This document shows, in pieces, positions 1 through 64,000 of a stretch of DNA of 64,000 nucleotides. The DNA comes from Gammaproteobacteria bacterium (GTDB lineage: Bacteria > Pseudomonadota > Gammaproteobacteria > Eutrophobiales > Eutrophobiaceae), in the NCBI GenBank assembly GCA_965243115.1, contig CBDEUD010000003.1, forward strand, positions 3,707,967 to 3,771,966, given 5' to 3'. The notes beneath the pieces are model-generated. The model made no database searches. It had not been told where the DNA came from and saw only the letters and a program-made list of their open reading frames with translations. A program made the position numbers and the translations under genes. Each line of letters starts with the position of its first letter. The stretch's first letter is position 1.

Positions 1-37
1 TCGTAATTACAAACATAACCATGGGAAACAATGAAGT

Positions 38-3000
38 ATGAGTAGTTATTCTCCTGATTTGAACAAGACGGAAGCCGCCCCGGAACAATCCGGCCGGGAG
101 GCCGAGCACGAGATCACCCGGACTCTGGCAGGCCCGGGCAACCAGGCTGCCGCCAGCGGCGCAGACCCCGCCGGCGCCGGTAATCCCGCCGCGGCCCTGC
201 ACACGGTGAGCGCAGGGATTCGGTCGGGCATCTCACCCCTGCAATTCATGGACAGTATCGATGCGGGGGCACGGCAGATGGGCAACCGCGGCTTCATGCA
301 CTGGGTGGAGCAGTTGCATGGGGAAGGACAAGCGGGGGCAACCCATGAGATTGCGGCACAGGGACTGCAGGGCCCGGGGCGGCCGCTGACCCATCTCGAT
401 ACCCTGCAGCGAGCCTTCGGCCATCACGACATCCGGGGCATGCGCGAACACACCGGGCCGGTCGCGGGTACGGCGCTGGAGGCCCTGGATGCAGAGGGGT
501 ACACCCGCGGCGGGCGCATGGCGCTGGCCGGCACCCCGGACCTGTACACCCAGGCCCATGAGGCGGCGCACGGGGTGCAGCAGGCGGCGCTGGGGAACGG
601 AATGGCGTTACCGGGCGGCATCGGTGTGGCGGGGGACCGCTATGAGCGGCAGGCGGATGCGGTGGCAGAGGCGGTGCTGCGGGGAGCATCGGCGCAACCC
701 CTGCTGGACCGGGTGAGCGCAGGACCCGTACAGGTCAATGCCGCTGCCGTGAGCGCTGCCGCGCCGGTGCAGATGAGGAGAAGGAAGCAAAGGCGCGCGG
801 ATGCGCCCCGGCCGGGGAACGCGCCAGGCCAGGACCTGCCGGCAGCGGAACAGGAAGCCGTGGAGATGGCCGATGTCGCAGGACAACCGGAGGCGCAAGC
901 GCCTGCCGGCGGCGGCGTGGATCCCCAGGAACTCGCGGCGGCCCTGGAACAGGTGCAGCAGGCAGCCGGGGAAGCGGCCGATGTCGCCGCAGAACCGGCC
1001 CAGCAACAGGCTGCCGGAGGCAACGCGGCAAACCAGCAACCCGGGGACGGGGAACGCGATTACCTGGCAACGATTGCAAACTATTTATTCCCGGGGGCCC
1101 AACCAGCCGGGAACAATGATACGCGCGCAACGGGGGAAAGGTATTTCACCTACTTTTTCCCGGCGCTAACCTACCTGTACAGCTGTCTCAAGGAGCGCGC
1201 CGGACAGGTACAAACGGATGAGCATGGCGCATGCAGCCTGCGCGGGATACTGAACATGCTGGCAACCGTCATGTTCGGAGTCATGATGGTCGCCCCGGGT
1301 CTGCCCCTGGACGTCATCAACAATGTCCTCGGCGGCGTAGCCAAGGTCATCGTTATCATCAGCTCCATCCTGGGTCTGCCCGCAGACTGGTTGCTGAAGC
1401 TCTACCAGAAAAAGTATCCTCCGGAGCAGGAGGACATCGCCCGGGCCGAAGCCGATGACGCACTGATTTACCTGCCCAGGCACATCCCGGAATGGCTCAC
1501 CACCCTGGCCTCCTCCGCCTACTTTCAAGCTGCAATTTCACAGGGCAGCATCTCCCCTAGCCAGTGGCTCCAACCTTGGTCTCCCCTGCGTATTTCCATC
1601 ATCGTAGCCAGGTCGATTACGGACCTCGTATTAATCAATATGCTCTTTGGCGGGTTGACCGATTGGATTAGTAAAAATGTATTGAAGGAAAAGCTGGGTT
1701 GGGGTCCGACCCGTTCAACAGTGTACGTACTCTCGCTGGGCGCAACATTCGCCCCTGTGATTGACTACATTTCATCGTACCTGTTGAACCCCGAACTTTC
1801 GATTTACCTGGTGTATCAAAATATTCTTGAAGAAAACGATTATCGATCCAGCGGCGCGGCTACAGGTCTTTTCATCGGTTATGCCGCTCTGGGCATGCTC
1901 CTCCAGTACCTGGCCGGAATATTGCTTATGTTTTTCCTCTTATTCAGGATAGGTGCAGGAAATGATAAATGGCGCAAGCAGTTCTACACCATCTCCAACA
2001 GGCTGTTACGGTATATTGCCGTGTTCCTGGCATCAGCCCGTAATATGATTATCAATGTCCTGTCCCTGTCCAACTTTGCCGCACTGGTTGTTACGAATAT
2101 TATCGGGCCGCTTGCCAGGGAATTCGGACAGGGCGGAGCATGTCTCTGGCCGCTGGCCGCGGCAGATGTCTGCGGGGGACTGCCTGGTGATTTCGATTTC
2201 ATTGCGTTCGCTAAGGAGATAAATCAAGGCAAAGATAACCTGCCGCCCGAGCATCTCGACATAATACGGGCATTCCCCGGGCTGGTGGGTGTTCTCGGGC
2301 TTGGCATCCCCATTGCAACCGTAATTGCGCTGCTCTGCCGCAAGCGCTGGACCGGGCGCGGCGCGGCGGAACCCGACCGGGAAGCGGGAAGAGCGGGACG
2401 CCGGGACCGTGCGCGCGGAACCGGGCGCGGAACACCTGTGCCTGCTCCCCGCGGAAGAAGAGCGGCAGGCAGGGGTCGCGCCCGTCTGGTGGAAGAAGAT
2501 GCAGAGGCGGGCAGACGCGCCGATAAGGATGAGGGTCAAGCGACGCCCCGCATCTACGACAGAATCTCGTCGCTGTTCGGCACGATGCGCAGACAAAGGC
2601 GCCGCGGGCACCCACAGCCGCGCACGATGGTAAATACTGCTGCCTTGAATTTGCCCGAAGGACTGACACCGGGAGCGGCATGTTTGTGCCGATTATCTTT
2701 GGAAACATCCAATCCTGTTTCATTTATACAAGAGAGAATCAGACGCTATGTAGACTATGACGATATCACGCAGGAAGACTTAAGATTGATAATGGCCTGG
2801 GTGGAACAATACCTGTTGCCGGCAGCGGATGCCCCGGAACCCGGACAAACCGCAACGGCGGTTATAGAGTCACAGTACAGCCTGGCAACGGCGGTAACTG
2901 TTCAAGCCGGTGGAGAGTCCGCGCCGGCGGGCCTGACGGGGGAAGAAACCACGACAGATCACCGGGACAGTAACCTTCCGGAGGAGGAACAATTGGCTTT

Positions 3001-3538
3001 AGCTGAAACCAATATACCCCGGAGAATCAGTGTACCTGCCCGGTTTATGTGTTGGCAGGTAATACATATTGTGCCTCCGTCCCAGTTCACTCCTGATTAT
3101 GTGCAAAAGATCATCCAGCTCAATGCCGGCAGAGGCAATATCACGGAAGCGGAAGCAAGGCTGGCAAGCGTTTGGGCGAGACATTACCTGTTTCCGCAGG
3201 CGCCGGAACCGGGGCGCAGGAGTGGCACTGCGTCCAGTTCGGCCAGCTCGGGTTATATACATATGAGCGGGACGGCGCAGACAACCCACGCATCACCTAC
3301 CTGGACCGATTATGACCCGGCAACATCCGGGACCGGTTCCACCGCTTCGGCTACGTCGTTGCATGCGGCGTCACAAGCGGTGTACACGGATTTGTTGTCG
3401 ATGGCCGGCCAACTCACCGTAGAGGAAATGGAGCGGCGGCTCAGGGAGGAGATTGAGAAACGCAGGCTCACGGAAGAGGAAGCGGCAGAGATAAGAAGAC
3501 GGCTGGAGGATGTAGTGTTGTTTCCACGACAAAGTTAA
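38..3538 (+). CDS. DUF4157 (eCIS core domain)-containing putative effector with multi-pass membrane region and C-terminal helical repeats
   Basis: N-terminal 'MGNRGFMHWV' motif, then GRPL..LQRAFGHHDIRGMREHTG..AEGYTRG..AHEAAHGVQQ (HExxH), 'DRYERQADAVAEAV' and 'APVQM', the usual DUF4157 layout. About 7-8 hydrophobic helices at aa ~400-770. Confidence 0.8.
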   Translation: MSSYSPDLNKTEAAPEQSGREAEHEITRTLAGPGNQAAASGADPAGAGNPAAALHTVSAGIRSGISPLQFMDSIDAGARQMGNRGFMHWVEQLHGEGQAGATHEIAAQGLQGPGRPLTHLDTLQRAFGHHDIRGMREHTGPVAGTALEALDAEGYTRGGRMALAGTPDLYTQAHEAAHGVQQAALGNGMALPGGIGVAGDRYERQADAVAEAVLRGASAQPLLDRVSAGPVQVNAAAVSAAAPVQMRRRKQRRADAPRPGNAPGQDLPAAEQEAVEMADVAGQPEAQAPAGGGVDPQELAAALEQVQQAAGEAADVAAEPAQQQAAGGNAANQQPGDGERDYLATIANYLFPGAQPAGNNDTRATGERYFTYFFPALTYLYSCLKERAGQVQTDEHGACSLRGILNMLATVMFGVMMVAPGLPLDVINNVLGGVAKVIVIISSILGLPADWLLKLYQKKYPPEQEDIARAEADDALIYLPRHIPEWLTTLASSAYFQAAISQGSISPSQWLQPWSPLRISIIVARSITDLVLINMLFGGLTDWISKNVLKEKLGWGPTRSTVYVLSLGATFAPVIDYISSYLLNPELSIYLVYQNILEENDYRSSGAATGLFIGYAALGMLLQYLAGILLMFFLLFRIGAGNDKWRKQFYTISNRLLRYIAVFLASARNMIINVLSLSNFAALVVTNIIGPLAREFGQGGACLWPLAAADVCGGLPGDFDFIAFAKEINQGKDNLPPEHLDIIRAFPGLVGVLGLGIPIATVIALLCRKRWTGRGAAEPDREAGRAGRRDRARGTGRGTPVPAPRGRRAAGRGRARLVEEDAEAGRRADKDEGQATPRIYDRISSLFGTMRRQRRRGHPQPRTMVNTAALNLPEGLTPGAACLCRLSLETSNPVSFIQERIRRYVDYDDITQEDLRLIMAWVEQYLLPAADAPEPGQTATAVIESQYSLATAVTVQAGGESAPAGLTGEETTTDHRDSNLPEEEQLALAETNIPRRISVPARFMCWQVIHIVPPSQFTPDYVQKIIQLNAGRGNITEAEARLASVWARHYLFPQAPEPGRRSGTASSSASSGYIHMSGTAQTTHASPTWTDYDPATSGTGSTASATSLHAASQAVYTDLLSMAGQLTVEEMERRLREEIEKRRLTEEEAAEIRRRLEDVVLFPRQS

Positions 3539-3646
3539 AACGTGGGTGAATAACGACATGCGCCGCGGTTTCGGATCCATGTAGCGGCAATACCTTGTTC
3601 AAGGTAACCGGCCGGGATGGTATGCCCGCCCTGGTAAAAAAAGGCA

Positions 3647-3675
3647 TTGAAAGTTATAATGTAATCGATTACATT
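3647..3675 (+). promoter_or_regulatory. sigma70-type promoter for the giant surface-protein gene
   Basis: TTGAAA (3647-3652), 17 bp spacer, TACATT (3670-3675) in an AT-rich intergenic stretch. Alternative -10 boxes: TATAAT (3655) and TACAAT (3681). Confidence 0.55.
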
Positions 3676-3676
3676 A
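3657..3676. promoter_or_regulatory. Perfect 20-bp palindrome, LacI/GalR-family-like operator
   Basis: TAATGTAATCGATTACATTA is a perfect palindrome with the TGTAA-n-CG-n-TTACA central-CG form typical of LacI-family operators. It overlaps the promoter spacer and -10. Confidence 0.65.
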
Positions 3677-3741
3677 AGTATACAATTCAGATATTAGGCT
3701 AAGGGAAGAGTCTCTGGCAGGGGGAGCTGATTAGCCTGACA

Positions 3742-6700
3742 ATGGTCTGGAAACACAACTTTCAGAACTGCGATGTCCGCTCGTCGAGCCCGTTACGGGC
3801 GCGCAAACGGCTCAAGTCCGGCCGGGCGTTGAAACGCGCCTGCGCCAGGTATCCCAAAGTCCCGTCCCGGGAAGCTTTTCGCATCGTTGCAGCAACGGTT
3901 GCGCTGGTCCTCGGCCTGTTGAGCGCCCTACCGGTCCATGCTGCAACGGAATCGCGGGTAGTCTTCCATAACTGGGGTAGAGACGAAGTATCCAATTGGG
4001 TTCTTGTCGATGATTATGACGGTTCTGTCAGGATAGACAGTTCGAATCCCGGTATCGGCCAGGAGTTCACTACCGGTCCTGGTGATTTCGATCCTTATGT
4101 GGACGCATATCTGCTGACTCGCCTTTCGCTGTCGGTAAGGAACTTCAGCGGCAACGTAACCGGCATCCAGCTCGGGGGGGCTATCCATATCGTTAACGAC
4201 GACGGTACGCGTGGTGGGATAGTGCGGTACATGCAACACAGCGGAGTCCTTACAGTTAATGACGCTTTCATTTTTACCCCGTATGACGATCGGCCCATCC
4301 TGTTGCAGACGCATCAGCGCTACATGTTCGTATTGGAATGTCTTAACTGTGTTGAAGGCGATGAGCGTTGGGTAGCTTTCGATACGACACGCGATGACAT
4401 GGACAACGACCATAGACCGTCTACTAATTATGCGGCACTAGGCGATTGCACTAAGAATGGCTATGGGGCTGTATGCGACCTTTTTCCGCCGAATCACACT
4501 GGATGGGAAATCGGGGATTACCATGTAAGATCGGATGAAGGCTGGGTGCATACCAACGATAATGAGCATATACTGATCACGAGGGGAGATGCTATATGGC
4601 TCTACTACCCCGAGACTCCCATAAACCTCACCGAGCTCCCGTCCGGTAAGCCGGGCGAAGTCAACTTGGCCTGGGATTCGCCGGAGCGCCCGGAATACGA
4701 AATACCGGAAGCCTTTGATCCAGGTATATGCTGCTACGGACCGGTGCCACCGCCTCCGGGAATTGATCCGGAGATCACTCACCACGAGTACCGCTACAAG
4801 CTCACCGATGACCAGGCTTGGGGGGAATGGACGGAGATTCCCCACAGCGCTCCCGGAGATCATCATGCAAACCAAACCACGATTCCGGGACTGCGAAACG
4901 GCGTGCCCTACGACTTTCAGGTGCGGGCAGTGAATGAGGACGGGCCGAGCCCGCCCGACAGCGCCGTCGGCATGGCGGGCGGCGAGTTGGGCATCTGCCC
5001 CCGATCGCCCGCGGTGCGGGATGCGATTGTCGATAAGATCAGCGCCGTCGACGATTGTGCTGAGGTGACGGCGGATATGCTGGCGGGACGCGGCAATATT
5101 GTGGACGGCGAGCTGGTGGGCATCGAGCTGGGGGGGCCGGCGAGCCGTCTTGTGATCCGCGCTTCGGACTACGAATACAAATACGGCGATTTCTTCGGGC
5201 TGATGGGGCTGACGGCGCTCGAGTTGACCGGATCTCCACTCAGTGTCATTACGTGGGAGATGTTCAGGGATCTTACGTCGTTGACGACCCTGAATTTGTC
5301 TGACAACGAGATTTGCAAGATTGACGCCGGAGCCCTGAACCATCCCGTTGCGCTGGAGATTTTGTTTCTGAACGACAACCACCTGGGGGACATCTCTGCG
5401 TGCCCCGGCGTTGACGAACCCAGCATGCAGGGGCATGTTTTCAACTACCTGACGTCGCTGCAGGTGCTCAATCTGAACAATAACCGGCTTTCCGAACAGA
5501 GCTTTGATTACCTAGACAAGACATACGCCGAACTACCGACATTTCAGAAACTTACCGCGCTCCGGGAAATCCGGTTGCGAGGGAACGGCCTGGAAGACCA
5601 CCATCTGCAGAGAAGCTACGACACGGGGGGGAACTCGGTGAGCATCTTTACTGCGCATAATCCCGGTGGTAATGAACCTTCCGGTCTGCCGGATCTGCAA
5701 TTGATCGACTTGTCGAATAACCGGCTCACCACGCTGCCGGACAAAATCTTTTTCGGCCTCTCAAACCTGAGCGCGTTGCACCTGGATCGGAATGCGGCCG
5801 ATCCCATGATTATGACCGTTTCCCTGGCAACGGATGAACAGTCCCGCGTCAAGGCGATGATGCCGACCGGCGCGCCGTTTACCGTGATCCTGCCTGTTAA
5901 CGTGGCGGACGGTAGCATCGCGGACGGGGCGAACGCACTCGCGATTCCCACCGGCGCCGTGGAAAGCCAAGCTTTCCCGGTGATCTCGAACACCCGTACG
6001 GTTCAGGACCCTGCCGTCAGTATCGCATCGCTGCCAGCCTTGCCGGGGTCGCATACCGGTTACGAGTTACGGGATGCGGATGCCGATGAACAACCGCCGT
6101 TTGAGGCGGACTTGCCGGCGTTCAGCATCACCGCTGCTTATGGAAATGAGGGCGACGGGGAGGTCCCGGGGGAGTACGAATTGCCGTCCGGGGAGATCGA
6201 GTTCACGATTACCCTGAGCAGGGCGCTCACGGAGGGGGAGGGGGACGCAAGAGTGAGCTACGCCACTTCGGTGGAGAGCGGACAGACAGCCACCTCGGGC
6301 GAGGATTTCGCTATGACACGCGGCTCGAAATTGTTCGTTTCTGCTATCGAGGGGATCAGGGAGGGGACCACCAAGAGAACCTTTTCCGTCCGTCTTGTCG
6401 ATGATTACGTGACTGAAGGAGTTGAAACCTTCACGGTCACGCTGTCCGACCCTACTCCGAATGCGCGGCTCGACGAAAACAGGAAGTCCGCCGTCGGCTA
6501 TATCATAGAGGAGAGCGCCGTGCCCGTACTGATCATTGACGATGCCTCGGGCGATGAGGGTAGCGGGACGGTCGATTTCACAATCACGATGAGCAGACCG
6601 AGCTGGTACGACACGATGGTGCAATACTCCACTTCAGTGGAGAACGGGCAGACGGCGACCCCGGAAACGGATTTCACCACCGTCACCGGCGCTACGGCGA

Positions 6701-9700
6701 CGATCACGGCGCACACTACCACGACTACCGTTTCCATCCCCGTCGCCAACGATAATGAAGAAGAGCCCCAAGAAACCTTCACGGTCACGCTGTCCGAGCC
6801 GTCAACGGATACGTATTCCGCGCCGGAGCTCGGACCCGGACCCTTGCGCTCCGCCGTCGGCACCATCCTGGACGACGATGGCGTTGCGCCGAACTTCGTC
6901 TCGGCGGCAGTGGACGGAACAACGCTGGTGCTGACCTATGGCGAGGCGCTGGACGAGGATTCGACGCCGGACAAGCGCGCGTACACGGTACACGCGGACG
7001 GCGGCGCCGGATCCGCTCCCGCCGCCGTGGACATCAGCGGTTCCGAGGTCACGCTGACGCTGGCGACGGCGGTGAGGTTCGGCCAGGTGGTGACCCTGAG
7101 CTACGAAGTGCCGGCGGAGAATCCGGTGCAGGACGTCGCGGGGTACGATGCGGCAGGGTTGACCGACGAGCCGGTGGCCAACAACACGGTGGACACCGAG
7201 GCGCCGGTGGTTGACTTGGCGACGGTGGACGGGACCGCGCTCGTCATCACCTTTGACGAGGACCTGGACGAGGCGGCGACCCCGGCCAACAGCGCCTTCA
7301 CGGTGAAGGTGGGCGGCACGCCGGTGGACCTGAGCAGTACTACACCCCCTTCCATCAGCGGCGCCACGGTGACGCTGACGCTGGCAAGCGGGGTAGCGGA
7401 CGACGACACGGTGACGGTGAGCTACGTGAAGCCGGCGGACACCAACAATCTGCTGCAGGACGCCGCCGGCAACGAGACCGAGAGCTTCACCGACGAGCCG
7501 GTGACCAATAACACCGCGGACACCGAGGCGCCGGAGTTTGCGTCGGCGGTGGTGTACGGGACGACGCTCGACATCATCTTTACCGAGACCCTGGACGAGG
7601 CCGCGGCGCCGGACCTGGCCAACAGCGCCTTCAAGGTGAACAAGACCCCGTTCGGGGGCAGCGAGGAGCCGGTGACCCTGACCGGGACGCCGAGCATCAG
7701 CGGCGCCACGGTGACGCTGACGCTGGCAAGCACGGTGGCGGACGACGACAGGGTGACGGTGAGCTACGAGAAGCCGGTGACGGGCACCAACAACCGGCTG
7801 CAGGACGCCGCCGGCAACGAGACCGAGAGCTTCACCGACGAGCCGGTGACCATCGACAACACGCCCGCGGAAGGGCGGCCGGATATCTGCGGCAGTATGG
7901 AGGTCGGTCAGATACTGACGCCGGACCCCATCGGCGGCATGTGTGAAGCCGGTGAATTACTGACGCCGAACAACCAGCGTGACGAACACGGTAATCCACG
8001 ACCGCCGGAAGAGCATACGCCCAACGGCATCACGGATACGGACGGCAAGACAAACGCCGACAGCGGCATTGCGGGTTATGCCTACCGCTACCGCTGGATC
8101 CGGTTGGACGCCAACGGCAGAAGCAACCCGACCGTGGTTGCGGTCGACCAGGATACCTACACGCTGGTGGCGGCGGATGAAGGCAAGAGGTTCAGGGTGC
8201 AGGCGCGCTTCACCGACGACAAGGGCAATGCCGAGGGACCCTTGACGAGTTTTCCGACCCGTCATTCGCCCGACATGCCGGGCCTCGTCACGGGAGATGT
8301 GACCGCGCCGGAGCCCCTCTCGGCGGCGGTGACCGGCGCCGCGCTGGTCATCACCTTCGACGAGACCCTTGCGGCGGCGCCAAATCTGGCGAACAGCGCC
8401 TTCGCGGTGAAGAAGACTCCGGCCGGGGGCAGCGAGCAGACGGTGGACCTGAGCGGGACGCCGGGCACCAGCGGCGCCACGGTGACGCTGACCCTGGACG
8501 CGCCGGTGGCGGCTTCCGACACCGGCATCACGGTGAGCTACACCAAGCCAGCTACGGGCAGCGGCAACAAGCTGCAGGATGCGGCGGGCAACGAGGTAGA
8601 GGACTTCACCGACGAGCCGGTGACCAACAGCGCCGGCAACAATGCCGCGTCGGGCCAGCCGACAATCTCCGGCGCGCCAGAGGCCGGCCTGACGCTGACG
8701 GCCGGGATAGGCGACATCACGGACGGCGATGGGCTGCCCGGCGCCTTCCCGGACGACTACAGGTTGCAGTGGATCCGGGTGGATGCCGACGGTTCATCCA
8801 ATCCGATGCACGTGGGCTCGGACCAGGCGAGCTACACGCTGGTCGGGGACGACGTGGACAAGAGGATCAAACTGGAGGTGCGCTTCACGGACGCTCTCGG
8901 CAATGCCGAGGGGCCGCTGACCGGCGACCTCACCGATGCCATCGTAAGGCCGTCGTTGACGGCGCGCTTCGTTCCCCCGGAACAGACGGTCATCGAAGGG
9001 GAAAACGCAACGGTGACGCTGGAGATCGACGTGTCGCGGCAGCCTGACGGTATTGTCAATTACCGGGTGTTCGCCCATGAAGGTAACGCGATCCCGGTCG
9101 ATGACTACACCCCGGTGAGAGTGGTTCTGGAGGGGGTGCCGGTCGCGGACTTCACGAGGCAGAACGACGGCAGTTACCGATACGAGCGGACGTATGAGTT
9201 GAGCACGCTCAAGGATGCGTTGGTGGAAGGCGAAGAATACTTCTATTTCAACATAGAGCACCTCTCCGTGAGCGGCCACGGGTATTATTCAACCACGGTC
9301 GAGGGCGACGAAAAAGGCGCGCTGATCAAGATACAGGAGCTTGCGCCTGCGACGGGCCGGCCCGGCATCGAGGGGGCGCCGCACCTGGGCGAGACCCTGA
9401 CGGCGACCAAGGGCACGATTGACGACGGCAACGGAACAACCAGGGCCGACAACGGCGATGCGGGCTACGCCTATACCTACCAGTGGTACCGGGTCGATCC
9501 CGACGACAACTCCGCCCGGACCGAAATCAACGGCGCGACCTCGCAGACCTACACCCTGACCGATGACGAACAGGGTAAAAAGGTCATCGTTGACGTGAGC
9601 TTCAGGGACGATCTAGGTACCGACGAGGGGCCGTTGGCGAGTGAGGCCTACCCGGGGGGGGTGGGGAAAATCGGGGTCGGCAATGCGACAGGAGCTCCGA

Positions 9701-12700
9701 AGATTACGGGCGAGGCGCGGGTGAGCCAGACCCTGACGGCGACCAAGGGCACGATTGACGACGACAACGGAACAACCGAGGCCGACAACGGCACCGCGGG
9801 CTACGCCTATACCTACCAGTGGTACCGGGTGGACCCGGACGGCGTGAGCAACGCCGTCGAGGTGGGGTCGGACCAGGACAGCTACACGCTGGTGGCGGCG
9901 GATGCCGGCAAGAAGATCAGGGTGCAGGTGAGTTTCCTCGACGATGGCGGAGTTGCCGAGGGGCCGCTGGAGAGCGCCGCCTACCCGCCTACGGGGACAA
10001 TCCGGGCCAATAATGCGGCAGGCCAGCCGACGATTTCGGGCCAGCCGCACGTGGGCGAGACACTGACTGCGGACACCAGCGGCATCACGGATCCGGACAA
10101 CACCCCCGGGGTGGCCATCACCTATAACTACCAGTGGTACCGGGTGGACCCGGACGGCGTGAGCAACGCCGCCGAGGTGGGGTCGGACCAGGACAGCTAC
10201 GAGTTGGTAGCGGCGGATGCGGGCAAGAAGATCGTAGTAACGGTGAAATTCAAGGATGAACAAGGCAACGACGAGGGGCCGCTGGAGAGCGTGGCGTTTC
10301 CGCGGCTCGGAACCGTCAGGGATGCCAACAACCCCGCCACGGGCAAGCCCGCCATCAGCGGCGCGGCGCAGGTGGGCGAGACCCTGACGGCCTTGACCGG
10401 CGGCGTCTCCGACCTCGACGGCAAGACGAAGGCGGACAACGGCGATACCGGCTACGCCTGGACCTACCAGTGGTTCCGGGTCGATGCCGACGGCACTACG
10501 AACAAGACCGCGATCACCAATGCGACCTCGGACACCTACACCCTGACCGGCGCCGAGGACGGCAAGAAGGTCATCGTGGAAGTAAGCTTCACCGATGACG
10601 CCGGCAACGCCGAAGGGCCGCTGGCCAGCGACGCCTGGCCCGCCGGGACCAGGACGATCGCCACCTGCGACGCGGTCTGGTGCGGAACCCTGACGGTGCG
10701 GGGCCTCGACGGGGGCCACCGTGGCTGCGCGAACTCCCAAGCGGCTGCCAGGAGGTGCTCGAACGCGTCGAACCTGGACGAGGACGAGTTCACGCACGCT
10801 ATGGCCGACTATGCGGTCACCTCGATCCAGGTCCGGTCCAGCGGGCAGCTCCAGCTCTGGATCAGTCCCCAGCTCACGACCCAGTCGCTGGCGCTGCATA
10901 TCGGCGCCGCGGCGTTCCCCTTCCGGGACGCGCACACCGAGGACACGAATGACCGTCGCTGGAACAATTCCGGGCTGAGCTGGTCGGTGGGTGAACAGGT
11001 CTACCTGGAACTGCGGGAGGACACCGAGGCGCCGGCGTTCAGCTCGGCGGCGGTGAACGGCGCGGCGCTGGTCATCACGTTTGACGAGACCCTGGTCGAG
11101 ACGACGAACCTGGCCAACAGCGCGTTCACAGTGAAGGTGGGCGGCAGCGATGTGGGTCTGACCGGCACGCCGTCCGTCAGCGGCGCCACAGTGACGCTGA
11201 CGCTGGCCACTGCGGTGGCGCACAGCGACACGGTGACGGTGAGCTACACCAAGCCTGCGACGGGCAGCAACAACAAGCTGCAGGATGTGGCGGACAACGA
11301 GGTGGAGAACTTCACCGACGAGGCGGTGGACAACATCACCAACGCCGCGGCGACGGGCAAGCCCGCCATCACCGGCACGGCAGCGGTGGGTGAGACCCTG
11401 GCCGCGGGGGCAGGCACCATAGCCGACGACAACGGGCTGCCGGCCACGTTCCCGGACGATTACAGTTTCCAGTGGCACCGGGTCGATGCAGACGGCACTA
11501 CCAACAAGACCGCCATCACCGGTGCGACCTCAAGCACCTACACCCTGGCTGCCACCGAAGAGGACAAGAAGGTCATCGTGGCGGTGAGCTTCACGGACGG
11601 TGACGGTCACGCCGAGACGCTCGAGAGCGATGCGCATCCGTCCGTGGGCACCGTTACCGTGGCCGACAGCACGGCGCCGGCGTTCAGTTCGGCAACAGTA
11701 GGCGGGACGGCGCTCGTCATCACCTTTGACGAGGCCCTGGCGGCGGCGAACCTGGCGAACGGCGCGTTCACGGTGAAGGTGAACGGCAGCGGAGTGACCC
11801 TGACCGGAACACCGAGCATCAGCGACGACACGGTGACGCTGACCCTAGCCAGTGCGGTGGCGCACGACGACACGGTGACGGTGAGCTACGCGAAGCCCGC
11901 GACGGACAACAGCAACCGGCTGGAGGACGCCGAGGGCAACGAGACCGCAAGCTTCACCGACGAGACGGTGACCAACAACACGGCGGATACCGACGCGCCG
12001 GCGTTCGTCTCAGCGGCGGTGGACGGGGCCTCGCTGGTGATCATCTTTACCGAGGCCCTGGCCGCGGCGGCGAACCTGGCCAATGACGCGTTCACGGTGA
12101 AGACGACGCCGTCCGGGGGCAACGAGCAGACGTTGACACTGGCCGTAACGCCGACAATCAGCGTCGCCACGGTGACGCTGACCTTGGCGAGTGCCGTGGC
12201 GCACGACGACACGGTGACGGTGAGCTACGCCAAGCCGGGAACGGACAACAACAACCGGCTGGAGGACGCCGACGGCAACGAGACGGCAAGCTTCTCCGAT
12301 GAGCCGGTGACCAACAACACCGCAGACACCGAGGCGCCGGCGTTTGCATCGGCGACGGTGGACGGGACGGCGCTGGTGCTCACCTTTACTGAGGCCCTGG
12401 CCGCGGCGCCGAACCTGGCGAACAGCGCGTTCACGGTGAAGAAGACCCAGGCAGGCGGCAATGAGCAGACGGTGACGTTGACCGCGTCACCGAGCATCAG
12501 CGGCGCCACGGTGGCGCTGACCCTGGCCGGTGCGGTGGCGCACGACGACGCGGTGACGGTGAGCTACACCAAGCCGGCGACAGACAACAGCAACCGGCTG
12601 GAGGATGCCGACGGCAACGAGACGGCGGGCTTCACCGACGAGCCGGTGACCAACAACACGGCCGACACCACGGCGCCGAAGTTTGCATCGGCGGAGGTGA

Positions 12701-15700
12701 ACGGCACATCACTCGTCATCACCTTCGATGAGGCCCTGGCCGCGGCGCCGAACCTTGCAAACAACGCGTTCGTGGTGAGGAAATCGCCGTTAAGTGGCGG
12801 TTCTTTTGAGGATATGGACCTGAGCGGGACGCCATCCATCAGCGGGACGACGGTGACGCTGACCCTGGCCAGTGCGGTGGCGCACGACGACGTGGTGACG
12901 GTGCGCTACGCCAGGCCTGGGGCGGACGACAACAACCGGCTGGAGGACGCCGCCGGCAACGAAGTGGAATCCTTCATCGATGTTGCGGTCAACAACACGC
13001 CGGGAGTGATATTGAGCCAGACGGCGCTGTCGGTGAACGAAGGCGGCACGGCAACCTACTCGGTGAAGCTGGCCGTGCAGCCGAGCGGGACGGTGACGGT
13101 GAGGATCGGGGGGACGACGACAGTCGTGACGGTGAACAAGAGCACCCTGGATTTCACGACGGGGAACTGGGCCACGGCGCAAACGGTGAGAGTACGCGCG
13201 GCGCAGGATGCGGACGCCATCAACGACGAGGTGACGCTGACGCACACGGCGTCCGGCGGCGGCTACGACGGGGTGGCCATCGACAGCGTTGAGGTAACGG
13301 TGAGAGACGACGACCGCAGCGTGACGGTGACGCCGACGACGCTGCCGGTGGACGAGGGCGGCACGGCAACCTACACGGTGAAGCTGGACGGGCAGCCGAA
13401 CGGGACGGTAACGGTGACGATCGGTGGGATGTCGGGCACGGACGTGAGGGTGGATGACGACACGCTGGATTTCACGACGACGGACTGGAACACGGCGCAG
13501 ACGGTGACGGTAACGGCGGCGCAGGATGCGGACGCGGTGGATGACGAGGTGACGCTGACGCACACGGCATCGGGCGGCGGCTTCAATGGGGTAGCCATCG
13601 ACAACGTCGTGGTGATGGTGACGGACACTACTGCGCCCGCCGACCCCGACAGGTGCGACTCCTCCCCCGGGACAATGCGGCTTATGGGAGGCAACGATCG
13701 CGAAATGCATGGGGGGCGTTATATTGAAGGACGCCTGGAAATTTGCGCGGTGCACCCTGACAGAGGCGCCGTTTGGGGCACTATATGTGATGACTACTGG
13801 ACGAACGATGAAGCGAACGTGGCATGCCGGGGGTTGGGTTTCCCCAACGGCTCCGTACCGGGGGGAGGGCAGTTCCTGCGCTCGTACTTCGGCCCGGGGA
13901 CACTGGATATCCTGCTGGATGACCTGTTGTGCATGGGGAACGAGGGGAGTCTCCTGGAATGCCCGACGTCACGCGGCAGCCGGGCCGGGGATTACGTCGG
14001 CCGGCACAATTGCCGGTTGACCGAAACCGTCGGCGTGCGCTGCCAGACGGAGGCGCCCATTCTGTCGGTGGCCGACGTCGAGGCACAGGAGGGTACGGAT
14101 ACGTCGCTGGAATTTACTGTGCGTCTGGACCGGGCGGCCTCGCAGGTCGTGACGGTGGACTACGCCACCGCTGACGGCACGGCGAAAGCGGGCGATGATT
14201 ACAGTACCGTGAGCGGGACGTTGAGGTTTGCGCCGGGCGAGACGGAAAAAATGGTCCAAGTCCGGCTGCTGGATGATTACATTGACGAGGAAAGGGAAAG
14301 GCTGAAACTGGTGCTTTCGAACGCCTCGGGGGCGGACTTTCCCGGCGGCGAGACGATGCTGACTGCGACGGGCACCATCATCAACAGCGACCCGATGCCC
14401 AAAGGCTGGCTGGCGCGTTTCGGCCGCACCAGCGCCACCCAGGTAACGGATATGCTGGGCGCACGGTTTGATGCAGCCGTTCCACCGGCCTCGCAACTGA
14501 CCCTGGGCGGGCGCCGCATACGCCTGCCTGGCGGGCAGGCCGGACGGGAACGGCCTGAACCGGCGCCGACCGGGACCGGCGGGGAGGACAGGGAGACCGC
14601 TGAGAACGCTGAAACCGCTGAGAACACCGAGAACACTCGGAATACCGAGAATACTGAGAATACTGAGAATACAGCCAACCTCGCTATGTCCGGCCGCCTG
14701 CGCGGTAGCGCTGAGACAGAGCGGGTGGATGGCGCTGACGTCCGGACGGCGGACGGGCGCCATCCGTCACCGGTGCGCCCTGCCGACGCTGCAGAAGATC
14801 TGAGCGGGTCGGCGGCCGGCGGGGCGCGCCATCCTAACCTGATCGAGCGGGCCGCCTGGGCGCTGCTGACCCGGCGCGAGTCCCTGTGGGACGTGGACCG
14901 GCGCCGGTTCCTGTCGCAGAGCAGCTTTAACCTGTCCCTGTCGGGGCAGGGCAGTGACGGGGACGAGGACGGCAGTGCGATGCAGCCGCCGGGCGGGCGC
15001 TGGTCGCTGTGGGGGCGGGGCGCGCTGACGCACTTCGGCGGACGCGAAGGCGAGGTGGGGATTGACGGCGACGTGCTGACCGGGCTGATGGGGCTGGATT
15101 ATACGGTCGACCGCTGGCTGGCCGGCGTGGCGCTGTCCTGGAGTGACGGCGACGGGCGCTACCGTTCGGAGTTGGGCAGCGGTACCGTGGACAGCCACCT
15201 GGCCGGGGTGTACCCGTACGGGCGCTATGCGCTTAGCGATAAGCTGTCGGTGTGGGGCGCGCTGGGCTACGGCCTGGGCGAGATGCGCCTGCAACGGCCC
15301 GGGGACCGGGAGCCTGCGGGGGAGGCGTTGGCGGCCGGCATCCACATGGGCATGGGTGCGACCGGCATCCAGGGCATCGTCTATGCGAGTGAAGCCACGG
15401 AACTGGCGGTGAAGTCGGACGTCCTGCTGGTACGCACATCCTCGGAGGCCGTCGAGGGCATGGCCGGGGTGGCAGCCGCCGCTGCGAGCCGCCTGCGGCT
15501 GCTGCTGAGCGGCCGCCACCAGCGGGCGCTGGCCAATGATGCGCTGCTCTCGCCTGAGTTCGAACTGGGTCTGCGTTACGATGGCGGCGCTGCCGAGACC
15601 GGTTTCGGCCTGGAGCTGGGCGGCGGGCTGCGTTATGCCGACCCGCTGCTGGGGTTGACGCTGGAGACCCGGGCCAAGGGGCTGCTTACCCATGAAGACG

Positions 15701-16104
15701 GCGGTTATGAAGAATGGGGGTTGTCCGGCAGCGTACAGGTCGACCCCGGCCGGGCCGGCCGCGGGCTCATGCTGCGGCTTGCCTCGGGCTGGGGCAGGAC
15801 GGCGAGCGGCACGCAGGCGTTATGGAACAGCAAGGGCGCGCGCGGCCTGGCGCCGCAGCAGGGCGGCGCCCCGGGGAGCCGGTTCAGCGCCGAGTGGAGC
15901 TATGGGCTGGACCTGCCGTGGCAGCGCGGGCTGTTGACGCCGTACGCCGGCGTTGAGATGGCCGGGCGCAGCCGCCGGTTGCGGCTGGGCTGGCGCTACG
16001 AGGTGGGGCAGTGGTTGAGCCTGAGCCTGGACGGTGAGCGCCGCGAGACGCCCCACTCACGGCCGCAGCACGGCCTGACGCTGCGATTGACGCTGCCCTG
16101 GTGA
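3742..16104 (+). CDS. Giant (4120 aa) modular autotransporter-like surface protein/adhesin: FN3, LRR, Calx-beta, SwmB-like, Ig-like, SRCR, beta-barrel
   Basis: Extended signal peptide ending LPVHA; FN3 (LAWDSP..HEYRY..YDFQVRAVN); LRRs (LTTLNLSDNEI, LQVLNLNNNRL, LQLIDLSNNRLTTLP); Calx-beta (VDYATADGTAKAGDDY); 9x 'AP.F.SA.V.G..LVITFDE.L..LQDAAGNE'; 7x 'ATG.P.ISG...VGETLTA..YQW.RVD'; SRCR; autotransporter-like barrel ending in W. Exact start codon uncertain. Confidence 0.85.
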   Translation: MVWKHNFQNCDVRSSSPLRARKRLKSGRALKRACARYPKVPSREAFRIVAATVALVLGLLSALPVHAATESRVVFHNWGRDEVSNWVLVDDYDGSVRIDSSNPGIGQEFTTGPGDFDPYVDAYLLTRLSLSVRNFSGNVTGIQLGGAIHIVNDDGTRGGIVRYMQHSGVLTVNDAFIFTPYDDRPILLQTHQRYMFVLECLNCVEGDERWVAFDTTRDDMDNDHRPSTNYAALGDCTKNGYGAVCDLFPPNHTGWEIGDYHVRSDEGWVHTNDNEHILITRGDAIWLYYPETPINLTELPSGKPGEVNLAWDSPERPEYEIPEAFDPGICCYGPVPPPPGIDPEITHHEYRYKLTDDQAWGEWTEIPHSAPGDHHANQTTIPGLRNGVPYDFQVRAVNEDGPSPPDSAVGMAGGELGICPRSPAVRDAIVDKISAVDDCAEVTADMLAGRGNIVDGELVGIELGGPASRLVIRASDYEYKYGDFFGLMGLTALELTGSPLSVITWEMFRDLTSLTTLNLSDNEICKIDAGALNHPVALEILFLNDNHLGDISACPGVDEPSMQGHVFNYLTSLQVLNLNNNRLSEQSFDYLDKTYAELPTFQKLTALREIRLRGNGLEDHHLQRSYDTGGNSVSIFTAHNPGGNEPSGLPDLQLIDLSNNRLTTLPDKIFFGLSNLSALHLDRNAADPMIMTVSLATDEQSRVKAMMPTGAPFTVILPVNVADGSIADGANALAIPTGAVESQAFPVISNTRTVQDPAVSIASLPALPGSHTGYELRDADADEQPPFEADLPAFSITAAYGNEGDGEVPGEYELPSGEIEFTITLSRALTEGEGDARVSYATSVESGQTATSGEDFAMTRGSKLFVSAIEGIREGTTKRTFSVRLVDDYVTEGVETFTVTLSDPTPNARLDENRKSAVGYIIEESAVPVLIIDDASGDEGSGTVDFTITMSRPSWYDTMVQYSTSVENGQTATPETDFTTVTGATATITAHTTTTTVSIPVANDNEEEPQETFTVTLSEPSTDTYSAPELGPGPLRSAVGTILDDDGVAPNFVSAAVDGTTLVLTYGEALDEDSTPDKRAYTVHADGGAGSAPAAVDISGSEVTLTLATAVRFGQVVTLSYEVPAENPVQDVAGYDAAGLTDEPVANNTVDTEAPVVDLATVDGTALVITFDEDLDEAATPANSAFTVKVGGTPVDLSSTTPPSISGATVTLTLASGVADDDTVTVSYVKPADTNNLLQDAAGNETESFTDEPVTNNTADTEAPEFASAVVYGTTLDIIFTETLDEAAAPDLANSAFKVNKTPFGGSEEPVTLTGTPSISGATVTLTLASTVADDDRVTVSYEKPVTGTNNRLQDAAGNETESFTDEPVTIDNTPAEGRPDICGSMEVGQILTPDPIGGMCEAGELLTPNNQRDEHGNPRPPEEHTPNGITDTDGKTNADSGIAGYAYRYRWIRLDANGRSNPTVVAVDQDTYTLVAADEGKRFRVQARFTDDKGNAEGPLTSFPTRHSPDMPGLVTGDVTAPEPLSAAVTGAALVITFDETLAAAPNLANSAFAVKKTPAGGSEQTVDLSGTPGTSGATVTLTLDAPVAASDTGITVSYTKPATGSGNKLQDAAGNEVEDFTDEPVTNSAGNNAASGQPTISGAPEAGLTLTAGIGDITDGDGLPGAFPDDYRLQWIRVDADGSSNPMHVGSDQASYTLVGDDVDKRIKLEVRFTDALGNAEGPLTGDLTDAIVRPSLTARFVPPEQTVIEGENATVTLEIDVSRQPDGIVNYRVFAHEGNAIPVDDYTPVRVVLEGVPVADFTRQNDGSYRYERTYELSTLKDALVEGEEYFYFNIEHLSVSGHGYYSTTVEGDEKGALIKIQELAPATGRPGIEGAPHLGETLTATKGTIDDGNGTTRADNGDAGYAYTYQWYRVDPDDNSARTEINGATSQTYTLTDDEQGKKVIVDVSFRDDLGTDEGPLASEAYPGGVGKIGVGNATGAPKITGEARVSQTLTATKGTIDDDNGTTEADNGTAGYAYTYQWYRVDPDGVSNAVEVGSDQDSYTLVAADAGKKIRVQVSFLDDGGVAEGPLESAAYPPTGTIRANNAAGQPTISGQPHVGETLTADTSGITDPDNTPGVAITYNYQWYRVDPDGVSNAAEVGSDQDSYELVAADAGKKIVVTVKFKDEQGNDEGPLESVAFPRLGTVRDANNPATGKPAISGAAQVGETLTALTGGVSDLDGKTKADNGDTGYAWTYQWFRVDADGTTNKTAITNATSDTYTLTGAEDGKKVIVEVSFTDDAGNAEGPLASDAWPAGTRTIATCDAVWCGTLTVRGLDGGHRGCANSQAAARRCSNASNLDEDEFTHAMADYAVTSIQVRSSGQLQLWISPQLTTQSLALHIGAAAFPFRDAHTEDTNDRRWNNSGLSWSVGEQVYLELREDTEAPAFSSAAVNGAALVITFDETLVETTNLANSAFTVKVGGSDVGLTGTPSVSGATVTLTLATAVAHSDTVTVSYTKPATGSNNKLQDVADNEVENFTDEAVDNITNAAATGKPAITGTAAVGETLAAGAGTIADDNGLPATFPDDYSFQWHRVDADGTTNKTAITGATSSTYTLAATEEDKKVIVAVSFTDGDGHAETLESDAHPSVGTVTVADSTAPAFSSATVGGTALVITFDEALAAANLANGAFTVKVNGSGVTLTGTPSISDDTVTLTLASAVAHDDTVTVSYAKPATDNSNRLEDAEGNETASFTDETVTNNTADTDAPAFVSAAVDGASLVIIFTEALAAAANLANDAFTVKTTPSGGNEQTLTLAVTPTISVATVTLTLASAVAHDDTVTVSYAKPGTDNNNRLEDADGNETASFSDEPVTNNTADTEAPAFASATVDGTALVLTFTEALAAAPNLANSAFTVKKTQAGGNEQTVTLTASPSISGATVALTLAGAVAHDDAVTVSYTKPATDNSNRLEDADGNETAGFTDEPVTNNTADTTAPKFASAEVNGTSLVITFDEALAAAPNLANNAFVVRKSPLSGGSFEDMDLSGTPSISGTTVTLTLASAVAHDDVVTVRYARPGADDNNRLEDAAGNEVESFIDVAVNNTPGVILSQTALSVNEGGTATYSVKLAVQPSGTVTVRIGGTTTVVTVNKSTLDFTTGNWATAQTVRVRAAQDADAINDEVTLTHTASGGGYDGVAIDSVEVTVRDDDRSVTVTPTTLPVDEGGTATYTVKLDGQPNGTVTVTIGGMSGTDVRVDDDTLDFTTTDWNTAQTVTVTAAQDADAVDDEVTLTHTASGGGFNGVAIDNVVVMVTDTTAPADPDRCDSSPGTMRLMGGNDREMHGGRYIEGRLEICAVHPDRGAVWGTICDDYWTNDEANVACRGLGFPNGSVPGGGQFLRSYFGPGTLDILLDDLLCMGNEGSLLECPTSRGSRAGDYVGRHNCRLTETVGVRCQTEAPILSVADVEAQEGTDTSLEFTVRLDRAASQVVTVDYATADGTAKAGDDYSTVSGTLRFAPGETEKMVQVRLLDDYIDEERERLKLVLSNASGADFPGGETMLTATGTIINSDPMPKGWLARFGRTSATQVTDMLGARFDAAVPPASQLTLGGRRIRLPGGQAGRERPEPAPTGTGGEDRETAENAETAENTENTRNTENTENTENTANLAMSGRLRGSAETERVDGADVRTADGRHPSPVRPADAAEDLSGSAAGGARHPNLIERAAWALLTRRESLWDVDRRRFLSQSSFNLSLSGQGSDGDEDGSAMQPPGGRWSLWGRGALTHFGGREGEVGIDGDVLTGLMGLDYTVDRWLAGVALSWSDGDGRYRSELGSGTVDSHLAGVYPYGRYALSDKLSVWGALGYGLGEMRLQRPGDREPAGEALAAGIHMGMGATGIQGIVYASEATELAVKSDVLLVRTSSEAVEGMAGVAAAAASRLRLLLSGRHQRALANDALLSPEFELGLRYDGGAAETGFGLELGGGLRYADPLLGLTLETRAKGLLTHEDGGYEEWGLSGSVQVDPGRAGRGLMLRLASGWGRTASGTQALWNSKGARGLAPQQGGAPGSRFSAEWSYGLDLPWQRGLLTPYAGVEMAGRSRRLRLGWRYEVGQWLSLSLDGERRETPHSRPQHGLTLRLTLPW
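14593..14676 (+). repeat. Degenerate in-frame 9-bp tandem repeat (ACTGAGAAT-like; encodes ETAENAETAENTENTRNTENTENTENT) in the passenger-barrel linker
   Basis: About 9 consecutive 9-nt units read directly from the sequence. Confidence 0.8.
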
Positions 16105-16150
16105 TCGAGGTGGCTTTTTGTTGTCCGATGCGGCAAGTGTCTTGTTTTTA

Positions 16151-16237
16151 CGGAGAGGGTGGGATTCGAACCCACGGTACGCCGAGGCGTACAACAGATT
16201 TCGAGTCTGCCCCATTCAACCACTCTGGCACCTCTCC
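16151..16237 (-). tRNA. tRNA-Ser(CGA), long variable arm, 3' CCA not encoded
   Basis: Reverse complement GGAGAGGTGCCAGAGTGGTTGAATGGGGCAGACT-CGA-AATCTGTTGTACGCCTCGGCGTACCGTGGGTTCGAATCCCACCCTCTCCG: acceptor stem, GGTTCGAATCC T-loop, discriminator G followed by TAA. Confidence 0.95.
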
Positions 16238-16268
16238 AGGGCGTCAAGTTTAACTCATTATAACCGGG

Positions 16269-17513
16269 TCAGTCTTCCAGGCTGTACACGACCAGGCCGC
16301 TGCGCAGCTTCGGTTCGAACCAGGTAGCCTTGGGCGGCATGAGCCTGCCTGAATCGGAGATATCCATGAGTTCTTGTATGGATACCGGGCAGAGGGCAAA
16401 GGCAACGGCCATCTCGCCACTGTCCACCCTGCCCTGCAGTTCCCCCAGGCCGCGCGCACCGCCGACAAAGTCGATGCGGCGATCAGTCCTCTGGTCATGA
16501 ATATCGAGGATGGATTGCAGGACCAGGTCCGACAGGATACTGACGCCCAGGGCCGCCCTGACATCGGTGGGATCATACTTGCCGGACCGTACAATGAGAC
16601 GGTACCAGTCACCTGCCAGGTACATACCCGTCTCATTATGCTGCACAGGCCTGACGGGCCGGTTTCCGGTCTTTTCAACGGAGAACGAGGTTTCCAGTTC
16701 CTGGAGAAATTTCTCCTTTTCCAGGCCGTTAAGGTCGGCGACCAGGCGGTTGTAGTCGAGAATTTCCAGCTGGTTGTCGGGAAAATGCACCGCGAGAAAA
16801 TAATTATGCCCGGGATCGGCTCCATCCCGTGCGCCCTGCTCGTTTAATTCCCGGCTGACTACGGCAGCGGCGGCGGTGCGGTGATGGCCGTCCGCCACAT
16901 AGGTTGCAGGGACACGGGAAAACGCCAGGATAAGCGCCGCTACGGTCTCAGGCTTGTCTACTATCCAAAAGCGGTGCCGCACCTCATCCGCGTCGATAAA
17001 ATCGTACTGCGGTTCTGATGTCCGGACTGTTTCGACCAGGTCATCGATATTCCTGTCATAGCGGTAGGCAAACATGACCGGCTCGGCGTTGAGCATGGTT
17101 GTGCGGATATGATTTACGCGATCGGTTTCCTTGTCGGGCCGGGTCTGTTCGTGTGTTCTGATAGTGCCGTTTACGTAATCCTCCACGGCGGCAGCGGCAA
17201 CAATGCCCGTTTTGGTGCGTCTATCCCGGCACATCTCGTAGATATACAGGCTTTCATGCTCATCACGTACAAATGTTCCATTGTCGAGCAAGGCCTGGAA
17301 ATTCGCTGCCGCGGCGCGGTAGACAGCGGAGCCGTACGGATCGGCGCCCGGGGGGAAGCCGATTTCCGGTTTGACGACATTCAGAAAGGAATACGGGTTT
17401 CCGGCCGCCTCCTGCCTGGCTTCTGCGGTGGTCAATACGTCGTAGGGCCGTGATGCGACCTTGTGAATTTGCTCCTTGACCGGGCGGTAGCCCCGGAACG
17501 CCTTGATCCGCAT
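16269..17513 (-). CDS. DUF1015 family protein (often linked to serine biosynthesis genes)
   Basis: ASRPYDV, IRTHEQT, YVADGHHRTAAA and MPPKATWFEPKLRSGL motifs. Lies directly downstream of serA. Confidence 0.9.
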   Translation of the reverse strand: MRIKAFRGYRPVKEQIHKVASRPYDVLTTAEARQEAAGNPYSFLNVVKPEIGFPPGADPYGSAVYRAAAANFQALLDNGTFVRDEHESLYIYEMCRDRRTKTGIVAAAAVEDYVNGTIRTHEQTRPDKETDRVNHIRTTMLNAEPVMFAYRYDRNIDDLVETVRTSEPQYDFIDADEVRHRFWIVDKPETVAALILAFSRVPATYVADGHHRTAAAAVVSRELNEQGARDGADPGHNYFLAVHFPDNQLEILDYNRLVADLNGLEKEKFLQELETSFSVEKTGNRPVRPVQHNETGMYLAGDWYRLIVRSGKYDPTDVRAALGVSILSDLVLQSILDIHDQRTDRRIDFVGGARGLGELQGRVDSGEMAVAFALCPVSIQELMDISDSGRLMPPKATWFEPKLRSGLVVYSLED

Positions 17514-17515
17514 AC

Positions 17516-19117
17516 CTACAAACTGACCTGCATCACCTTGTTGATGGCCTCAATTTCGGCAAGTTCGTCCATCATTCCATCTTTCAATGCGGTCGACACC
17601 CCGAGCACGGCGATAGCCTTGCTGCTGCCGGTAACGATGCCCAGTTGCATGCGCGAGATATTGATCCGTTCCCGGGCCAGCAGGTTGCTGATTGCGGCAA
17701 CCACACCCGGCTGGTCATTATGCCGGGTGACAAGCAAATGGCCTTCCAGTACCGCTTCAATCTCGTAGTCGTTGATGCGTATCAGGCGCGGGTGCTTCTT
17801 GTTGAACAGCGTCCCGATGACCTCCGTCGTGCGGTCCCCGTGGCGGGCCGACAGGCTGACCGCCGAATGGTAGTCCGGGTGTTCACCCGCGCGGGCCTCG
17901 ACGAGGCTCAGGCCCTGCTGTTGTGCGATGTGCCTGGCGTTCACCCGGTTCACCTCCGCCGACATATGAGCGCCCAATAACCCCACCAGTCCTTCCGTGG
18001 CGATGCTGCCCATGTCCCTCTCCGCCGCCTCGCCAAACAGCGATACCTCCAGTTGGCGAATGGAGTCCGGGATCATGGGACCCAGCAGCATCCCCAGGCG
18101 CCGGGCCAGCAGCAGGTAAGGCTGCAGTTTCACCATCTCATCGGCCGACACTGCCGGCAGGTTAATCGCATTGATGGGTTCGCCGGTCCTCAGATAGATA
18201 CAAATCTGCTGGGCAATCTCCATGCCGGTCGCGGCCTGGGCTTCATGGGTCGACGCGCCCAGGTGCGGGGTCAGCAAGGCATTGTCCAGGGTCAGCAGGG
18301 GGGATTCCTCCGGCGGTTCCGAGGAAAACACATCAAGGGCCGCCCCGCCCAGGTGCCCGTTCTTGAGCGCGTCATACAGCGCCGCCTCGTCAACCAGACC
18401 GCCCCTGGCACAATTGATTAACCTTGCACCGGGCTTCATGGCGCGGAGCCTGGCGGCATTCATGATGTTGCGGGTCTTGTCGTTCAACGGGCAATGCAGG
18501 CTGATGTAATCCGCCTCTTCCACCAGCTCATCAATGTCAACACCGGTGACGCCGTCGGCCAGGAACTTTTCCTCCGTAACGAACGGGTCAAACGCAATTA
18601 CCTGCATTTCCAGGGCCAGGGCCTTGGCTGCAACAACCCTGCCGATATGGCCGTAGCCGACGATGCCCAGCACTTTATTGGCCAGTTCCACCCCGATAAA
18701 GCGAGCCCGTTTCCATTCACCCGCCTTCACCGACCTGTTGGCCTGCGGCAGGTTCCGGCTCAGGGAAAACAGGTGGGCTATGGTTAACTCCGCCGTAGTG
18801 GTAACGTTGGCGTCGGGCGTGTTCAGTACGACAACGCCTTTGCCCGTGGCGTAACCCACATCGATATTATCCACCCCGATACCGGCCCTGCCTATCACCT
18901 GCAGCCTGCCCGCCGCATCGATCACCTTTGCTGAAATTGTCGTTGCACTACGCACGATGACGGCATCATAGCCGCCGATTTTTTCGCATAACCCGGTTTC
19001 ATCGAGGCCGGTAATATGATCAACGCTGATATTCCTTTGTCCTTCCAGGAACGCCTTGCCCTCGGGAGATATCTTGTCCGCCACCAGGATGCGCTTGTGC
19101 ACAGGTAAATCCGTCAT
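17516..19117 (-). CDS. serA: D-3-phosphoglycerate dehydrogenase (long form with ASB and ACT domains)
   Basis: IGRAGIGVDNID, GIVGYGHIG, INCARGGLVDE, TPHLGAST, C-terminal HNDQPGVV ACT domain. Confidence 0.95.
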   Translation of the reverse strand: MTDLPVHKRILVADKISPEGKAFLEGQRNISVDHITGLDETGLCEKIGGYDAVIVRSATTISAKVIDAAGRLQVIGRAGIGVDNIDVGYATGKGVVVLNTPDANVTTTAELTIAHLFSLSRNLPQANRSVKAGEWKRARFIGVELANKVLGIVGYGHIGRVVAAKALALEMQVIAFDPFVTEEKFLADGVTGVDIDELVEEADYISLHCPLNDKTRNIMNAARLRAMKPGARLINCARGGLVDEAALYDALKNGHLGGAALDVFSSEPPEESPLLTLDNALLTPHLGASTHEAQAATGMEIAQQICIYLRTGEPINAINLPAVSADEMVKLQPYLLLARRLGMLLGPMIPDSIRQLEVSLFGEAAERDMGSIATEGLVGLLGAHMSAEVNRVNARHIAQQQGLSLVEARAGEHPDYHSAVSLSARHGDRTTEVIGTLFNKKHPRLIRINDYEIEAVLEGHLLVTRHNDQPGVVAAISNLLARERINISRMQLGIVTGSSKAIAVLGVSTALKDGMMDELAEIEAINKVMQVSL

Positions 19118-19138
19118 TATGGCAACCGGTTGTAAATC

Positions 19139-19253
19139 AAGGGGTCAGGTCGGATATTCATGAAGCAAGGGGTCAGGTCGCACATTGCACACACATCGGT
19201 TTATTATGGTTTCACATGTATTGGTTTATGTGTGCAATGTGCGACCTGACCCC
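19139..19253. repeat. GGGGTCAG-ended inverted-repeat element (REP/REPIN-like) with an extra truncated outer arm; supplies the glmM stop codon region
   Basis: Perfect 25-bp arms GGGGTCAGGTCGCACATTGCACACA (19169-19193) and its reverse complement (19229-19253), AT-rich spacer, partial copy AAGGGGTCAGGTCG at 19139. Confidence 0.85.
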
Positions 19254-20584
19254 CTGAGTATGTTGTCTATATCCTCGGCCAGCTTGTGCGCCAGCGAACT
19301 GACCTTTACGGAATCACTGCCCTCCACCATAACCCGTAACAACGGCTCAGTGCCGGACGGCCGTAACAGCACGCGCCCGGGCTTGCCCAACTCTGTTTCA
19401 ACTTCCCTGACGGCCTTGTCGATCCCGGGACATTCCGGAAGTTTCACCGGTTTCTGCAGTTCTATGTTCATCAGCGCCTGCGGATATTTCCGCATGCCGC
19501 GTTTCAATGAATTCAGACTGTCTCCGGTGCTTTGCATCGTGTTCAGCACCTGTAACGCCGAAATGATGCCGTCACCCGTGTCGGAAAAATTCCGGTTTAC
19601 TATATGGCCGGACTGCTCTCCACCCAGCATCAGCCTTTTTTCATCCAGCAATTCCATGATATAACGATCTCCCACCTTCGCCCGGTAAAACTCGAGCCCC
19701 ATTCCGTTCAGGGCCTGCTCCAGCCCCAGGTTGCTCATCAGCGTACCGACAACACCGCCGTTGAGCATATCTTTCTGTTGTCCGGCTATGATGTACAGTA
19801 ATTCATCGCCATCCACCAGCTGGCCTTTATGATCGACCATGATTACCCTGTCGGCGTCCCCGTCCAGCGAGATTCCGATATCCGCTTTTTTTTCCAGCAC
19901 GGTCTGTTGCAGTGTCTCCGGCATCGTGGCGCCGCAACCGTCGTTGATGTTGAAACCGTCCGGTTCTATACCGATTGCAAATACCCTGGCGCCCAGTTCT
20001 TCAAATACTTTCGGCGCAATTTTGTAGGCCGCGCCGTTGGCGCAATCAACCACCATGCGCATGCCGCTCAAATCGCAATCAATCCTGCTCTTGCAGAATT
20101 CGATGTACCTGCGCGGCGCATCCGTGATCCGGCGCGCCTTGCCCAGCTTCCCCGAATCTACGACCTCCAGCGAGTTGGCCAGTTGTTCTTCTATCTGTAA
20201 TTCAACGGCATCCGACAGCTTTCTGCCGTTCCTGGAGAAGATCTTGATGCCGTTATCGAAATAGGGATTGTGGGAAGCGCTGATGACGATTCCCGCTTCG
20301 GCGCGGGTGTTTTTTGTCAGGTAGGCAACGGCAGGAGTGGGTACCGGCCCCAGCAAGCGGATATCGACGCCTGCGGCAGACAATCCGGCCTCCAGGGCGG
20401 ATTCGAACATATAGCCGGAGACGCGGGTGTCTTTCCCTATGAGAATGGGGCCCGTGCTCTGTCCGTTCAGTACCTTGCCGATGGCCCAACCCAGTTTCAT
20501 GACGAACCCGGGAGTTACAGGTTCTATGCCTACCCTGCCACGGATACCATCCGTCCTGAAGAATTTACGCGAATTATGACTAAT
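19226..20584 (-). CDS. glmM: Phosphoglucosamine mutase; probable non-canonical ATT start at 20584 (first ATG at 20500)
   Basis: ISASHNP, DGDADR, GGEQSGH and RPSGTEP motifs. The conserved N-terminus RKFFRTDGIRGRVG is in frame upstream of the ATG at 20500, preceded by GGGAG-7nt-ATT. Confidence 0.9.
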   Translation of the reverse strand: MSHNSRKFFRTDGIRGRVGIEPVTPGFVMKLGWAIGKVLNGQSTGPILIGKDTRVSGYMFESALEAGLSAAGVDIRLLGPVPTPAVAYLTKNTRAEAGIVISASHNPYFDNGIKIFSRNGRKLSDAVELQIEEQLANSLEVVDSGKLGKARRITDAPRRYIEFCKSRIDCDLSGMRMVVDCANGAAYKIAPKVFEELGARVFAIGIEPDGFNINDGCGATMPETLQQTVLEKKADIGISLDGDADRVIMVDHKGQLVDGDELLYIIAGQQKDMLNGGVVGTLMSNLGLEQALNGMGLEFYRAKVGDRYIMELLDEKRLMLGGEQSGHIVNRNFSDTGDGIISALQVLNTMQSTGDSLNSLKRGMRKYPQALMNIELQKPVKLPECPGIDKAVREVETELGKPGRVLLRPSGTEPLLRVMVEGSDSVKVSSLAHKLAEDIDNILRGSGRTLHT

Positions 20585-20656
20585 CGGGCGACTCCCGGAG
20601 TATGGGCAAAGACTGCAGGCTTGCTGTCAAATCCGGCTTGTCCCTGGTTTCCTGAA

Positions 20657-22585
20657 TCAAGCGGGTCGCGCCGGCCCGTCGATGGCAGGGCCCTCAACAG
20701 ACTGGCCTTCATCTTTTTGCTGCGTTTCATCAGGGCCTGCTTCCTTTCCGCGGGTCTTTTTTTCATCGCCCCAGTCGGCCGGCGGCCCGGGTTCCTTACC
20801 CTCCATGATGCTGTCGATCTGGCCCGAGTCAATGGTTTCGTACTTGATCAGCGCGTCGGCCATCATGTGCAGTTTATCCAGGTTCGCCTCGAGCAGTTCC
20901 CTGGCATGCTCATAATTTTTATCGATGATCCGTCTTACCTCCGCATCGATATCGTTCTGGGTCGCGGCGGAGACGGTCGAATGTTTGGTGACGGAATGCC
21001 CCAGAAAGACCTCTCCCTCGTCCTCCTGGTAAGCGAGCGGGCCCATCTTGTCGGAAAGGCCCCACTTGGTTACCATGTTTCTGGCCAGCAGGGTTGCGCG
21101 TTCAATATCATTACTCGCCCCCGTGGTCACGGCATCCTCCCCGAAGATCAGGGATTCGGCGATACGTCCGCCGAACAGGGAGCAGATCTGACTCTGCAGG
21201 AACTGCCGGGAATAGCTCAACCTGTCCTGCTCCGGCAGAAACATGGTTACGCCCAGCGCCCGCCCGCGCGGGATGATGGTGACCTTGTAAACGGGGTCAT
21301 GGCCCGGGACGAGCCTGCCGACGATGGCGTGGCCGGCCTCATGGTATGCCGTAAGTTTCTTTTCTTCATCGCTCATTACCATGGAGCGCCGTTCCGTGCC
21401 CATCATGACCTTGTCCTTGGCCCGTTCAAACTCCTCCATGTCCACTTCCTTCTTGTTCGCCCGCGCCGCAAACAACGCCGCTTCGTTAATCAGGTTGGCA
21501 AGATCGGCGCCGGAAAAGCCCGGCGTGCCGCGTGCGATGATGGAGGGCTTCACATTATCGGCTATTGCAACCTTGCGCATATGCACCTTGAGGATCTGCT
21601 CCCGTCCCCTGATATCCGGCAGCGGCACCACCACCTGGCGATCAAACCTGCCGGGACGAAGCAGGGCCGGATCAAGCACGTCGGGACGGTTGGTAGCCGC
21701 AATGACGATGATGCCTTCGTTGCCTTCAAACCCGTCCATTTCAACCAGGAGCTGGTTCAGCGTTTGCTCGCGTTCATCATGTCCCCCGCCCAGGCCGGCG
21801 CCGCGGTGGCGTCCTACCGCATCGATCTCGTCGATAAAGATGATGCACGGCGCGTGCTTCTTCGCCTGTTCAAACATGTCGCGCACCCGCGAGGCGCCCA
21901 CGCCGACAAACATTTCCACGAAATCGGAACCGGATATGGTGAAGAAGGGGACCTGTGCCTCACCGGCTATCGCTTTTGCCAGCAAAGTCTTGCCGGTACC
22001 GGGTGAACCCACCATAAGAACACCGCGGGGAATCTTGCCTCCCAGTTTCTGGAACTTGGCGGGGTCGCTCAGAAATTCGACCAGCTCGACGACCTCTTCC
22101 TTGGCCTCTTCAACACCGGCGACATCGTTAAAGGTAATCTTGACCTGATCCTCATTTAATAACCGCGCCCGGCTCTTGCCGAACGACAAGGCGCCGCGGC
22201 CGCCCGCGCCGCCCTGCATCTGCCGCATAAAATAGATCCAGATGCCCAGCAACAGCAGTATGGGGAACCAGGAAATAAACGCGTGGGCCCAGAATGAATT
22301 CTTGTTCGGTTCGGAACCCAGCACTTCCACGTTGTTTTCCAGCAAGGTGCCGATCAAGGCGTCATTGCTGGTTTCCGGGCTGTACGTGTTGAACCGGGTC
22401 CCGTCAGCCAGGTTGCCGGAGATGGTGCTGCCTTCGATTGTAACGGAAAGCACCTTGCCGGTTTTCACGTCCAGGATAAACTGGGAATAGGGAATATTGG
22501 TACTGGTCGTGCGTACGCCGAAGTTTTGAAATACCATCATCAAAACCAGGGCGATTACTACCCACAATAAAATACTTTTTATCAT
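20657..22585 (-). CDS. ftsH: ATP-dependent zinc metalloprotease FtsH
   Basis: Two TM helices, GSPGTGKT Walker A, SRH (LLRPGRFDR), HEAGH zinc motif. Confidence 0.98.
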
Positions 22586-22667
22586 AACGCCGTACGCCTA
22601 CGTTGTTTTCTATTACCTGCGATCCCGCCGACGGAACGACGGCTGTCTCGCATTTCTTGGCTCCATG

Positions 22668-23282
22668 CTACCCATTATAGCCTTTTGCCAGAATATATAC
22701 CTCACTGGAATTCGCTCTTGAGGCCCGCGGCTTGCCCAGTATAACTTTTTCGAACTTCGCCAACAATCCCTTTCTGAAAGCGGCGCTGTCATCACCCTGG
22801 AACAGCTTTACCAGGAAATGTCCGTTCCTGGCCAGCACCGAACAGGCCAGCCGGCAAGCCGTTTCCGCCAGGTTCAGGCTGTTGGCCTGATCCACCGCGG
22901 CTATCCCTGATAAATTGGGGGCCATATCCGAAATTACAAGGTCGACCTCGTATTTTTGCAATTCGGCGGTGCAGGTTTGCAGGTATTCCGGGTCGGTGAT
23001 ATTTCCCTTGAGGAAGGTAACGTTTGCAAGCGGTTGCATATCCAGCAGGTCGATGGCGATGACTTTCCCGCCCGGCCTGACTTTCTCACTTACGTAGAGC
23101 GACCAGCTACCCGGCGCCGCGCCCAGGTCGACCACGGTCTGTCCCGGCCGGAACAGCCGGTAGCGCCGGTCCAGTTCCTCCAGCTTGAATACGGCGCGGG
23201 AGCGGAGCTGCCTGTCCCTGGCCAGGTTGACGAACGGGTCCCGGTTATGTTCCCGCAACCAGCGTTTGCTGCTTTTTGCCAT
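22668..23282 (-). CDS. rlmE: 23S rRNA Um2552 methyltransferase RlmE (FtsJ)
   Basis: RSRAVFKL, VVDLGAAPGSWS, ISDMAPN motifs; upstream of ftsH. Confidence 0.95.
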   Translation of the reverse strand: MAKSSKRWLREHNRDPFVNLARDRQLRSRAVFKLEELDRRYRLFRPGQTVVDLGAAPGSWSLYVSEKVRPGGKVIAIDLLDMQPLANVTFLKGNITDPEYLQTCTAELQKYEVDLVISDMAPNLSGIAAVDQANSLNLAETACRLACSVLARNGHFLVKLFQGDDSAAFRKGLLAKFEKVILGKPRASRANSSEVYILAKGYNG

Positions 23283-23301
23283 TTCAGGAACTTCTCCGGA
23301 C

Positions 23302-23326
23302 GGGGACGGAATTTAATTCCGTCCCC
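23302..23326. repeat. GGGGACGG-ended palindromic REP-like element
   Basis: GGGGACGGAATT-T-AATTCCGTCCCC; near-identical copies at 32361 and 43078. Confidence 0.85.
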
Positions 23327-23336
23327 ATCTCATGAT

Positions 23337-23813
23337 TCAGATATAGGCAACTGACAGTATTTCGTATTCGATAACCCCTGCAGGCGCATTAACCTCGATC
23401 ACGTCACCTTCCTCCTTGCCGATCAGGGCCCGGGCGATCGGGGCCGTGACGGAGAGCAGGCCCTGATCGATATCCGCTTCCATCTCGCCCACTATCTGGT
23501 AACGGACTTCCTGCTCACTTTCAAGGTTCAACAGGCCGACGGTTGCGCCGAATACGATTTTCCCATCGGCGTGGATTTTCCCGACCTCGATGATCTCCGC
23601 TACGGCAAGCGCTCCTTCAACCGTTGCAATACGGGCTTCCAGAAACCCCTGGCGTTCCCGCGCGGCATGATATTCGGCATTTTCACTGAGGTCGCCGTGA
23701 GCCCTGGCTTCCTTCAGGGCCTGGATGATCTTGGGCCGTTCAACTGATTTCAATTCATCCAGCTGTTGTCGTAACCGCCGGGCGCCTTTTGCGGTTATCG
23801 GTACTCTGTTCAT
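23337..23813 (-). CDS. greA: Transcription elongation factor GreA
   Basis: [18 protein letters not shown] motif; downstream of carB. Confidence 0.97.
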
Positions 23814-26800
23814 CGTGTCATTACCTCATGCAGTTCCTGCAGACAATGGATGCTGTCGACATGATCGTCCTTCAATGCAGCAATTATAGCGTTGGCGCCG
23901 GCTATTGTGGTCGTATAAAACACCTTGTGCTGTATCGCAGTCGTCCTGATGGAATGGGAATCCGTTATCGCCTGCCTCCCCTCCGTGGTATTGACAATGA
24001 GCGCGATGTCATCGTTTTTCAGCATATCGACGATATGGGGATGGCCTTCAGCGACCTTGTTCACCCTGGTGCATTCCACACCGGCCTGCCTGATCCTGCT
24101 TGCAGTGCCCTCGGTAGCGCACAGGCTGAAACCTGCTTCGGCAAAGTCCCTCGCTACCTGTATGGCGTCAGGCTTGTCCTTGTCGCGGACGCTGATGAAT
24201 ACCATGCCGCTGCGCGGAATTTCCTGGCTGGTAGCCAGTACCGCCTTGTTGTAGGCCTCGCCGAAACCGCTGCCGATGCCCATCACCTCTCCGGTGGACT
24301 TCATCTCGGGACCCAGTATCGGGTCAACGCCGGGGAACTTGGTAAACGGAAACACGGCTTCCTTGATGGAGCAATAGCCGGGTTCCGGTATCGACTTGAC
24401 CCCCTGGCCGGCAAGACTGTCGCCCACCATGCACCGGGCCGCAATCCGGGCCAGGGGGACCCCGGTCGCCTTGGATACATAGGGCACGGTGCGGGAAGCC
24501 CTGGGATTGACTTCCAGTACGAAAATATCCTCACCCTGGATGGCGAACTGTGTATTCATCAAGCCGCTCACGTTAAGGCCGCGCGCCATTTTCTCCACCT
24601 GCCCGGCCAGACGTCGCTGCAGCTTGCCGTTCAAACTGAACGGCGGCAGCGAACAGGCCGAATCGCCGGAGTGAATGCCCGCCTGTTCAATATGCTCCAT
24701 GATGCCGCCGATAATCACGTCACGGCCGTCGGAGATCGCATCCACGTCCACCTCGATGGCTTTGTCCAGGAAGCGGTCCAGCAGCACCGGCGAGTCGTTG
24801 GATACCGCCACGGCCCGGGACATGTATTCCTTCAGGTCCGTCTCGTCATAGACTATCTCCATGGCCCGCCCGCCCAGCACGTAGGACGGCCGCACAACGA
24901 TGGGATAGCCGATTTCCTGCGCCAGGCTGAGCGCATCGGGCAGGTTTCTCGCAGTCCGGTTCGACGGCTGTTTGAGGTCCAGGTCCTGCAGCAACCGTTG
25001 AAACCGCTCCCGGTCTTCCGCCAGGTCTATCGAATCCGGTGCGGTGCCGATAATCGGCGCACCCTCCGCTTCCAGGGCGCGGGCCAGTTTCAACGGTGTC
25101 TGCCCGCCGAATTGAACGATCACGCCCCGCGGCTGCTCCAGGTGAATGATCTCCAGTACGTCTTCCAGCGTCAGCGGCTCGAAATAAAGCCTGTCGGACG
25201 TATCGTAGTCCGTGGAGACGGTTTCCGGATTGCAGTTCACCATGATGGATTCATAACCGGCTTCACGCATGGCGTACGCAGCCTGTACGCAACAGTAATC
25301 GAACTCGATCCCCTGGCCTATGCGGTTGGGTCCGCCGCCCAGCACCATGATCTTTTCCCTGCCTGTCGGGTTGGCCTCACATTCTTCATCGTAGGTCGAA
25401 TACATGTACGCCGTGGTTGCCGGAAACTCCGCGGCGCAGGAATCGACCCGTTTGTACACGGGCCGTATATCGAATTGGTGACGCCGCTGCCTGAGCCGGT
25501 CCTCGCTGACGTCCAGCAGCGCGGCGAGGCGGCTGTCCGAGAAGCCTTTTTGCTTCAGGCGATACAGGCGCTCCCTGTCCATGGCCTGCGGATCAAATCC
25601 CGATAGTTGTTGTTCTTCGTCAATCAGGTCCTGAATCTGCGCCAGGAACCAGGGGTCGATGCGCGACAGGGAATGGACCCGGGCCAGGTCCATGCCGTGG
25701 CGAAAGGCTTCGCCGACATAGAGCAGGCGTTCCGAACCGGGGTTTTGCAGTTCATGGCTGATCCTGCCCAGGTTGCCTGCGTTCACTTCATCGTAGAGAT
25801 TGATGAAGCCATCCACCCCGGTTTCCAACCCGCGCAAGGCCTTTTGCAGGGATTCCTGGAAGGTCCTGCCGATTGCCATCACCTCGCCCACCGATTTCAT
25901 CTGTGTCGTCAGTTGCGGGTCGGCCTGGGGGAACTTTTCGAACGTGAACCTGGGGATCTTCGTTACGATGTAGTCAATGGTGGGTTCAAACGACGCCGGC
26001 GTGGCGCCGCCGGTAATTTCATTATCCAGTTCATCCAGGGTGTAGCCGACCGCCAGTTTTGCCGCAACCCGGGCGATGGGAAATCCCGTTGCCTTGGAAG
26101 CCAGGGCGGAGGAACGCGACACCCGCGGGTTCATCTCGATGATGAGCAACTGTCCGTCATCCGGGTTGACGGCAAACTGTACGTTGGACCCGCCCGTATC
26201 CACACCGATCTCGCGCAACACCGCGATGGATGCGTCACGCATCAACTGGAATTCCTTGTCCGTGAGGGTGAGTGCGGGCGCGATGGTAATGGAGTCGCCG
26301 GTATGCACGCCCATGGCATCAACGTTCTCTATGGAACAGACGATGATGCAGTTATCCTTGCGGTCCCTGACCACTTCCATCTCGAACTCCTTCCAGCCGG
26401 CCACGGACTGTTCCACCAGGATCTCGCGGGTGGGTGAAGCCTCCAGTCCCCGTTCGCAGATCTCGATGAACTCCTCCTTGTTCCAGGCTACGCCGCCGCC
26501 GGTGCCCCCCAGGGTAAACGAGGGCCGTATGATGACGGGGTAGCCGATGCGGCGCTGGATTTCGATTGCACTCTCAAGGTCGTGGGCCAGGTCTGAATCG
26601 GGCATGTCCAGCCCTATTCTCTTCATGGCATCGCGGAATTTTTCCCTGTCTTCCGCCTTGTCGATGGCTTCCTTGTCGGCGCCGATCATCTCCACGCCGT
26701 ATTTTGCCAGGACACCTTCCCGGGCCAGGTCAAGGGCGCAATTCAGGCCGGTCTGGCCACCCATCGTCGGCAACAACGCAGCGGGACGCTCCTTTTCAAT

Positions 26801-27031
26801 AATTTTCTCGATGGTCTGCCAGCGTACCGGCTCGATATAGGTGGCGTCTGCCATCTCCGGGTCGGTCATGATGGTAGCCGGGTTCGAATTGACCAGGATT
26901 ACCCGGTAACCTTCCTCTTTCAGGGCCTTGCATGCCTGCGCGCCGGAGTAATCGAATTCGCAGGCCTGGCCGATGACGATGGGGCCGGCGCCGATTATCA
27001 GGATGCTGTCTATGTCAGTTCGTTTGGGCAT
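23810..27031 (-). CDS. carB: Carbamoyl-phosphate synthase large subunit
   Basis: [22 protein letters not shown], duplicated ATP-grasp domains, MGS domain. Confidence 0.99.
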
Positions 27032-28162
<1,131 letters not shown>

Positions 28163-28189
28163 TCGATTCCTCCGCCGAAGCAACACACA

Positions 28190-28222
28190 TACAAAACGGG
28201 AGCAATCGCCCGATTACTCCCG
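28190..28222 (-). terminator. Terminator-like hairpin plus U-tract in the carA leader (possible pyrimidine attenuator)
   Basis: Minus strand CGGGAGTAATCG-GG-CGATTGCTCCCG followed by TTTTGT, about 30 nt before the carA start. Confidence 0.55.
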
Positions 28223-28338
28223 CTTACGAATCCATTTATATTTTACTAAATCAGGCGGTCCGGTGTCGATTGATTTTTTCAGAAAAGATCAAGTAAATCT
28301 ATTTTGACAGCAACATTTTTCTTCATCATTATGCATTC

Positions 28339-28950
28339 ATGCTAACCAGGGAATTATCAGCCATAGTCCTGGCGGCGGGCGGCTCCAGCAGGTACGGCCG
28401 GTGTAAACAACTCGTCAAAATAAACGGTTCCAGCCTGGTCCGGCTTGCCGTGGACAAGCTCTTGCCTCTCTTCTCCCATGACAGGATCAGCGTTGTCGTC
28501 GGGGCCAACCAGGAAGCGGTGGCGCAGGCTGTCAGAGACTTACCTGTTATAGTGGTTGAAAACGAACATTGGCAACAGGGTTTGGCGTCTTCCCTCAAGG
28601 CGGGAATAAACAGCCTTGAACCGGATTGCCGCGCGGTGCTGATTACCTTGTGCGACCAGATCCTGATCACGGAGAAACACCTGCGCCAACTGGCCGACAA
28701 GTGGATTGCCGACCCGTCCAGGATCATTGCCAGCGGCTATGCTGGTACCCTCGGAACGCCGGCTGTCATCCCTGCAGAATTTTATCCGCAACTCCTGGCG
28801 CTGGAAGGCGATACCGGGGCAAAATCCGTATTGAGAAACAACGCTGAACGGGTGTCGACTCTCCCCACACCCGAAGCCGAATTCGACCTCGACGTCCCGG
28901 CCGATCTGGAAAAGCTGCTACAACTCAATATTACAAAGGAGGACTTGTAA
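28339..28950 (+). CDS. MobA/MocA-like nucleotidyltransferase (molybdenum cofactor cytidylyltransferase-like)
   Basis: AIVLAAGGSSRYG..KQL, W.QGLASSLKAG, LCDQ, GDTGAK, DLD.P.D motifs. Confidence 0.85.
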   Translation: MLTRELSAIVLAAGGSSRYGRCKQLVKINGSSLVRLAVDKLLPLFSHDRISVVVGANQEAVAQAVRDLPVIVVENEHWQQGLASSLKAGINSLEPDCRAVLITLCDQILITEKHLRQLADKWIADPSRIIASGYAGTLGTPAVIPAEFYPQLLALEGDTGAKSVLRNNAERVSTLPTPEAEFDLDVPADLEKLLQLNITKEDL

Positions 28951-29012
28951 CGCAGTACCCCTGCGTAGATAAACGGAAGCTTGCGCAGCGTCGACTAAAC
29001 CCCATAATTCAG

Positions 29013-29411
29013 CTACTTCGGGAGATCGTGCTTTTTCCCTGCAAAGGCCGCTTCCCAGTTTGCGCCGTCAAACTCCTCTACCGTCACACTTTCTATCCGC
29101 GTTCTGTCCAGGCAGTTGAGGTTGACGCTGTATCCCTCCGGGAAAGACCGGGGTACGTAGAATGACTTGACGCCGCAGGTCCTGCAAAAATAATGCTGCG
29201 CCGTGCCGGTATTGAAGGTGTAGGTAGCTAAGGCTTCCTCGCCCTGCAACAGCCGGAAGCGCGACCTGGGGACCTGGAAATGCAGGAAGCCGCTCATGCG
29301 GCAGATGGAACAATTGCAGTCCCATACCGTTAATTCGGCAGGGGCATCCATCTCGAACCGGACTGCGCCGCAATGGCAGCCGCCCTCGTGGATTAACAAA
29401 TCTTTATCCAT
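29013..29411 (-). CDS. GFA/CENP-V family zinc-binding protein
   Basis: HEGGCHCGAVRF, CNCSIC, HYFCRTCG motifs. Confidence 0.92.
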   Translation of the reverse strand: MDKDLLIHEGGCHCGAVRFEMDAPAELTVWDCNCSICRMSGFLHFQVPRSRFRLLQGEEALATYTFNTGTAQHYFCRTCGVKSFYVPRSFPEGYSVNLNCLDRTRIESVTVEEFDGANWEAAFAGKKHDLPK

Positions 29412-29478
29412 ATCATTTACCGGTACGGAAGTTATCGGTTACCTGCTATTTGTTCGACTTTTAGATAAACTGTCCGTT

Positions 29479-32400
29479 ATGTCAACCGATATTTTCCACC
29501 CTGTCACGTCTGCCTGGTTCCACCGCGTATTCGATCGCCCGACGCCGGTGCAGGAGGATGCCTGGCCGGCGATCAGGCAGGGTCATCACACCTTGATCGC
29601 GGCGCCGACCGGCAGCGGCAAGACCCTGGCCGCGTTTATGGCGGCCATAGACGACCTGGTACGCGAGGCGCTTGCCGGCGGGCTGGCCGACGAGACGTAC
29701 ATACTGTATATATCCCCCCTGAAAGCGCTGTCCAACGATATCCAGAAAAACCTCCAGGAACCGCTGCAGGGGATCAGGGACATGGTGGAAGCCCGGGGGT
29801 TGGAGCCGGTGAATATCCGCGCCCTGGTCCGCACCGGCGATACCTCGCAGACCGAGCGCGAACGCATGCGGCGGGTACCGCCCCACATCCTGGTCACCAC
29901 CCCCGAATCACTCTATATCCTGCTGACCAGCAGTTCCGGCAGGAAACTGCTGCAAACGGTGCGGAATGTCATTATCGACGAGATCCATGCACTGGCTCCG
30001 AACAAGCGGGGGGCGCACCTGGCCCTGTCGCTGGAACGGCTTGAGGCCATGACGCAGCGCAAACCTGTGCGCATCGGCCTGTCGGCGACACAACGGCCCA
30101 TAGCCGAGATAGCCCGGTTCCTGGTCGGGAACCGGACGGAACAATGCAACATCCTGGATCGCGGGCACGTCAGGCAGGTTGATATTGCGCTGCAACTCCC
30201 CGATTCACCACTGGAAGCCGTGATGGCGGGAGAGGTCTGGCAGGAACTCTACCGGCGCCTGGCTGGCCTGATTGAACAACACAAGACCACGCTGATCTTC
30301 GTCAATACCCGGCGCCTGGCCGAACGGGCCGCCCGCGCGCTGGCTGAACGCATCGGCGAACAGTTCGTCACGGCTCACCACGGCAGCCTGGCCAGGGAGC
30401 ATCGCCTGGATGCCGAGCAACGGCTGAAACGGGGTGAACTCAAGGCCCTGGTTGCGACCGCGTCGCTGGAACTGGGTATCGATATCGGGGACGTCGACCT
30501 GGTCTGCCAACTGGGCTCCCCGCGTTCCATCGCCGTGTTCCTGCAACGCGTCGGGCGTTCGGGGCATCGGCTGGAGGCCACCCCCAGGGGCCGCCTGTTT
30601 CCCCTCAGCCGGGACGACCTGGTTGAATGCGCGGCGTTGCTGGACGCGGTGCGGCGCGACGAACTGGACCGGCTCAGGATACCCGCCGGCCACCTGGACG
30701 TGCTGGCGCAGCAACTGATAGCCGAGACCGCCTGTGGGGAATGGCAGGAGGACGAGTTGTTCCGGCAGTTCACGCTTGCCTGGCCCTACCGTGGCCTGAC
30801 GCGCGGCAAGTTCACCGAATTGCTCGGTATGCTGGCGCAGGGGTTCTCAACCCGGCGCGGCAGGCAAAGCCGTTACATCCACCATGACACGGTCAACAAG
30901 CGCATCAGGCCCAGGAAAGGCGCCAGGCTGGTTGCCGTGACCAATGGCGGCGTGATACCGGATCAATTCGATTACGACGTGGTGATGGAACCGGAAGACC
31001 ATTTCATCGGCACATTGAACGAGGATTTTGCCTTCGAAAGTCTGCCCGGCGATATCTTCCAGTTGGGCAATACCTGTTACCGCATCCTCAAGGTCGACCA
31101 GGGCAAGGTACGCGTGGCGGATGCCCGGGGCCAGCCTCCCAATATCCCCTTCTGGTTCGGCGAAGCGCCGGGCAGGTCGGATGAACTGAGCCGCTCGGTC
31201 TCCCGTTTACGCAAAATCATGGATGAAAAACTGGCCCGGGGCACGGACGCTGCATTGCGCTGGTTGTCTGACGAGTTACGGCTTGGCGAGGCTGCGGCAA
31301 GCCAGTTGACCGATCACCTGGCCGGCGCCCGCGCCGCCCTGGGACGCATACCCACGGAACAGGACGTGGTGTTCGAGCGGTTTTTTGACGAAGCCGGGGA
31401 CCAGCACCTGGTGTTACACAGCAGTTACGGCTCGCGTATCAATCGCGCCTGGGGCCTGGCCCTGCGCAAGCGTTTCTGCCGGCAATTCAACTTTGAATTA
31501 CAGGCCGCCGCGCTGGACGACAGCATCGTCATCTCACTGGGCGCGGTCCACAGTTTCCCCCTGGAGGACGTGACCCGGTACGTGAAATCCGCAAGCGTCA
31601 GGGACGCCGTCACCCAGGCGTTGCTGGCGACTCCCATGTTTCCCACGCACTGGCGCTGGAACGCCACCACCGCCCTGGCCGTCAGGCGCAACAACAAGGG
31701 GCAGAAAGTGCCTGCGCAGTTCCAGCGCAGCGACGCGGAAGACCTGATGGCAGTGATTTTTCCCGACCAGCTGGCCTGCCAGGATAACCTGGGGGGAGAC
31801 CGGGAAATACCGCAACACCCCCTGGTTGAACAGACCGTCAACGATTGCCTGCATGACCTGATGGACATCGACGGACTGGAAAACATACTGCAGGAATTCG
31901 AACAAGGACGGGTGCGCTTCCATTGCCGCGACCTGGGCGGCCCTTCACCCCTGGCGCAGGAAATCCTGAATGCGCGACCCTACGCCTTCCTGGATGACGC
32001 GCCCGCAGAAGAACGCCGCACCAACGCGGTGATAGCCAGGCGTTTCAGGGACCCTGCCGACGCCTCAGACCTGGCCCGGTTGAGTCCGGATGCCATATCC
32101 CGGGTCCGTAGTGAAGCCTGGCCGGCCGTCAGCAGCGCAGACGAACTGCACGATGCGCTGATGCTCACGGGCGTCATGACCGAGCGGGAAGGCAATGGCG
32201 CTAATCCGGCCGGCACGGACGGGAGTGCCTGGCTTTCCCGGCTTATGGAGGATCAACGCGCAACCTTGCTGAAAACGGAAAAACAGACCTTGTGGGTCTG
32301 CGCCGAACGCCTGTTCCAGGCCGAAGCGGTGTATGCCGGCGGGGATGAGGAAGCTACCCGGGGGACGGACTTAAGTCCGTCCCCGACTGCGGCAGACGAA

Positions 32401-33882
32401 ACCGCGGCCGGAATAAACCGGGCAAGGGACGCGGCCCTGGTCGAACTGGTGCGCGCCCGGCTGGAATGCAGCGGACCCGTGACCGAAGCGCAACTCGCTG
32501 AACTGTTTGAAACAGGCCGGAATGAGATCAGCGCCGCGCTGCTGGCACTGCAGAATGAAGGCTACGCCATGCAGGGGCATTTCAGCCCCGAGGCGGTGGA
32601 AACGGAGTGGTGTGAACGGGGTTTACTGGCCCGGATGCACCGCTACACCATCCGCTCGTTAAGAGAGGAGATTCAGCCGGTTTCGGTCGCAAACTACATG
32701 CGCTTCCTGTTCACCTGGCACGGTATGGGCGCAGTCCGCCCCGAAGGGGACAATGCACTCCTGGCCGCGCTGGAAAAGCTGGAAGGTTGCGCGATCCCTG
32801 CAGCGGCATGGGAACAGGATATCCTGCCGGTCCGGGTGAACGACTACTCGAGCGCGGCGCTGGACCGTTTGTGCGGCAATGGGCACATCGTCTGGACCCG
32901 TTTGCTTACCGACAGGTATAAACCGAACCGGGATGAGGTATCCGCCAACAAGACGATACTGTTGAGAAACACGCCCGTGACGCTGGTAGCCCGGGAAAAC
33001 CTGGGGGTATGGCAGAAACTGCAACCCGCGCAAGCGGCACAGGATCGCAAACTGTCCGCGGCAGCAGAAAATACACTGGATGTCCTGCGCCGCCAGGGGG
33101 CGTCATTTTTTATAGACCTGGTCCAGAAAACCGGCCTGTTGCGTACGCAGGTCGAAACCGCGCTGGCGGAACTGGCCGCCTGCGGTCTGGTTACCTCCGA
33201 CAGTTACGCAGGGCTGCGGGCGCTGATTACGCCGGCAAGCCGGCGCCCTGCCTATGCCCAGGGCAAGCGCCGGCGCAGGAGGGCTTCCATCATGAACAGC
33301 GTCGATGCCGCAGGCCGCTGGTCGGCCATTCTTGCTCCGACGGGGACCCCTGAGCCGGCGCCTGCAAACGCCTGGCCGGGCACCGACGAAAATACCCTCA
33401 CCGCGGTTGTACACACCTTGCTGAAACGTTACGGAGTCCTGTTTCGCAAGGTGCTGGAGCGGGAGCCTGACCTGCCCCCCTGGCGGGAATTGCTGTACGT
33501 GTGCCGGCGCCTTGAGGCGCAGGGCGAGATACGCGGCGGTTACTTTGTCGAGGGGTGTTCGGGGGAGCAGTTCGCGCGCCCGGAGGCGGTGGCATTGTTG
33601 AGAAAACAAAAAAATGACACCTGGGAACATCCTGCCGTCGTCATCTCCGCGACCGACCCGCTGAACCTGGTTGGCACCGTATTGCCCGGCGAACGCATCC
33701 CCGCAATACATACCAACAGGATCCTGTTCAGGAACGGTGTGCCGGTCGCCAAACAACTGAACGGCGTAACCACCTGCCTTACCGATGTTGAACCCGGCGC
33801 CCGCTGGGAAATCGACAACCTGCTGACCCGCCGGCGCAATCCTGCCGGGTTCGTCAACAAACCCCCGGCCCGCATGTCCTGA
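29479..33882 (+). CDS. lhr: Lhr-family ATP-dependent SF2 helicase, long form
   Basis: APTGSGKTLAAF, YISPLKAL.NDI, DEIH, LSAT, SLELGIDIG, QRVGRSGH plus the long C-terminal extension. Start set at MSTDIFHP (29479) because the longer ORF overlaps the GFA gene. Confidence 0.9.
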   Translation: MSTDIFHPVTSAWFHRVFDRPTPVQEDAWPAIRQGHHTLIAAPTGSGKTLAAFMAAIDDLVREALAGGLADETYILYISPLKALSNDIQKNLQEPLQGIRDMVEARGLEPVNIRALVRTGDTSQTERERMRRVPPHILVTTPESLYILLTSSSGRKLLQTVRNVIIDEIHALAPNKRGAHLALSLERLEAMTQRKPVRIGLSATQRPIAEIARFLVGNRTEQCNILDRGHVRQVDIALQLPDSPLEAVMAGEVWQELYRRLAGLIEQHKTTLIFVNTRRLAERAARALAERIGEQFVTAHHGSLAREHRLDAEQRLKRGELKALVATASLELGIDIGDVDLVCQLGSPRSIAVFLQRVGRSGHRLEATPRGRLFPLSRDDLVECAALLDAVRRDELDRLRIPAGHLDVLAQQLIAETACGEWQEDELFRQFTLAWPYRGLTRGKFTELLGMLAQGFSTRRGRQSRYIHHDTVNKRIRPRKGARLVAVTNGGVIPDQFDYDVVMEPEDHFIGTLNEDFAFESLPGDIFQLGNTCYRILKVDQGKVRVADARGQPPNIPFWFGEAPGRSDELSRSVSRLRKIMDEKLARGTDAALRWLSDELRLGEAAASQLTDHLAGARAALGRIPTEQDVVFERFFDEAGDQHLVLHSSYGSRINRAWGLALRKRFCRQFNFELQAAALDDSIVISLGAVHSFPLEDVTRYVKSASVRDAVTQALLATPMFPTHWRWNATTALAVRRNNKGQKVPAQFQRSDAEDLMAVIFPDQLACQDNLGGDREIPQHPLVEQTVNDCLHDLMDIDGLENILQEFEQGRVRFHCRDLGGPSPLAQEILNARPYAFLDDAPAEERRTNAVIARRFRDPADASDLARLSPDAISRVRSEAWPAVSSADELHDALMLTGVMTEREGNGANPAGTDGSAWLSRLMEDQRATLLKTEKQTLWVCAERLFQAEAVYAGGDEEATRGTDLSPSPTAADETAAGINRARDAALVELVRARLECSGPVTEAQLAELFETGRNEISAALLALQNEGYAMQGHFSPEAVETEWCERGLLARMHRYTIRSLREEIQPVSVANYMRFLFTWHGMGAVRPEGDNALLAALEKLEGCAIPAAAWEQDILPVRVNDYSSAALDRLCGNGHIVWTRLLTDRYKPNRDEVSANKTILLRNTPVTLVARENLGVWQKLQPAQAAQDRKLSAAAENTLDVLRRQGASFFIDLVQKTGLLRTQVETALAELAACGLVTSDSYAGLRALITPASRRPAYAQGKRRRRRASIMNSVDAAGRWSAILAPTGTPEPAPANAWPGTDENTLTAVVHTLLKRYGVLFRKVLEREPDLPPWRELLYVCRRLEAQGEIRGGYFVEGCSGEQFARPEAVALLRKQKNDTWEHPAVVISATDPLNLVGTVLPGERIPAIHTNRILFRNGVPVAKQLNGVTTCLTDVEPGARWEIDNLLTRRRNPAGFVNKPPARMS
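32361..32384. repeat. 24-bp perfect palindrome GGGGACGGACTTAAGTCCGTCCCC lying in frame within lhr
   Basis: Identical to the intergenic copy at 43078-43101; translated as GTDLSPSP in a low-complexity linker. Confidence 0.9.
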
Positions 33883-33891
33883 ACTACAAGT

Positions 33892-34365
33892 CTAGCGTTT
33901 TACTCTCATCACGCTGCCGACCTGTTCGGGCAGGGGCAGTTCGGCGTGGCTCTGCTCGATCTCGGACAACCGCTGCATGATCGGGTCCGGCATCTGCGTC
34001 ACCCGCCTCTCGTTCATGTCCACGTACAGGCATAACAATTCGTTGGTTGCGGCAAGATAGCGCTGTTCCGCGTGGTACATGCGGTGGAAATAGTGGAAGC
34101 GTTTTGCATCGTAACCGAGCAACTGGGTGGTTACGAACACTTCGTCACCCTGTTTCACCTCACGCAAATAGTTGACATGCATTTCCGCGGTGAAGGCGGA
34201 GACGTTAGCGGCAGCCCGGTATTCGGCGGTCAACCCCATGAAATCAAAAAAATCATCGGTGGCGCGGTCAAACACCAGCACGTAATAGGCCACGTTCATG
34301 TGGCCGTTGTAATCAATCCAATCGGGGAGAATGACCTGCCTGTCCGATAGAAACGGAACTACCAT
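33892..34365 (-). CDS. Hotdog-fold acyl-CoA thioesterase (4HBT-like; resembles betainyl-CoA thioesterases)
   Basis: DWIDYNGHMNVAYY motif; 'E.HVNYLREV'. Confidence 0.85.
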   Translation of the reverse strand: MVVPFLSDRQVILPDWIDYNGHMNVAYYVLVFDRATDDFFDFMGLTAEYRAAANVSAFTAEMHVNYLREVKQGDEVFVTTQLLGYDAKRFHYFHRMYHAEQRYLAATNELLCLYVDMNERRVTQMPDPIMQRLSEIEQSHAELPLPEQVGSVMRVKR

Positions 34366-34373
34366 CGGCACAA

Positions 34374-35204
<831 letters not shown>

Positions 35205-35226
35205 CTAACTATCTCAGTGGTGCAGA

Positions 35227-35327
35227 AGGTTTGGATGAGCTTTTTGGGACTATCAGCCGCATGGACAGCGGCTGGTAAGCGTACATGGATGTATTTACAG
35301 CGTGTCCCAAAAAGCTCATCCAAACCT
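35227..35327. repeat. ~100-bp MITE/REP-like element: 24-bp perfect terminal arms enclosing two small hairpins
   Basis: AGGTTTGGATGAGCTTTTTGGGAC (35227-35250) and its reverse complement (35304-35327); inner TATCAGCCGC/GCGGCTGGTA and TACATGGATGTA. Confidence 0.85.
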
Positions 35328-35353
35328 GACTCCAGAGTCAAGTGTAATATGTT

Positions 35354-36484
35354 TTACTGGCCGGCATTATCAAAGAATTTTTTTACGCTGTCGAACCAGT
35401 TGCTGGCCTTCGGACGGTACCGCTGGTCATCTTCCAGCATGGATTCTTCGAATTGCTCCAGTAAATCTTTCTGTTTGCCGCTCAGGTTAACGGGGGTCTC
35501 AACCGCTACCCGGCATAACAGGTCACCCCTGGCCGATGACCTGACCGATCGCACGCCTTTGCCGCGCAGCCGGAACAATTTACCGCTCTGGGTTTCCGGC
35601 GGTATCCTGAGTTTGACTTTACCGTCCAGCGTCGGGATCTCGATCTCCCGCCCCAGGGTGGCTGCGGCGAAACTGACCGGAATCTCGCAGAACAGATCCG
35701 GGCCTTCACGGGTAAATATATCGTGCTCCCTGACGATGACATGCACGTACAGATCGCCTGCGGGTGCGCCGAATTCTCCGGCTTCGCCTTCCCCGGACAG
35801 GCGTATCCGGTCGCCGGTATCGACACCGGCCGGGACTTTTACCGAGATGGTCTTGCTGTCCCGGACCCGGCCCTGCCCGCGGCAGGTACGGCACGGATCA
35901 TTGATGGTTTTTCCCTGGCCGCGGCATTTCGGACAGGTCTGCTGTACCGAGAAAAACCCCTGTTGCATGCGGATCTGGCCGCTGCCGTTACAGGTGGCGC
36001 ACTGAACCGGACTGGAACCCTGTTTGGCGCCGCTGCCGGAACAGGTGTCGCAGGTGACCAGCCTCGGCACCCTGATCTTGATGGTCGTGCCGGCTATGGC
36101 TTCCTCAAGATTCATCTCCAGGTCGTAACGCAGGTTCGACCCTGCGTGCGCGCGTTGCCCGCCGCGCCCCTGCGCGCCGAATATATCGCCGAAGACACTA
36201 TCGAAAATATCGCCGAAGCCGCTGAAGCCCTGGGCGTCCGGCCCGCCGGCGGACGTACTGACACCGGCATGGCCGAATTGATCATAAGCCGCCCGCTTCT
36301 GCTGGTCGCTCAGAATGTCATGGGCTTCCTTTGCTTCCTTGAACTTTTCCTCCGCCTCTGCGCTATCCGGATTGCGGTCCGGATGGTACTTCATTGCCAG
36401 GCGGCGGAATGCTTTTTTTATATCGGCATCGGACGCATTTTTTGATACGCCAAGAACGTCATAATAATCTCGTTTCGCAGCCAT
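35354..36484 (-). CDS. dnaJ: Chaperone DnaJ
   Basis: J-domain HPD, G/F region, four CxxCxGxG repeats. Confidence 0.98.
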
Positions 36485-38416
36485 TTACTTCTTGTTGTCA
36501 TCCACTTCCTCGAATTCAGCGTCGACGACATTTTCGTTGCCGGCGCCGTTATCCCCGCCTGCAGGCCCGTCTTCTGCGCCGGCGCCTTCAGCTGCAGCCT
36601 GTTGCTGGTATACCTTTTCCGCCAGTTTACCGGCAACTTCTGCCAGTTTGCGGGATTTTTCATCCATGACGTCCTTGTCGCTCCCTTTCAGGGCTTCTTC
36701 AACGTCGGCAATGGCAGTCTCGACATCATTCTTTTCCTGTTCGTCGACCTTGTCGCCCAGTTCCTCGATGGACTTCTTCGTCGAGTACACCAGGTTCTCC
36801 GCCATGTTGCGGGCTTCAACCAGTTCTTTTGCCTGCCGGTCCTCCTCGGCATGCGCCTCGGCGTCCCTGACCATGTTTTCGATCTCCTCATCCGACAGGC
36901 CGCTGGACGCCTTGATGACGATGGACTGTTCCTTGCCGGTTGCCTTGTCTTTTGCCGACACGTTCAAAATGCCGTTGGCGTCTATATCGAACGCCACTTC
37001 AATCTGTGGTATGCCCCGGGGCGCGGGCGGAATGTCCGTCAGGTCGAAACGGCCCAGGGATTTATTGCCTGCCACCATTTCGCGCTCACCCTGCAGGACA
37101 TGCACGGTCACCGCAGTCTGGTTATCGTCCGCGGTGGAAAATACCTGTTGCGCCTTGGTCGGGATGGTCGTGTTCTTGTCAATGAGCTTGGTCATGACAC
37201 CGCCCAGGGTCTCAATACCCAGCGATAAAGGCGTCACGTCAAGCAACAGCACGTCCTTAACGTCACCGCCGAGCACGCCCGCCTGGATCGCCGCGCCTAC
37301 CGCAACGGCCTCATCCGGGTTGACGTCCTTGCGCGGTTCCTGGCCGAAGAACTCCTTGACCTTGTCCTGGACCTTGGGCATACGGGTCTGCCCGCCCACC
37401 AGGATAACGTCGGTGATATCAGAGGCGGAGTACCCGGCGTCCTCCAGGGCCACACGGCACGGTTCAATAGTGCGTTCAACCAGGTCTTCCACGAGCGACT
37501 CGAGCCGGGAGCGGCTCAGCTTGATATTGAGGTGCTTGGGGCCGCCGGCGTCCGCGGTGATATAAGGCAGGTTAATGTCGGTCTGTTGACTGGACGACAG
37601 CTCTATCTTCGCCTTTTCCGCTGCCTCTTTCAGGCGTTGCAACGCCAGCGGGTCGTTGTGGAGATCGATGCCCTGGTCCTTCTTGAACTCGTCGCAGAGA
37701 AAATCGATGATGCGCAGGTCAAAATCCTCTCCGCCAAGGAAGGTATCGCCATTGGTGGACAACACCTCGAACTGGTGTTCACCGTCCACCTCGGCGATTT
37801 CAATTATGGAAACGTCGAAGGTGCCGCCGCCGAGGTCATAGACCGCCAGCCTGGAATCGCCCTGTTTCTTGTCCATGCCGTAGGCCAAGGCGGCAGCGGT
37901 GGGTTCGTTGATTATGCGCCGCACCTCGAGCCCCGCGATCTTGCCCGCGTCCTTGGTTGCCTGGCGCTGCGAATCATTGAAATAAGCCGGCACGGTAATC
38001 ACTGCTTCCGTCACCGTTTCTCCCAGGTAGTCCTCGGCCGTCTGTTTCATCTTCATCAGGACGCGTGCGGAGATTTCCGGCGGCGCCATTTTCTTGCCTT
38101 TAATCTCCACCCAGGCATCGCCGTTGTCCGCTTTCACGATTTTATACGGGACCATATCGATGTCCTTCTGCACCACGTCATCCTCATAACGCCGGCCAAT
38201 CAGACGTTTGACGGCAAATAAGGTATTGTCCGGGTTGGTAACCGCCTGGCGCTTGGCCGACTGGCCCACCAGGACTTCGTCGTCGTCGGAAAACGCGACG
38301 ATGGACGGCGTGGTTCGGCCGCCTTCGCTGTTTTCAATGACCCTGGCCTGGCCGCCTTCCAGTACCGCGACACAGGAATTTGTCGTACCCAGGTCTATGC
38401 CGATAATCTTGCTCAT
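36485..38416 (-). CDS. dnaK: Chaperone DnaK
   Basis: [29 protein letters not shown]-terminal VVDAEFEEV. Confidence 0.99.
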
Positions 38417-38509
38417 CTTTCAAGCCTCTTTAAAAAATTTCCAGACCGTTTTATTTCTTTTTGACCCTTGCGTTCAATACAGCCGGGGCCGCGTCAAGGG
38501 CACACGGGT

Positions 38510-38538
38510 ATATGTGGGCCATTCCCCTAAAATTCAAG
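38510..38538 (-). promoter_or_regulatory. sigma32 (RpoH) promoter of dnaK
   Basis: Minus strand CTTGAA-15 nt-CCACATAT matches the CTTGAA..CCCCATnT consensus. Confidence 0.7.
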
Positions 38539-38550
38539 GAATATTTCCGG

Positions 38551-39150
38551 TTATTTTGCCACCACGACCATGGCAGGCCTGACCAGGCGTCCGTTCAATT
38601 CGTAACCTTTCTGTATCACGGTTACGACCTGGCCCGGTTCACTGCCTTCCAGTTCCTGCATGGATACCGCCTCGTGCCATTCGGGATCGAACTTCTCACC
38701 GGCCGGATCAATGGTCTTTACCCCGAACTTGCCCATACAGTCAAACAGCATCTTCAGGGTCAGGTCCATCCCCTCGCGTAAACTCTCGATATCCTGCGCA
38801 GACTGTGATGCGTTTATGCCCAGTTCCATACTGTCCACTACCGGCAACAATTCATTGACGAATCTTTCCAGGGCATATTTATGTGCGTTTTCAATGTCGC
38901 GGGACGTACGTTTACGGATATTGTCCAACTCGGCCGTTGCGCGTACCACTTTGTCACTGCTTTCCTGAATCTCCATTTTCAACCTCTCGTTTTCCTGCAA
39001 CAACCCGGTAATCTCGTCAGGAACCTGTGCCTGCGCTTCATGCGCCTGTTCCTGGCCGTTTGCCTCGACTTCGACCTCTTCGCCTTCCGCTTCCGCGACG
39101 GCAGTAGCGTCTGCCTGCCCGTTACCTGTTTGTTTTTTTTCTTCAACCAT
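38551..39150 (-). CDS. grpE: Nucleotide exchange factor GrpE
   Basis: AELDNIRKR, FDPEWHEA, QKGYELNGRLVRPAMVVVA motifs. Confidence 0.97.
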   Translation of the reverse strand: MVEEKKQTGNGQADATAVAEAEGEEVEVEANGQEQAHEAQAQVPDEITGLLQENERLKMEIQESSDKVVRATAELDNIRKRTSRDIENAHKYALERFVNELLPVVDSMELGINASQSAQDIESLREGMDLTLKMLFDCMGKFGVKTIDPAGEKFDPEWHEAVSMQELEGSEPGQVVTVIQKGYELNGRLVRPAMVVVAK

Positions 39151-39282
39151 AATGATCAACCTGTCACTGTGCCCGTCACGAGGATGTTTTCAGGAATATT
39201 CCTCACGCACGGGATGCCTTTTACACCTGAAACACCGGTAAAGACGCGTGAATCCCGCAGCGCGCCTTCTGTCAGATGGAAG

Positions 39283-39308
39283 ATATGGACTAATCCGCAG
39301 AATTCAAG
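39283..39308 (-). promoter_or_regulatory. sigma32 promoter of grpE, overlapping the hrcA stop codon
   Basis: Minus strand CTTGAA-ttctgcggatta-GTCCATAT. Confidence 0.55.
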
Positions 39309-40348
39309 ACCGAACCCAGTATCCGGGCGGTCACATCAACGATCGGGATGACCCGTTCATAGTCCATACGGGTAGGGCCTATCACGCCCAATACGCCAAG
39401 GACCTGGCCCTCTCCTTCGTAGGGAGACGTGACGACGCTGCAATTATCCAGCACCTCATAGCCCGATTCCTCGCCTATGAATATCTGTACACCCTTGGCG
39501 CTGATCGCGTTTTCCAGCAAATGCAGGATGTCGCGCTTCCGGTTGAAGCTCTCAAACAGCCGTTTCAATTTGTCCAGGTCGCTGAGTTCGGCCACACCCA
39601 TCAGGTTGGTATGACCGGAAATTACCACGTTGTCCTCCGCAGCGGGGACGACAAAAGCCTTCTGCGCCATCTCGATGGCCGCCTGCATCAGTTCATTTAC
39701 ATCTTCCTTTAATTTTCTCAGTTCACCGAGCAATTCGGCCCTGATCGTATCCAGGTTATTGCCGCGAAAGGTGGAATTCAGGTAGTTTGCAGTGCGCTGC
39801 AACTGTGACTGCGTATAGGTTTTTGCCGTGTGTATGATCCTGTTCTGGATCTCCTTGTCGCTCAATACCAGTATGACCAGGATGCGGTTCTCGGAAAGGG
39901 CGATGAACTCGATGTGTTCGAGGGAACTCTGCCGCTTCCGGGGCAGCATAACGACCGCTGCCAGGTTGGTGATATCGGACAGCAGACTCGATGCGCGTAC
40001 TACCAGGTGCTGCATATCCGCTTCCGCGGCCATTTCCCGCGCCATGCGTTCCATCTGGGTTTCTTCCAGTTGTTCAACGCAGAGCAGGCTGTCGACGAAC
40101 AACCGGTAACCTCGGGCTGTCGGAATACGCCCGGCAGACGTATGGGGAGAACGCAATAACCCCATGTCCTCCAGGTCGGCCATCACATTGCGGATGGTGG
40201 CCGGGCTCAATGCCAGGTCGGTATCGCGCGCCAGGGTACGGGAACCGACCGGATGCCCATCCTGGATAAAATGTTCCACCAGGGACTTGAACAGCAACAA
40301 ACTGCGTTCGTTCAATTCAAAAATCGGCTGTGTACGATTTTTTGGCAT
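39290..40348 (-). CDS. hrcA: Heat-inducible transcription repressor HrcA
   Basis: PVGSRTL..LSPATIRNVMADLE..PHTSAGRIPT and GVIGPTRMDY; start at MPKNR (40348). Confidence 0.95.
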   Translation of the reverse strand: MPKNRTQPIFELNERSLLLFKSLVEHFIQDGHPVGSRTLARDTDLALSPATIRNVMADLEDMGLLRSPHTSAGRIPTARGYRLFVDSLLCVEQLEETQMERMAREMAAEADMQHLVVRASSLLSDITNLAAVVMLPRKRQSSLEHIEFIALSENRILVILVLSDKEIQNRIIHTAKTYTQSQLQRTANYLNSTFRGNNLDTIRAELLGELRKLKEDVNELMQAAIEMAQKAFVVPAAEDNVVISGHTNLMGVAELSDLDKLKRLFESFNRKRDILHLLENAISAKGVQIFIGEESGYEVLDNCSVVTSPYEGEGQVLGVLGVIGPTRMDYERVIPIVDVTARILGSVLNSAD

Positions 40349-40467
40349 TGTTAAGTCAAATGTGGCAAAGTTTCCAGGTAAAACGTTATCACTTGTGTCG
40401 TGCCGGTGCAAAATCATATCGGCTGGCCCGGCAGGACATGATGTTGCCCGTCCAGCTAATATAAACT

Positions 40468-41334
40468 ATGACCATGTTTAACACTATAGCCATTATTACC
40501 AATAATAGCACTGCTGAAATAATTTATACATTACAAGCAGTTATAGAATATCTCCAGGAGCGCGACAAGGAAGTGATCCTGGATGAGTTTTCCACCAGGC
40601 TGGTACCCGATGTAAATCTGCCGGAAGGAAATGCGGATTTTTTCGGCAGGAACTGTGACCTGGCCATTGCCATAGGCGGCGACGGCACCATGTTGCGGGC
40701 CGCTCATCTGCTGGCCGACTACAATGTTCCATTACTCGGAATCAACCGGGGACGCCTCGGCTTCCTGGCCGATATTCCCGCCAACGCCGTGATACGCCGC
40801 CTCGACGAAATCCTGCGCGGGAACTATATTGAAGACGAGCGCTTCCAGTTGCATTGCGAAATTGAAAGCAAGGGCAAAACCCTGATGGAGAGTCATGCTT
40901 TCAATGATGTCATTATCCAAAAGGGCAATATCGCCAAACTGATTGAACTCGAGACTTTCGTCAACGGAAATTTTCTGCACAGGCAGCGTTCCGACGGCAT
41001 GATCATCTCATCCCCCACCGGCTCGACCGCTTATGCGCTGGCCGGCGGCGGCCCGATATTGCACCCGGCGCTCAACGCGCTGGTGCTGGTGCCGATCTGC
41101 CCGCATACCCTGAGTAACCGGCCGGTCGTCATTGACGGCAACAGCGTAGTGGAGGTCATCATCGGCACGCCGCAAATCGACCGTGCTTACCTTACCTGCG
41201 ACGGAGACATCGTCTGTGAACTGGTTACCGGGGACAAGATAAACATTCAGAAAAAGGACAAGAAAATACGGCTTATCCACCCCGCGGACCACGATCATTT
41301 CAAGATCCTGAGAGACAAGCTGAACTGGGGGTAA
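40468..41334 (+). CDS. nadK: NAD kinase
   Basis: GGDGTML, GINRGRLGFL, ND, TGSTAYAL.AGGP motifs. Confidence 0.96.
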   Translation: MTMFNTIAIITNNSTAEIIYTLQAVIEYLQERDKEVILDEFSTRLVPDVNLPEGNADFFGRNCDLAIAIGGDGTMLRAAHLLADYNVPLLGINRGRLGFLADIPANAVIRRLDEILRGNYIEDERFQLHCEIESKGKTLMESHAFNDVIIQKGNIAKLIELETFVNGNFLHRQRSDGMIISSPTGSTAYALAGGGPILHPALNALVLVPICPHTLSNRPVVIDGNSVVEVIIGTPQIDRAYLTCDGDIVCELVTGDKINIQKKDKKIRLIHPADHDHFKILRDKLNWG

Positions 41335-41349
41335 GCCGGATATAAGGAA

Positions 41350-43017
41350 ATGCTGAAACATCTTCACATCAGCAATCTTGCGGTAATAGAAAACGTAGAG
41401 TTGTCGTTCAGGGAAGGCCTGACCGTGCTGACCGGTGAAACCGGCGCCGGTAAATCCATCCTGATAGACGCGTTGGGACTGGCCCTCGGTGCTCGGGCTG
41501 ATACCTCCGTAATACGAACGGGATGCGCACGCACCGAGATCAGCGCCACGTTCGATGCCGTAGGGAACGAACAGTTGCTGCTGTTACTGGATGAACAGTC
41601 CATCAGCGCCGCGGATAACGAGTTGCTGCTGCGCCGGATCATCAGCAAGGACGGCCGCTCACGCGCCTACATCAACACCACACCTGTACCACTGCAGTTG
41701 TTGCGCGACGCCGGCGCATTCCTGGTTGATATCCACGGGCAACATGGAAACCAGGGCTTGTTGAAGCGGGACGGCCAACGGGAATTACTCGACGGCTTCG
41801 GAGATTACGGCGATATATCGGAGCAGGTAAGCCGCGCCTTTGATAAATGGGATGAAGTGACCCGGGAGCTGGACTTGCTGGCCGGGTCCGCTGGAGCGTC
41901 CGACGCCCGGCAATCCCTGCTCAAATACCAGGTGGAAGAACTGGAAGGACTGGGACTGGAGGATGGCGAGGTGGAGCGCCTGGAACAGGAATACAAGCGC
42001 CTGGTAAATATCAACAGCCTGCTGGACACATCCCGGCAGTCCCTGGACAGCCTGTTCGAAGGTGAGCAATCGGTAAACGACAGGATCAACACTGCGAAAA
42101 AGGAACTGGCCGCGCTCGAACGGCTGGACCCGCGCCTGGCCGGGATTTCCGGATTGCTGGAAAATGCGGCCATACATATCGCCGAGGCGGCAGATGAATT
42201 GCGGGGGTACCTGAACAACCTGGAACAGGACCCTGCGCGCCTGCACCAGGTGGAACAGCGCCTGGGGCAGTTGCACGACATGGCCCGGAAACACCGGGTA
42301 CAACCGCAACTGCTGTTTTCACATTTTCAGTCATTGAAGGAAAAACTGGATACGATGGAACACAATCGCGAACGTGCGGTGGAACTGGAGCGGGAACAAC
42401 TGACCGCGCTGGAAGAGTACCGGACTGCCGCAGACCACCTGGGAGAGTGCCGGCGCCGGTGCGCAACCCTGATGGCAGATGACATCAGCGGCAGAATACG
42501 CGCCATGGGAATGCCTGAAGGCACTCTCCAGATCAACGTGACGCCGGGTCCTGACCTGAAACCCCGCAGGAAGGGAAATAACCAGGTTGAATTCCTTGTT
42601 TCCGTCAACCCGGGGCAGGCTATGCTGCCGTTGCGGAAAGTCGCCTCCGGCGGGGAACTCTCGCGCATCAGCCTGGCGATCCAGGCCGGCGTAAACCTGG
42701 ACCGCGAGGTAGCGACCATGATATTCGACGAAGTGGACGCGGGTATCGCCGGGGGAATTGCGGAAATCGTCGGGAAACTGCTGCACCAGCTCGGCGCGGA
42801 GAGGCAAATCCTGTGCGTTACCCACCTGCCGCAGGTCGCCTCCCAGGGGGACAGCCACATCAGGGTAACGAAGACCTCCGATAAAACGACCACGCAGACC
42901 CTGGTTCATGAACTGGACAAGGAAGAACGGGTGGAGGAGGTCGCCCGCATGCTGGGCGGCATCAGGATCTCGCAACAGTCCCGGGAGCATGCCAGGGAGA
43001 TGCTGGGCTCAGCTTGA
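41350..43017 (+). CDS. recN: DNA repair protein RecN
   Basis: LTGETGAGKS, DIHGQH, coiled coil, ASGGELSR, IFDEVDAG, VTHLPQVA. Confidence 0.97.
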   Translation: MLKHLHISNLAVIENVELSFREGLTVLTGETGAGKSILIDALGLALGARADTSVIRTGCARTEISATFDAVGNEQLLLLLDEQSISAADNELLLRRIISKDGRSRAYINTTPVPLQLLRDAGAFLVDIHGQHGNQGLLKRDGQRELLDGFGDYGDISEQVSRAFDKWDEVTRELDLLAGSAGASDARQSLLKYQVEELEGLGLEDGEVERLEQEYKRLVNINSLLDTSRQSLDSLFEGEQSVNDRINTAKKELAALERLDPRLAGISGLLENAAIHIAEAADELRGYLNNLEQDPARLHQVEQRLGQLHDMARKHRVQPQLLFSHFQSLKEKLDTMEHNRERAVELEREQLTALEEYRTAADHLGECRRRCATLMADDISGRIRAMGMPEGTLQINVTPGPDLKPRRKGNNQVEFLVSVNPGQAMLPLRKVASGGELSRISLAIQAGVNLDREVATMIFDEVDAGIAGGIAEIVGKLLHQLGAERQILCVTHLPQVASQGDSHIRVTKTSDKTTTQTLVHELDKEERVEEVARMLGGIRISQQSREHAREMLGSA

Positions 43018-43040
43018 GGAACCCCTGGTTGGCCCCCATC

Positions 43041-43101
43041 CGGGGACGGGCCCTCCTCCGGGGACGGGCCCTCTTTCGGGGACGGACTTAAGTCCGTCCC
43101 C
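43041..43101. repeat. Two truncated CGGGGACGGGCCCTC units at 18-bp period followed by the full GGGGACGGACTTAAGTCCGTCCCC palindrome
   Basis: Units begin at 43041, 43059 and 43077, between the convergent recN and cobO genes. Confidence 0.85.
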
Positions 43102-43123
43102 AACACAGGATGCCGGGATCCGG

Positions 43124-43729
43124 TTAGAATTCTATCCCCTTCTGTGCCTTGACACCCTGGTGAAAGGCATGGCGGATTTCCCTGACCTCACTGATGGTGT
43201 CGGCGATCTCCAGCAGTTCCGGTATCGGATCCCTTCCCGTGACGATTACATTCTGTTGTTCCGGCCTGGCCAGCAGGATTTCGCTGACTGCTTCGGCGGA
43301 CAGGTAACCGTATTTGAACATATAGGTGATCTCATCCAGGATAACGATGTCGTAAGCGGGATCGCTGAACAGCGGCGCCGCCTTGTCCCAGACGGCCTCG
43401 GCCGCGGCGATATCCTTTTCCCGGTCCTGGGTATCCCAGGTGAATCCCGTCCCCATGACCAGGTGTTTCACGTCCAGTTGTTTGAAAATCGCCTGTTCCC
43501 CGGTCTTCCATTTTCCCTTGATGAACTGTACGACGGCGCCCTTCTTGCCGTGGCCCAGGCTCCTCGCCAGGGTGCCGAACGCGGAACTACTTTTGCCTTT
43601 CCCGTTACCGTACAGGTAGATGATGACGCCGCGCCGCGTTTTTGCATCAGCGATTTTGGCGCGTACCTGGCGCTGCTGCTCCTGCATCTTCTGCTTGTGC
43701 TCTGCCGCACTCGTGATTTCTTCGGACAT
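43124..43729 (-). CDS. cobO: Cob(I)alamin adenosyltransferase (CobO/BtuR)
   Basis: GNGKGKSSSAFG, VVQFIKG, GTGFTW, ILDE, AQKGIEF motifs. Confidence 0.95.
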   Translation of the reverse strand: MSEEITSAAEHKQKMQEQQRQVRAKIADAKTRRGVIIYLYGNGKGKSSSAFGTLARSLGHGKKGAVVQFIKGKWKTGEQAIFKQLDVKHLVMGTGFTWDTQDREKDIAAAEAVWDKAAPLFSDPAYDIVILDEITYMFKYGYLSAEAVSEILLARPEQQNVIVTGRDPIPELLEIADTISEVREIRHAFHQGVKAQKGIEF

Positions 43730-43760
43730 GCCCGTACCTCAGATATGTGGGTCAGATATC

Positions 43761-45581
43761 TTATCGGCTCCGGTAATGTAACGACAAGAAAAAATTCCGA
43801 TCGAAGGAGTTATAGGTGTTGATGGTCTGGTATTCCTCATCCAGCAGGTTCGCCACCTTCGCCCGCAAGGTCAGGCGGTCGTTGAGGCGGTACTCTCCCA
43901 GGATATCGACTGTCGCGAAACCGTCGACCTTTATCGTATTGGGAACATTATCGTAACGCTTCCCCTCCGCAAGCAGGCGCGCCCCCAGGGTAAACCTGCC
44001 GATGTCCCGTCTCAGGTCGAAAGACAACCGTTCCCTGGCCCGGCGCGGCAGGCGCTTCCCCGTAGTTTCGTTTTCCGGGTCCAGGTATTCCGCACCCAGC
44101 GCGGCATTCCAGTCACCCCACTGGACGAATACCTCGCCCTCCACACCGGTAACCTGCGTTTCATTTACGTTTTCCGGCGCACAGTTGAAAAACTGGTCGC
44201 ACACCGTCGTAATAAGATCCTTCGCGTCAATCCGATAAGCCCGGATGCTCCACCCGAAGCGCTCATACTGCCCCTCCAGTCCTGCCTCGTAGGACTCGGC
44301 AGTCTCCGGTTTCAGGTCGGGGTTGCCGAAGAAGGGAAAAAACAACTCGTTGAAGGAGGGCGTCCTGTAGGCCGTACCGTATGATGCATACAAACGCAGG
44401 GCATCATGCCAGGCATAGCTCCAGCCGACGCCTCCCGTGGTTTCGCTGCCGAATACCTCGTCATCATCCCAGCGTACCGATGCGATCAACTGGTGGCCGT
44501 GGAAGTTCACGCCATACTGCCCGAAGACACCGGTATTGTCCCTGCTGGTCAGGACGTAGTCGGTTGAACTGTCCACCTTGTCTTCCCGGAAATCCACACC
44601 GAAGGTCAGCAACTGGGTATCGAATAACGAAATATCATTCTGCCAGGATAACTGCCGGCGCCGGGTATCAAAAAGCGAGGAGAAATCGCCCGACGGGGCG
44701 AAATTCTCCGTCTCATCGCGGGCCTCGCTCAAACGCAGGGACGTGCTCCAGTCCTCGACCGGGTTGAACGACAGCGAACCACCTGCAACCTGTTGCAGGA
44801 AATCAGTCTCGTCCTGAAAATTGCCGTCGTACCCGGTCGTTCCTTCCGCTCTCATGATAAAGACATCAATCCTGCCGGTCTCGCCGAAACCATAACCGCC
44901 GCTGAACTGTACGGAAATGTTGTCGTAGCCGTCCTTATCCGGTTGGTCGACACCGAAAAAACCGGGGGTAGGCTGTCTCGCATCGATGCCGCGGGAATCA
45001 AACCAGGAAACCGCCGCGCTGTAGTCGAAATTCCGGTATTCGCCGCTGACCCCACCGGTTACTTCGAAGGTATCATAAGAACCGCCGCGGGCATCCAGGC
45101 TGAAACGCGGTTTCTCGCCCGAACTCCTGCGGGTGAACAAGTGAATCACACCGCCCAGCGCCTCGGATCCCCACAGGCTGGAGCGCGGTCCGCGTACGAT
45201 CTCGATACGCTCTATCATGGCCGGCTGCAGGTGCTGGAAGGCGGCAGTGCCCAGGGTTGCCGACCCGATCCTGACGCCGTCGACCAGAACCAGCACATGA
45301 TGGCTTTCGGTGCCGCGCATGCGGATGCCTGTCGCCTTGCCGTAACCACCGCTGACCGTCACGTCTATACCCGGGATCCCCATAAGCAGTTCAGGCAGGG
45401 AATTTACCTGCATTTCTTCAATTTCCTGCCGGTTTATCACGGTAACGGCAGCGGGCAGCCTGTTGGCTTCGATGGGCGCACGCGTCCCGGTGACAATCAT
45501 CTCCTCCTGCGGTGCGGCCTGGATAACAGGCCCGTATAAACAAACGCTGCCAAGCAGTGCCCGGATAACTACATTTTTCAT
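43761..45581 (-). CDS. btuB: TonB-dependent cobalamin receptor (BtuB-like)
   Basis: Signal peptide, TonB box (EEMIVTGTR), plug (IERIEIVRGPRSSLWGSEALGGVI), barrel C-terminus NLLDEEY; downstream of a B12 riboswitch. SD GGGAG precedes ATG at 45581. Confidence 0.9.
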   Translation of the reverse strand: MKNVVIRALLGSVCLYGPVIQAAPQEEMIVTGTRAPIEANRLPAAVTVINRQEIEEMQVNSLPELLMGIPGIDVTVSGGYGKATGIRMRGTESHHVLVLVDGVRIGSATLGTAAFQHLQPAMIERIEIVRGPRSSLWGSEALGGVIHLFTRRSSGEKPRFSLDARGGSYDTFEVTGGVSGEYRNFDYSAAVSWFDSRGIDARQPTPGFFGVDQPDKDGYDNISVQFSGGYGFGETGRIDVFIMRAEGTTGYDGNFQDETDFLQQVAGGSLSFNPVEDWSTSLRLSEARDETENFAPSGDFSSLFDTRRRQLSWQNDISLFDTQLLTFGVDFREDKVDSSTDYVLTSRDNTGVFGQYGVNFHGHQLIASVRWDDDEVFGSETTGGVGWSYAWHDALRLYASYGTAYRTPSFNELFFPFFGNPDLKPETAESYEAGLEGQYERFGWSIRAYRIDAKDLITTVCDQFFNCAPENVNETQVTGVEGEVFVQWGDWNAALGAEYLDPENETTGKRLPRRARERLSFDLRRDIGRFTLGARLLAEGKRYDNVPNTIKVDGFATVDILGEYRLNDRLTLRAKVANLLDEEYQTINTYNSFDRNFFLSLHYRSR

Positions 45582-45714
45582 ATCTTCACTCCCGTAGAAT
45601 ATCGATTGAACGATTTCAGACAGCAGCAAAGAGGGGAAACGGAGCAGATCAAATGCCCTATGCCGCCCTCCGCAACATGTCACTAATGTTCCGGGAACGA
45701 AACCCGGACCGGCG

Positions 45715-45945
45715 TATCCAGGCCGGTCTCCGGACTGACAGCCCTGACTGTCTGCAGTCAGCGTACCGGACACCTTCCCATGCCGGCCCCGGGTTTGAAA
45801 TACTCCGGGCCACGGCCACAGTGGTTAACGTCCGGGACCAAGGCTGATCACCGTTGCGGGGGCAGTGCTGGATTCGTTCGTGTGAACTCACCAGTCTTCC
45901 CGTGAATCCACCCGGCGAATAAACTCACCGGCTGGAAACCTGTAT
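45715..45945 (-). ncRNA. Cobalamin (AdoCbl) riboswitch
   Basis: Minus strand: AGGTTTCC..GGGAA..GGTG..AATCC..CTGCCCCCGCAACGGT..CCACTG..GGGAAGG..AGTCCGGAGACCGGCC (B12 box). A pyrimidine-rich anti-SD-like tract lies downstream. Boundaries approximate. Confidence 0.92.
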
Positions 45946-45988
45946 ACAAGGTCAGATGGTAAAGGATGTAACGCAGCAATACAAATAT

Positions 45989-46065
45989 ATCCGCAGATTA
46001 CGCAGATTATCGTAGATGAATATCATTTTTATTTTTATCTGCGTTCATCTGCGTCATCTGCGGAT
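45989..46065. repeat. Inverted element built from triads of 9-10-bp CGCAGAT units; encodes the cobQ C-terminus
   Basis: ATCCGCAGAT-TACGCAGAT-TATCGTAGAT (45989-46018), AT-rich spacer, ATCTGCGTTC-ATCTGCGTC-ATCTGCGGAT (46037-46065). Confidence 0.8.
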
Positions 46066-47509
46066 AAATTTTTGCAATATCGATGTTTGCCACTATCACA
46101 TCGGCCAGACGTTCGATCTGGCGCTCCCTCAAGTCCCGGTAATCCTGCGCGGTTTCCACCTGTTCCAGGCCGGCCCACTGCAGCAACGCCGCACAGGCGG
46201 CGCCTCCGTCGAACAGGCCGTGCAGGTAACAACCCATGATCCTGCCGTCTTCGGAGATAGCGCCGTCCTGCCTGTCCTGCAACATGACAGCCGGTCTTTG
46301 CAGGGCTTTCCCTTGCGTTATCCCGGCATGGATTTCGTAACCTTCGACCGGGGTATTATCCGGCGCCAGGCGCGCATGCACCCTGTGCAGTTGTTTCTGC
46401 GGCCGCAATTCCGTTTCCATCTGAAGTAATCCGAGCCCTTCGCTGCTGCCCGGTTGTCCTTCCAGGCCCAGGGGATCGGCGATGGCGTTGCCCAGCATCT
46501 GGTATCCGCCACAGATGCCAAGGAGCCGGCCCCCGTAACGCAGGTGGCGGGACAGGGCCGGGAGCCAGTGGTTGTCCTTCAGCCATTGCAGATCCTGGCG
46601 GACATTCTTGGTGCCCGGCAATATGACCAGGTCCGCAGGCGGGACAGCCTCCCCCGGCCCGATAAACCTGAAGTCCACCTGCGGGTGCAGGCGCAACGGA
46701 TCAAAATCGGTGTGGTTGCTGATGCGGGGAAACACCGGGGCAATGATCTTCAAGGCGTTCTCCCCCGGATCCACGTCCATGTCCCGGGAAATTGCATCCT
46801 CCGCGTCGAGGTGGAACCCGTGCAGGTAAGGCAACACCCCCAGTACCGGCTTACCCGTCTCCTGTTCCAGCCACGTCAACCCGGGTTGCAACAGTTCCAT
46901 ATCACCGCGGAATTTATTGATTACGAACCCGGCGACCCGTTGCCGCTCTGTTTCGCTGAGCAGGGCAAGCGTCCCGACCAGGTGGGCGAACACGCCGCCC
47001 TTGTCGATATCGGCAATGAGGATGACGGGGCAATCGGCTGCTTCCGCGAAACCCATGTTGGCGATATCCCGGTCCCGCAGGTTGATCTCAGCCGGACTGC
47101 CCGCGCCTTCCACCACGATATACTCATGACGACCCTGCAAGCGGCGATAGGACTCCATAACGGCGTGCAGCAGGGCGGGTTTTCTTTCATGGTATGCTAG
47201 CGCGTCAAGGGTTGAATCGACTTTGCCGTGTACGATTACCTGGGCGCCGATATCCGTATTCGGCTTCAACAAGACCGGGTTCATGTCGTTACAGGGTTCC
47301 AGGCCGCAGGCCTGGGCCTGCAGCGCCTGGGCGCGGCCGATTTCACCGCCTTCGGCAGTCACCGCGGAATTCAGCGCCATGTTTTGCGGTTTGAAAGGCG
47401 CGACGGATAAGCCGGCGCGGGCCAGGACACGGCAAATTCCGGTAACCAGGATGCTTTTGCCGGCATCGGAGGTCGTGCCTTGTATCATGATGGTTTTGCC
47501 GGGCATCAC
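46007..47509 (-). CDS. cobQ: Cobyric acid synthase
   Basis: [55 protein letters not shown]. Confidence 0.97.
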
Positions 47510-47529
47510 AGGTCTGGGTAACCGAAAAA

Positions 47530-48483
47530 ATGAACAGTATAGAACAGATATTCGGGGTCAAGGCAATAAGACAGTCACTGGTGAAAACTGTTGGTCTGTT
47601 GCTGGTTGTTTTTGCTCTGACCCCAAGTATCGCATACGGCGCCGCGGCGATAGCCGTGATTGATGATATGGGCCGGACAGTTCGGTTGGAAAAACCGGCC
47701 GCAAGAATTGTCAGCCTGGCGCCCCATATCACCGAGAACCTGTTCGCCGCGGGCATCGGGCACCGGGTCGTGGGAGTGGTCAGTTACAGCGATTTTCCTG
47801 CCGAGGCCCGCAACATTCCGCCCGTGGGGGGATACGACAACTTTGATACCGAACTGGTCCTGGCCATGCAGCCCGACCTCGTGGTCGCCTGGAAAGAGGG
47901 AAACCAGTTCCACCAGGTGGAGCGGCTGATGGACCTGGGTCTGACGGTTTTCGTCAATGAACCGGAACAACTTGAAGACGTAGCCGCGGATATAGCCAGG
48001 TTCGGTATACTCGGCGGCCGGGAAGATGAAGCCAGGGCCGCCGCACAGGAATATATGAACGGACTTTCCCGGTTGCGTGACAAGTATTCAGGACTGGAAA
48101 CGATATCGGTGTTCTACCAGGTGTGGCCCAACCCGCTGATCACCGTGACGGACCGGCAGATCATCGGCAATGTCATCCGCATGTGCGGCGGGTCGAATAT
48201 CTTTGCCGGGCTGGGCACCCCTACGCCGCAGGTAGGCAAGGAAGCTGTGCTGGCAAAAAACCCGGACACCATCATCGCCAGCGGCATGGACGAAGCGAGG
48301 CCGGACTGGCTGGATGAGTGGAAACACTGGTCTTTTCTCAAGGCCGCCAGGTACGGCAACCTGTTTTTCATCGACCCGGACATCATCCAGCGCCATACGC
48401 CCCGCATCCTGCTGGGGTCCCGGCAACTGTGCGAGGTGCTGGAACAGGCGCGCAGGAATATCAGTACGGCGGGGCGCCGATAG
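47530..48483 (+). CDS. btuF: Periplasmic cobalamin-binding protein (BtuF-like)
   Basis: [35 protein letters not shown]; B12 gene context. True start may be slightly downstream. Confidence 0.85.
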
Positions 48484-49036
48484 ACTTCAGTTCCACGGCC
48501 AGTCCTGCGACCATCAGGTACACCTTGTCTGCGCGTGCGGCGAACATCTGGTTTACCCGCCCCAGTACGTCACGGTAATTTCGCCCCAGTTCCGTGGCCG
48601 GCACCACGCCCAGCCCTGCCTCGTTGCTGACCACGATCCACCTCGCATCCGTGCGGTCGTACAGGTCCAGAAGCGCGCCGGCGCGGGACAGGATTTCCGC
48701 TTCCGCACCGCTGGCGTCACCCTGCTTCAGCAGCAGGTTGCTGACCCAGACGGTCAGGCAATCCAGCAGCAGCGTATCCTGGCCGGATAGTGCGGGGGGA
48801 ATTGCCGCGACCGGGTCAAGGGGCTCTTCCAGGGTGTCCCAGGCAGCGGGGCGCCGTGCGCGGTGCTCGCTGATGCGCCGCCTCATGTCCTCATCCAGGG
48901 CCTCGGCGGTAGCGATGAAAAGCGTGCGTTCGCCCTGCAGGGCCAGCTTCTCCGCACAGGCGCTCTTGCCGGAGCGCGCCCCGCCGAGTACCAGGATCAA
49001 CTGTTTTTCCACCTTGCCTTGTTGCATCAATTGCAT
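48461..49036 (-). CDS. cobU: Adenosylcobinamide kinase/guanylyltransferase (CobU/CobP)
   Basis: LVLGGARSGKS, H.ARRP, DCLTVW, VSNE.GLGVVP motifs. Confidence 0.95.
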   Translation of the reverse strand: MQLMQQGKVEKQLILVLGGARSGKSACAEKLALQGERTLFIATAEALDEDMRRRISEHRARRPAAWDTLEEPLDPVAAIPPALSGQDTLLLDCLTVWVSNLLLKQGDASGAEAEILSRAGALLDLYDRTDARWIVVSNEAGLGVVPATELGRNYRDVLGRVNQMFAARADKVYLMVAGLAVELKSIGAPPY

Positions 49037-49101
49037 CCTGTAAGGATAGCCGGGGCCCGGGCCCGGGTATTGTCAAGCCATGGTGTCATATGCGGCTCAC
49101 G

Positions 49102-50094
49102 TCAGTAGCCGCGCAAAACAGTCAGGCCGAGCGCCAGCAATATTCCGAAGGCAGCAACCAGGTACGCCAGGCGCACCGCCGTGCCGATATCCGCGGCACC
49201 GGGGAGGCGCAGGTCTCTGCCGATAAGATAATGACCGCGTTTTTCCAGGACGACCCCGATCAGCCCGGACAGTGCGCTCATCGTCCAGCCGGCATTGGGA
49301 CTTTCCGTTACGCCGTGGTCACGGCGCATGATGCTCCAGCCGCGCCGCACGGACAATTTCCCGGCGGGCCCGGTCTCGTCTCTCACATCATCGGCCCATC
49401 TGCAGCCTGCTGCCGCAAGCAGCATCAGCGCGCTGAGGCGCGCCGGAACCAGGTTTACCAGATCATCCAGCCGCGCCGCCGCCTTTCCCGTGTATTCGTA
49501 CTTGCCATGGTAACCTATCATACTGTCCAGGGTATTCAGGGCCCGATAGGCAAACGCACCCGGCAGGCCCAGCAAGGCGAACGCCAGCCACGGGGCAATA
49601 TAGCTGTCCGTGGTGTTCTCGCCCACGGATTCGATGGCCGCTGCCGCCAGCTGCGCTTCCGTCAGGGTGTTCGTGTCCCGGCTTACCAGGCTCCTCAGGC
49701 TGTAGCGCGCCCCATCCAGGTCACCGGCGTCCAGGGCGCGCCGGGTAACCTGCGCAGCCTGGCCAAGACCCTTCACTGCGAACGTGGTTTTGAGCAGCAG
49801 CGCGCCGCCCAGCAGGTAGGGGATGGTTCCGAGTTCACGCAAGCCAAGGGCCGCCAGCCAGGCAATGCCGCCGCACAGGACCGGCACGAACAGGGAAGCG
49901 CCCGCACCCGCCAGCAAGGCCGCGGTAGCGCTGCCGGCAGGAAACATCCGCTCCAGCGCCGCAATGAGTTTACCCATCCACACCACCGGGTGGAATGAAT
50001 CCGGCGGTTCACCCAGGGCGAAGTCCAGCGCCAGCGCCAGCAGCAGCACAGCAGCGTCAAGATACCAGTCACCCGGAAACAGTTGCCACTCCAT
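49102..50094 (-). CDS. cbiB: Adenosylcobinamide-phosphate synthase CbiB
   Basis: GEPP..HPVVWMG, LVSRDT, IESVGEN, YRALNTLDSMIGY, SPNAGW motifs. Confidence 0.93.
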   Translation of the reverse strand: MEWQLFPGDWYLDAAVLLLALALDFALGEPPDSFHPVVWMGKLIAALERMFPAGSATAALLAGAGASLFVPVLCGGIAWLAALGLRELGTIPYLLGGALLLKTTFAVKGLGQAAQVTRRALDAGDLDGARYSLRSLVSRDTNTLTEAQLAAAAIESVGENTTDSYIAPWLAFALLGLPGAFAYRALNTLDSMIGYHGKYEYTGKAAARLDDLVNLVPARLSALMLLAAAGCRWADDVRDETGPAGKLSVRRGWSIMRRDHGVTESPNAGWTMSALSGLIGVVLEKRGHYLIGRDLRLPGAADIGTAVRLAYLVAAFGILLALGLTVLRGY

Positions 50095-50100
50095 TGCCTG

Positions 50101-50907
50101 TCACCACGGGAACAAGAAGGCAGGCTGCAGCGGGAAAAAGAATGCGACCGGAAGGAAAGCAGCGATGACCAGCATTGCCGTCTCCACCACTTCGTTGACC
50201 GCGCCGTAGACGTCGCCGGTCAGGCCGCCCAGGCGCCGGCAGGCCCAGGCGCCGACGGCCCAGGCGCCGAGACTGGCCGCCAGCAGCAGGATCACGCCGA
50301 TCAGCCCTGCCGCCAGCAGGCTGGCGAACAGCGCGCAGAGGAACCCGAAAAACAGTTGCAGGCGACCGCCTGTTGCCCGGAATGCCACACCCAGTCCCTC
50401 CGTGCGCGCATAGGGGTAGCACTCCATTGCGAGCAGCATGGCCCAGCGCGACAGGCATGGGAACAGGATGAGCATGTGCAGCCTGAGAGGCTGGTGCAGG
50501 GCGGCGACGGCCGCGCATTTGATGACCAGCAGGGAGACAACACCGATGACCGCGAACGCGCCCACGTGCGGGTCGCGCATTATCTCCAGGCGCCGTTCAC
50601 GGGTATAGCCGCCGAACAGGGCATCGCAACTGTCCATGAAGCCGTCCAGGTGCAAGCCCCTGGTCAGCACCACCAGGATCACTACCAGCAGCGCGCTTTC
50701 CAGCAAGCGGTCTGGCGCAAGAGCGATGAATGTGCCTTCCGGCAGGAACAGATAGCCGCTCAGGATCATGTCGAGGCCCGCGAGCAGCAAACCCAGACCA
50801 AGCCCGACCAGCGGGAAGTACCCGCGTGCGTATGCCAGGCCATCCCGGTCCCGGGTTGAAACCGGCAGGATGGTAAGGAAACCGGCAGCGGCCCTGAAAC
50901 CTTTCAC
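50101..50907 (-). CDS. cobS: Adenosylcobinamide-GDP ribazoletransferase (cobalamin synthase)
   Basis: FLTILP, GLHLDGFMD..D, IMRDPHVGAF, GGLTGDVYGA motifs. Confidence 0.94.
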   Translation of the reverse strand: MKGFRAAAGFLTILPVSTRDRDGLAYARGYFPLVGLGLGLLLAGLDMILSGYLFLPEGTFIALAPDRLLESALLVVILVVLTRGLHLDGFMDSCDALFGGYTRERRLEIMRDPHVGAFAVIGVVSLLVIKCAAVAALHQPLRLHMLILFPCLSRWAMLLAMECYPYARTEGLGVAFRATGGRLQLFFGFLCALFASLLAAGLIGVILLLAASLGAWAVGAWACRRLGGLTGDVYGAVNEVVETAMLVIAAFLPVAFFFPLQPAFLFPW

Positions 50908-51992
50908 TGGCCGTCCTCCCGCGCCGCCCTTGCTCCATGGTCGGAAACGCCTGCCTCTGCGAAGGTAGCCATCCCGGCAAGACAGGCTGCGGCGCCCTCG
51001 ATAACCGGCATGGCCAGCACCGCGCCGGTCCCTTCGCCCAGCCTCATGCCCAGGTCCAGCAACGGGCGCAATTTCAGGTGGGAGAGCACGGCGCGATGGC
51101 CTTTTTCCGCAGACCGGTGTGAGGCGACCAGGTAATCCCGTGCGTGTAGAGACAGGGAGCAGGCGATGAGCGCGGCCGCGGCCGAGATGAAACCGTCCAG
51201 TACCACCACGCGCCGCATCATTGCGCCGCCCAGGACAAGACCTGCCAGGACTCCAATCTCAAAGCCGCCCACTTTCGCCAGTACATCCACGGGATCTCCC
51301 GGGACAGGCTTGTTGACCTCCAGGGCCTGGCGCACTATCGCCGTCTTGTGCGTCAGTTCCACCGGTGTGCGTCCGGTGCCCCTGCCCGTTGCAGCCGCGG
51401 GCGTCGCGCCGGTCAGCGCGGCTACGATCGCGCTGGATGGCGTGGTATTGCCGATGCCCATGTCTCCTGTCCCGATGAGGTCGGAGCCAGCATCGGCAGC
51501 CTCCACGGCAAGGTCGATGCCGGCGCTGATGCACTGTTCCGCCTGTGTCCGCGACATCGCCGGCCCCTGCGAAATATCACCCGTAATTGTGCCGATGCGC
51601 AACGTCCTGATCTCGGGTGAAGGGGGCAGTTCACCGGCAACGCCGGCGTCGACGATGATCCGGCGCACGCCCAGGTGCCGGGTCAGCACGCTGATGGCGG
51701 CGCCCCCGGCCAGGAAGTTGCGCACCATCTGGTTGGTGACTTCCTGCGGGTAGCCGCTGATGCCCCGGGCAACGACACCGTGGTCGGCGGCGGCGATTAC
51801 GACAGTCCTGCCGCGCAGTTCCGGCCTGTCCGTGCCGAAGATCCCGGCCAACTGTACGGAGATGTCTTCCAGGCGGCCGAGGCTGCCGGGGGGTTTGGTG
51901 AGGCTGCGTTGCCTGGCGCGCGCACGGCGTTTTGCTGCGGTATCTGCCGGGCGGATTTTATCCAGTGCCCCGGATAACCTGGTAACGCTCAT
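50904..51992 (-). CDS. cobT: Nicotinate-nucleotide-dimethylbenzimidazole phosphoribosyltransferase
   Basis: LTKPPGSLGRLE, AADHGV, GDMGIGNTT, GGFEI, MRLGEGTGA motifs. Confidence 0.95.
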   Translation of the reverse strand: MSVTRLSGALDKIRPADTAAKRRARARQRSLTKPPGSLGRLEDISVQLAGIFGTDRPELRGRTVVIAAADHGVVARGISGYPQEVTNQMVRNFLAGGAAISVLTRHLGVRRIIVDAGVAGELPPSPEIRTLRIGTITGDISQGPAMSRTQAEQCISAGIDLAVEAADAGSDLIGTGDMGIGNTTPSSAIVAALTGATPAAATGRGTGRTPVELTHKTAIVRQALEVNKPVPGDPVDVLAKVGGFEIGVLAGLVLGGAMMRRVVVLDGFISAAAALIACSLSLHARDYLVASHRSAEKGHRAVLSHLKLRPLLDLGMRLGEGTGAVLAMPVIEGAAACLAGMATFAEAGVSDHGARAAREDGQ

Positions 51993-52034
51993 GGAGATGT
52001 TCCAGCCGGCTGCAAGACCGGGTAATGAAGCCTG

Positions 52035-52445
52035 TCAGGCCTGATTTTCCTTGGGCCTCACGTAGAGCACCAGGCTATGGTCCTGCAGTTCGTAACCGTG
52101 TCGTTCCGCTATCTCCTTTTGCAGTTTTTCGATCTCCTCATTTTCGAATTCGATGACTTTACCGGTCTTGATGCAGACCATGTGGTCATGGTGCTTGCCG
52201 CGATCCAGTTCAAATACGGAATGGCCTGAATCGAAATGATGACGAATTACAAGTCCGGCGCCCTCGAACTGGGTGAGCACCCGGTAGACCGTGGCCAGAC
52301 CAACGTCTTCACCGGCATCGAGCAGGGCTTTGTAGACGTCTTCGGCACTCACGTGCTTTGTTGCCGACGCCTCCAGGATTTCCAGTATGCGGATGCGCGG
52401 CAGTGTCGCTTTCAAACCCGCTTCTTTTAGAGACCTGCTGTCCAT
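52035..52445 (-). CDS. fur: Ferric uptake regulator
   Basis: GLKATLPR, GLATVYRVL, HHDHM; divergent from bamE. Confidence 0.96.
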   Translation of the reverse strand: MDSRSLKEAGLKATLPRIRILEILEASATKHVSAEDVYKALLDAGEDVGLATVYRVLTQFEGAGLVIRHHFDSGHSVFELDRGKHHDHMVCIKTGKVIEFENEEIEKLQKEIAERHGYELQDHSLVLYVRPKENQA

Positions 52446-52580
52446 ACGGTATTTCCTGCCTGTAATATATTAAACCTGATAACACCCTCAGAGTTGAGTA
52501 TACTGCATGTCGGTGAAAATGTCGTAAATTCCGGGCCGGATGCTCCGTTGTCCGGAAAATTAACGGAACCTGATATTGAG

Positions 52581-53129
52581 ATGATACGCCTGATGAGATT
52601 TTTGCTGCCAGCACTTGCGCTTTGCCTCGTTGCATGCAGCCACGAAGGAGCCTTCAAGCTGCCGGGAGTTTACCGGATTGACATACAGCAGGGCAGTATT
52701 GTCGACAACGAAATGCTGGCGCGTCTGAAACCGGGTATGGATAAGAACCAGGTGCAGTTCATCATGGGAACACCGCCGTTAATCGACCCTTTTCATACCA
52801 ACCGCTGGGAGTATGTCTATACCTTTTCCAAGGGTGGCCGCCAGCGCAAACAGCGTCATATCACGTTGCATTTCGAGGATGACAGACTGGCCTACATCGA
52901 CGGCGACGTCGTCTCGGGACTTGAAAGACCCGAGGAGATAACGAGCAAAACCACAACCATCGTTGACGTGCCCATAAAGAAATACAAGCGGCGGGGCTTC
53001 TTCAGCAAATTGTTCGACAAACTGCCGTTTACCGGCGACGACGCCGAGGCGGAACCGCCCGAACAGGCGCAAAGCCAGGATACTGCGGAACCCGACACCC
53101 AGGTGGATGAAGGCCTGTCAGGTCCCTGA
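52581..53129 (+). CDS. bamE: Outer membrane protein assembly lipoprotein BamE
   Basis: Lipobox LVAC, YRIDIQQG, GM.K.QV.FIMGTP..DPFH..RWEY. Start at 52581 or 52593. Confidence 0.92.
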   Translation: MIRLMRFLLPALALCLVACSHEGAFKLPGVYRIDIQQGSIVDNEMLARLKPGMDKNQVQFIMGTPPLIDPFHTNRWEYVYTFSKGGRQRKQRHITLHFEDDRLAYIDGDVVSGLERPEEITSKTTTIVDVPIKKYKRRGFFSKLFDKLPFTGDDAEAEPPEQAQSQDTAEPDTQVDEGLSGP

Positions 53130-53152
53130 TTGATTCATCTGCGAATAAATAA

Positions 53153-53968
53153 TCACGCAGGGAAATAGAAGCTGCGGTCCCCGCTTGACAATTCGTGCAC
53201 GGGATGCTGGTAGAGGTCTTCCAGGTTGGCCTTGTTTATTACCGCTGCGACCTCGCCGCAGAGCATCTGCTGAGCGCCCGGCATCAGGATTGCGTGACTG
53301 CAATACCGGCTGATCAGGTTAACGTCGTGCAGTACCATCAACAGGGCGCCGTTCCTTTGCCCGACGCGCTGCCTTATCAGTTCAAGGACTTGTATCTGGT
53401 GGTGAAAGTCAAGGTGGTTGGTCGGTTCATCCAGCAGCCATAGCCCCGGGTCCTGCAGCAACAGGGTGGCAATCGCCAGGCGGCGCCGTTCCCCGCCCGA
53501 CAAGGTGTCCACCTGCCGGTCCTGCATCTGCGCAAGGTTCAATTGCGCCAGGGCCGCGTCCGCCAGGGCAATATCCTCGCGCTGTCCCGGCGGCCAGAAC
53601 GTCTGGTAGGGATACCTCCCCGTCAACACGGTTTCCTTGACCGTCGCCGGAAACGTATCCTGGCTGTCCTGGAACAATACGCCGACCTTCCGCGCCAGGT
53701 GCAGGCGTTTGTAATTCTGCAGGTCGACCGCATCCACCATGATACGGCCGCTGACCGGTGTTCTCAACCCGGCCAGGGTATGCAACAGGCTGGTTTTCCC
53801 GACGCCGTTGCCGCCCAGTATCCCCCAGTACTCCCCTGACCTGATTGTCAGGCTGAAATCCCGGCAGATCGGTTTCGCCCCGGCGCGTACGGTTAAACCT
53901 TCAGCGCTCAAGGTAACCGCCTTCCCTGATCCGCCGGTCCGGTTCGTGTTGCGGGTTGCCGGGTTCAT
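53153..53968 (-). CDS. ABC transporter ATPase, BtuD/FecE family (probable cobalamin import)
   Basis: GGNGVGKT, LSGGE, LLDEPTNHLD, VLHD motifs; overlaps the permease gene. Confidence 0.85.
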   Translation of the reverse strand: MNPATRNTNRTGGSGKAVTLSAEGLTVRAGAKPICRDFSLTIRSGEYWGILGGNGVGKTSLLHTLAGLRTPVSGRIMVDAVDLQNYKRLHLARKVGVLFQDSQDTFPATVKETVLTGRYPYQTFWPPGQREDIALADAALAQLNLAQMQDRQVDTLSGGERRRLAIATLLLQDPGLWLLDEPTNHLDFHHQIQVLELIRQRVGQRNGALLMVLHDVNLISRYCSHAILMPGAQQMLCGEVAAVINKANLEDLYQHPVHELSSGDRSFYFPA

Positions 53969-54984
53969 GGTCTTTGCCTGGCGCCGGTGGATTGCAGCAA
54001 CAGGAGAAAGACAGGCACGCCGATCAGCGCCGTCAGGACACCCACGGGCAGTTGCCTGGGTTCCAGCAGGGTGCGCGCCAGCATATCGGCGAACACGAGG
54101 AGAATTCCCCCGGCGAACACGGAAGCAGGCAGCAGCAGGCGGTTATCGTTGCCGATCAGCAACCTGACCGCATGGGGAATGATTAAACCGATAAAACCTA
54201 TACTCCCGGCCTGTATGACTGCCGCCGCCGTCAATATGGAGGCCAGAAAATAAATGAGTATCCGCAACCGGTTGACGGAAACGCCAAGCGCCGCAGCCTG
54301 CAAATCCCCGATCGCGAGCAGGTTCAAGGCCCGGGAGTAATACATTGCCAGGATGACGGCCAGTATCAATACCAGGAAATACCGGCCGCCGGGCTGGCTG
54401 AAGCTGAGGTCGCCCATCAGCCAGAACAACATATTGTGCAGCTTGGCAGCCGGACTGATCGCCAGGAGAAAACTGATCAGCGCGCCCCAGCCGGCCGCGA
54501 TGACGACACCTGTCAGGAGCACCTTCAGGGGGTTCCAGCCTGCGCCTGAGCCGGTGAATACAAACACCATAAACATGGTCAGCAGCGCGCCGAAGCAGGC
54601 GCCGAAGGTAAGCCATACCCCGGCGAGTCCCATGCTGATAGCCAGCAGCGCAAACACGGAGGCGCCGCCGGATATGCCCAGGATATACGGCTCCGCCAGC
54701 GGGTTGCGCAACAGTATCTGCATCAACGCGCCTGCCAGCGCCAGCATCCCGCCGACGACGAAACCGGCAGTGACCCTGGGCAGACGCAGGTCCATGATTA
54801 TCTGGGAATTGATCCCCGGCGGCTGCCTTACCAGGATATCGACGACTTCCCGAAGCGGTACCGTTACGGAACCGCTGGCCAGTGCCGCCAGTCCCGTGAA
54901 CACGGCAATCACGGCCAGGACGGTGAACAGCATTACCACCTTGTAGCGGGGAGCCGAGTGCAGGTTGATATTGAGCAACGCCAC
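53965..54984 (-). CDS. ABC transporter permease, BtuC/FecCD family (probable cobalamin import)
   Basis: LRLPR, RNPLAEPYILGISGGA, IGFIGLIIPH, QLPVGVLTALIG motifs. Confidence 0.88.
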   Translation of the reverse strand: MALLNINLHSAPRYKVVMLFTVLAVIAVFTGLAALASGSVTVPLREVVDILVRQPPGINSQIIMDLRLPRVTAGFVVGGMLALAGALMQILLRNPLAEPYILGISGGASVFALLAISMGLAGVWLTFGACFGALLTMFMVFVFTGSGAGWNPLKVLLTGVVIAAGWGALISFLLAISPAAKLHNMLFWLMGDLSFSQPGGRYFLVLILAVILAMYYSRALNLLAIGDLQAAALGVSVNRLRILIYFLASILTAAAVIQAGSIGFIGLIIPHAVRLLIGNDNRLLLPASVFAGGILLVFADMLARTLLEPRQLPVGVLTALIGVPVFLLLLQSTGARQRP

Positions 54985-54995
54985 GGAAAGCCCGC

Positions 54996-55301
54996 TCAGC
55001 CTTTCGTTGTTCCGGCGCGGCGGCGGCGCGCCTCTTTCGGGTCCACCTTTAACGGCTGATAAATCTCTATGCGGTCACCGGCGCGCACCGGTTCGTGTAA
55101 CCCCCTTTTCCTGCTGAATACTCCGATTTCATTCTTGTCCAGGTCTATTTCCCGGTGTATATCCAGGATACCTGATTGTTCGATAGCCTGTCTCAGTGTC
55201 GCGTTGATCGCGACTTTCCGCCTGATTACCTGCGCACCGGTCCTGCCATAGACTATCTCGACCTCGACCTGGGGCACAGTGCCGGGATCAGCCCCCGCCA
55301 T
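54996..55301 (-). CDS. rnfH: RnfH/RatB (ubiquitin-like) protein
   Basis: AIEQSGI..IGVFS..GDRIEIYQPL.VDPKEARRRRA; downstream of ratA. Confidence 0.9.
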   Translation of the reverse strand: MAGADPGTVPQVEVEIVYGRTGAQVIRRKVAINATLRQAIEQSGILDIHREIDLDKNEIGVFSRKRGLHEPVRAGDRIEIYQPLKVDPKEARRRRAGTTKG

Positions 55302-55725
55302 ATAGCTGCTCCGCCCGGTTCCTGAATGCATCGACTGAAGAATAGGTCAGCCGCCCGAATGCCTTGTCCAACGCCAGCTTGAGGACCCTGTTGTTAAACT
55401 CAAAGTCCAGGTTGAGACTTACCCGGCACTGTTTGCCGGCGAAGTCGTCGAAGCGCCAGGCCCCGCGGAGTTGCCGCAACGGCCCCCTGACCAGTTCCAT
55501 GTCAATGCGCCTGCCCGGTTGCAGGGTATTCCTTGTCGTTACCGATTGCCGCAGCCCGCCCAGGGACAGGGTCATCGTCGCTACCAGGTGGTTTTCATCG
55601 ATGCCTTCCACTTCGGCAGCGCTGCACCAGGGCAGAAACCCGGGGTAGGATTCAACGTCGTTCACAAGCGCATACATCTGATCGGACGTGAATGGTACGA
55701 TGGCTGTCCTGTTTACCTGGCCCAC
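55288..55725 (-). CDS. ratA: RatA/PasT (Coq10/START-like) protein
   Basis: MYALVNDVESYPGFLPWC, GPL.QL.G.W.F, VDAF..RAEQLYG motifs. Confidence 0.92.
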   Translation of the reverse strand: MGQVNRTAIVPFTSDQMYALVNDVESYPGFLPWCSAAEVEGIDENHLVATMTLSLGGLRQSVTTRNTLQPGRRIDMELVRGPLRQLRGAWRFDDFAGKQCRVSLNLDFEFNNRVLKLALDKAFGRLTYSSVDAFRNRAEQLYGGG

Positions 55726-55726
55726 A

Positions 55727-57094
55727 TCAACCCAGAAATCCGAAGAATTCCTGCAACAGGATCAAGATCACCCCGGCCGGAGCGATAAACATGGCCCCCA
55801 CTTTCCAGGCCAGGTATGCGTGCCGGCTCAATCCCAGTTCGGCAAACGACGAGGAGCGGGCCATGAACCAGGCGGCGAACAAGGAGATCAACAACCCCCC
55901 TACCGGCAGCATGATGTTGACCGACAGGTGTTCCATCAGGCTGAAGAAAGTCATCCCGAAAAACTTTACTTCGGACCAGAGGTTCAGTGACAGCAGGGAG
56001 CCCAGTCCCAGTATCCAGGCAAAGGTCCCGGACCAGATTGCCGCCTTCATCCTGGTAAAACCCGTCTTTTCCACCAGCCAGGCGGTGATGGGTTCGAGTA
56101 TGGACAGGGCCGAGGTCCAGGCGGCGAACATCAGCAGGGTGAAGAAAACCACGGCCAGGACACGCCCGTAAGCCATCTGGCCGAACGCTATCGGCAGTAT
56201 CTTGAATATCAGCCCCGGCCCGCCTTCTTCGGGCTGCAGGCCGAACGTGAACGTGATGGGAAATATGGCAAGGCCGGCCAGCAGCGCTACACCGGTATCC
56301 ATCCCCACTATGGTTACAGACGTACCCGGGATGGATGCGCGCCCGGACAGGTACGACCCGTACGTCATGATGGCGCCCATACCCAGGCTCAAGCTGAAAA
56401 ATGCCTGGCCTAATGCAACCAGGATCGTGGAGGGCCCGACCTGGCTGAAATCGGGCTTGAACAGGTATGTGACGGCCTGTGAAAAACCCGTGGTGGTCAT
56501 GGAATAAAGCACCAGGAACAACAACAGCAGGAACAGCGCCGGCATGAGGTAACGCACCGCCTGCTCCAGTCCTTGTTTTACACCCCTCGAGATGACGAAC
56601 ACCGTCATGATCATGAAAATGGTGTGCCACGCCAGCAGGCGCTCCGGGTCCGATACCAGTGCGGTAAAAATGTCCTGTGTCTGCTGTGCGCCGGCCTGGG
56701 TAAACATCCCCGACACGGCGCGTACGATGTACGCCAGTGTCCAGCCTGCAACCACGCTGTAAAACGTCAGGATAAAGAACCCGGCAAACACTCCCATCAC
56801 ACCCACCAGGCGCCAGTGCCGGTTGCGTCCTTCCTCCTCGGCCAGGATCTCCATGGTATGGATGGGGCTGCGGCGCCCGCGCCGCCCCAGCATGATCTCG
56901 GACATCATGATAGGCAGACCTACCAGGACAATACAGACCAGGTAGATCAGTACAAAAGCGCCGCCGCCGTGTTCCGCGGTGATATACGGAAACCTCCAGA
57001 TATTGCCCAGGCCAACGGCGGAACCGGTAGCCGCCAGGATGAATATCCACCTTGACGACCACTGGCCATGAATTGAAGTTCGATCAGTTGCCAT
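55727..57094 (-). CDS. Sodium-dependent transporter, neurotransmitter:sodium symporter (NSS/SNF, LeuT-like) family
   Basis: WSSR..FILAATGSAVGLGNIWRFPY, GQAFFSLSLG.G, GPGLIF motifs; about 11-12 TM helices. Confidence 0.93.
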   Translation of the reverse strand: MATDRTSIHGQWSSRWIFILAATGSAVGLGNIWRFPYITAEHGGGAFVLIYLVCIVLVGLPIMMSEIMLGRRGRRSPIHTMEILAEEEGRNRHWRLVGVMGVFAGFFILTFYSVVAGWTLAYIVRAVSGMFTQAGAQQTQDIFTALVSDPERLLAWHTIFMIMTVFVISRGVKQGLEQAVRYLMPALFLLLLFLVLYSMTTTGFSQAVTYLFKPDFSQVGPSTILVALGQAFFSLSLGMGAIMTYGSYLSGRASIPGTSVTIVGMDTGVALLAGLAIFPITFTFGLQPEEGGPGLIFKILPIAFGQMAYGRVLAVVFFTLLMFAAWTSALSILEPITAWLVEKTGFTRMKAAIWSGTFAWILGLGSLLSLNLWSEVKFFGMTFFSLMEHLSVNIMLPVGGLLISLFAAWFMARSSSFAELGLSRHAYLAWKVGAMFIAPAGVILILLQEFFGFLG

Positions 57095-57173
57095 GCCCAT
57101 CCCCTTTTTGTTACCGATTGTGCTGGAATTCCCAGGTTGTTACAAGTTTGAAATAGCCATGACAATTTATTTA

Positions 57174-57197
57174 TGGATTCCCGCTTCCGCAGGAACG
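57174..57197. repeat. Degenerate GGATTCCCGC..GCGGGAAT-type palindromic repeat (CGTC/dRS3-like REP)
   Basis: TGGATTCCCGCTTCCGCAGGAACG resembles the widespread ATTCCC-N8-GGGAAT hairpin; single degenerate copy. Confidence 0.5.
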
Positions 57198-57200
57198 GTA

Positions 57201-57340
57201 AATTCAGGACAACCATAAATTTCGGCGTTGATGCCTGAATTCAGAGGTGAATTCAGGGCACCCATGAATTTATTCATCCCCAAAATTTATGGTTGTCCTG
57301 AATTTGGCTCATCCTCCGAAATTTATGGTTGTCCTGAATT
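57201..57340. repeat. Nested inverted-repeat cluster (four arms of AATTCAGGACAACCATAAATTT)
   Basis: Arms 57201-57225 and 57316-57340 are perfect 25-bp inverses; a degenerate inner pair lies at 57250-57271 and 57283-57305. Confidence 0.85.
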
Positions 57341-57407
57341 GGAGAGGAAAATTCAGCATATTCACGAAATGTTATACTCGGGGTGAATACGTCCTGCATG
57401 ATTACTG

Positions 57408-57881
57408 GTGTCGCAGAAGAAAAGTAAAATCCCGGAAAATACGATCGCGCGTAATAAAAAGGCGCGCTTTGAATATTATATTGAAGACAAATTCGAGGCC
57501 GGCCTGGTCCTGCAGGGGTGGGAGGTGAAAAGCCTGCGCGCCGGTAAAATCCAGATCAACGACAGCTATATCCTGCTGAAGGAAAAAGAGGCTTTCCTGT
57601 TCGGCGCCCTGATTACACCGTTGCCGACGGCTTCCACGCATATCAGGCCCGACCCGCAACGCACCCGCAAATTGTTGCTGAACCGGGCCGAGATAGACCG
57701 CCTGGCCAGCGCGGTTGAACGGCAGGGCTATACCGTGATCCCGTTAACGATGTACTGGAAAAACGGCCGGGCCAAGCTGGCAATCGGCGTGGCCAAGGGG
57801 AAAAAAACCCACGATAAGCGCCGGACGGAAAGGGACCGTGACTGGCAACTGCAAAAAGAGCGCCTGATGAAAAGCCGGTAA
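57408..57881 (+). CDS. smpB: SsrA-binding protein SmpB
   Basis: [41 protein letters not shown] motifs. Confidence 0.98.
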
Positions 57882-57888
57882 AAATCAA

Positions 57889-57980
57889 TGGGGTCAAATA
57901 TTTGGGGTCAGAGTAAAAATACACATTTTTGAAACAACAACCCCTCTCAGGTTGAATGTATTTTTACTCTGACCCCAAAT
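57889..57980. repeat. GGGGTCAG-ended inverted-repeat element with an extra truncated outer arm
   Basis: Perfect 24-bp arms ATTTGGGGTCAGAGTAAAAATACA (57900-57923) and its reverse complement (57957-57980); partial TGGGGTCA at 57889. Confidence 0.85.
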
Positions 57981-57994
57981 TGGCAGGTATTTAA

Positions 57995-58023
57995 TTCTGT
58001 GGCCTCTGTACCCTCTGTGGCTA
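57995..58023. repeat. Half-element triad of 9-bp-period CTCTGT units
   Basis: TTCTGTGGC-CTCTGTACC-CTCTGTGGCTA; same triad design as the element at 45989. Confidence 0.55.
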
Positions 58024-58034
58024 AAATCAATAGA

Positions 58035-58934
58035 CTAGCCTGAGCTCTTTTTCCTGGCTCGGGGGTGGGCCTGGTCGTATACGCTTGCCAGGTGCTGGAA
58101 ATCCAGGTTGGTATAGATTTGCGTGGTGCTGATATCGGCATGTCCCAGTAATTCCTGCACTGCCCTGAGGTCGCCGCTGGATTCGAGCAGGTGGGTGGCG
58201 AATGAGTGACGCAACATGTGCGGGTGCACCGGGGTGTCCAGGCCCTGTTTCACCGCCCAATCGCGCAGGCGTTGCTGGACGGACCGGGCGCTGATGCGCC
58301 GGCCCCGGGCGCTGACGAATAACGCGGTCTCGTCCGGCGCGGCCAGCTGCGACCTTACCTTCAACCAGGCGCTGACTGCCTCCAGGGCATATTTACCTAC
58401 CGGTAAGTTGCGGGTTTTGTTTCCCTTTCCAACCACGGTGACCAGTCCGTCCTGGACATCGATGCTGTACAGGTCCAACCCGACACATTCCGCCAGCCGC
58501 AGCCCCGACGAATAGATCAACTCCAGGATGGCCCTGTCGCGGATGGTCAATACGTCGTCCCCCTTGATCTCGACCAGCCGGGCTGACTGTTCCGTGTCCA
58601 GTGTTTCCGGCAATCTCTTTGCTACCCTGGGTGTCGTGATCCCTTCAGCCGGGTTCTGTGTTACCTCGCCCCGGTTCAACAGGTACCGGTAAAATGCCCT
58701 GATCGATGACAGGTTGCGGCGCAGACTCCGCCCGCCTATCCCCCGCCTGTGTCTTTGCGTTATATAGCCGCGTATCTGGCGGCCGTCCAGGTCCTGCCAT
58801 TGGTTCACCTCGAGTTGCTCGCAGTAATCCAGGAACACCGCAAGATCGCCGGCATAAGCCTTGCGCGTATGGCCTGAGAGGTGGTGCAGGGTCCCCAGGA
58901 ACGCTTCGATCTTGGCGGTTTCGGATTCCTGCAC
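58035..58934 (-). CDS. xerC: Tyrosine recombinase XerC
   Basis: RDRAILELIYSSGLR, GKGNK.R, HPHMLRHSFATHLLE, LLGHA..STTQIYT; in the dapF-DUF484-xerC operon. Confidence 0.95.
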   Translation of the reverse strand: MQESETAKIEAFLGTLHHLSGHTRKAYAGDLAVFLDYCEQLEVNQWQDLDGRQIRGYITQRHRRGIGGRSLRRNLSSIRAFYRYLLNRGEVTQNPAEGITTPRVAKRLPETLDTEQSARLVEIKGDDVLTIRDRAILELIYSSGLRLAECVGLDLYSIDVQDGLVTVVGKGNKTRNLPVGKYALEAVSAWLKVRSQLAAPDETALFVSARGRRISARSVQQRLRDWAVKQGLDTPVHPHMLRHSFATHLLESSGDLRAVQELLGHADISTTQIYTNLDFQHLASVYDQAHPRARKKSSG

Positions 58935-58935
58935 G

Positions 58936-59637
58936 CTAATCGGCTATCCAGGGCTTGAGGATGAAGCTGAGCACTTCGCCCATATTTGCCAGCAACTCGA
59001 CCCCCATGCCCTTCTGGAAGCGGTCCGGGTCGCTGCTGCCTATTGCCATTACGCCACCCCAGTTGCTGCCGCGCAAGGGGACCAGGACCACGGATGTGAT
59101 TTCAGCGCCGTCGGGACCGAACAAAAATGCCTGTTGTTCCGCATCCGGCGCCCCTATGGTCGGCAGACGTTTCTCAATCAACGTCTCGAACAACCCGGCC
59201 GCCTCTGCTCCGTTCCCGGCAAACTCGGCCATGGTGAGAAACTCCGGTCCTGCCGGCTGCGCAAACAACCTTATTGCCACCGTTTCAGCCCTGAAATTCC
59301 GCTTCAGGTTTTCGTAGAGGGTCTTGAATATCTCCTCAGGATCAGCCGCATCTATCAGGGTCAGCACCAGGTGGTGCATACGGTGCGCCAGGTCTTCATT
59401 CAACTTGGCTATTTCAATCAATTCATGCAGCCGTTTGCGGGCCTGTTCGTTCTGCTCCCGCAGCACCTTGACCTGTTTCTCCACCAGGGAGACAGCCTCT
59501 CCGGACCGGTGCGGTATGGACAGTTCAGCCAGGAGTTCCGGCCGGGTGAGAAAGAAATCCGGGGTCTTGCGCAGATAGTTTTCAACGTCTTCGGCTGTCA
59601 GGGCAGAACCTTCCGATATTTTTTCTGTCATGTTCAT
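58936..59637 (-). CDS. DUF484 (YigA) family protein
   Basis: YL...PDFF, AVSLVEKQV..LR, AIGS.DP.RF..GMG motifs; located between dapF and xerC. Confidence 0.9.
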   Translation of the reverse strand: MNMTEKISEGSALTAEDVENYLRKTPDFFLTRPELLAELSIPHRSGEAVSLVEKQVKVLREQNEQARKRLHELIEIAKLNEDLAHRMHHLVLTLIDAADPEEIFKTLYENLKRNFRAETVAIRLFAQPAGPEFLTMAEFAGNGAEAAGLFETLIEKRLPTIGAPDAEQQAFLFGPDGAEITSVVLVPLRGSNWGGVMAIGSSDPDRFQKGMGVELLANMGEVLSFILKPWIAD

Positions 59638-60479
59638 AGATTAATGTTTCCCTCGTAAACTGTTGTGCTCGGCCCTTTCATCCAGATCGGCTCATCGCCA
59701 CCTGCCCACGAAACTTCCAGACTGCCGCCCGGTAATGACACATCGACCCTCCGGCCAAGATTATACACCTTAATTCCGGCCGCCACGGCAGCACACGCCC
59801 CGCTGCCGCAGGCCGGTGTCTCACCGGCGCCGCGTTCGTACACGCGCAACCTGATGCGGGAATCATCCAGGATCTGCATAAATCCCACGTTCACACTGTT
59901 GGGAAACAAGGCATGGCTTTGAAGCTGCGGGCCAATTACGCTTACCGGGGCGCTGTCAACGTCGTCAACCTGCAGAACGGCATGGGGGTTGCCCAGGGAC
60001 AAGGCTGCGAACTCGATGTTCATCCCATCCACCTCGAGATTGTAGGACTGCCGTTGTTCTGCGCCGGCAAGCGGGATATCCGCCGGTTTGAACCCGGGAC
60101 GGCCCATATTGACCCTGATGAGATCGCCTTCACAGTAAAGCTTTACCAACCCGGCCCCGGTCTCGGCGACCAGTTCGTCTTTGCTGACGAGGCCGTTTTC
60201 CCGCAGGAAAGCGGCCACACAGCGCATGCCGTTGCCACACTGTTCGGCTTCACTGCCGTCCGGGTTATAGATGCTGACAAGAAAATCCGCCTGTTCGTGA
60301 CGGCCGGGACGAATTATCAATAGCTGGTCGCAACCGACACCGTGCCTGCGGTGCGCAATCCTGCGGATTTGGTCCCGGTCCGGATTAACCGCCTGTTCCA
60401 GGGCGTTGACTACCACGAAATCATTGCCGAGTCCGTGCATCTTCGTGAATTTCAACGGCATGCCCGAACCTGCCTTCAT
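59634..60479 (-). CDS. dapF: Diaminopimelate epimerase
   Basis: FTKMHGLGNDF, EQCGNG.RC, GNPH, ERGAGET.ACGSGACA. Start at 60479 (ATGA overlap with mscS) or 60461. Confidence 0.97.
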   Translation of the reverse strand: MKAGSGMPLKFTKMHGLGNDFVVVNALEQAVNPDRDQIRRIAHRRHGVGCDQLLIIRPGRHEQADFLVSIYNPDGSEAEQCGNGMRCVAAFLRENGLVSKDELVAETGAGLVKLYCEGDLIRVNMGRPGFKPADIPLAGAEQRQSYNLEVDGMNIEFAALSLGNPHAVLQVDDVDSAPVSVIGPQLQSHALFPNSVNVGFMQILDDSRIRLRVYERGAGETPACGSGACAAVAAGIKVYNLGRRVDVSLPGGSLEVSWAGGDEPIWMKGPSTTVYEGNINL

Positions 60480-61624
60480 TCCGGCTGCCGCAGATTCTCG
60501 CGGGTCGCAGGATCGGGCCCGATTTCCGGCCCCGGCATCCCATCCGCTTTACCGGCAAGGTGTATGGTCGAGGTCGGAAACGCAGATTCAGCGCCGTGTC
60601 CCTCGATAATTTCCAGGATCTTCAGCATCACTTCTTCCTTGATTTCGTGGAACCTGATCCATTCGGTCGTCCTGGTGAAGGTATAGACAAAAAAGTCCAG
60701 GGAAGACGGCGCAAACTTGACAAAATTGACGATCATCGTCTGCTTCGTATCAATCTCGGGATGCTCGCGCAGCATCTGTTTCACGTCGCGGGTAATCGCC
60801 GCCATCTTGCCCGCGTCCTCGTAGCGGATGCCGATGGTTTCGTAGATGCGCCGGTTGGTCATCCGTTGCGGGTTCTCCACGGCGATATTGGCAAATACGG
60901 AATTGGGAACATACAGCGGCCTTTTGTCAAAGGTGCGTATCCGGGTCAATCTCCAGCCGATGTGCTCCACGGTCCCTTCTATCTCCTTGTCGGGCGAGCG
61001 AATCCAGTCGCCCACATCGAATGGACGGTCCATGTAGATCATCAGGCCGCCGAAAAAGTTGGCCAGTAAATCCCTGGCTGCAAACCCGACCACGATGCCG
61101 CCGACGCCGCCGAAGGCCAGCACCCCGGCGATGCTGAAACCCAGGGTCTGCAACATGATCAGGAACGCGATAACGATAATCACTATTCGCAGTAACTTGG
61201 CAATGGCATCCGCGGTGGTGCGGTCAAACGGCACGCCGGCATCTGAACGTGATTTGAGGTAGTGCATTTCGGCCTTGTTAATGAACCTGACCAGGAACCA
61301 GGCGAAGGCGGAAATGACACCCACATAGCGCAGGGGCTCAACGATCCCGAAAATAGCCGCAGCGTGTTCCTGCCTGATAATATCGGCCGCAAAGGTGAGG
61401 CCCAACAGCCAGATCAATACGCTCAACGGTTTGCCGACGGCTTCCAGCAGTGCGCTGTCCCAGGGGATCCTGGTCTTGCGGACCCGGACCAGTAATTTTG
61501 CCGTTCCCCGCTTCTGTAACCAGTCAACCAGCAGGGTGACGACCAGCAGTATGGAAACCTGCATTATCCACGCTTCATGCATGAAGTAGCGCCAGGTATC
61601 TGCAGCAAATTGATTTAAATCCAC
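60476..61624 (-). CDS. Small-conductance mechanosensitive channel (MscS family, YnaI-like)
   Basis: LAFGGVGGIVVGFAARDLLANFFGG..DRPF.VGDWI, EGTVE.IGWR.T, YVPNS motifs. Confidence 0.93.
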   Translation of the reverse strand: MDLNQFAADTWRYFMHEAWIMQVSILLVVTLLVDWLQKRGTAKLLVRVRKTRIPWDSALLEAVGKPLSVLIWLLGLTFAADIIRQEHAAAIFGIVEPLRYVGVISAFAWFLVRFINKAEMHYLKSRSDAGVPFDRTTADAIAKLLRIVIIVIAFLIMLQTLGFSIAGVLAFGGVGGIVVGFAARDLLANFFGGLMIYMDRPFDVGDWIRSPDKEIEGTVEHIGWRLTRIRTFDKRPLYVPNSVFANIAVENPQRMTNRRIYETIGIRYEDAGKMAAITRDVKQMLREHPEIDTKQTMIVNFVKFAPSSLDFFVYTFTRTTEWIRFHEIKEEVMLKILEIIEGHGAESAFPTSTIHLAGKADGMPGPEIGPDPATRENLRQPE

Positions 61625-61646
61625 ATCAGCCTCGTTGTTTCAGTCT

Positions 61647-62555
61647 TCAGAAAACCCTGGTGATTTCAAAATCATGCTGCTCCAGCAGAGCCAGCACGCC
61701 TTCTTCGCCGGGCAGGTGCAGCGCGCCCATTGCAATAAATGCCGCGCCGCGCTCCAGTACCGGTAGCATTCTCTCAACCATCCTGTAGTTGCGCAGGGTC
61801 AATATCTTTTCAGTCAGGTTTTCGTAAAGCGTATTATCGTCAAACGAATACCGCTGGCCGTAGGAAAACAGTCCCGCCAGGTCTCCCTCCGTGTACAACG
61901 AGATCATTATTGCAAAATCACCCTCAAGTATCTCACGGTGGCAGACTGCATCCGTCAGTAATCGTACCTGATCGGTGAGAGAAAGACTATTGAACACGCC
62001 ACCCAGTTCTTCCATCGATTCGAGACCCCCGGTGGCGGCCTCCCCGGTACGGGCAAGACGCAGTAACTGCTGGTCCAGCACGATGCCCATCTCGGCCGGA
62101 TAACTCATTGTCAGGTAGGCGGCCCAGGGTTTCATCGTTGCCACGTCGTTCTCCGTCAGGTGATAGGCGCGCAACACCATCAGCGTCTCCGCATAAAGAT
62201 CGGCTGAAATGACGTCCTGCAGCCTGGTGCCGTCAGCGAAGAACATCATGCGCCGCATCAGGGCGATATCATCCGGTTCAGGGATCGCTTCCATGACGAA
62301 CACCTCACTTTCCGCCAACAGATCCCTGACCTTCTCCAGTTGTTCGCTGACGTGCCGTTCGACAACGTGGATCGTACCGAACACATAACTTGGCGTCAGG
62401 CCTTCCCTGGATACCTTCCATAACAGGCCCTGCCCGAACTCGTCCGGGCCGGGATAGGAAATTTCACTGATGTGCAACGGGCGGCAGGCGAGTTCCGCCG
62501 GCAGGACGTGACCTGTCCACAACAGCAACAGGAAGAATAACAGCCTGTTAACCAT
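61647..62555 (-). CDS. TraB/GumN family protein (Tiki/TRABD-like metalloprotease fold)
   Basis: Signal peptide, GLLWKV..SYVFGTIH, GLE, RN.RM, FIAMGALHL.GEEGVL.LL motifs. Confidence 0.88.
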   Translation of the reverse strand: MVNRLLFFLLLLWTGHVLPAELACRPLHISEISYPGPDEFGQGLLWKVSREGLTPSYVFGTIHVVERHVSEQLEKVRDLLAESEVFVMEAIPEPDDIALMRRMMFFADGTRLQDVISADLYAETLMVLRAYHLTENDVATMKPWAAYLTMSYPAEMGIVLDQQLLRLARTGEAATGGLESMEELGGVFNSLSLTDQVRLLTDAVCHREILEGDFAIMISLYTEGDLAGLFSYGQRYSFDDNTLYENLTEKILTLRNYRMVERMLPVLERGAAFIAMGALHLPGEEGVLALLEQHDFEITRVF

Positions 62556-63612
62556 GGATGCTGTCATCATCCAGTTCCAGTTCCGGCGCCACGTCCAGAC
62601 CAGACACCTCATCAACGATCTTCAATCGCTTCTCGTTAACGCATAGTTCGTCATAAGACAAGCCCGTACCGGCGCCATGCATCCGCATCAACCTCAGTTG
62701 CGATGCCGGATCGGCATTCACCTTCAGTTCATCCAGCAACGCGCCGGCCGCCGCCTGGTTATTGCATACCAGCACCATGTCACAACCGGCATCCAGGGCA
62801 CAGTACGCGCGTTCCGCATAACTCCCGGCCACCTCGGCCCCGGCCATGCTGATATCGTCGCTGAAGATTACGCCCTGGAAATTCAGCCTGCCGCGCAAGA
62901 CCTGCTTCAACCAGAGTTGCGAGAAACCGGCAGGTTTATCATCCACCTTGGAGTAAATCACATGGGCCGGCATGACAGCCGCCAAGCCGGCATTGATCAG
63001 GCGTTCGAACGGCAGTATATCCGCCATGTATATCGCTCCGTAACTCCGGTCATCCACCGGTACTTCATGGTGGGAATCCCCTTTCACGTTGCCGTGTCCC
63101 GGGAAGTGTTTCCCGACCGCCATCATGCCGGCGTCACGCATACCCTTCACCAAGCGTTGGCCCAGGCGCGCCACGACTTCCGGGGAACTGTGGTAGACGC
63201 GGCTTCCCAGGAAGGAACTGACACCGGAATCAAGGTCGAGTACCGGGGTGAAACTGAGATCGACACCCACGGCCAGCAGTTCACTGGCCAACAGCCAGCC
63301 GGTTTGTTCCACCAGCGCCAATGCCCTGTGCTCCTCCTGTTCGTAGAGTTCGCCGAAACAGCGGGCCGGGGGCAAGCGGGTGAAGCCCTGGTGGAAGCGC
63401 TGTACCTGTCCCCCTTCATGGTCAACGGCAATCAACAACCCGGGTTTGCGCAGGGCGTGGATTTGAGACGTAAGCGCGATCAATGTCTCCGGCGCCCGGT
63501 AATTGCGCGCAAACAGGATAACTCCACCCACCAGCGGATGTAACAGCATTTCCCGTTCGTCCGCCTGCAGTTCAGCACCGCGCAGATCGAGCATTATCGG
63601 GCCGATGGACAT
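62548..63612 (-). CDS. nagZ: Beta-N-acetylhexosaminidase NagZ (GH3)
   Basis: GGVILFARN, AVDHEGG.VQR, KHFPGHG..DSH, FSDD.SM.GA motifs. Confidence 0.96.
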   Translation of the reverse strand: MSIGPIMLDLRGAELQADEREMLLHPLVGGVILFARNYRAPETLIALTSQIHALRKPGLLIAVDHEGGQVQRFHQGFTRLPPARCFGELYEQEEHRALALVEQTGWLLASELLAVGVDLSFTPVLDLDSGVSSFLGSRVYHSSPEVVARLGQRLVKGMRDAGMMAVGKHFPGHGNVKGDSHHEVPVDDRSYGAIYMADILPFERLINAGLAAVMPAHVIYSKVDDKPAGFSQLWLKQVLRGRLNFQGVIFSDDISMAGAEVAGSYAERAYCALDAGCDMVLVCNNQAAAGALLDELKVNADPASQLRLMRMHGAGTGLSYDELCVNEKRLKIVDEVSGLDVAPELELDDDSIHG

Positions 63613-63802
63613 ATCTGTGTTCCGGTTGTCTCACCTGAATAACTTCAGCAGGCTGATATTCTACATTCCGGCGGCAATTGAAGTAAAAGCGTCTTCATCG
63701 GTGAACGCCGGGGACTTCAAGCACTTGAGCTGGTTCTGCAAGACAAGGCCGGGTAAACGTCGGAAGGTTACTTCTTGGTGCTGGCAGGACTGACAGGGGG
63801 AC

Positions 63803-63831
63803 TTGACAACCAATAGGCTAAATCTTACATT
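63803..63831 (+). promoter_or_regulatory. sigma70 promoter
   Basis: TTGACA (63803-63808), 17 bp spacer, TACATT (63826-63831). Confidence 0.6.
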
Positions 63832-63913
63832 AACACTATCACAAAGATGTAGAGTTAGAGTTCCCGTACCAACTATGCGTAGTACCTGCCCTATTTAGCT
63901 GTATCCGCTTCCC

Positions 63914-64000
63914 ATGGATTGGATTGCAGCCAGCGTCATCGTTTCAGCAATCGGTATTATTGTTACGATTGCAATCACTTCGAGAGCAACAAATAAAGAG
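63914..64000 (+). CDS. Partial ORF, N-terminal membrane helix, truncated by the window edge
   Basis: ATG at 63914 reads MDWIAASVIVSAIGIIVTIAITSRATNKE open to the edge; AT-rich and downstream of a good promoter. Confidence 0.45.
   Translation, partial: MDWIAASVIVSAIGIIVTIAITSRATNKE

Follow-up and report, generated by a model that had tools for sequence, protein, structure and literature searches.

A scavenger receptor cysteine-rich domain on a giant bacterial surface protein and its likely animal origin

The SRCR (scavenger receptor cysteine-rich) domain is a hallmark module of the pattern-recognition and cell-adhesion receptors of sponges, and among the candidate modules for immunity or recognition in these animals it is the one that has expanded most. 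In SALSA (DMBT1), ligand binding by SRCR domains is Ca2+-dependent and occurs via a dual cation site, where site 2 comprises D1019, D1020 and E1086 and site 3 comprises D1020, D1058, D1059 and N1081 (PMC7043408, in excerpt). For sponges, a 'Group C' of SRCR domains has been described, with a seventh conserved cysteine, 'C1', that is distinct from that of group B (PMC10855680, in excerpt). Eukaryotic-like proteins of symbionts, for their part, have been proposed as modulators of host phagocytosis (PMC11000336, in excerpt, citing Reynolds and Thomas 2016). In the literature as searched, represented by such excerpts, SRCR domains figure solely as host-side receptors for microbes.

Here we analyse a stretch of 64,000 nucleotides of gammaproteobacterial DNA (the window), in which an earlier note, made from the sequence, had placed a complete metazoan-type SRCR domain in a bacterial surface protein. 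This observation is confirmed: the giant open reading frame (ORF) P0001 carries a genuine SRCR domain (Table 1). The Pfam search that the note had proposed matched profile PF00530 end to end, with 59.2 bits in the whole protein (profile positions 2-100 of 100) and 66.6 bits on nucleotides 13621-14073 (E 2.7e-18, cut-off 26.1). A phmmer search against PDB sequences gave 27 matches at E<=0.001, each an SRCR-bearing protein (CD163, PIT54, CD5L, LOXL2, neurotrypsin and DMBT1, as well as M2BP, SCARA1/5, MARCO, CD6 and factor I). The AlphaFold (AF2) model of the domain (pLDDT 84, pTM 0.79) has the curved beta-sheet cradling one helix that is characteristic of the SRCR fold, and the best 50 Foldseek matches listed from the PDB are SRCR-domain structures throughout; among the matches listed, the target TM is 0.81 for SCARA5, 0.83 for M2BP and 0.71-0.84 for single-domain entries, and identity to the solved domains is 30-39%. 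Neither the SRCR domain nor the N-terminal 500 residues are covered by a model in NCBIfam, and the neighbours of the domain in the ESM Atlas, taken as leads only, are exclusively eukaryotic clusters (Mollusca, Chordata, Chlorophyta, Porifera). The SRCR match, together with the pattern of eight cysteines described below, is far above chance level. Of the coordinates first given for the domain, 13650..14043, the end is exact, with the last cysteine (C3434) encoded at 14041-14043, but the start is off by one base, because the codons begin at 13651. The peptide that had been quoted belongs to frame +1 of the ORF, where the first extra cysteine (C3305) is encoded at 13654-13656, and the frame beginning at 13650 is stop-ridden.

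Table 1. Features of the SRCR-bearing surface protein P0001 and their positions in the window.
Feature	Position	Strand	Protein coordinates and details
Giant ORF P0001, SRCR-bearing surface protein	3742..16104	+	4120 aa as listed
Predicted Sec-type signal peptide	3871..3942	+	aa 44-67; hydrophobic core then VHA/A (slash, cleavage mark), read by eye
fn3-like segment	4792..4956	+	aa 351-405; PF00041 24.4 bits, slightly below cut-off 25
Leucine-rich repeats (LRR)	5209..5793	+	aa 490-684; LRR_8 75.5-91.5 bits, plus LRR_4, LRR_1
Two Calx-beta domains	6199..6879	+	aa 820-909, 935-1046; PF03160 34.2, 32.5 bits on segments
Ig-like repeat run	7189..13611	+	SWM_repeat/Big_5, AIR9/SCAB-Ig types; SWM_repeat 370.5 bits in 9 stretches
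SRCR domain with N-terminal extra Cys	13654..14043	+	aa 3305-3434 of 4120-aa ORF
Pfam SRCR envelope	13708-14046	+	aa 3323-3435
Calx-beta domain right after SRCR	14095..14343	+	aa 3452-3534; PF03160 71.7-72.8 bits
Linker	14344..14997	+	aa 3535-3752; low-complexity TEN/ETAEN repeat at 14593-14679
C-terminal predicted outer-membrane beta-barrel	14998..16101	+	aa 3753-4120

P0001 is collinear with five homologues (P0046, P0047, P0048, P0050 and P0077) at 38-69% identity. Its true start is probably downstream of position 3742, because the homologues begin about 42 codons further in; three of them, P0046, P0047 and P0050, have kept the predicted signal peptide at the N-terminus. The Ig-like repeats total about 2000 residues, and at the end of their run two LapA/fn3_6-like units precede the SRCR domain. 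The passenger contains 26 cysteines. The placement of the SRCR domain near the membrane anchor, as originally described, holds for P0001, where the domain would sit at the base of the fibre; in relatives it is found at the far N-terminus, which would be the tip.

The window domain has eight cysteines, six at the universally conserved SRCR positions and two in the motifs 'DRC' and 'LEIC', which bears out the reading of a group-A set plus an extra pair. The six core cysteines are invariant in alignment A1, and across 78 bacterial domains the six columns hold cysteine in 78, 78, 78, 78, 78 and 75; the three canonical SRCR disulfides are predicted to form in the window domain, as is a fourth, N-terminal one, C3305-C3335. 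The 'LEIC' cysteine is present in 42 of the 78 bacterial domains, and all 42 have a further cysteine more than 12 residues upstream, compared with just 8 of the 36 domains lacking it. In the same column, cysteine is found in 60 of 111 domains of Porifera and in 6/6 of the alga Chlamydomonas, while counts elsewhere are 0/729 for echinoderms, 0/548 for molluscs, 0/58 for brachiopods, 0/56 for placozoans, 0/36 for hemichordates, 0/17 for cnidarians and 1/1246 for vertebrates; the animal domains other than those of sponges thus contribute 1 case in 2690. This sponge-restricted cysteine is possibly the 'C1' of Group C (PMC10855680, in excerpt). Group A domains have exactly six cysteines, and with eight the window domain is best described as group A-like plus one pair; nor does it belong to group B, defined by a C1-C4 disulfide between a cysteine before GRxE and one in LGCG, as it has no cysteine at C1 and a phenylalanine at C4, a position that is cysteine in 228 of 318 vertebrate rows.

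The residues of the cation site are also retained. In the mammalian DMBT1 rows the cation columns read D-D-D-D/N-N-E with spacing 1, 38, 1, 22 and 5, in agreement with the SALSA numbering, and at these six columns the window domain shows the complete set, D, D, D, D, N and E. Across the 78 bacterial domains the six residues are conserved in 77, 78, 77, 71 (plus 7 with N), 73 and 75, respectively, and the aspartate of SALSA site 1 is replaced by threonine in 70 of the 78. Judged by these residues, the dual cation site is intact in the window domain, which may be exposed at the cell surface and serve there for Ca2+-dependent binding.

The rarity of SRCR domains in bacteria, another point raised at the outset, was supported by a scan of species-representative genomes with the motif [IV]CDDYWTxx[EDN], which gave 33 loci in 29 of 185,579 species genomes, all of them metagenome-assembled (MAGs); this count is a lower bound because the scan was limited to one motif, and the window's own genome is not among the 33 loci. 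In this respect the domain behaves as expected for eukaryotic-like proteins, namely as a eukaryote-type domain rare in bacteria. The carriers belong to Gammaproteobacteria, Entotheonella and Dehalococcoidia, and the record titles name Entotheonella, Rariloculus, Foliamicus, Azotimanducaceae and Dehalococcoidia. We take Entotheonella, Rariloculus and Foliamicus to be sponge-microbiome lineages; the sponge association of the carriers is read from lineage and isolate names, with isolate-label series as hints. One genus of Azotimanducaceae has been described as mostly free-living (PMC12625764).

The closest relatives of the window domain, at 45-80% identity, are themselves bacterial, among them four at 80, 79, 64 and 60% (the first two in P0117 and P0118). 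Among 75 non-self matches, 26 are bacterial-type giants at 43-64% identity, with one SRCR domain each, or two in three of them, and in one search the per-domain scores were 79-169 bits to most bacterial rows, whereas no animal domain scored above 70. P0001 belongs to a small family of bacterial SRCR giants. Horizontal acquisition, as the earlier note had proposed, stands in so far as transfer from an animal is likely, but the event was neither private to this genome nor recent, given bacterial relatives of up to 80% identity. The same note had held that membership in a broad clade from free-living bacteria would speak against its proposal; a bacterial clade does exist, but it is made up of MAGs of sponge-named lineages and not of a broad free-living group.

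We compared two trees, a careful one (151 rows, 135 columns; unrooted, bootstrap not settled) and a quick one (305 rows, after alignment-based thinning of the row set). In the careful tree, a single clade (UFBoot 87, SH-aLRT 98) unites 42 of the 48 bacterial rows. The cluster of 78 rows around it (62/80) also takes in 18 demosponge, 11 unnamed and 4 algal rows and 2 strays. Six bacterial rows are placed outside the main clade: three of the Myxococcota protein P0160, the second domain of P0069, L033 and one copy of L022. In the quick tree the bacterial clade is joined first by Geodia, next by Oopsacas/unnamed and after that by 16 more sponge or unnamed rows (SH-aLRT 90, 90 and 87). Because the trees are unrooted, the nesting of bacteria inside animals depends on the position of the root; the free tree already splits animals from bacteria, which makes an AU test of that split moot. 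Within the bacterial clade, the domains of the extra-cysteine type form a nested subclade of 23 rows, with Y, F or R at this position in the basal rows, and the cysteine common to bacteria and sponges may therefore reflect convergence or a second transfer; an AU test with all 59 extra-cysteine rows as one clade (p = 0.223) did not separate these alternatives. Taken together, the bacterial clade falls, with moderate support, among SRCR domains of demosponges that also have the extra cysteine, and the closest animal relatives of the bacterial family appear to be sponge domains. The bacterial clade was likely seeded by transfer from an animal, a direction that we infer, and the trees suggest, with moderate support, a sponge donor, for which a demosponge is the best candidate.

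Two rival explanations concern the origin of the domain. One holds that the SRCR stretch is animal host DNA, joined by mis-assembly or contamination; the overwhelmingly animal occurrence of SRCR and the wholly eukaryotic Atlas neighbours would fit, but this account is already contradicted and we regard it as extremely improbable. The domain is part of one unbroken 12.4-kb ORF, with bacterial Ig-like repeats on one side and a Calx-beta domain plus outer-membrane barrel on the other, introns are absent, and collinear orthologues carry the SRCR domain in the same place in independent assemblies, several of which are complete chromosomes. Moreover, the GC3 of the SRCR stretch (0.729) equals the housekeeping level (0.68-0.75) and the neighbouring genes (serA, glmM, ftsH, rlmE, carAB, dapB, dnaKJ, hrcA and recN, as well as btuB with a cobalamin riboswitch) make up an ordinary bacterial segment, so that the gene is not host contamination; its bacterial context is continuous. 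The other rival seems to us unlikely, if far less so: the donor was not a sponge but another marine eukaryote (alga, echinoderm or mollusc), or SRCR is ancient in bacteria and eukaryotes were the recipients. Raw similarity does not single out sponges, the best score to the window domain being 78.7 bits for echinoderms, 74.4 for brachiopods, 73.9 for molluscs and 69.3 for sponges, in a comparison where the first three groups were sampled far more than sponges. Chlamydomonas shares the extra cysteine and algal rows fall in the same 78-row cluster, whose support is moderate in an unrooted tree, and some bacterial rows stand, weakly supported, beside echinoderm or mollusc rows. Against this, in both trees demosponge domains stand closest among the eukaryotic rows that have a name, none of the 1444 domains from echinoderms, molluscs, brachiopods, placozoans, hemichordates and cnidarians has the extra cysteine as opposed to 60/111 in sponges, and the carriers bear names that we associate with sponge microbiomes; the restriction to so few genomes argues against an ancient bacterial family.

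The way in which the protein reaches the surface and the use to which the domain is put also admit other readings. Type V secretion, as first suggested, is a plausible plan, with a Sec signal peptide (as expected of type Va, read from the sequence and kept in homologues), a huge repetitive passenger and a C-terminal barrel, and 18 of the 35 SRCR ORFs at related loci have a homologous barrel; however, the autotransporter models are barely reached, and about 18 strands are predicted instead of 12. PF03797 scores 36 bits (cut-off 26), yet covers profile positions 2-98 of 255 alone, and TIGR01414, with its cut-off at 16, reaches 16.1 bits; among 17 barrel homologues, PF03797 matches 3 and OMP_b-brl 4. 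The AF2 model of the barrel is all-beta (pLDDT 75, pTM 0.62, with low pLDDT at its start), and Foldseek matched it to outer-membrane barrels, with BtuB on top and autotransporter barrels at a target TM of 0.53 (BrkA) and 0.43 (Hbp), while a profile from the barrel alignment gave chance-level matches only, none significant, against PDB sequences. A four-disulfide domain within an autotransporter passenger is unusual for type Va secretion, and the many cysteines of this passenger point the same way. It is conceivable, though we would not expect it, that P0001 falls outside the classical type Va autotransporters, and that the barrel is another kind of anchor or pore or the passenger is exported otherwise; in favour of the autotransporter-like route, autotransporter models are the sole named barrel families over cut-off in P0001, and the barrel of the related locus L018 reaches 36.6 bits with TIGR01414. 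A T1SS RTX-type adhesin, prompted by the Calx-beta domains and weak LapA matches, was set aside because a Sec signal peptide and a C-terminal barrel are present. As to function, the host mimicry first suggested is a hypothesis, and the domain might not be directed at a host at all, and could instead be a rigid spacer stapled by disulfides or bind other bacteria, phage, or mineral or particle surfaces, which we consider doubtful. Animal SRCR ligands are broadly polyanionic and include bacteria and hydroxyapatite (PMC7043408, in excerpt), and the domain changes place between the base and the tip of the fibre; on the other hand, the distribution in host-associated-type lineages suits a host-related role, and the conservation of the cation-site residues in 71-78 of the 78 bacterial domains favours a retained binding function over a spacer.

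Our reading, held with some confidence, is that a symbiont's surface fibre carries an adhesion module that is eukaryotic in origin and depends on Ca2+. P0001 would be a giant cell-surface fibre of a marine gammaproteobacterium, ordered as Sec signal peptide, LRR, Calx-beta, Ig-like repeats, SRCR, Calx-beta, linker and outer-membrane beta-barrel. An animal SRCR domain, with a demosponge favoured as its source, would have passed into bacteria, most probably founding one clade, which then may have spread among bacteria of several phyla and been shuffled into differing positions of differing giant adhesins. Exposed at the surface, the domain would bind in a Ca2+-dependent manner, probably to host (sponge) matrix or cell-surface ligands. 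A bolder and rather speculative extension is that sponge-dwelling bacteria from at least three phyla captured the host's demosponge-type SRCR and with it plug into Ca2+-dependent self-recognition or aggregation; on outer-membrane-anchored fibres the domain could then pass as a badge of 'self' or act as a decoy that draws host ligands, and symbionts could exchange it as a good shared by the community. If these ideas are correct, an intact, surface-displayed SRCR domain in symbionts of several phyla would mean that recognition could be two-way, and SRCR proteins would be a new class among the eukaryotic-like proteins thought to aid symbiont persistence in a filter-feeding, phagocytic host. The domain is a concrete, expressible module of 130 residues for binding and phagocytosis assays, and the export of a domain with four predicted disulfides through an autotransporter-like system poses a puzzle of its own.

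Compared with the animal SRCR proteins (DMBT1/SALSA, M2BP, SCARA1/5, MARCO, CD163 and neurotrypsin), the window domain belongs to the same family and has the same fold, six core cysteines and six cation-site residues, but it occurs singly, with neither tandem copies nor the partner domains of the animal proteins, and the C1-C4 pair of group B is missing. Its additional features are an N-terminal cysteine pair, a hairpin inserted ahead of the first core strand and a lengthened loop preceding HNC. The extra-cysteine SRCR domains of demosponges (Geodia barretti P0039, P0045 and P0193, Amphimedon P0200 and P0202, Ephydatia P0270) share the 'LEIC' cysteine and, in the sponge rows inspected, the upstream cysteine too; identity of the window domain to demosponge domains is not above that to other animals, and the sponge proteins, unlike P0001, have the domain in tandem, together with EGF, fn3 or kinase partners. 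In sponge symbionts, the eukaryotic-like proteins (of ankyrin, LRR, TPR, fn3 and cadherin types) likewise combine a eukaryote-type domain with sponge-lineage bacteria, and P0001 also bears LRR, fn3-like and Calx-beta modules. Type V adhesins (BrkA and Hbp/EspP barrels) and giant Calx-beta/LapA-like adhesins resemble P0001 in signal peptide, long repetitive passenger and C-terminal barrel, whereas the barrel of P0001 is marginal to autotransporter models and predicted to be larger, and its passenger holds a domain with four predicted disulfides.

The SRCR domain is encoded in one giant ORF, whose translation contains all the motifs quoted in an earlier note on this DNA. That note had placed the domain at 13650..14043; these coordinates are exact except for the start, where a frame read from 13650 hits stops because the codon boundary lies at 13651 (codons for the 'DRC' cysteine, C3305, and for the last cysteine, C3434, occupy 13654-13656 and 14041-14043 respectively). 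The Pfam SRCR profile, PF00530, scored 59.2 bits in the whole protein (residues 3323-3435, profile positions 2-100 of 100) and 66.6 bits on the excised stretch (E 2.7e-18, cut-off 26.1), bearing out the SRCR assignment. In a phmmer search of PDB sequences, every one of 27 chains at E<=0.001 came from an SRCR-bearing protein. The window holds this one SRCR domain only.

The surrounding DNA is an ordinary bacterial chromosome segment by its NCBIfam gene names, which include serA, glmM, ftsH (1012 bits to the E. coli-type model), rlmE, carAB, dapB, dnaK, dnaJ, hrcA, nadK and recN, together with btuB, cobQ, btuF, cobT and a btuC-like permease. The giant protein is collinear over its full length, at 38-69% identity per block, with five proteins found in other assemblies, in several cases on contigs of Mb size (P0046, P0047, P0048, P0050 and P0077), so that contamination or a chimeric join at the SRCR stretch is ruled out for practical purposes. 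GC3 of this stretch is 0.729, housekeeping genes having 0.68-0.75; together with the collinear relatives, this upholds the bacterial continuity of its flanks. In the repeat region and barrel GC3 is 0.87, above the housekeeping range, possibly because of amino-acid bias or because the whole adhesin gene is of foreign origin. The listed ATG (window 3742-3870 region) is probably some 42 codons too far upstream, because the homologues P0046 and P0050 start only at the conserved signal peptide (…VLGLLSALPVHA/A), about 42 residues into the window protein. The 1166-aa ORF directly upstream of the giant gene had no NCBIfam match, and in Pfam it matched eCIS_core alone, and weakly (PF13699, 23 bits, cut-off 22, residues 122-183).

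Features of the giant SRCR protein and of its surroundings in the window
Feature	Residues	Window position	Strand	Remark
ORF of 1166 aa		38-3538	+	
Giant ORF		3742-16104	+	single, frame +1, 4120 codons
Signal peptide	44-67			
Unassigned N-terminal region				between signal peptide and weak fn3
Weak fn3	351-405			
LRRs	490-684			
Calx-beta x2	820-1046			
Ig-like repeats	1150-3290			~2100 residues
SRCR	3305-3434			
Calx-beta	3452-3534			adjoins SRCR
Low-complexity linker with TEN repeat	3535-3752			
ETAEN/TEN low-complexity repeat		14593-14679		…ENTENTRNTENTENTENT…; in Calx-beta-to-barrel linker
C-terminal beta-rich domain (barrel)	3753-4120	14998-16101		
tRNA-Ser(CGA)		16150-16238	-	46 bases past giant ORF
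B12 cluster		43761-54984		btuB-type receptor and riboswitch with cobQ, btuF-like, cobT and btuC-like genes
Cobalamin riboswitch		45704-45958	-	Rfam; precedes btuB-type receptor

By its sequence, the giant protein is predicted to be Sec-targeted, barrel-ended and repeat-rich, its Ig-like run containing nine SWM_repeat units (370 bits), AIR9/SCAB-Ig-like sequence and two LapA/fn3_6-like units, and the Calx-beta next to SRCR is of a putative Ca2+-binding type. Homologues of the last 420 residues form the C-termini of many SRCR proteins (18 of the 35 SRCR ORFs in the loci) and are missing from the Dehalococcoidia SRCR ORFs. The autotransporter profile PF03797 exceeded its cut-off of 26 with 36 bits, yet the match spans no more than profile positions 2-98 of 255; among 17 aligned homologues it matched three and OMP_b-brl four, and TIGR01414 scored 16.1 in the window protein (cut-off 16) and 36.6 in an Entotheonella homologue. 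AlphaFold2, supplied with an alignment of these homologues, predicted an all-beta barrel with roughly 18 strands (pLDDT 75, pTM 0.62), for which Foldseek returned various classes of outer-membrane barrel, headed by BtuB; the target TM against autotransporter beta-domains was 0.53 for BrkA and 0.43 for Hbp, and a barrel profile search of PDB sequences gave nothing significant. The domain is best called a predicted autotransporter-like outer-membrane barrel; of the type V secretion earlier proposed, this much stands, and membership of type Va is unproven. The disulfide-rich passenger domains carried by this barrel family are unusual by the standard of classical autotransporters. In two loci (L001, ~11565-11670; L012, ~10744) passenger and barrel occupy separate overlapping or adjacent ORFs, which could be due to a frameshift, a sequencing error or a pseudogene.

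An AlphaFold2 model of the SRCR domain, built from an alignment of 20 bacterial domains (pLDDT 84, pTM 0.79), matched exclusively SRCR-domain structures among its best 50 Foldseek hits in the PDB (target TM 0.81 for SCARA5 and 0.83 for M2BP; DMBT1, SCARA1 and MARCO next). The window domain has both the six core cysteines and the extra pair that the earlier note had described. Shared by every SRCR group, the six show little or no variation across 78 bacterial domains; the window domain lacks the group B pair, with no Cys before GRLE and Phe replacing the LGCG cysteine. A cysteine at the 'LEIC' column, occupied here by C3335, is present in 42 of the 78, all 42 of which have another more than 12 residues upstream, as do just 8 of the 36 without it; the two extra cysteines are therefore a coupled character. 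The model block around the upstream cysteine (11-20) has pLDDT 92. One subgroup of the bacterial domains, comprising the Dehalococcoidia/Chloroflexota loci L019, L024, L027, L029 and L031 together with P0064-P0074, has seven cysteines: PCEGRLEI provides a Cys at position C1 of group B, and C4 is Phe. The C-terminal barrel is missing from its proteins.

In SALSA/DMBT1, ligand binding is described as using a dual cation site (D1019, D1020, E1086 and D1020, D1058, D1059, N1081), and as abolished by D1019A and D1020A (PMC7043408). Primate, cat and pangolin DMBT1 rows read D-D-D-D/N-N-E at these columns, with a spacing (1, 38, 1, 22, 5) that matches the SALSA numbering exactly. The window domain has D, D, D, D, N and E, and the residues are kept in 77, 78, 77, 71 (+7 Asn), 73 and 75 of the 78 bacterial domains. 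This conservation points to selection for the putative binding site, beyond fold alone, in what is modelled as a well-formed domain.

Among proteins of 2266-7210 aa the SRCR query gave 76 matches, 75 of them non-self: 49 animal or unnamed eukaryote-like multi-SRCR proteins, and 26 bacterial-type giants with one SRCR each (two in three of them) and Calx-beta, SWM, cadherin, fn3 or LRR partners. The window domain scored 79-169 bits per domain against these giants (62 against P0069-71) and at most 70 bits against any single animal domain. Among proteins of 266-2000 aa, 284 matched at E<=1e-10; at least nine are bacterial-type among the best 120 listed, including P0117 (80% identity) and P0118 (79%). 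When 185,579 species-representative genomes were scanned for the motif [IV]CDDYWTxx[EDN], it turned up at 33 loci, spread over 29 genomes, every one a MAG. SRCR is thus uncommon in bacteria, as had been supposed, at least 29 species genomes being a lower bound because the scan was limited to this motif. By record title, 18 of the 29 are Gammaproteobacteria (NCBI lineages including Ca. Foliamicus, Ca. Rariloculus/Rariloculaceae, Ca. Azotimanducaceae and Pseudomonadales), six Dehalococcoidia/Chloroflexota, one Ca. Entotheonella and four unclassified. In some cases a single genome has three separate SRCR ORFs (L020 twice with L025; L009 with L022 twice), which differ in size (313 to 3977 aa); such sets indicate that the module was duplicated or captured more than once. 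The position near the membrane anchor proposed earlier is true of the window protein and its orthologues, whereas in L002, L003, L006, L009 and L015 SRCR lies at residues ~50-200, immediately past the signal peptide; judged by these placements, it is a shuffled module.

In a quick maximum-likelihood tree (305 domains, 112 columns), 53 of 60 bacterial rows formed one pure clade (SH-aLRT 75), with the following sisters in succession: a Geodia barretti domain with one P0069 domain (90), an Oopsacas domain with an unnamed kinase-SRCR protein (90), and 16 further sponge or unnamed rows (87). A careful tree (151 rows, 135 columns) was made from a thinned set of at most six rows per sponge protein, with Amphimedon, Ephydatia and more Oopsacas proteins added. 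It recovered 42 of 48 bacterial rows as a clade (UFBoot 87, SH-aLRT 98, the bootstrap not having converged), inside a 78-row cluster (62/80) that also holds 18 sponge, 11 unnamed, four Chlamydomonas, one brachiopod and one echinoderm row. The 'LEIC' cysteine, counted in all 3200 extracted domains, appears as an independent character with the same split: it occurs in bacteria (42/78), sponges (60/111), Chlamydomonas (6/6) and unnamed proteins (38/315), in one of 1246 vertebrate domains, and in none from echinoderms (0/729), molluscs (0/548), brachiopods (0/58), placozoans (0/56), hemichordates (0/36) or cnidarians (0/17). Among the sponge proteins, three from Geodia, two from Amphimedon and one from Ephydatia carry it in all their domains, and two from Oopsacas and another from Ephydatia carry it in none. 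The six Chlamydomonas domains belong to P0188, from the green alga C. incerta, in the same 78-row cluster. A sponge-dominated 'Group C' with a seventh cysteine has been described, to which Amphimedon contributes 765 genes, sea urchin two and sea star one (PMC10855680); compared by text description, we suspect that the 'LEIC' domains are of this type, the upstream partner lying beyond the domain boundary.

The horizontal acquisition proposed earlier therefore stands in part: the domain belongs to a bacterial clade, and its nesting with sponge rows is moderately supported. Derivation of this clade from animal-type SRCR by transfer is probable, and a demosponge donor only slightly favoured. Against a firm sponge origin count a raw similarity comparison that did not favour sponges, the unrooted trees, six bacterial rows placed elsewhere with weak support, and the confinement of the extra-cysteine type to a nested 23-row subclade (99/92), the basal rows of the bacterial clade having Y, F or R at the 'LEIC' column. 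Since the AU test did not reject uniting all 59 extra-cysteine rows (delta lnL 32.3, p 0.223), the bacterial domains may go back either to a single transfer, the pair having been gained afterwards, or to two independent ones.

On function, we infer that the passenger would be exposed at the cell surface and SRCR oxidised in the periplasm or following export, and that at seawater-level calcium it may bind anionic ligands in the manner of animal SRCR domains. The likeliest targets would be components of the sponge matrix or cell surface, given the carriers' identity and the domain's closest resemblance, and the domain would serve for adhesion or for mimicking receptors of the host. Alternatively, it could bind other microbes or particles, or be purely structural; the cation-site pattern argues for retained binding and so against the latter. 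The weakest link in the sponge reading is the habitat of the carrier genomes. Ca. Entotheonella is a sponge symbiont, and Nguyen et al. in 2023 reportedly named Rariloculus, Foliamicus and Azotimanducus in work on 'novel gammaproteobacterial diversity in sponges'; an NCBI lineage entry reads 'Rariloculus (ex Nguyen 2022)'. Entoporibacteria bins are listed in the SB06xx_bin label series too, and Langseth Ridge is described as a sponge ground. Pointing the other way, PMC12625764 characterises one genus of Azotimanducaceae as mainly free-living.

We found no report of SRCR domains in symbiont genomes among titles and abstract listings on SRCR, sponge symbionts and eukaryotic-like proteins. The finding is not categorically new, because giant bacterial SRCR proteins already carry PF00530 tags in databases, one bacterial-type match, from a Myxococcota MAG, is named SRCR domain-containing protein by NCBI, and the SRCR domain, giant adhesins and eukaryotic-like symbiont proteins are all known kinds. 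A bacterial SRCR adhesin is of real interest for sponge-symbiosis research, in which two papers with passages on SRCR treat it as a receptor of the host.
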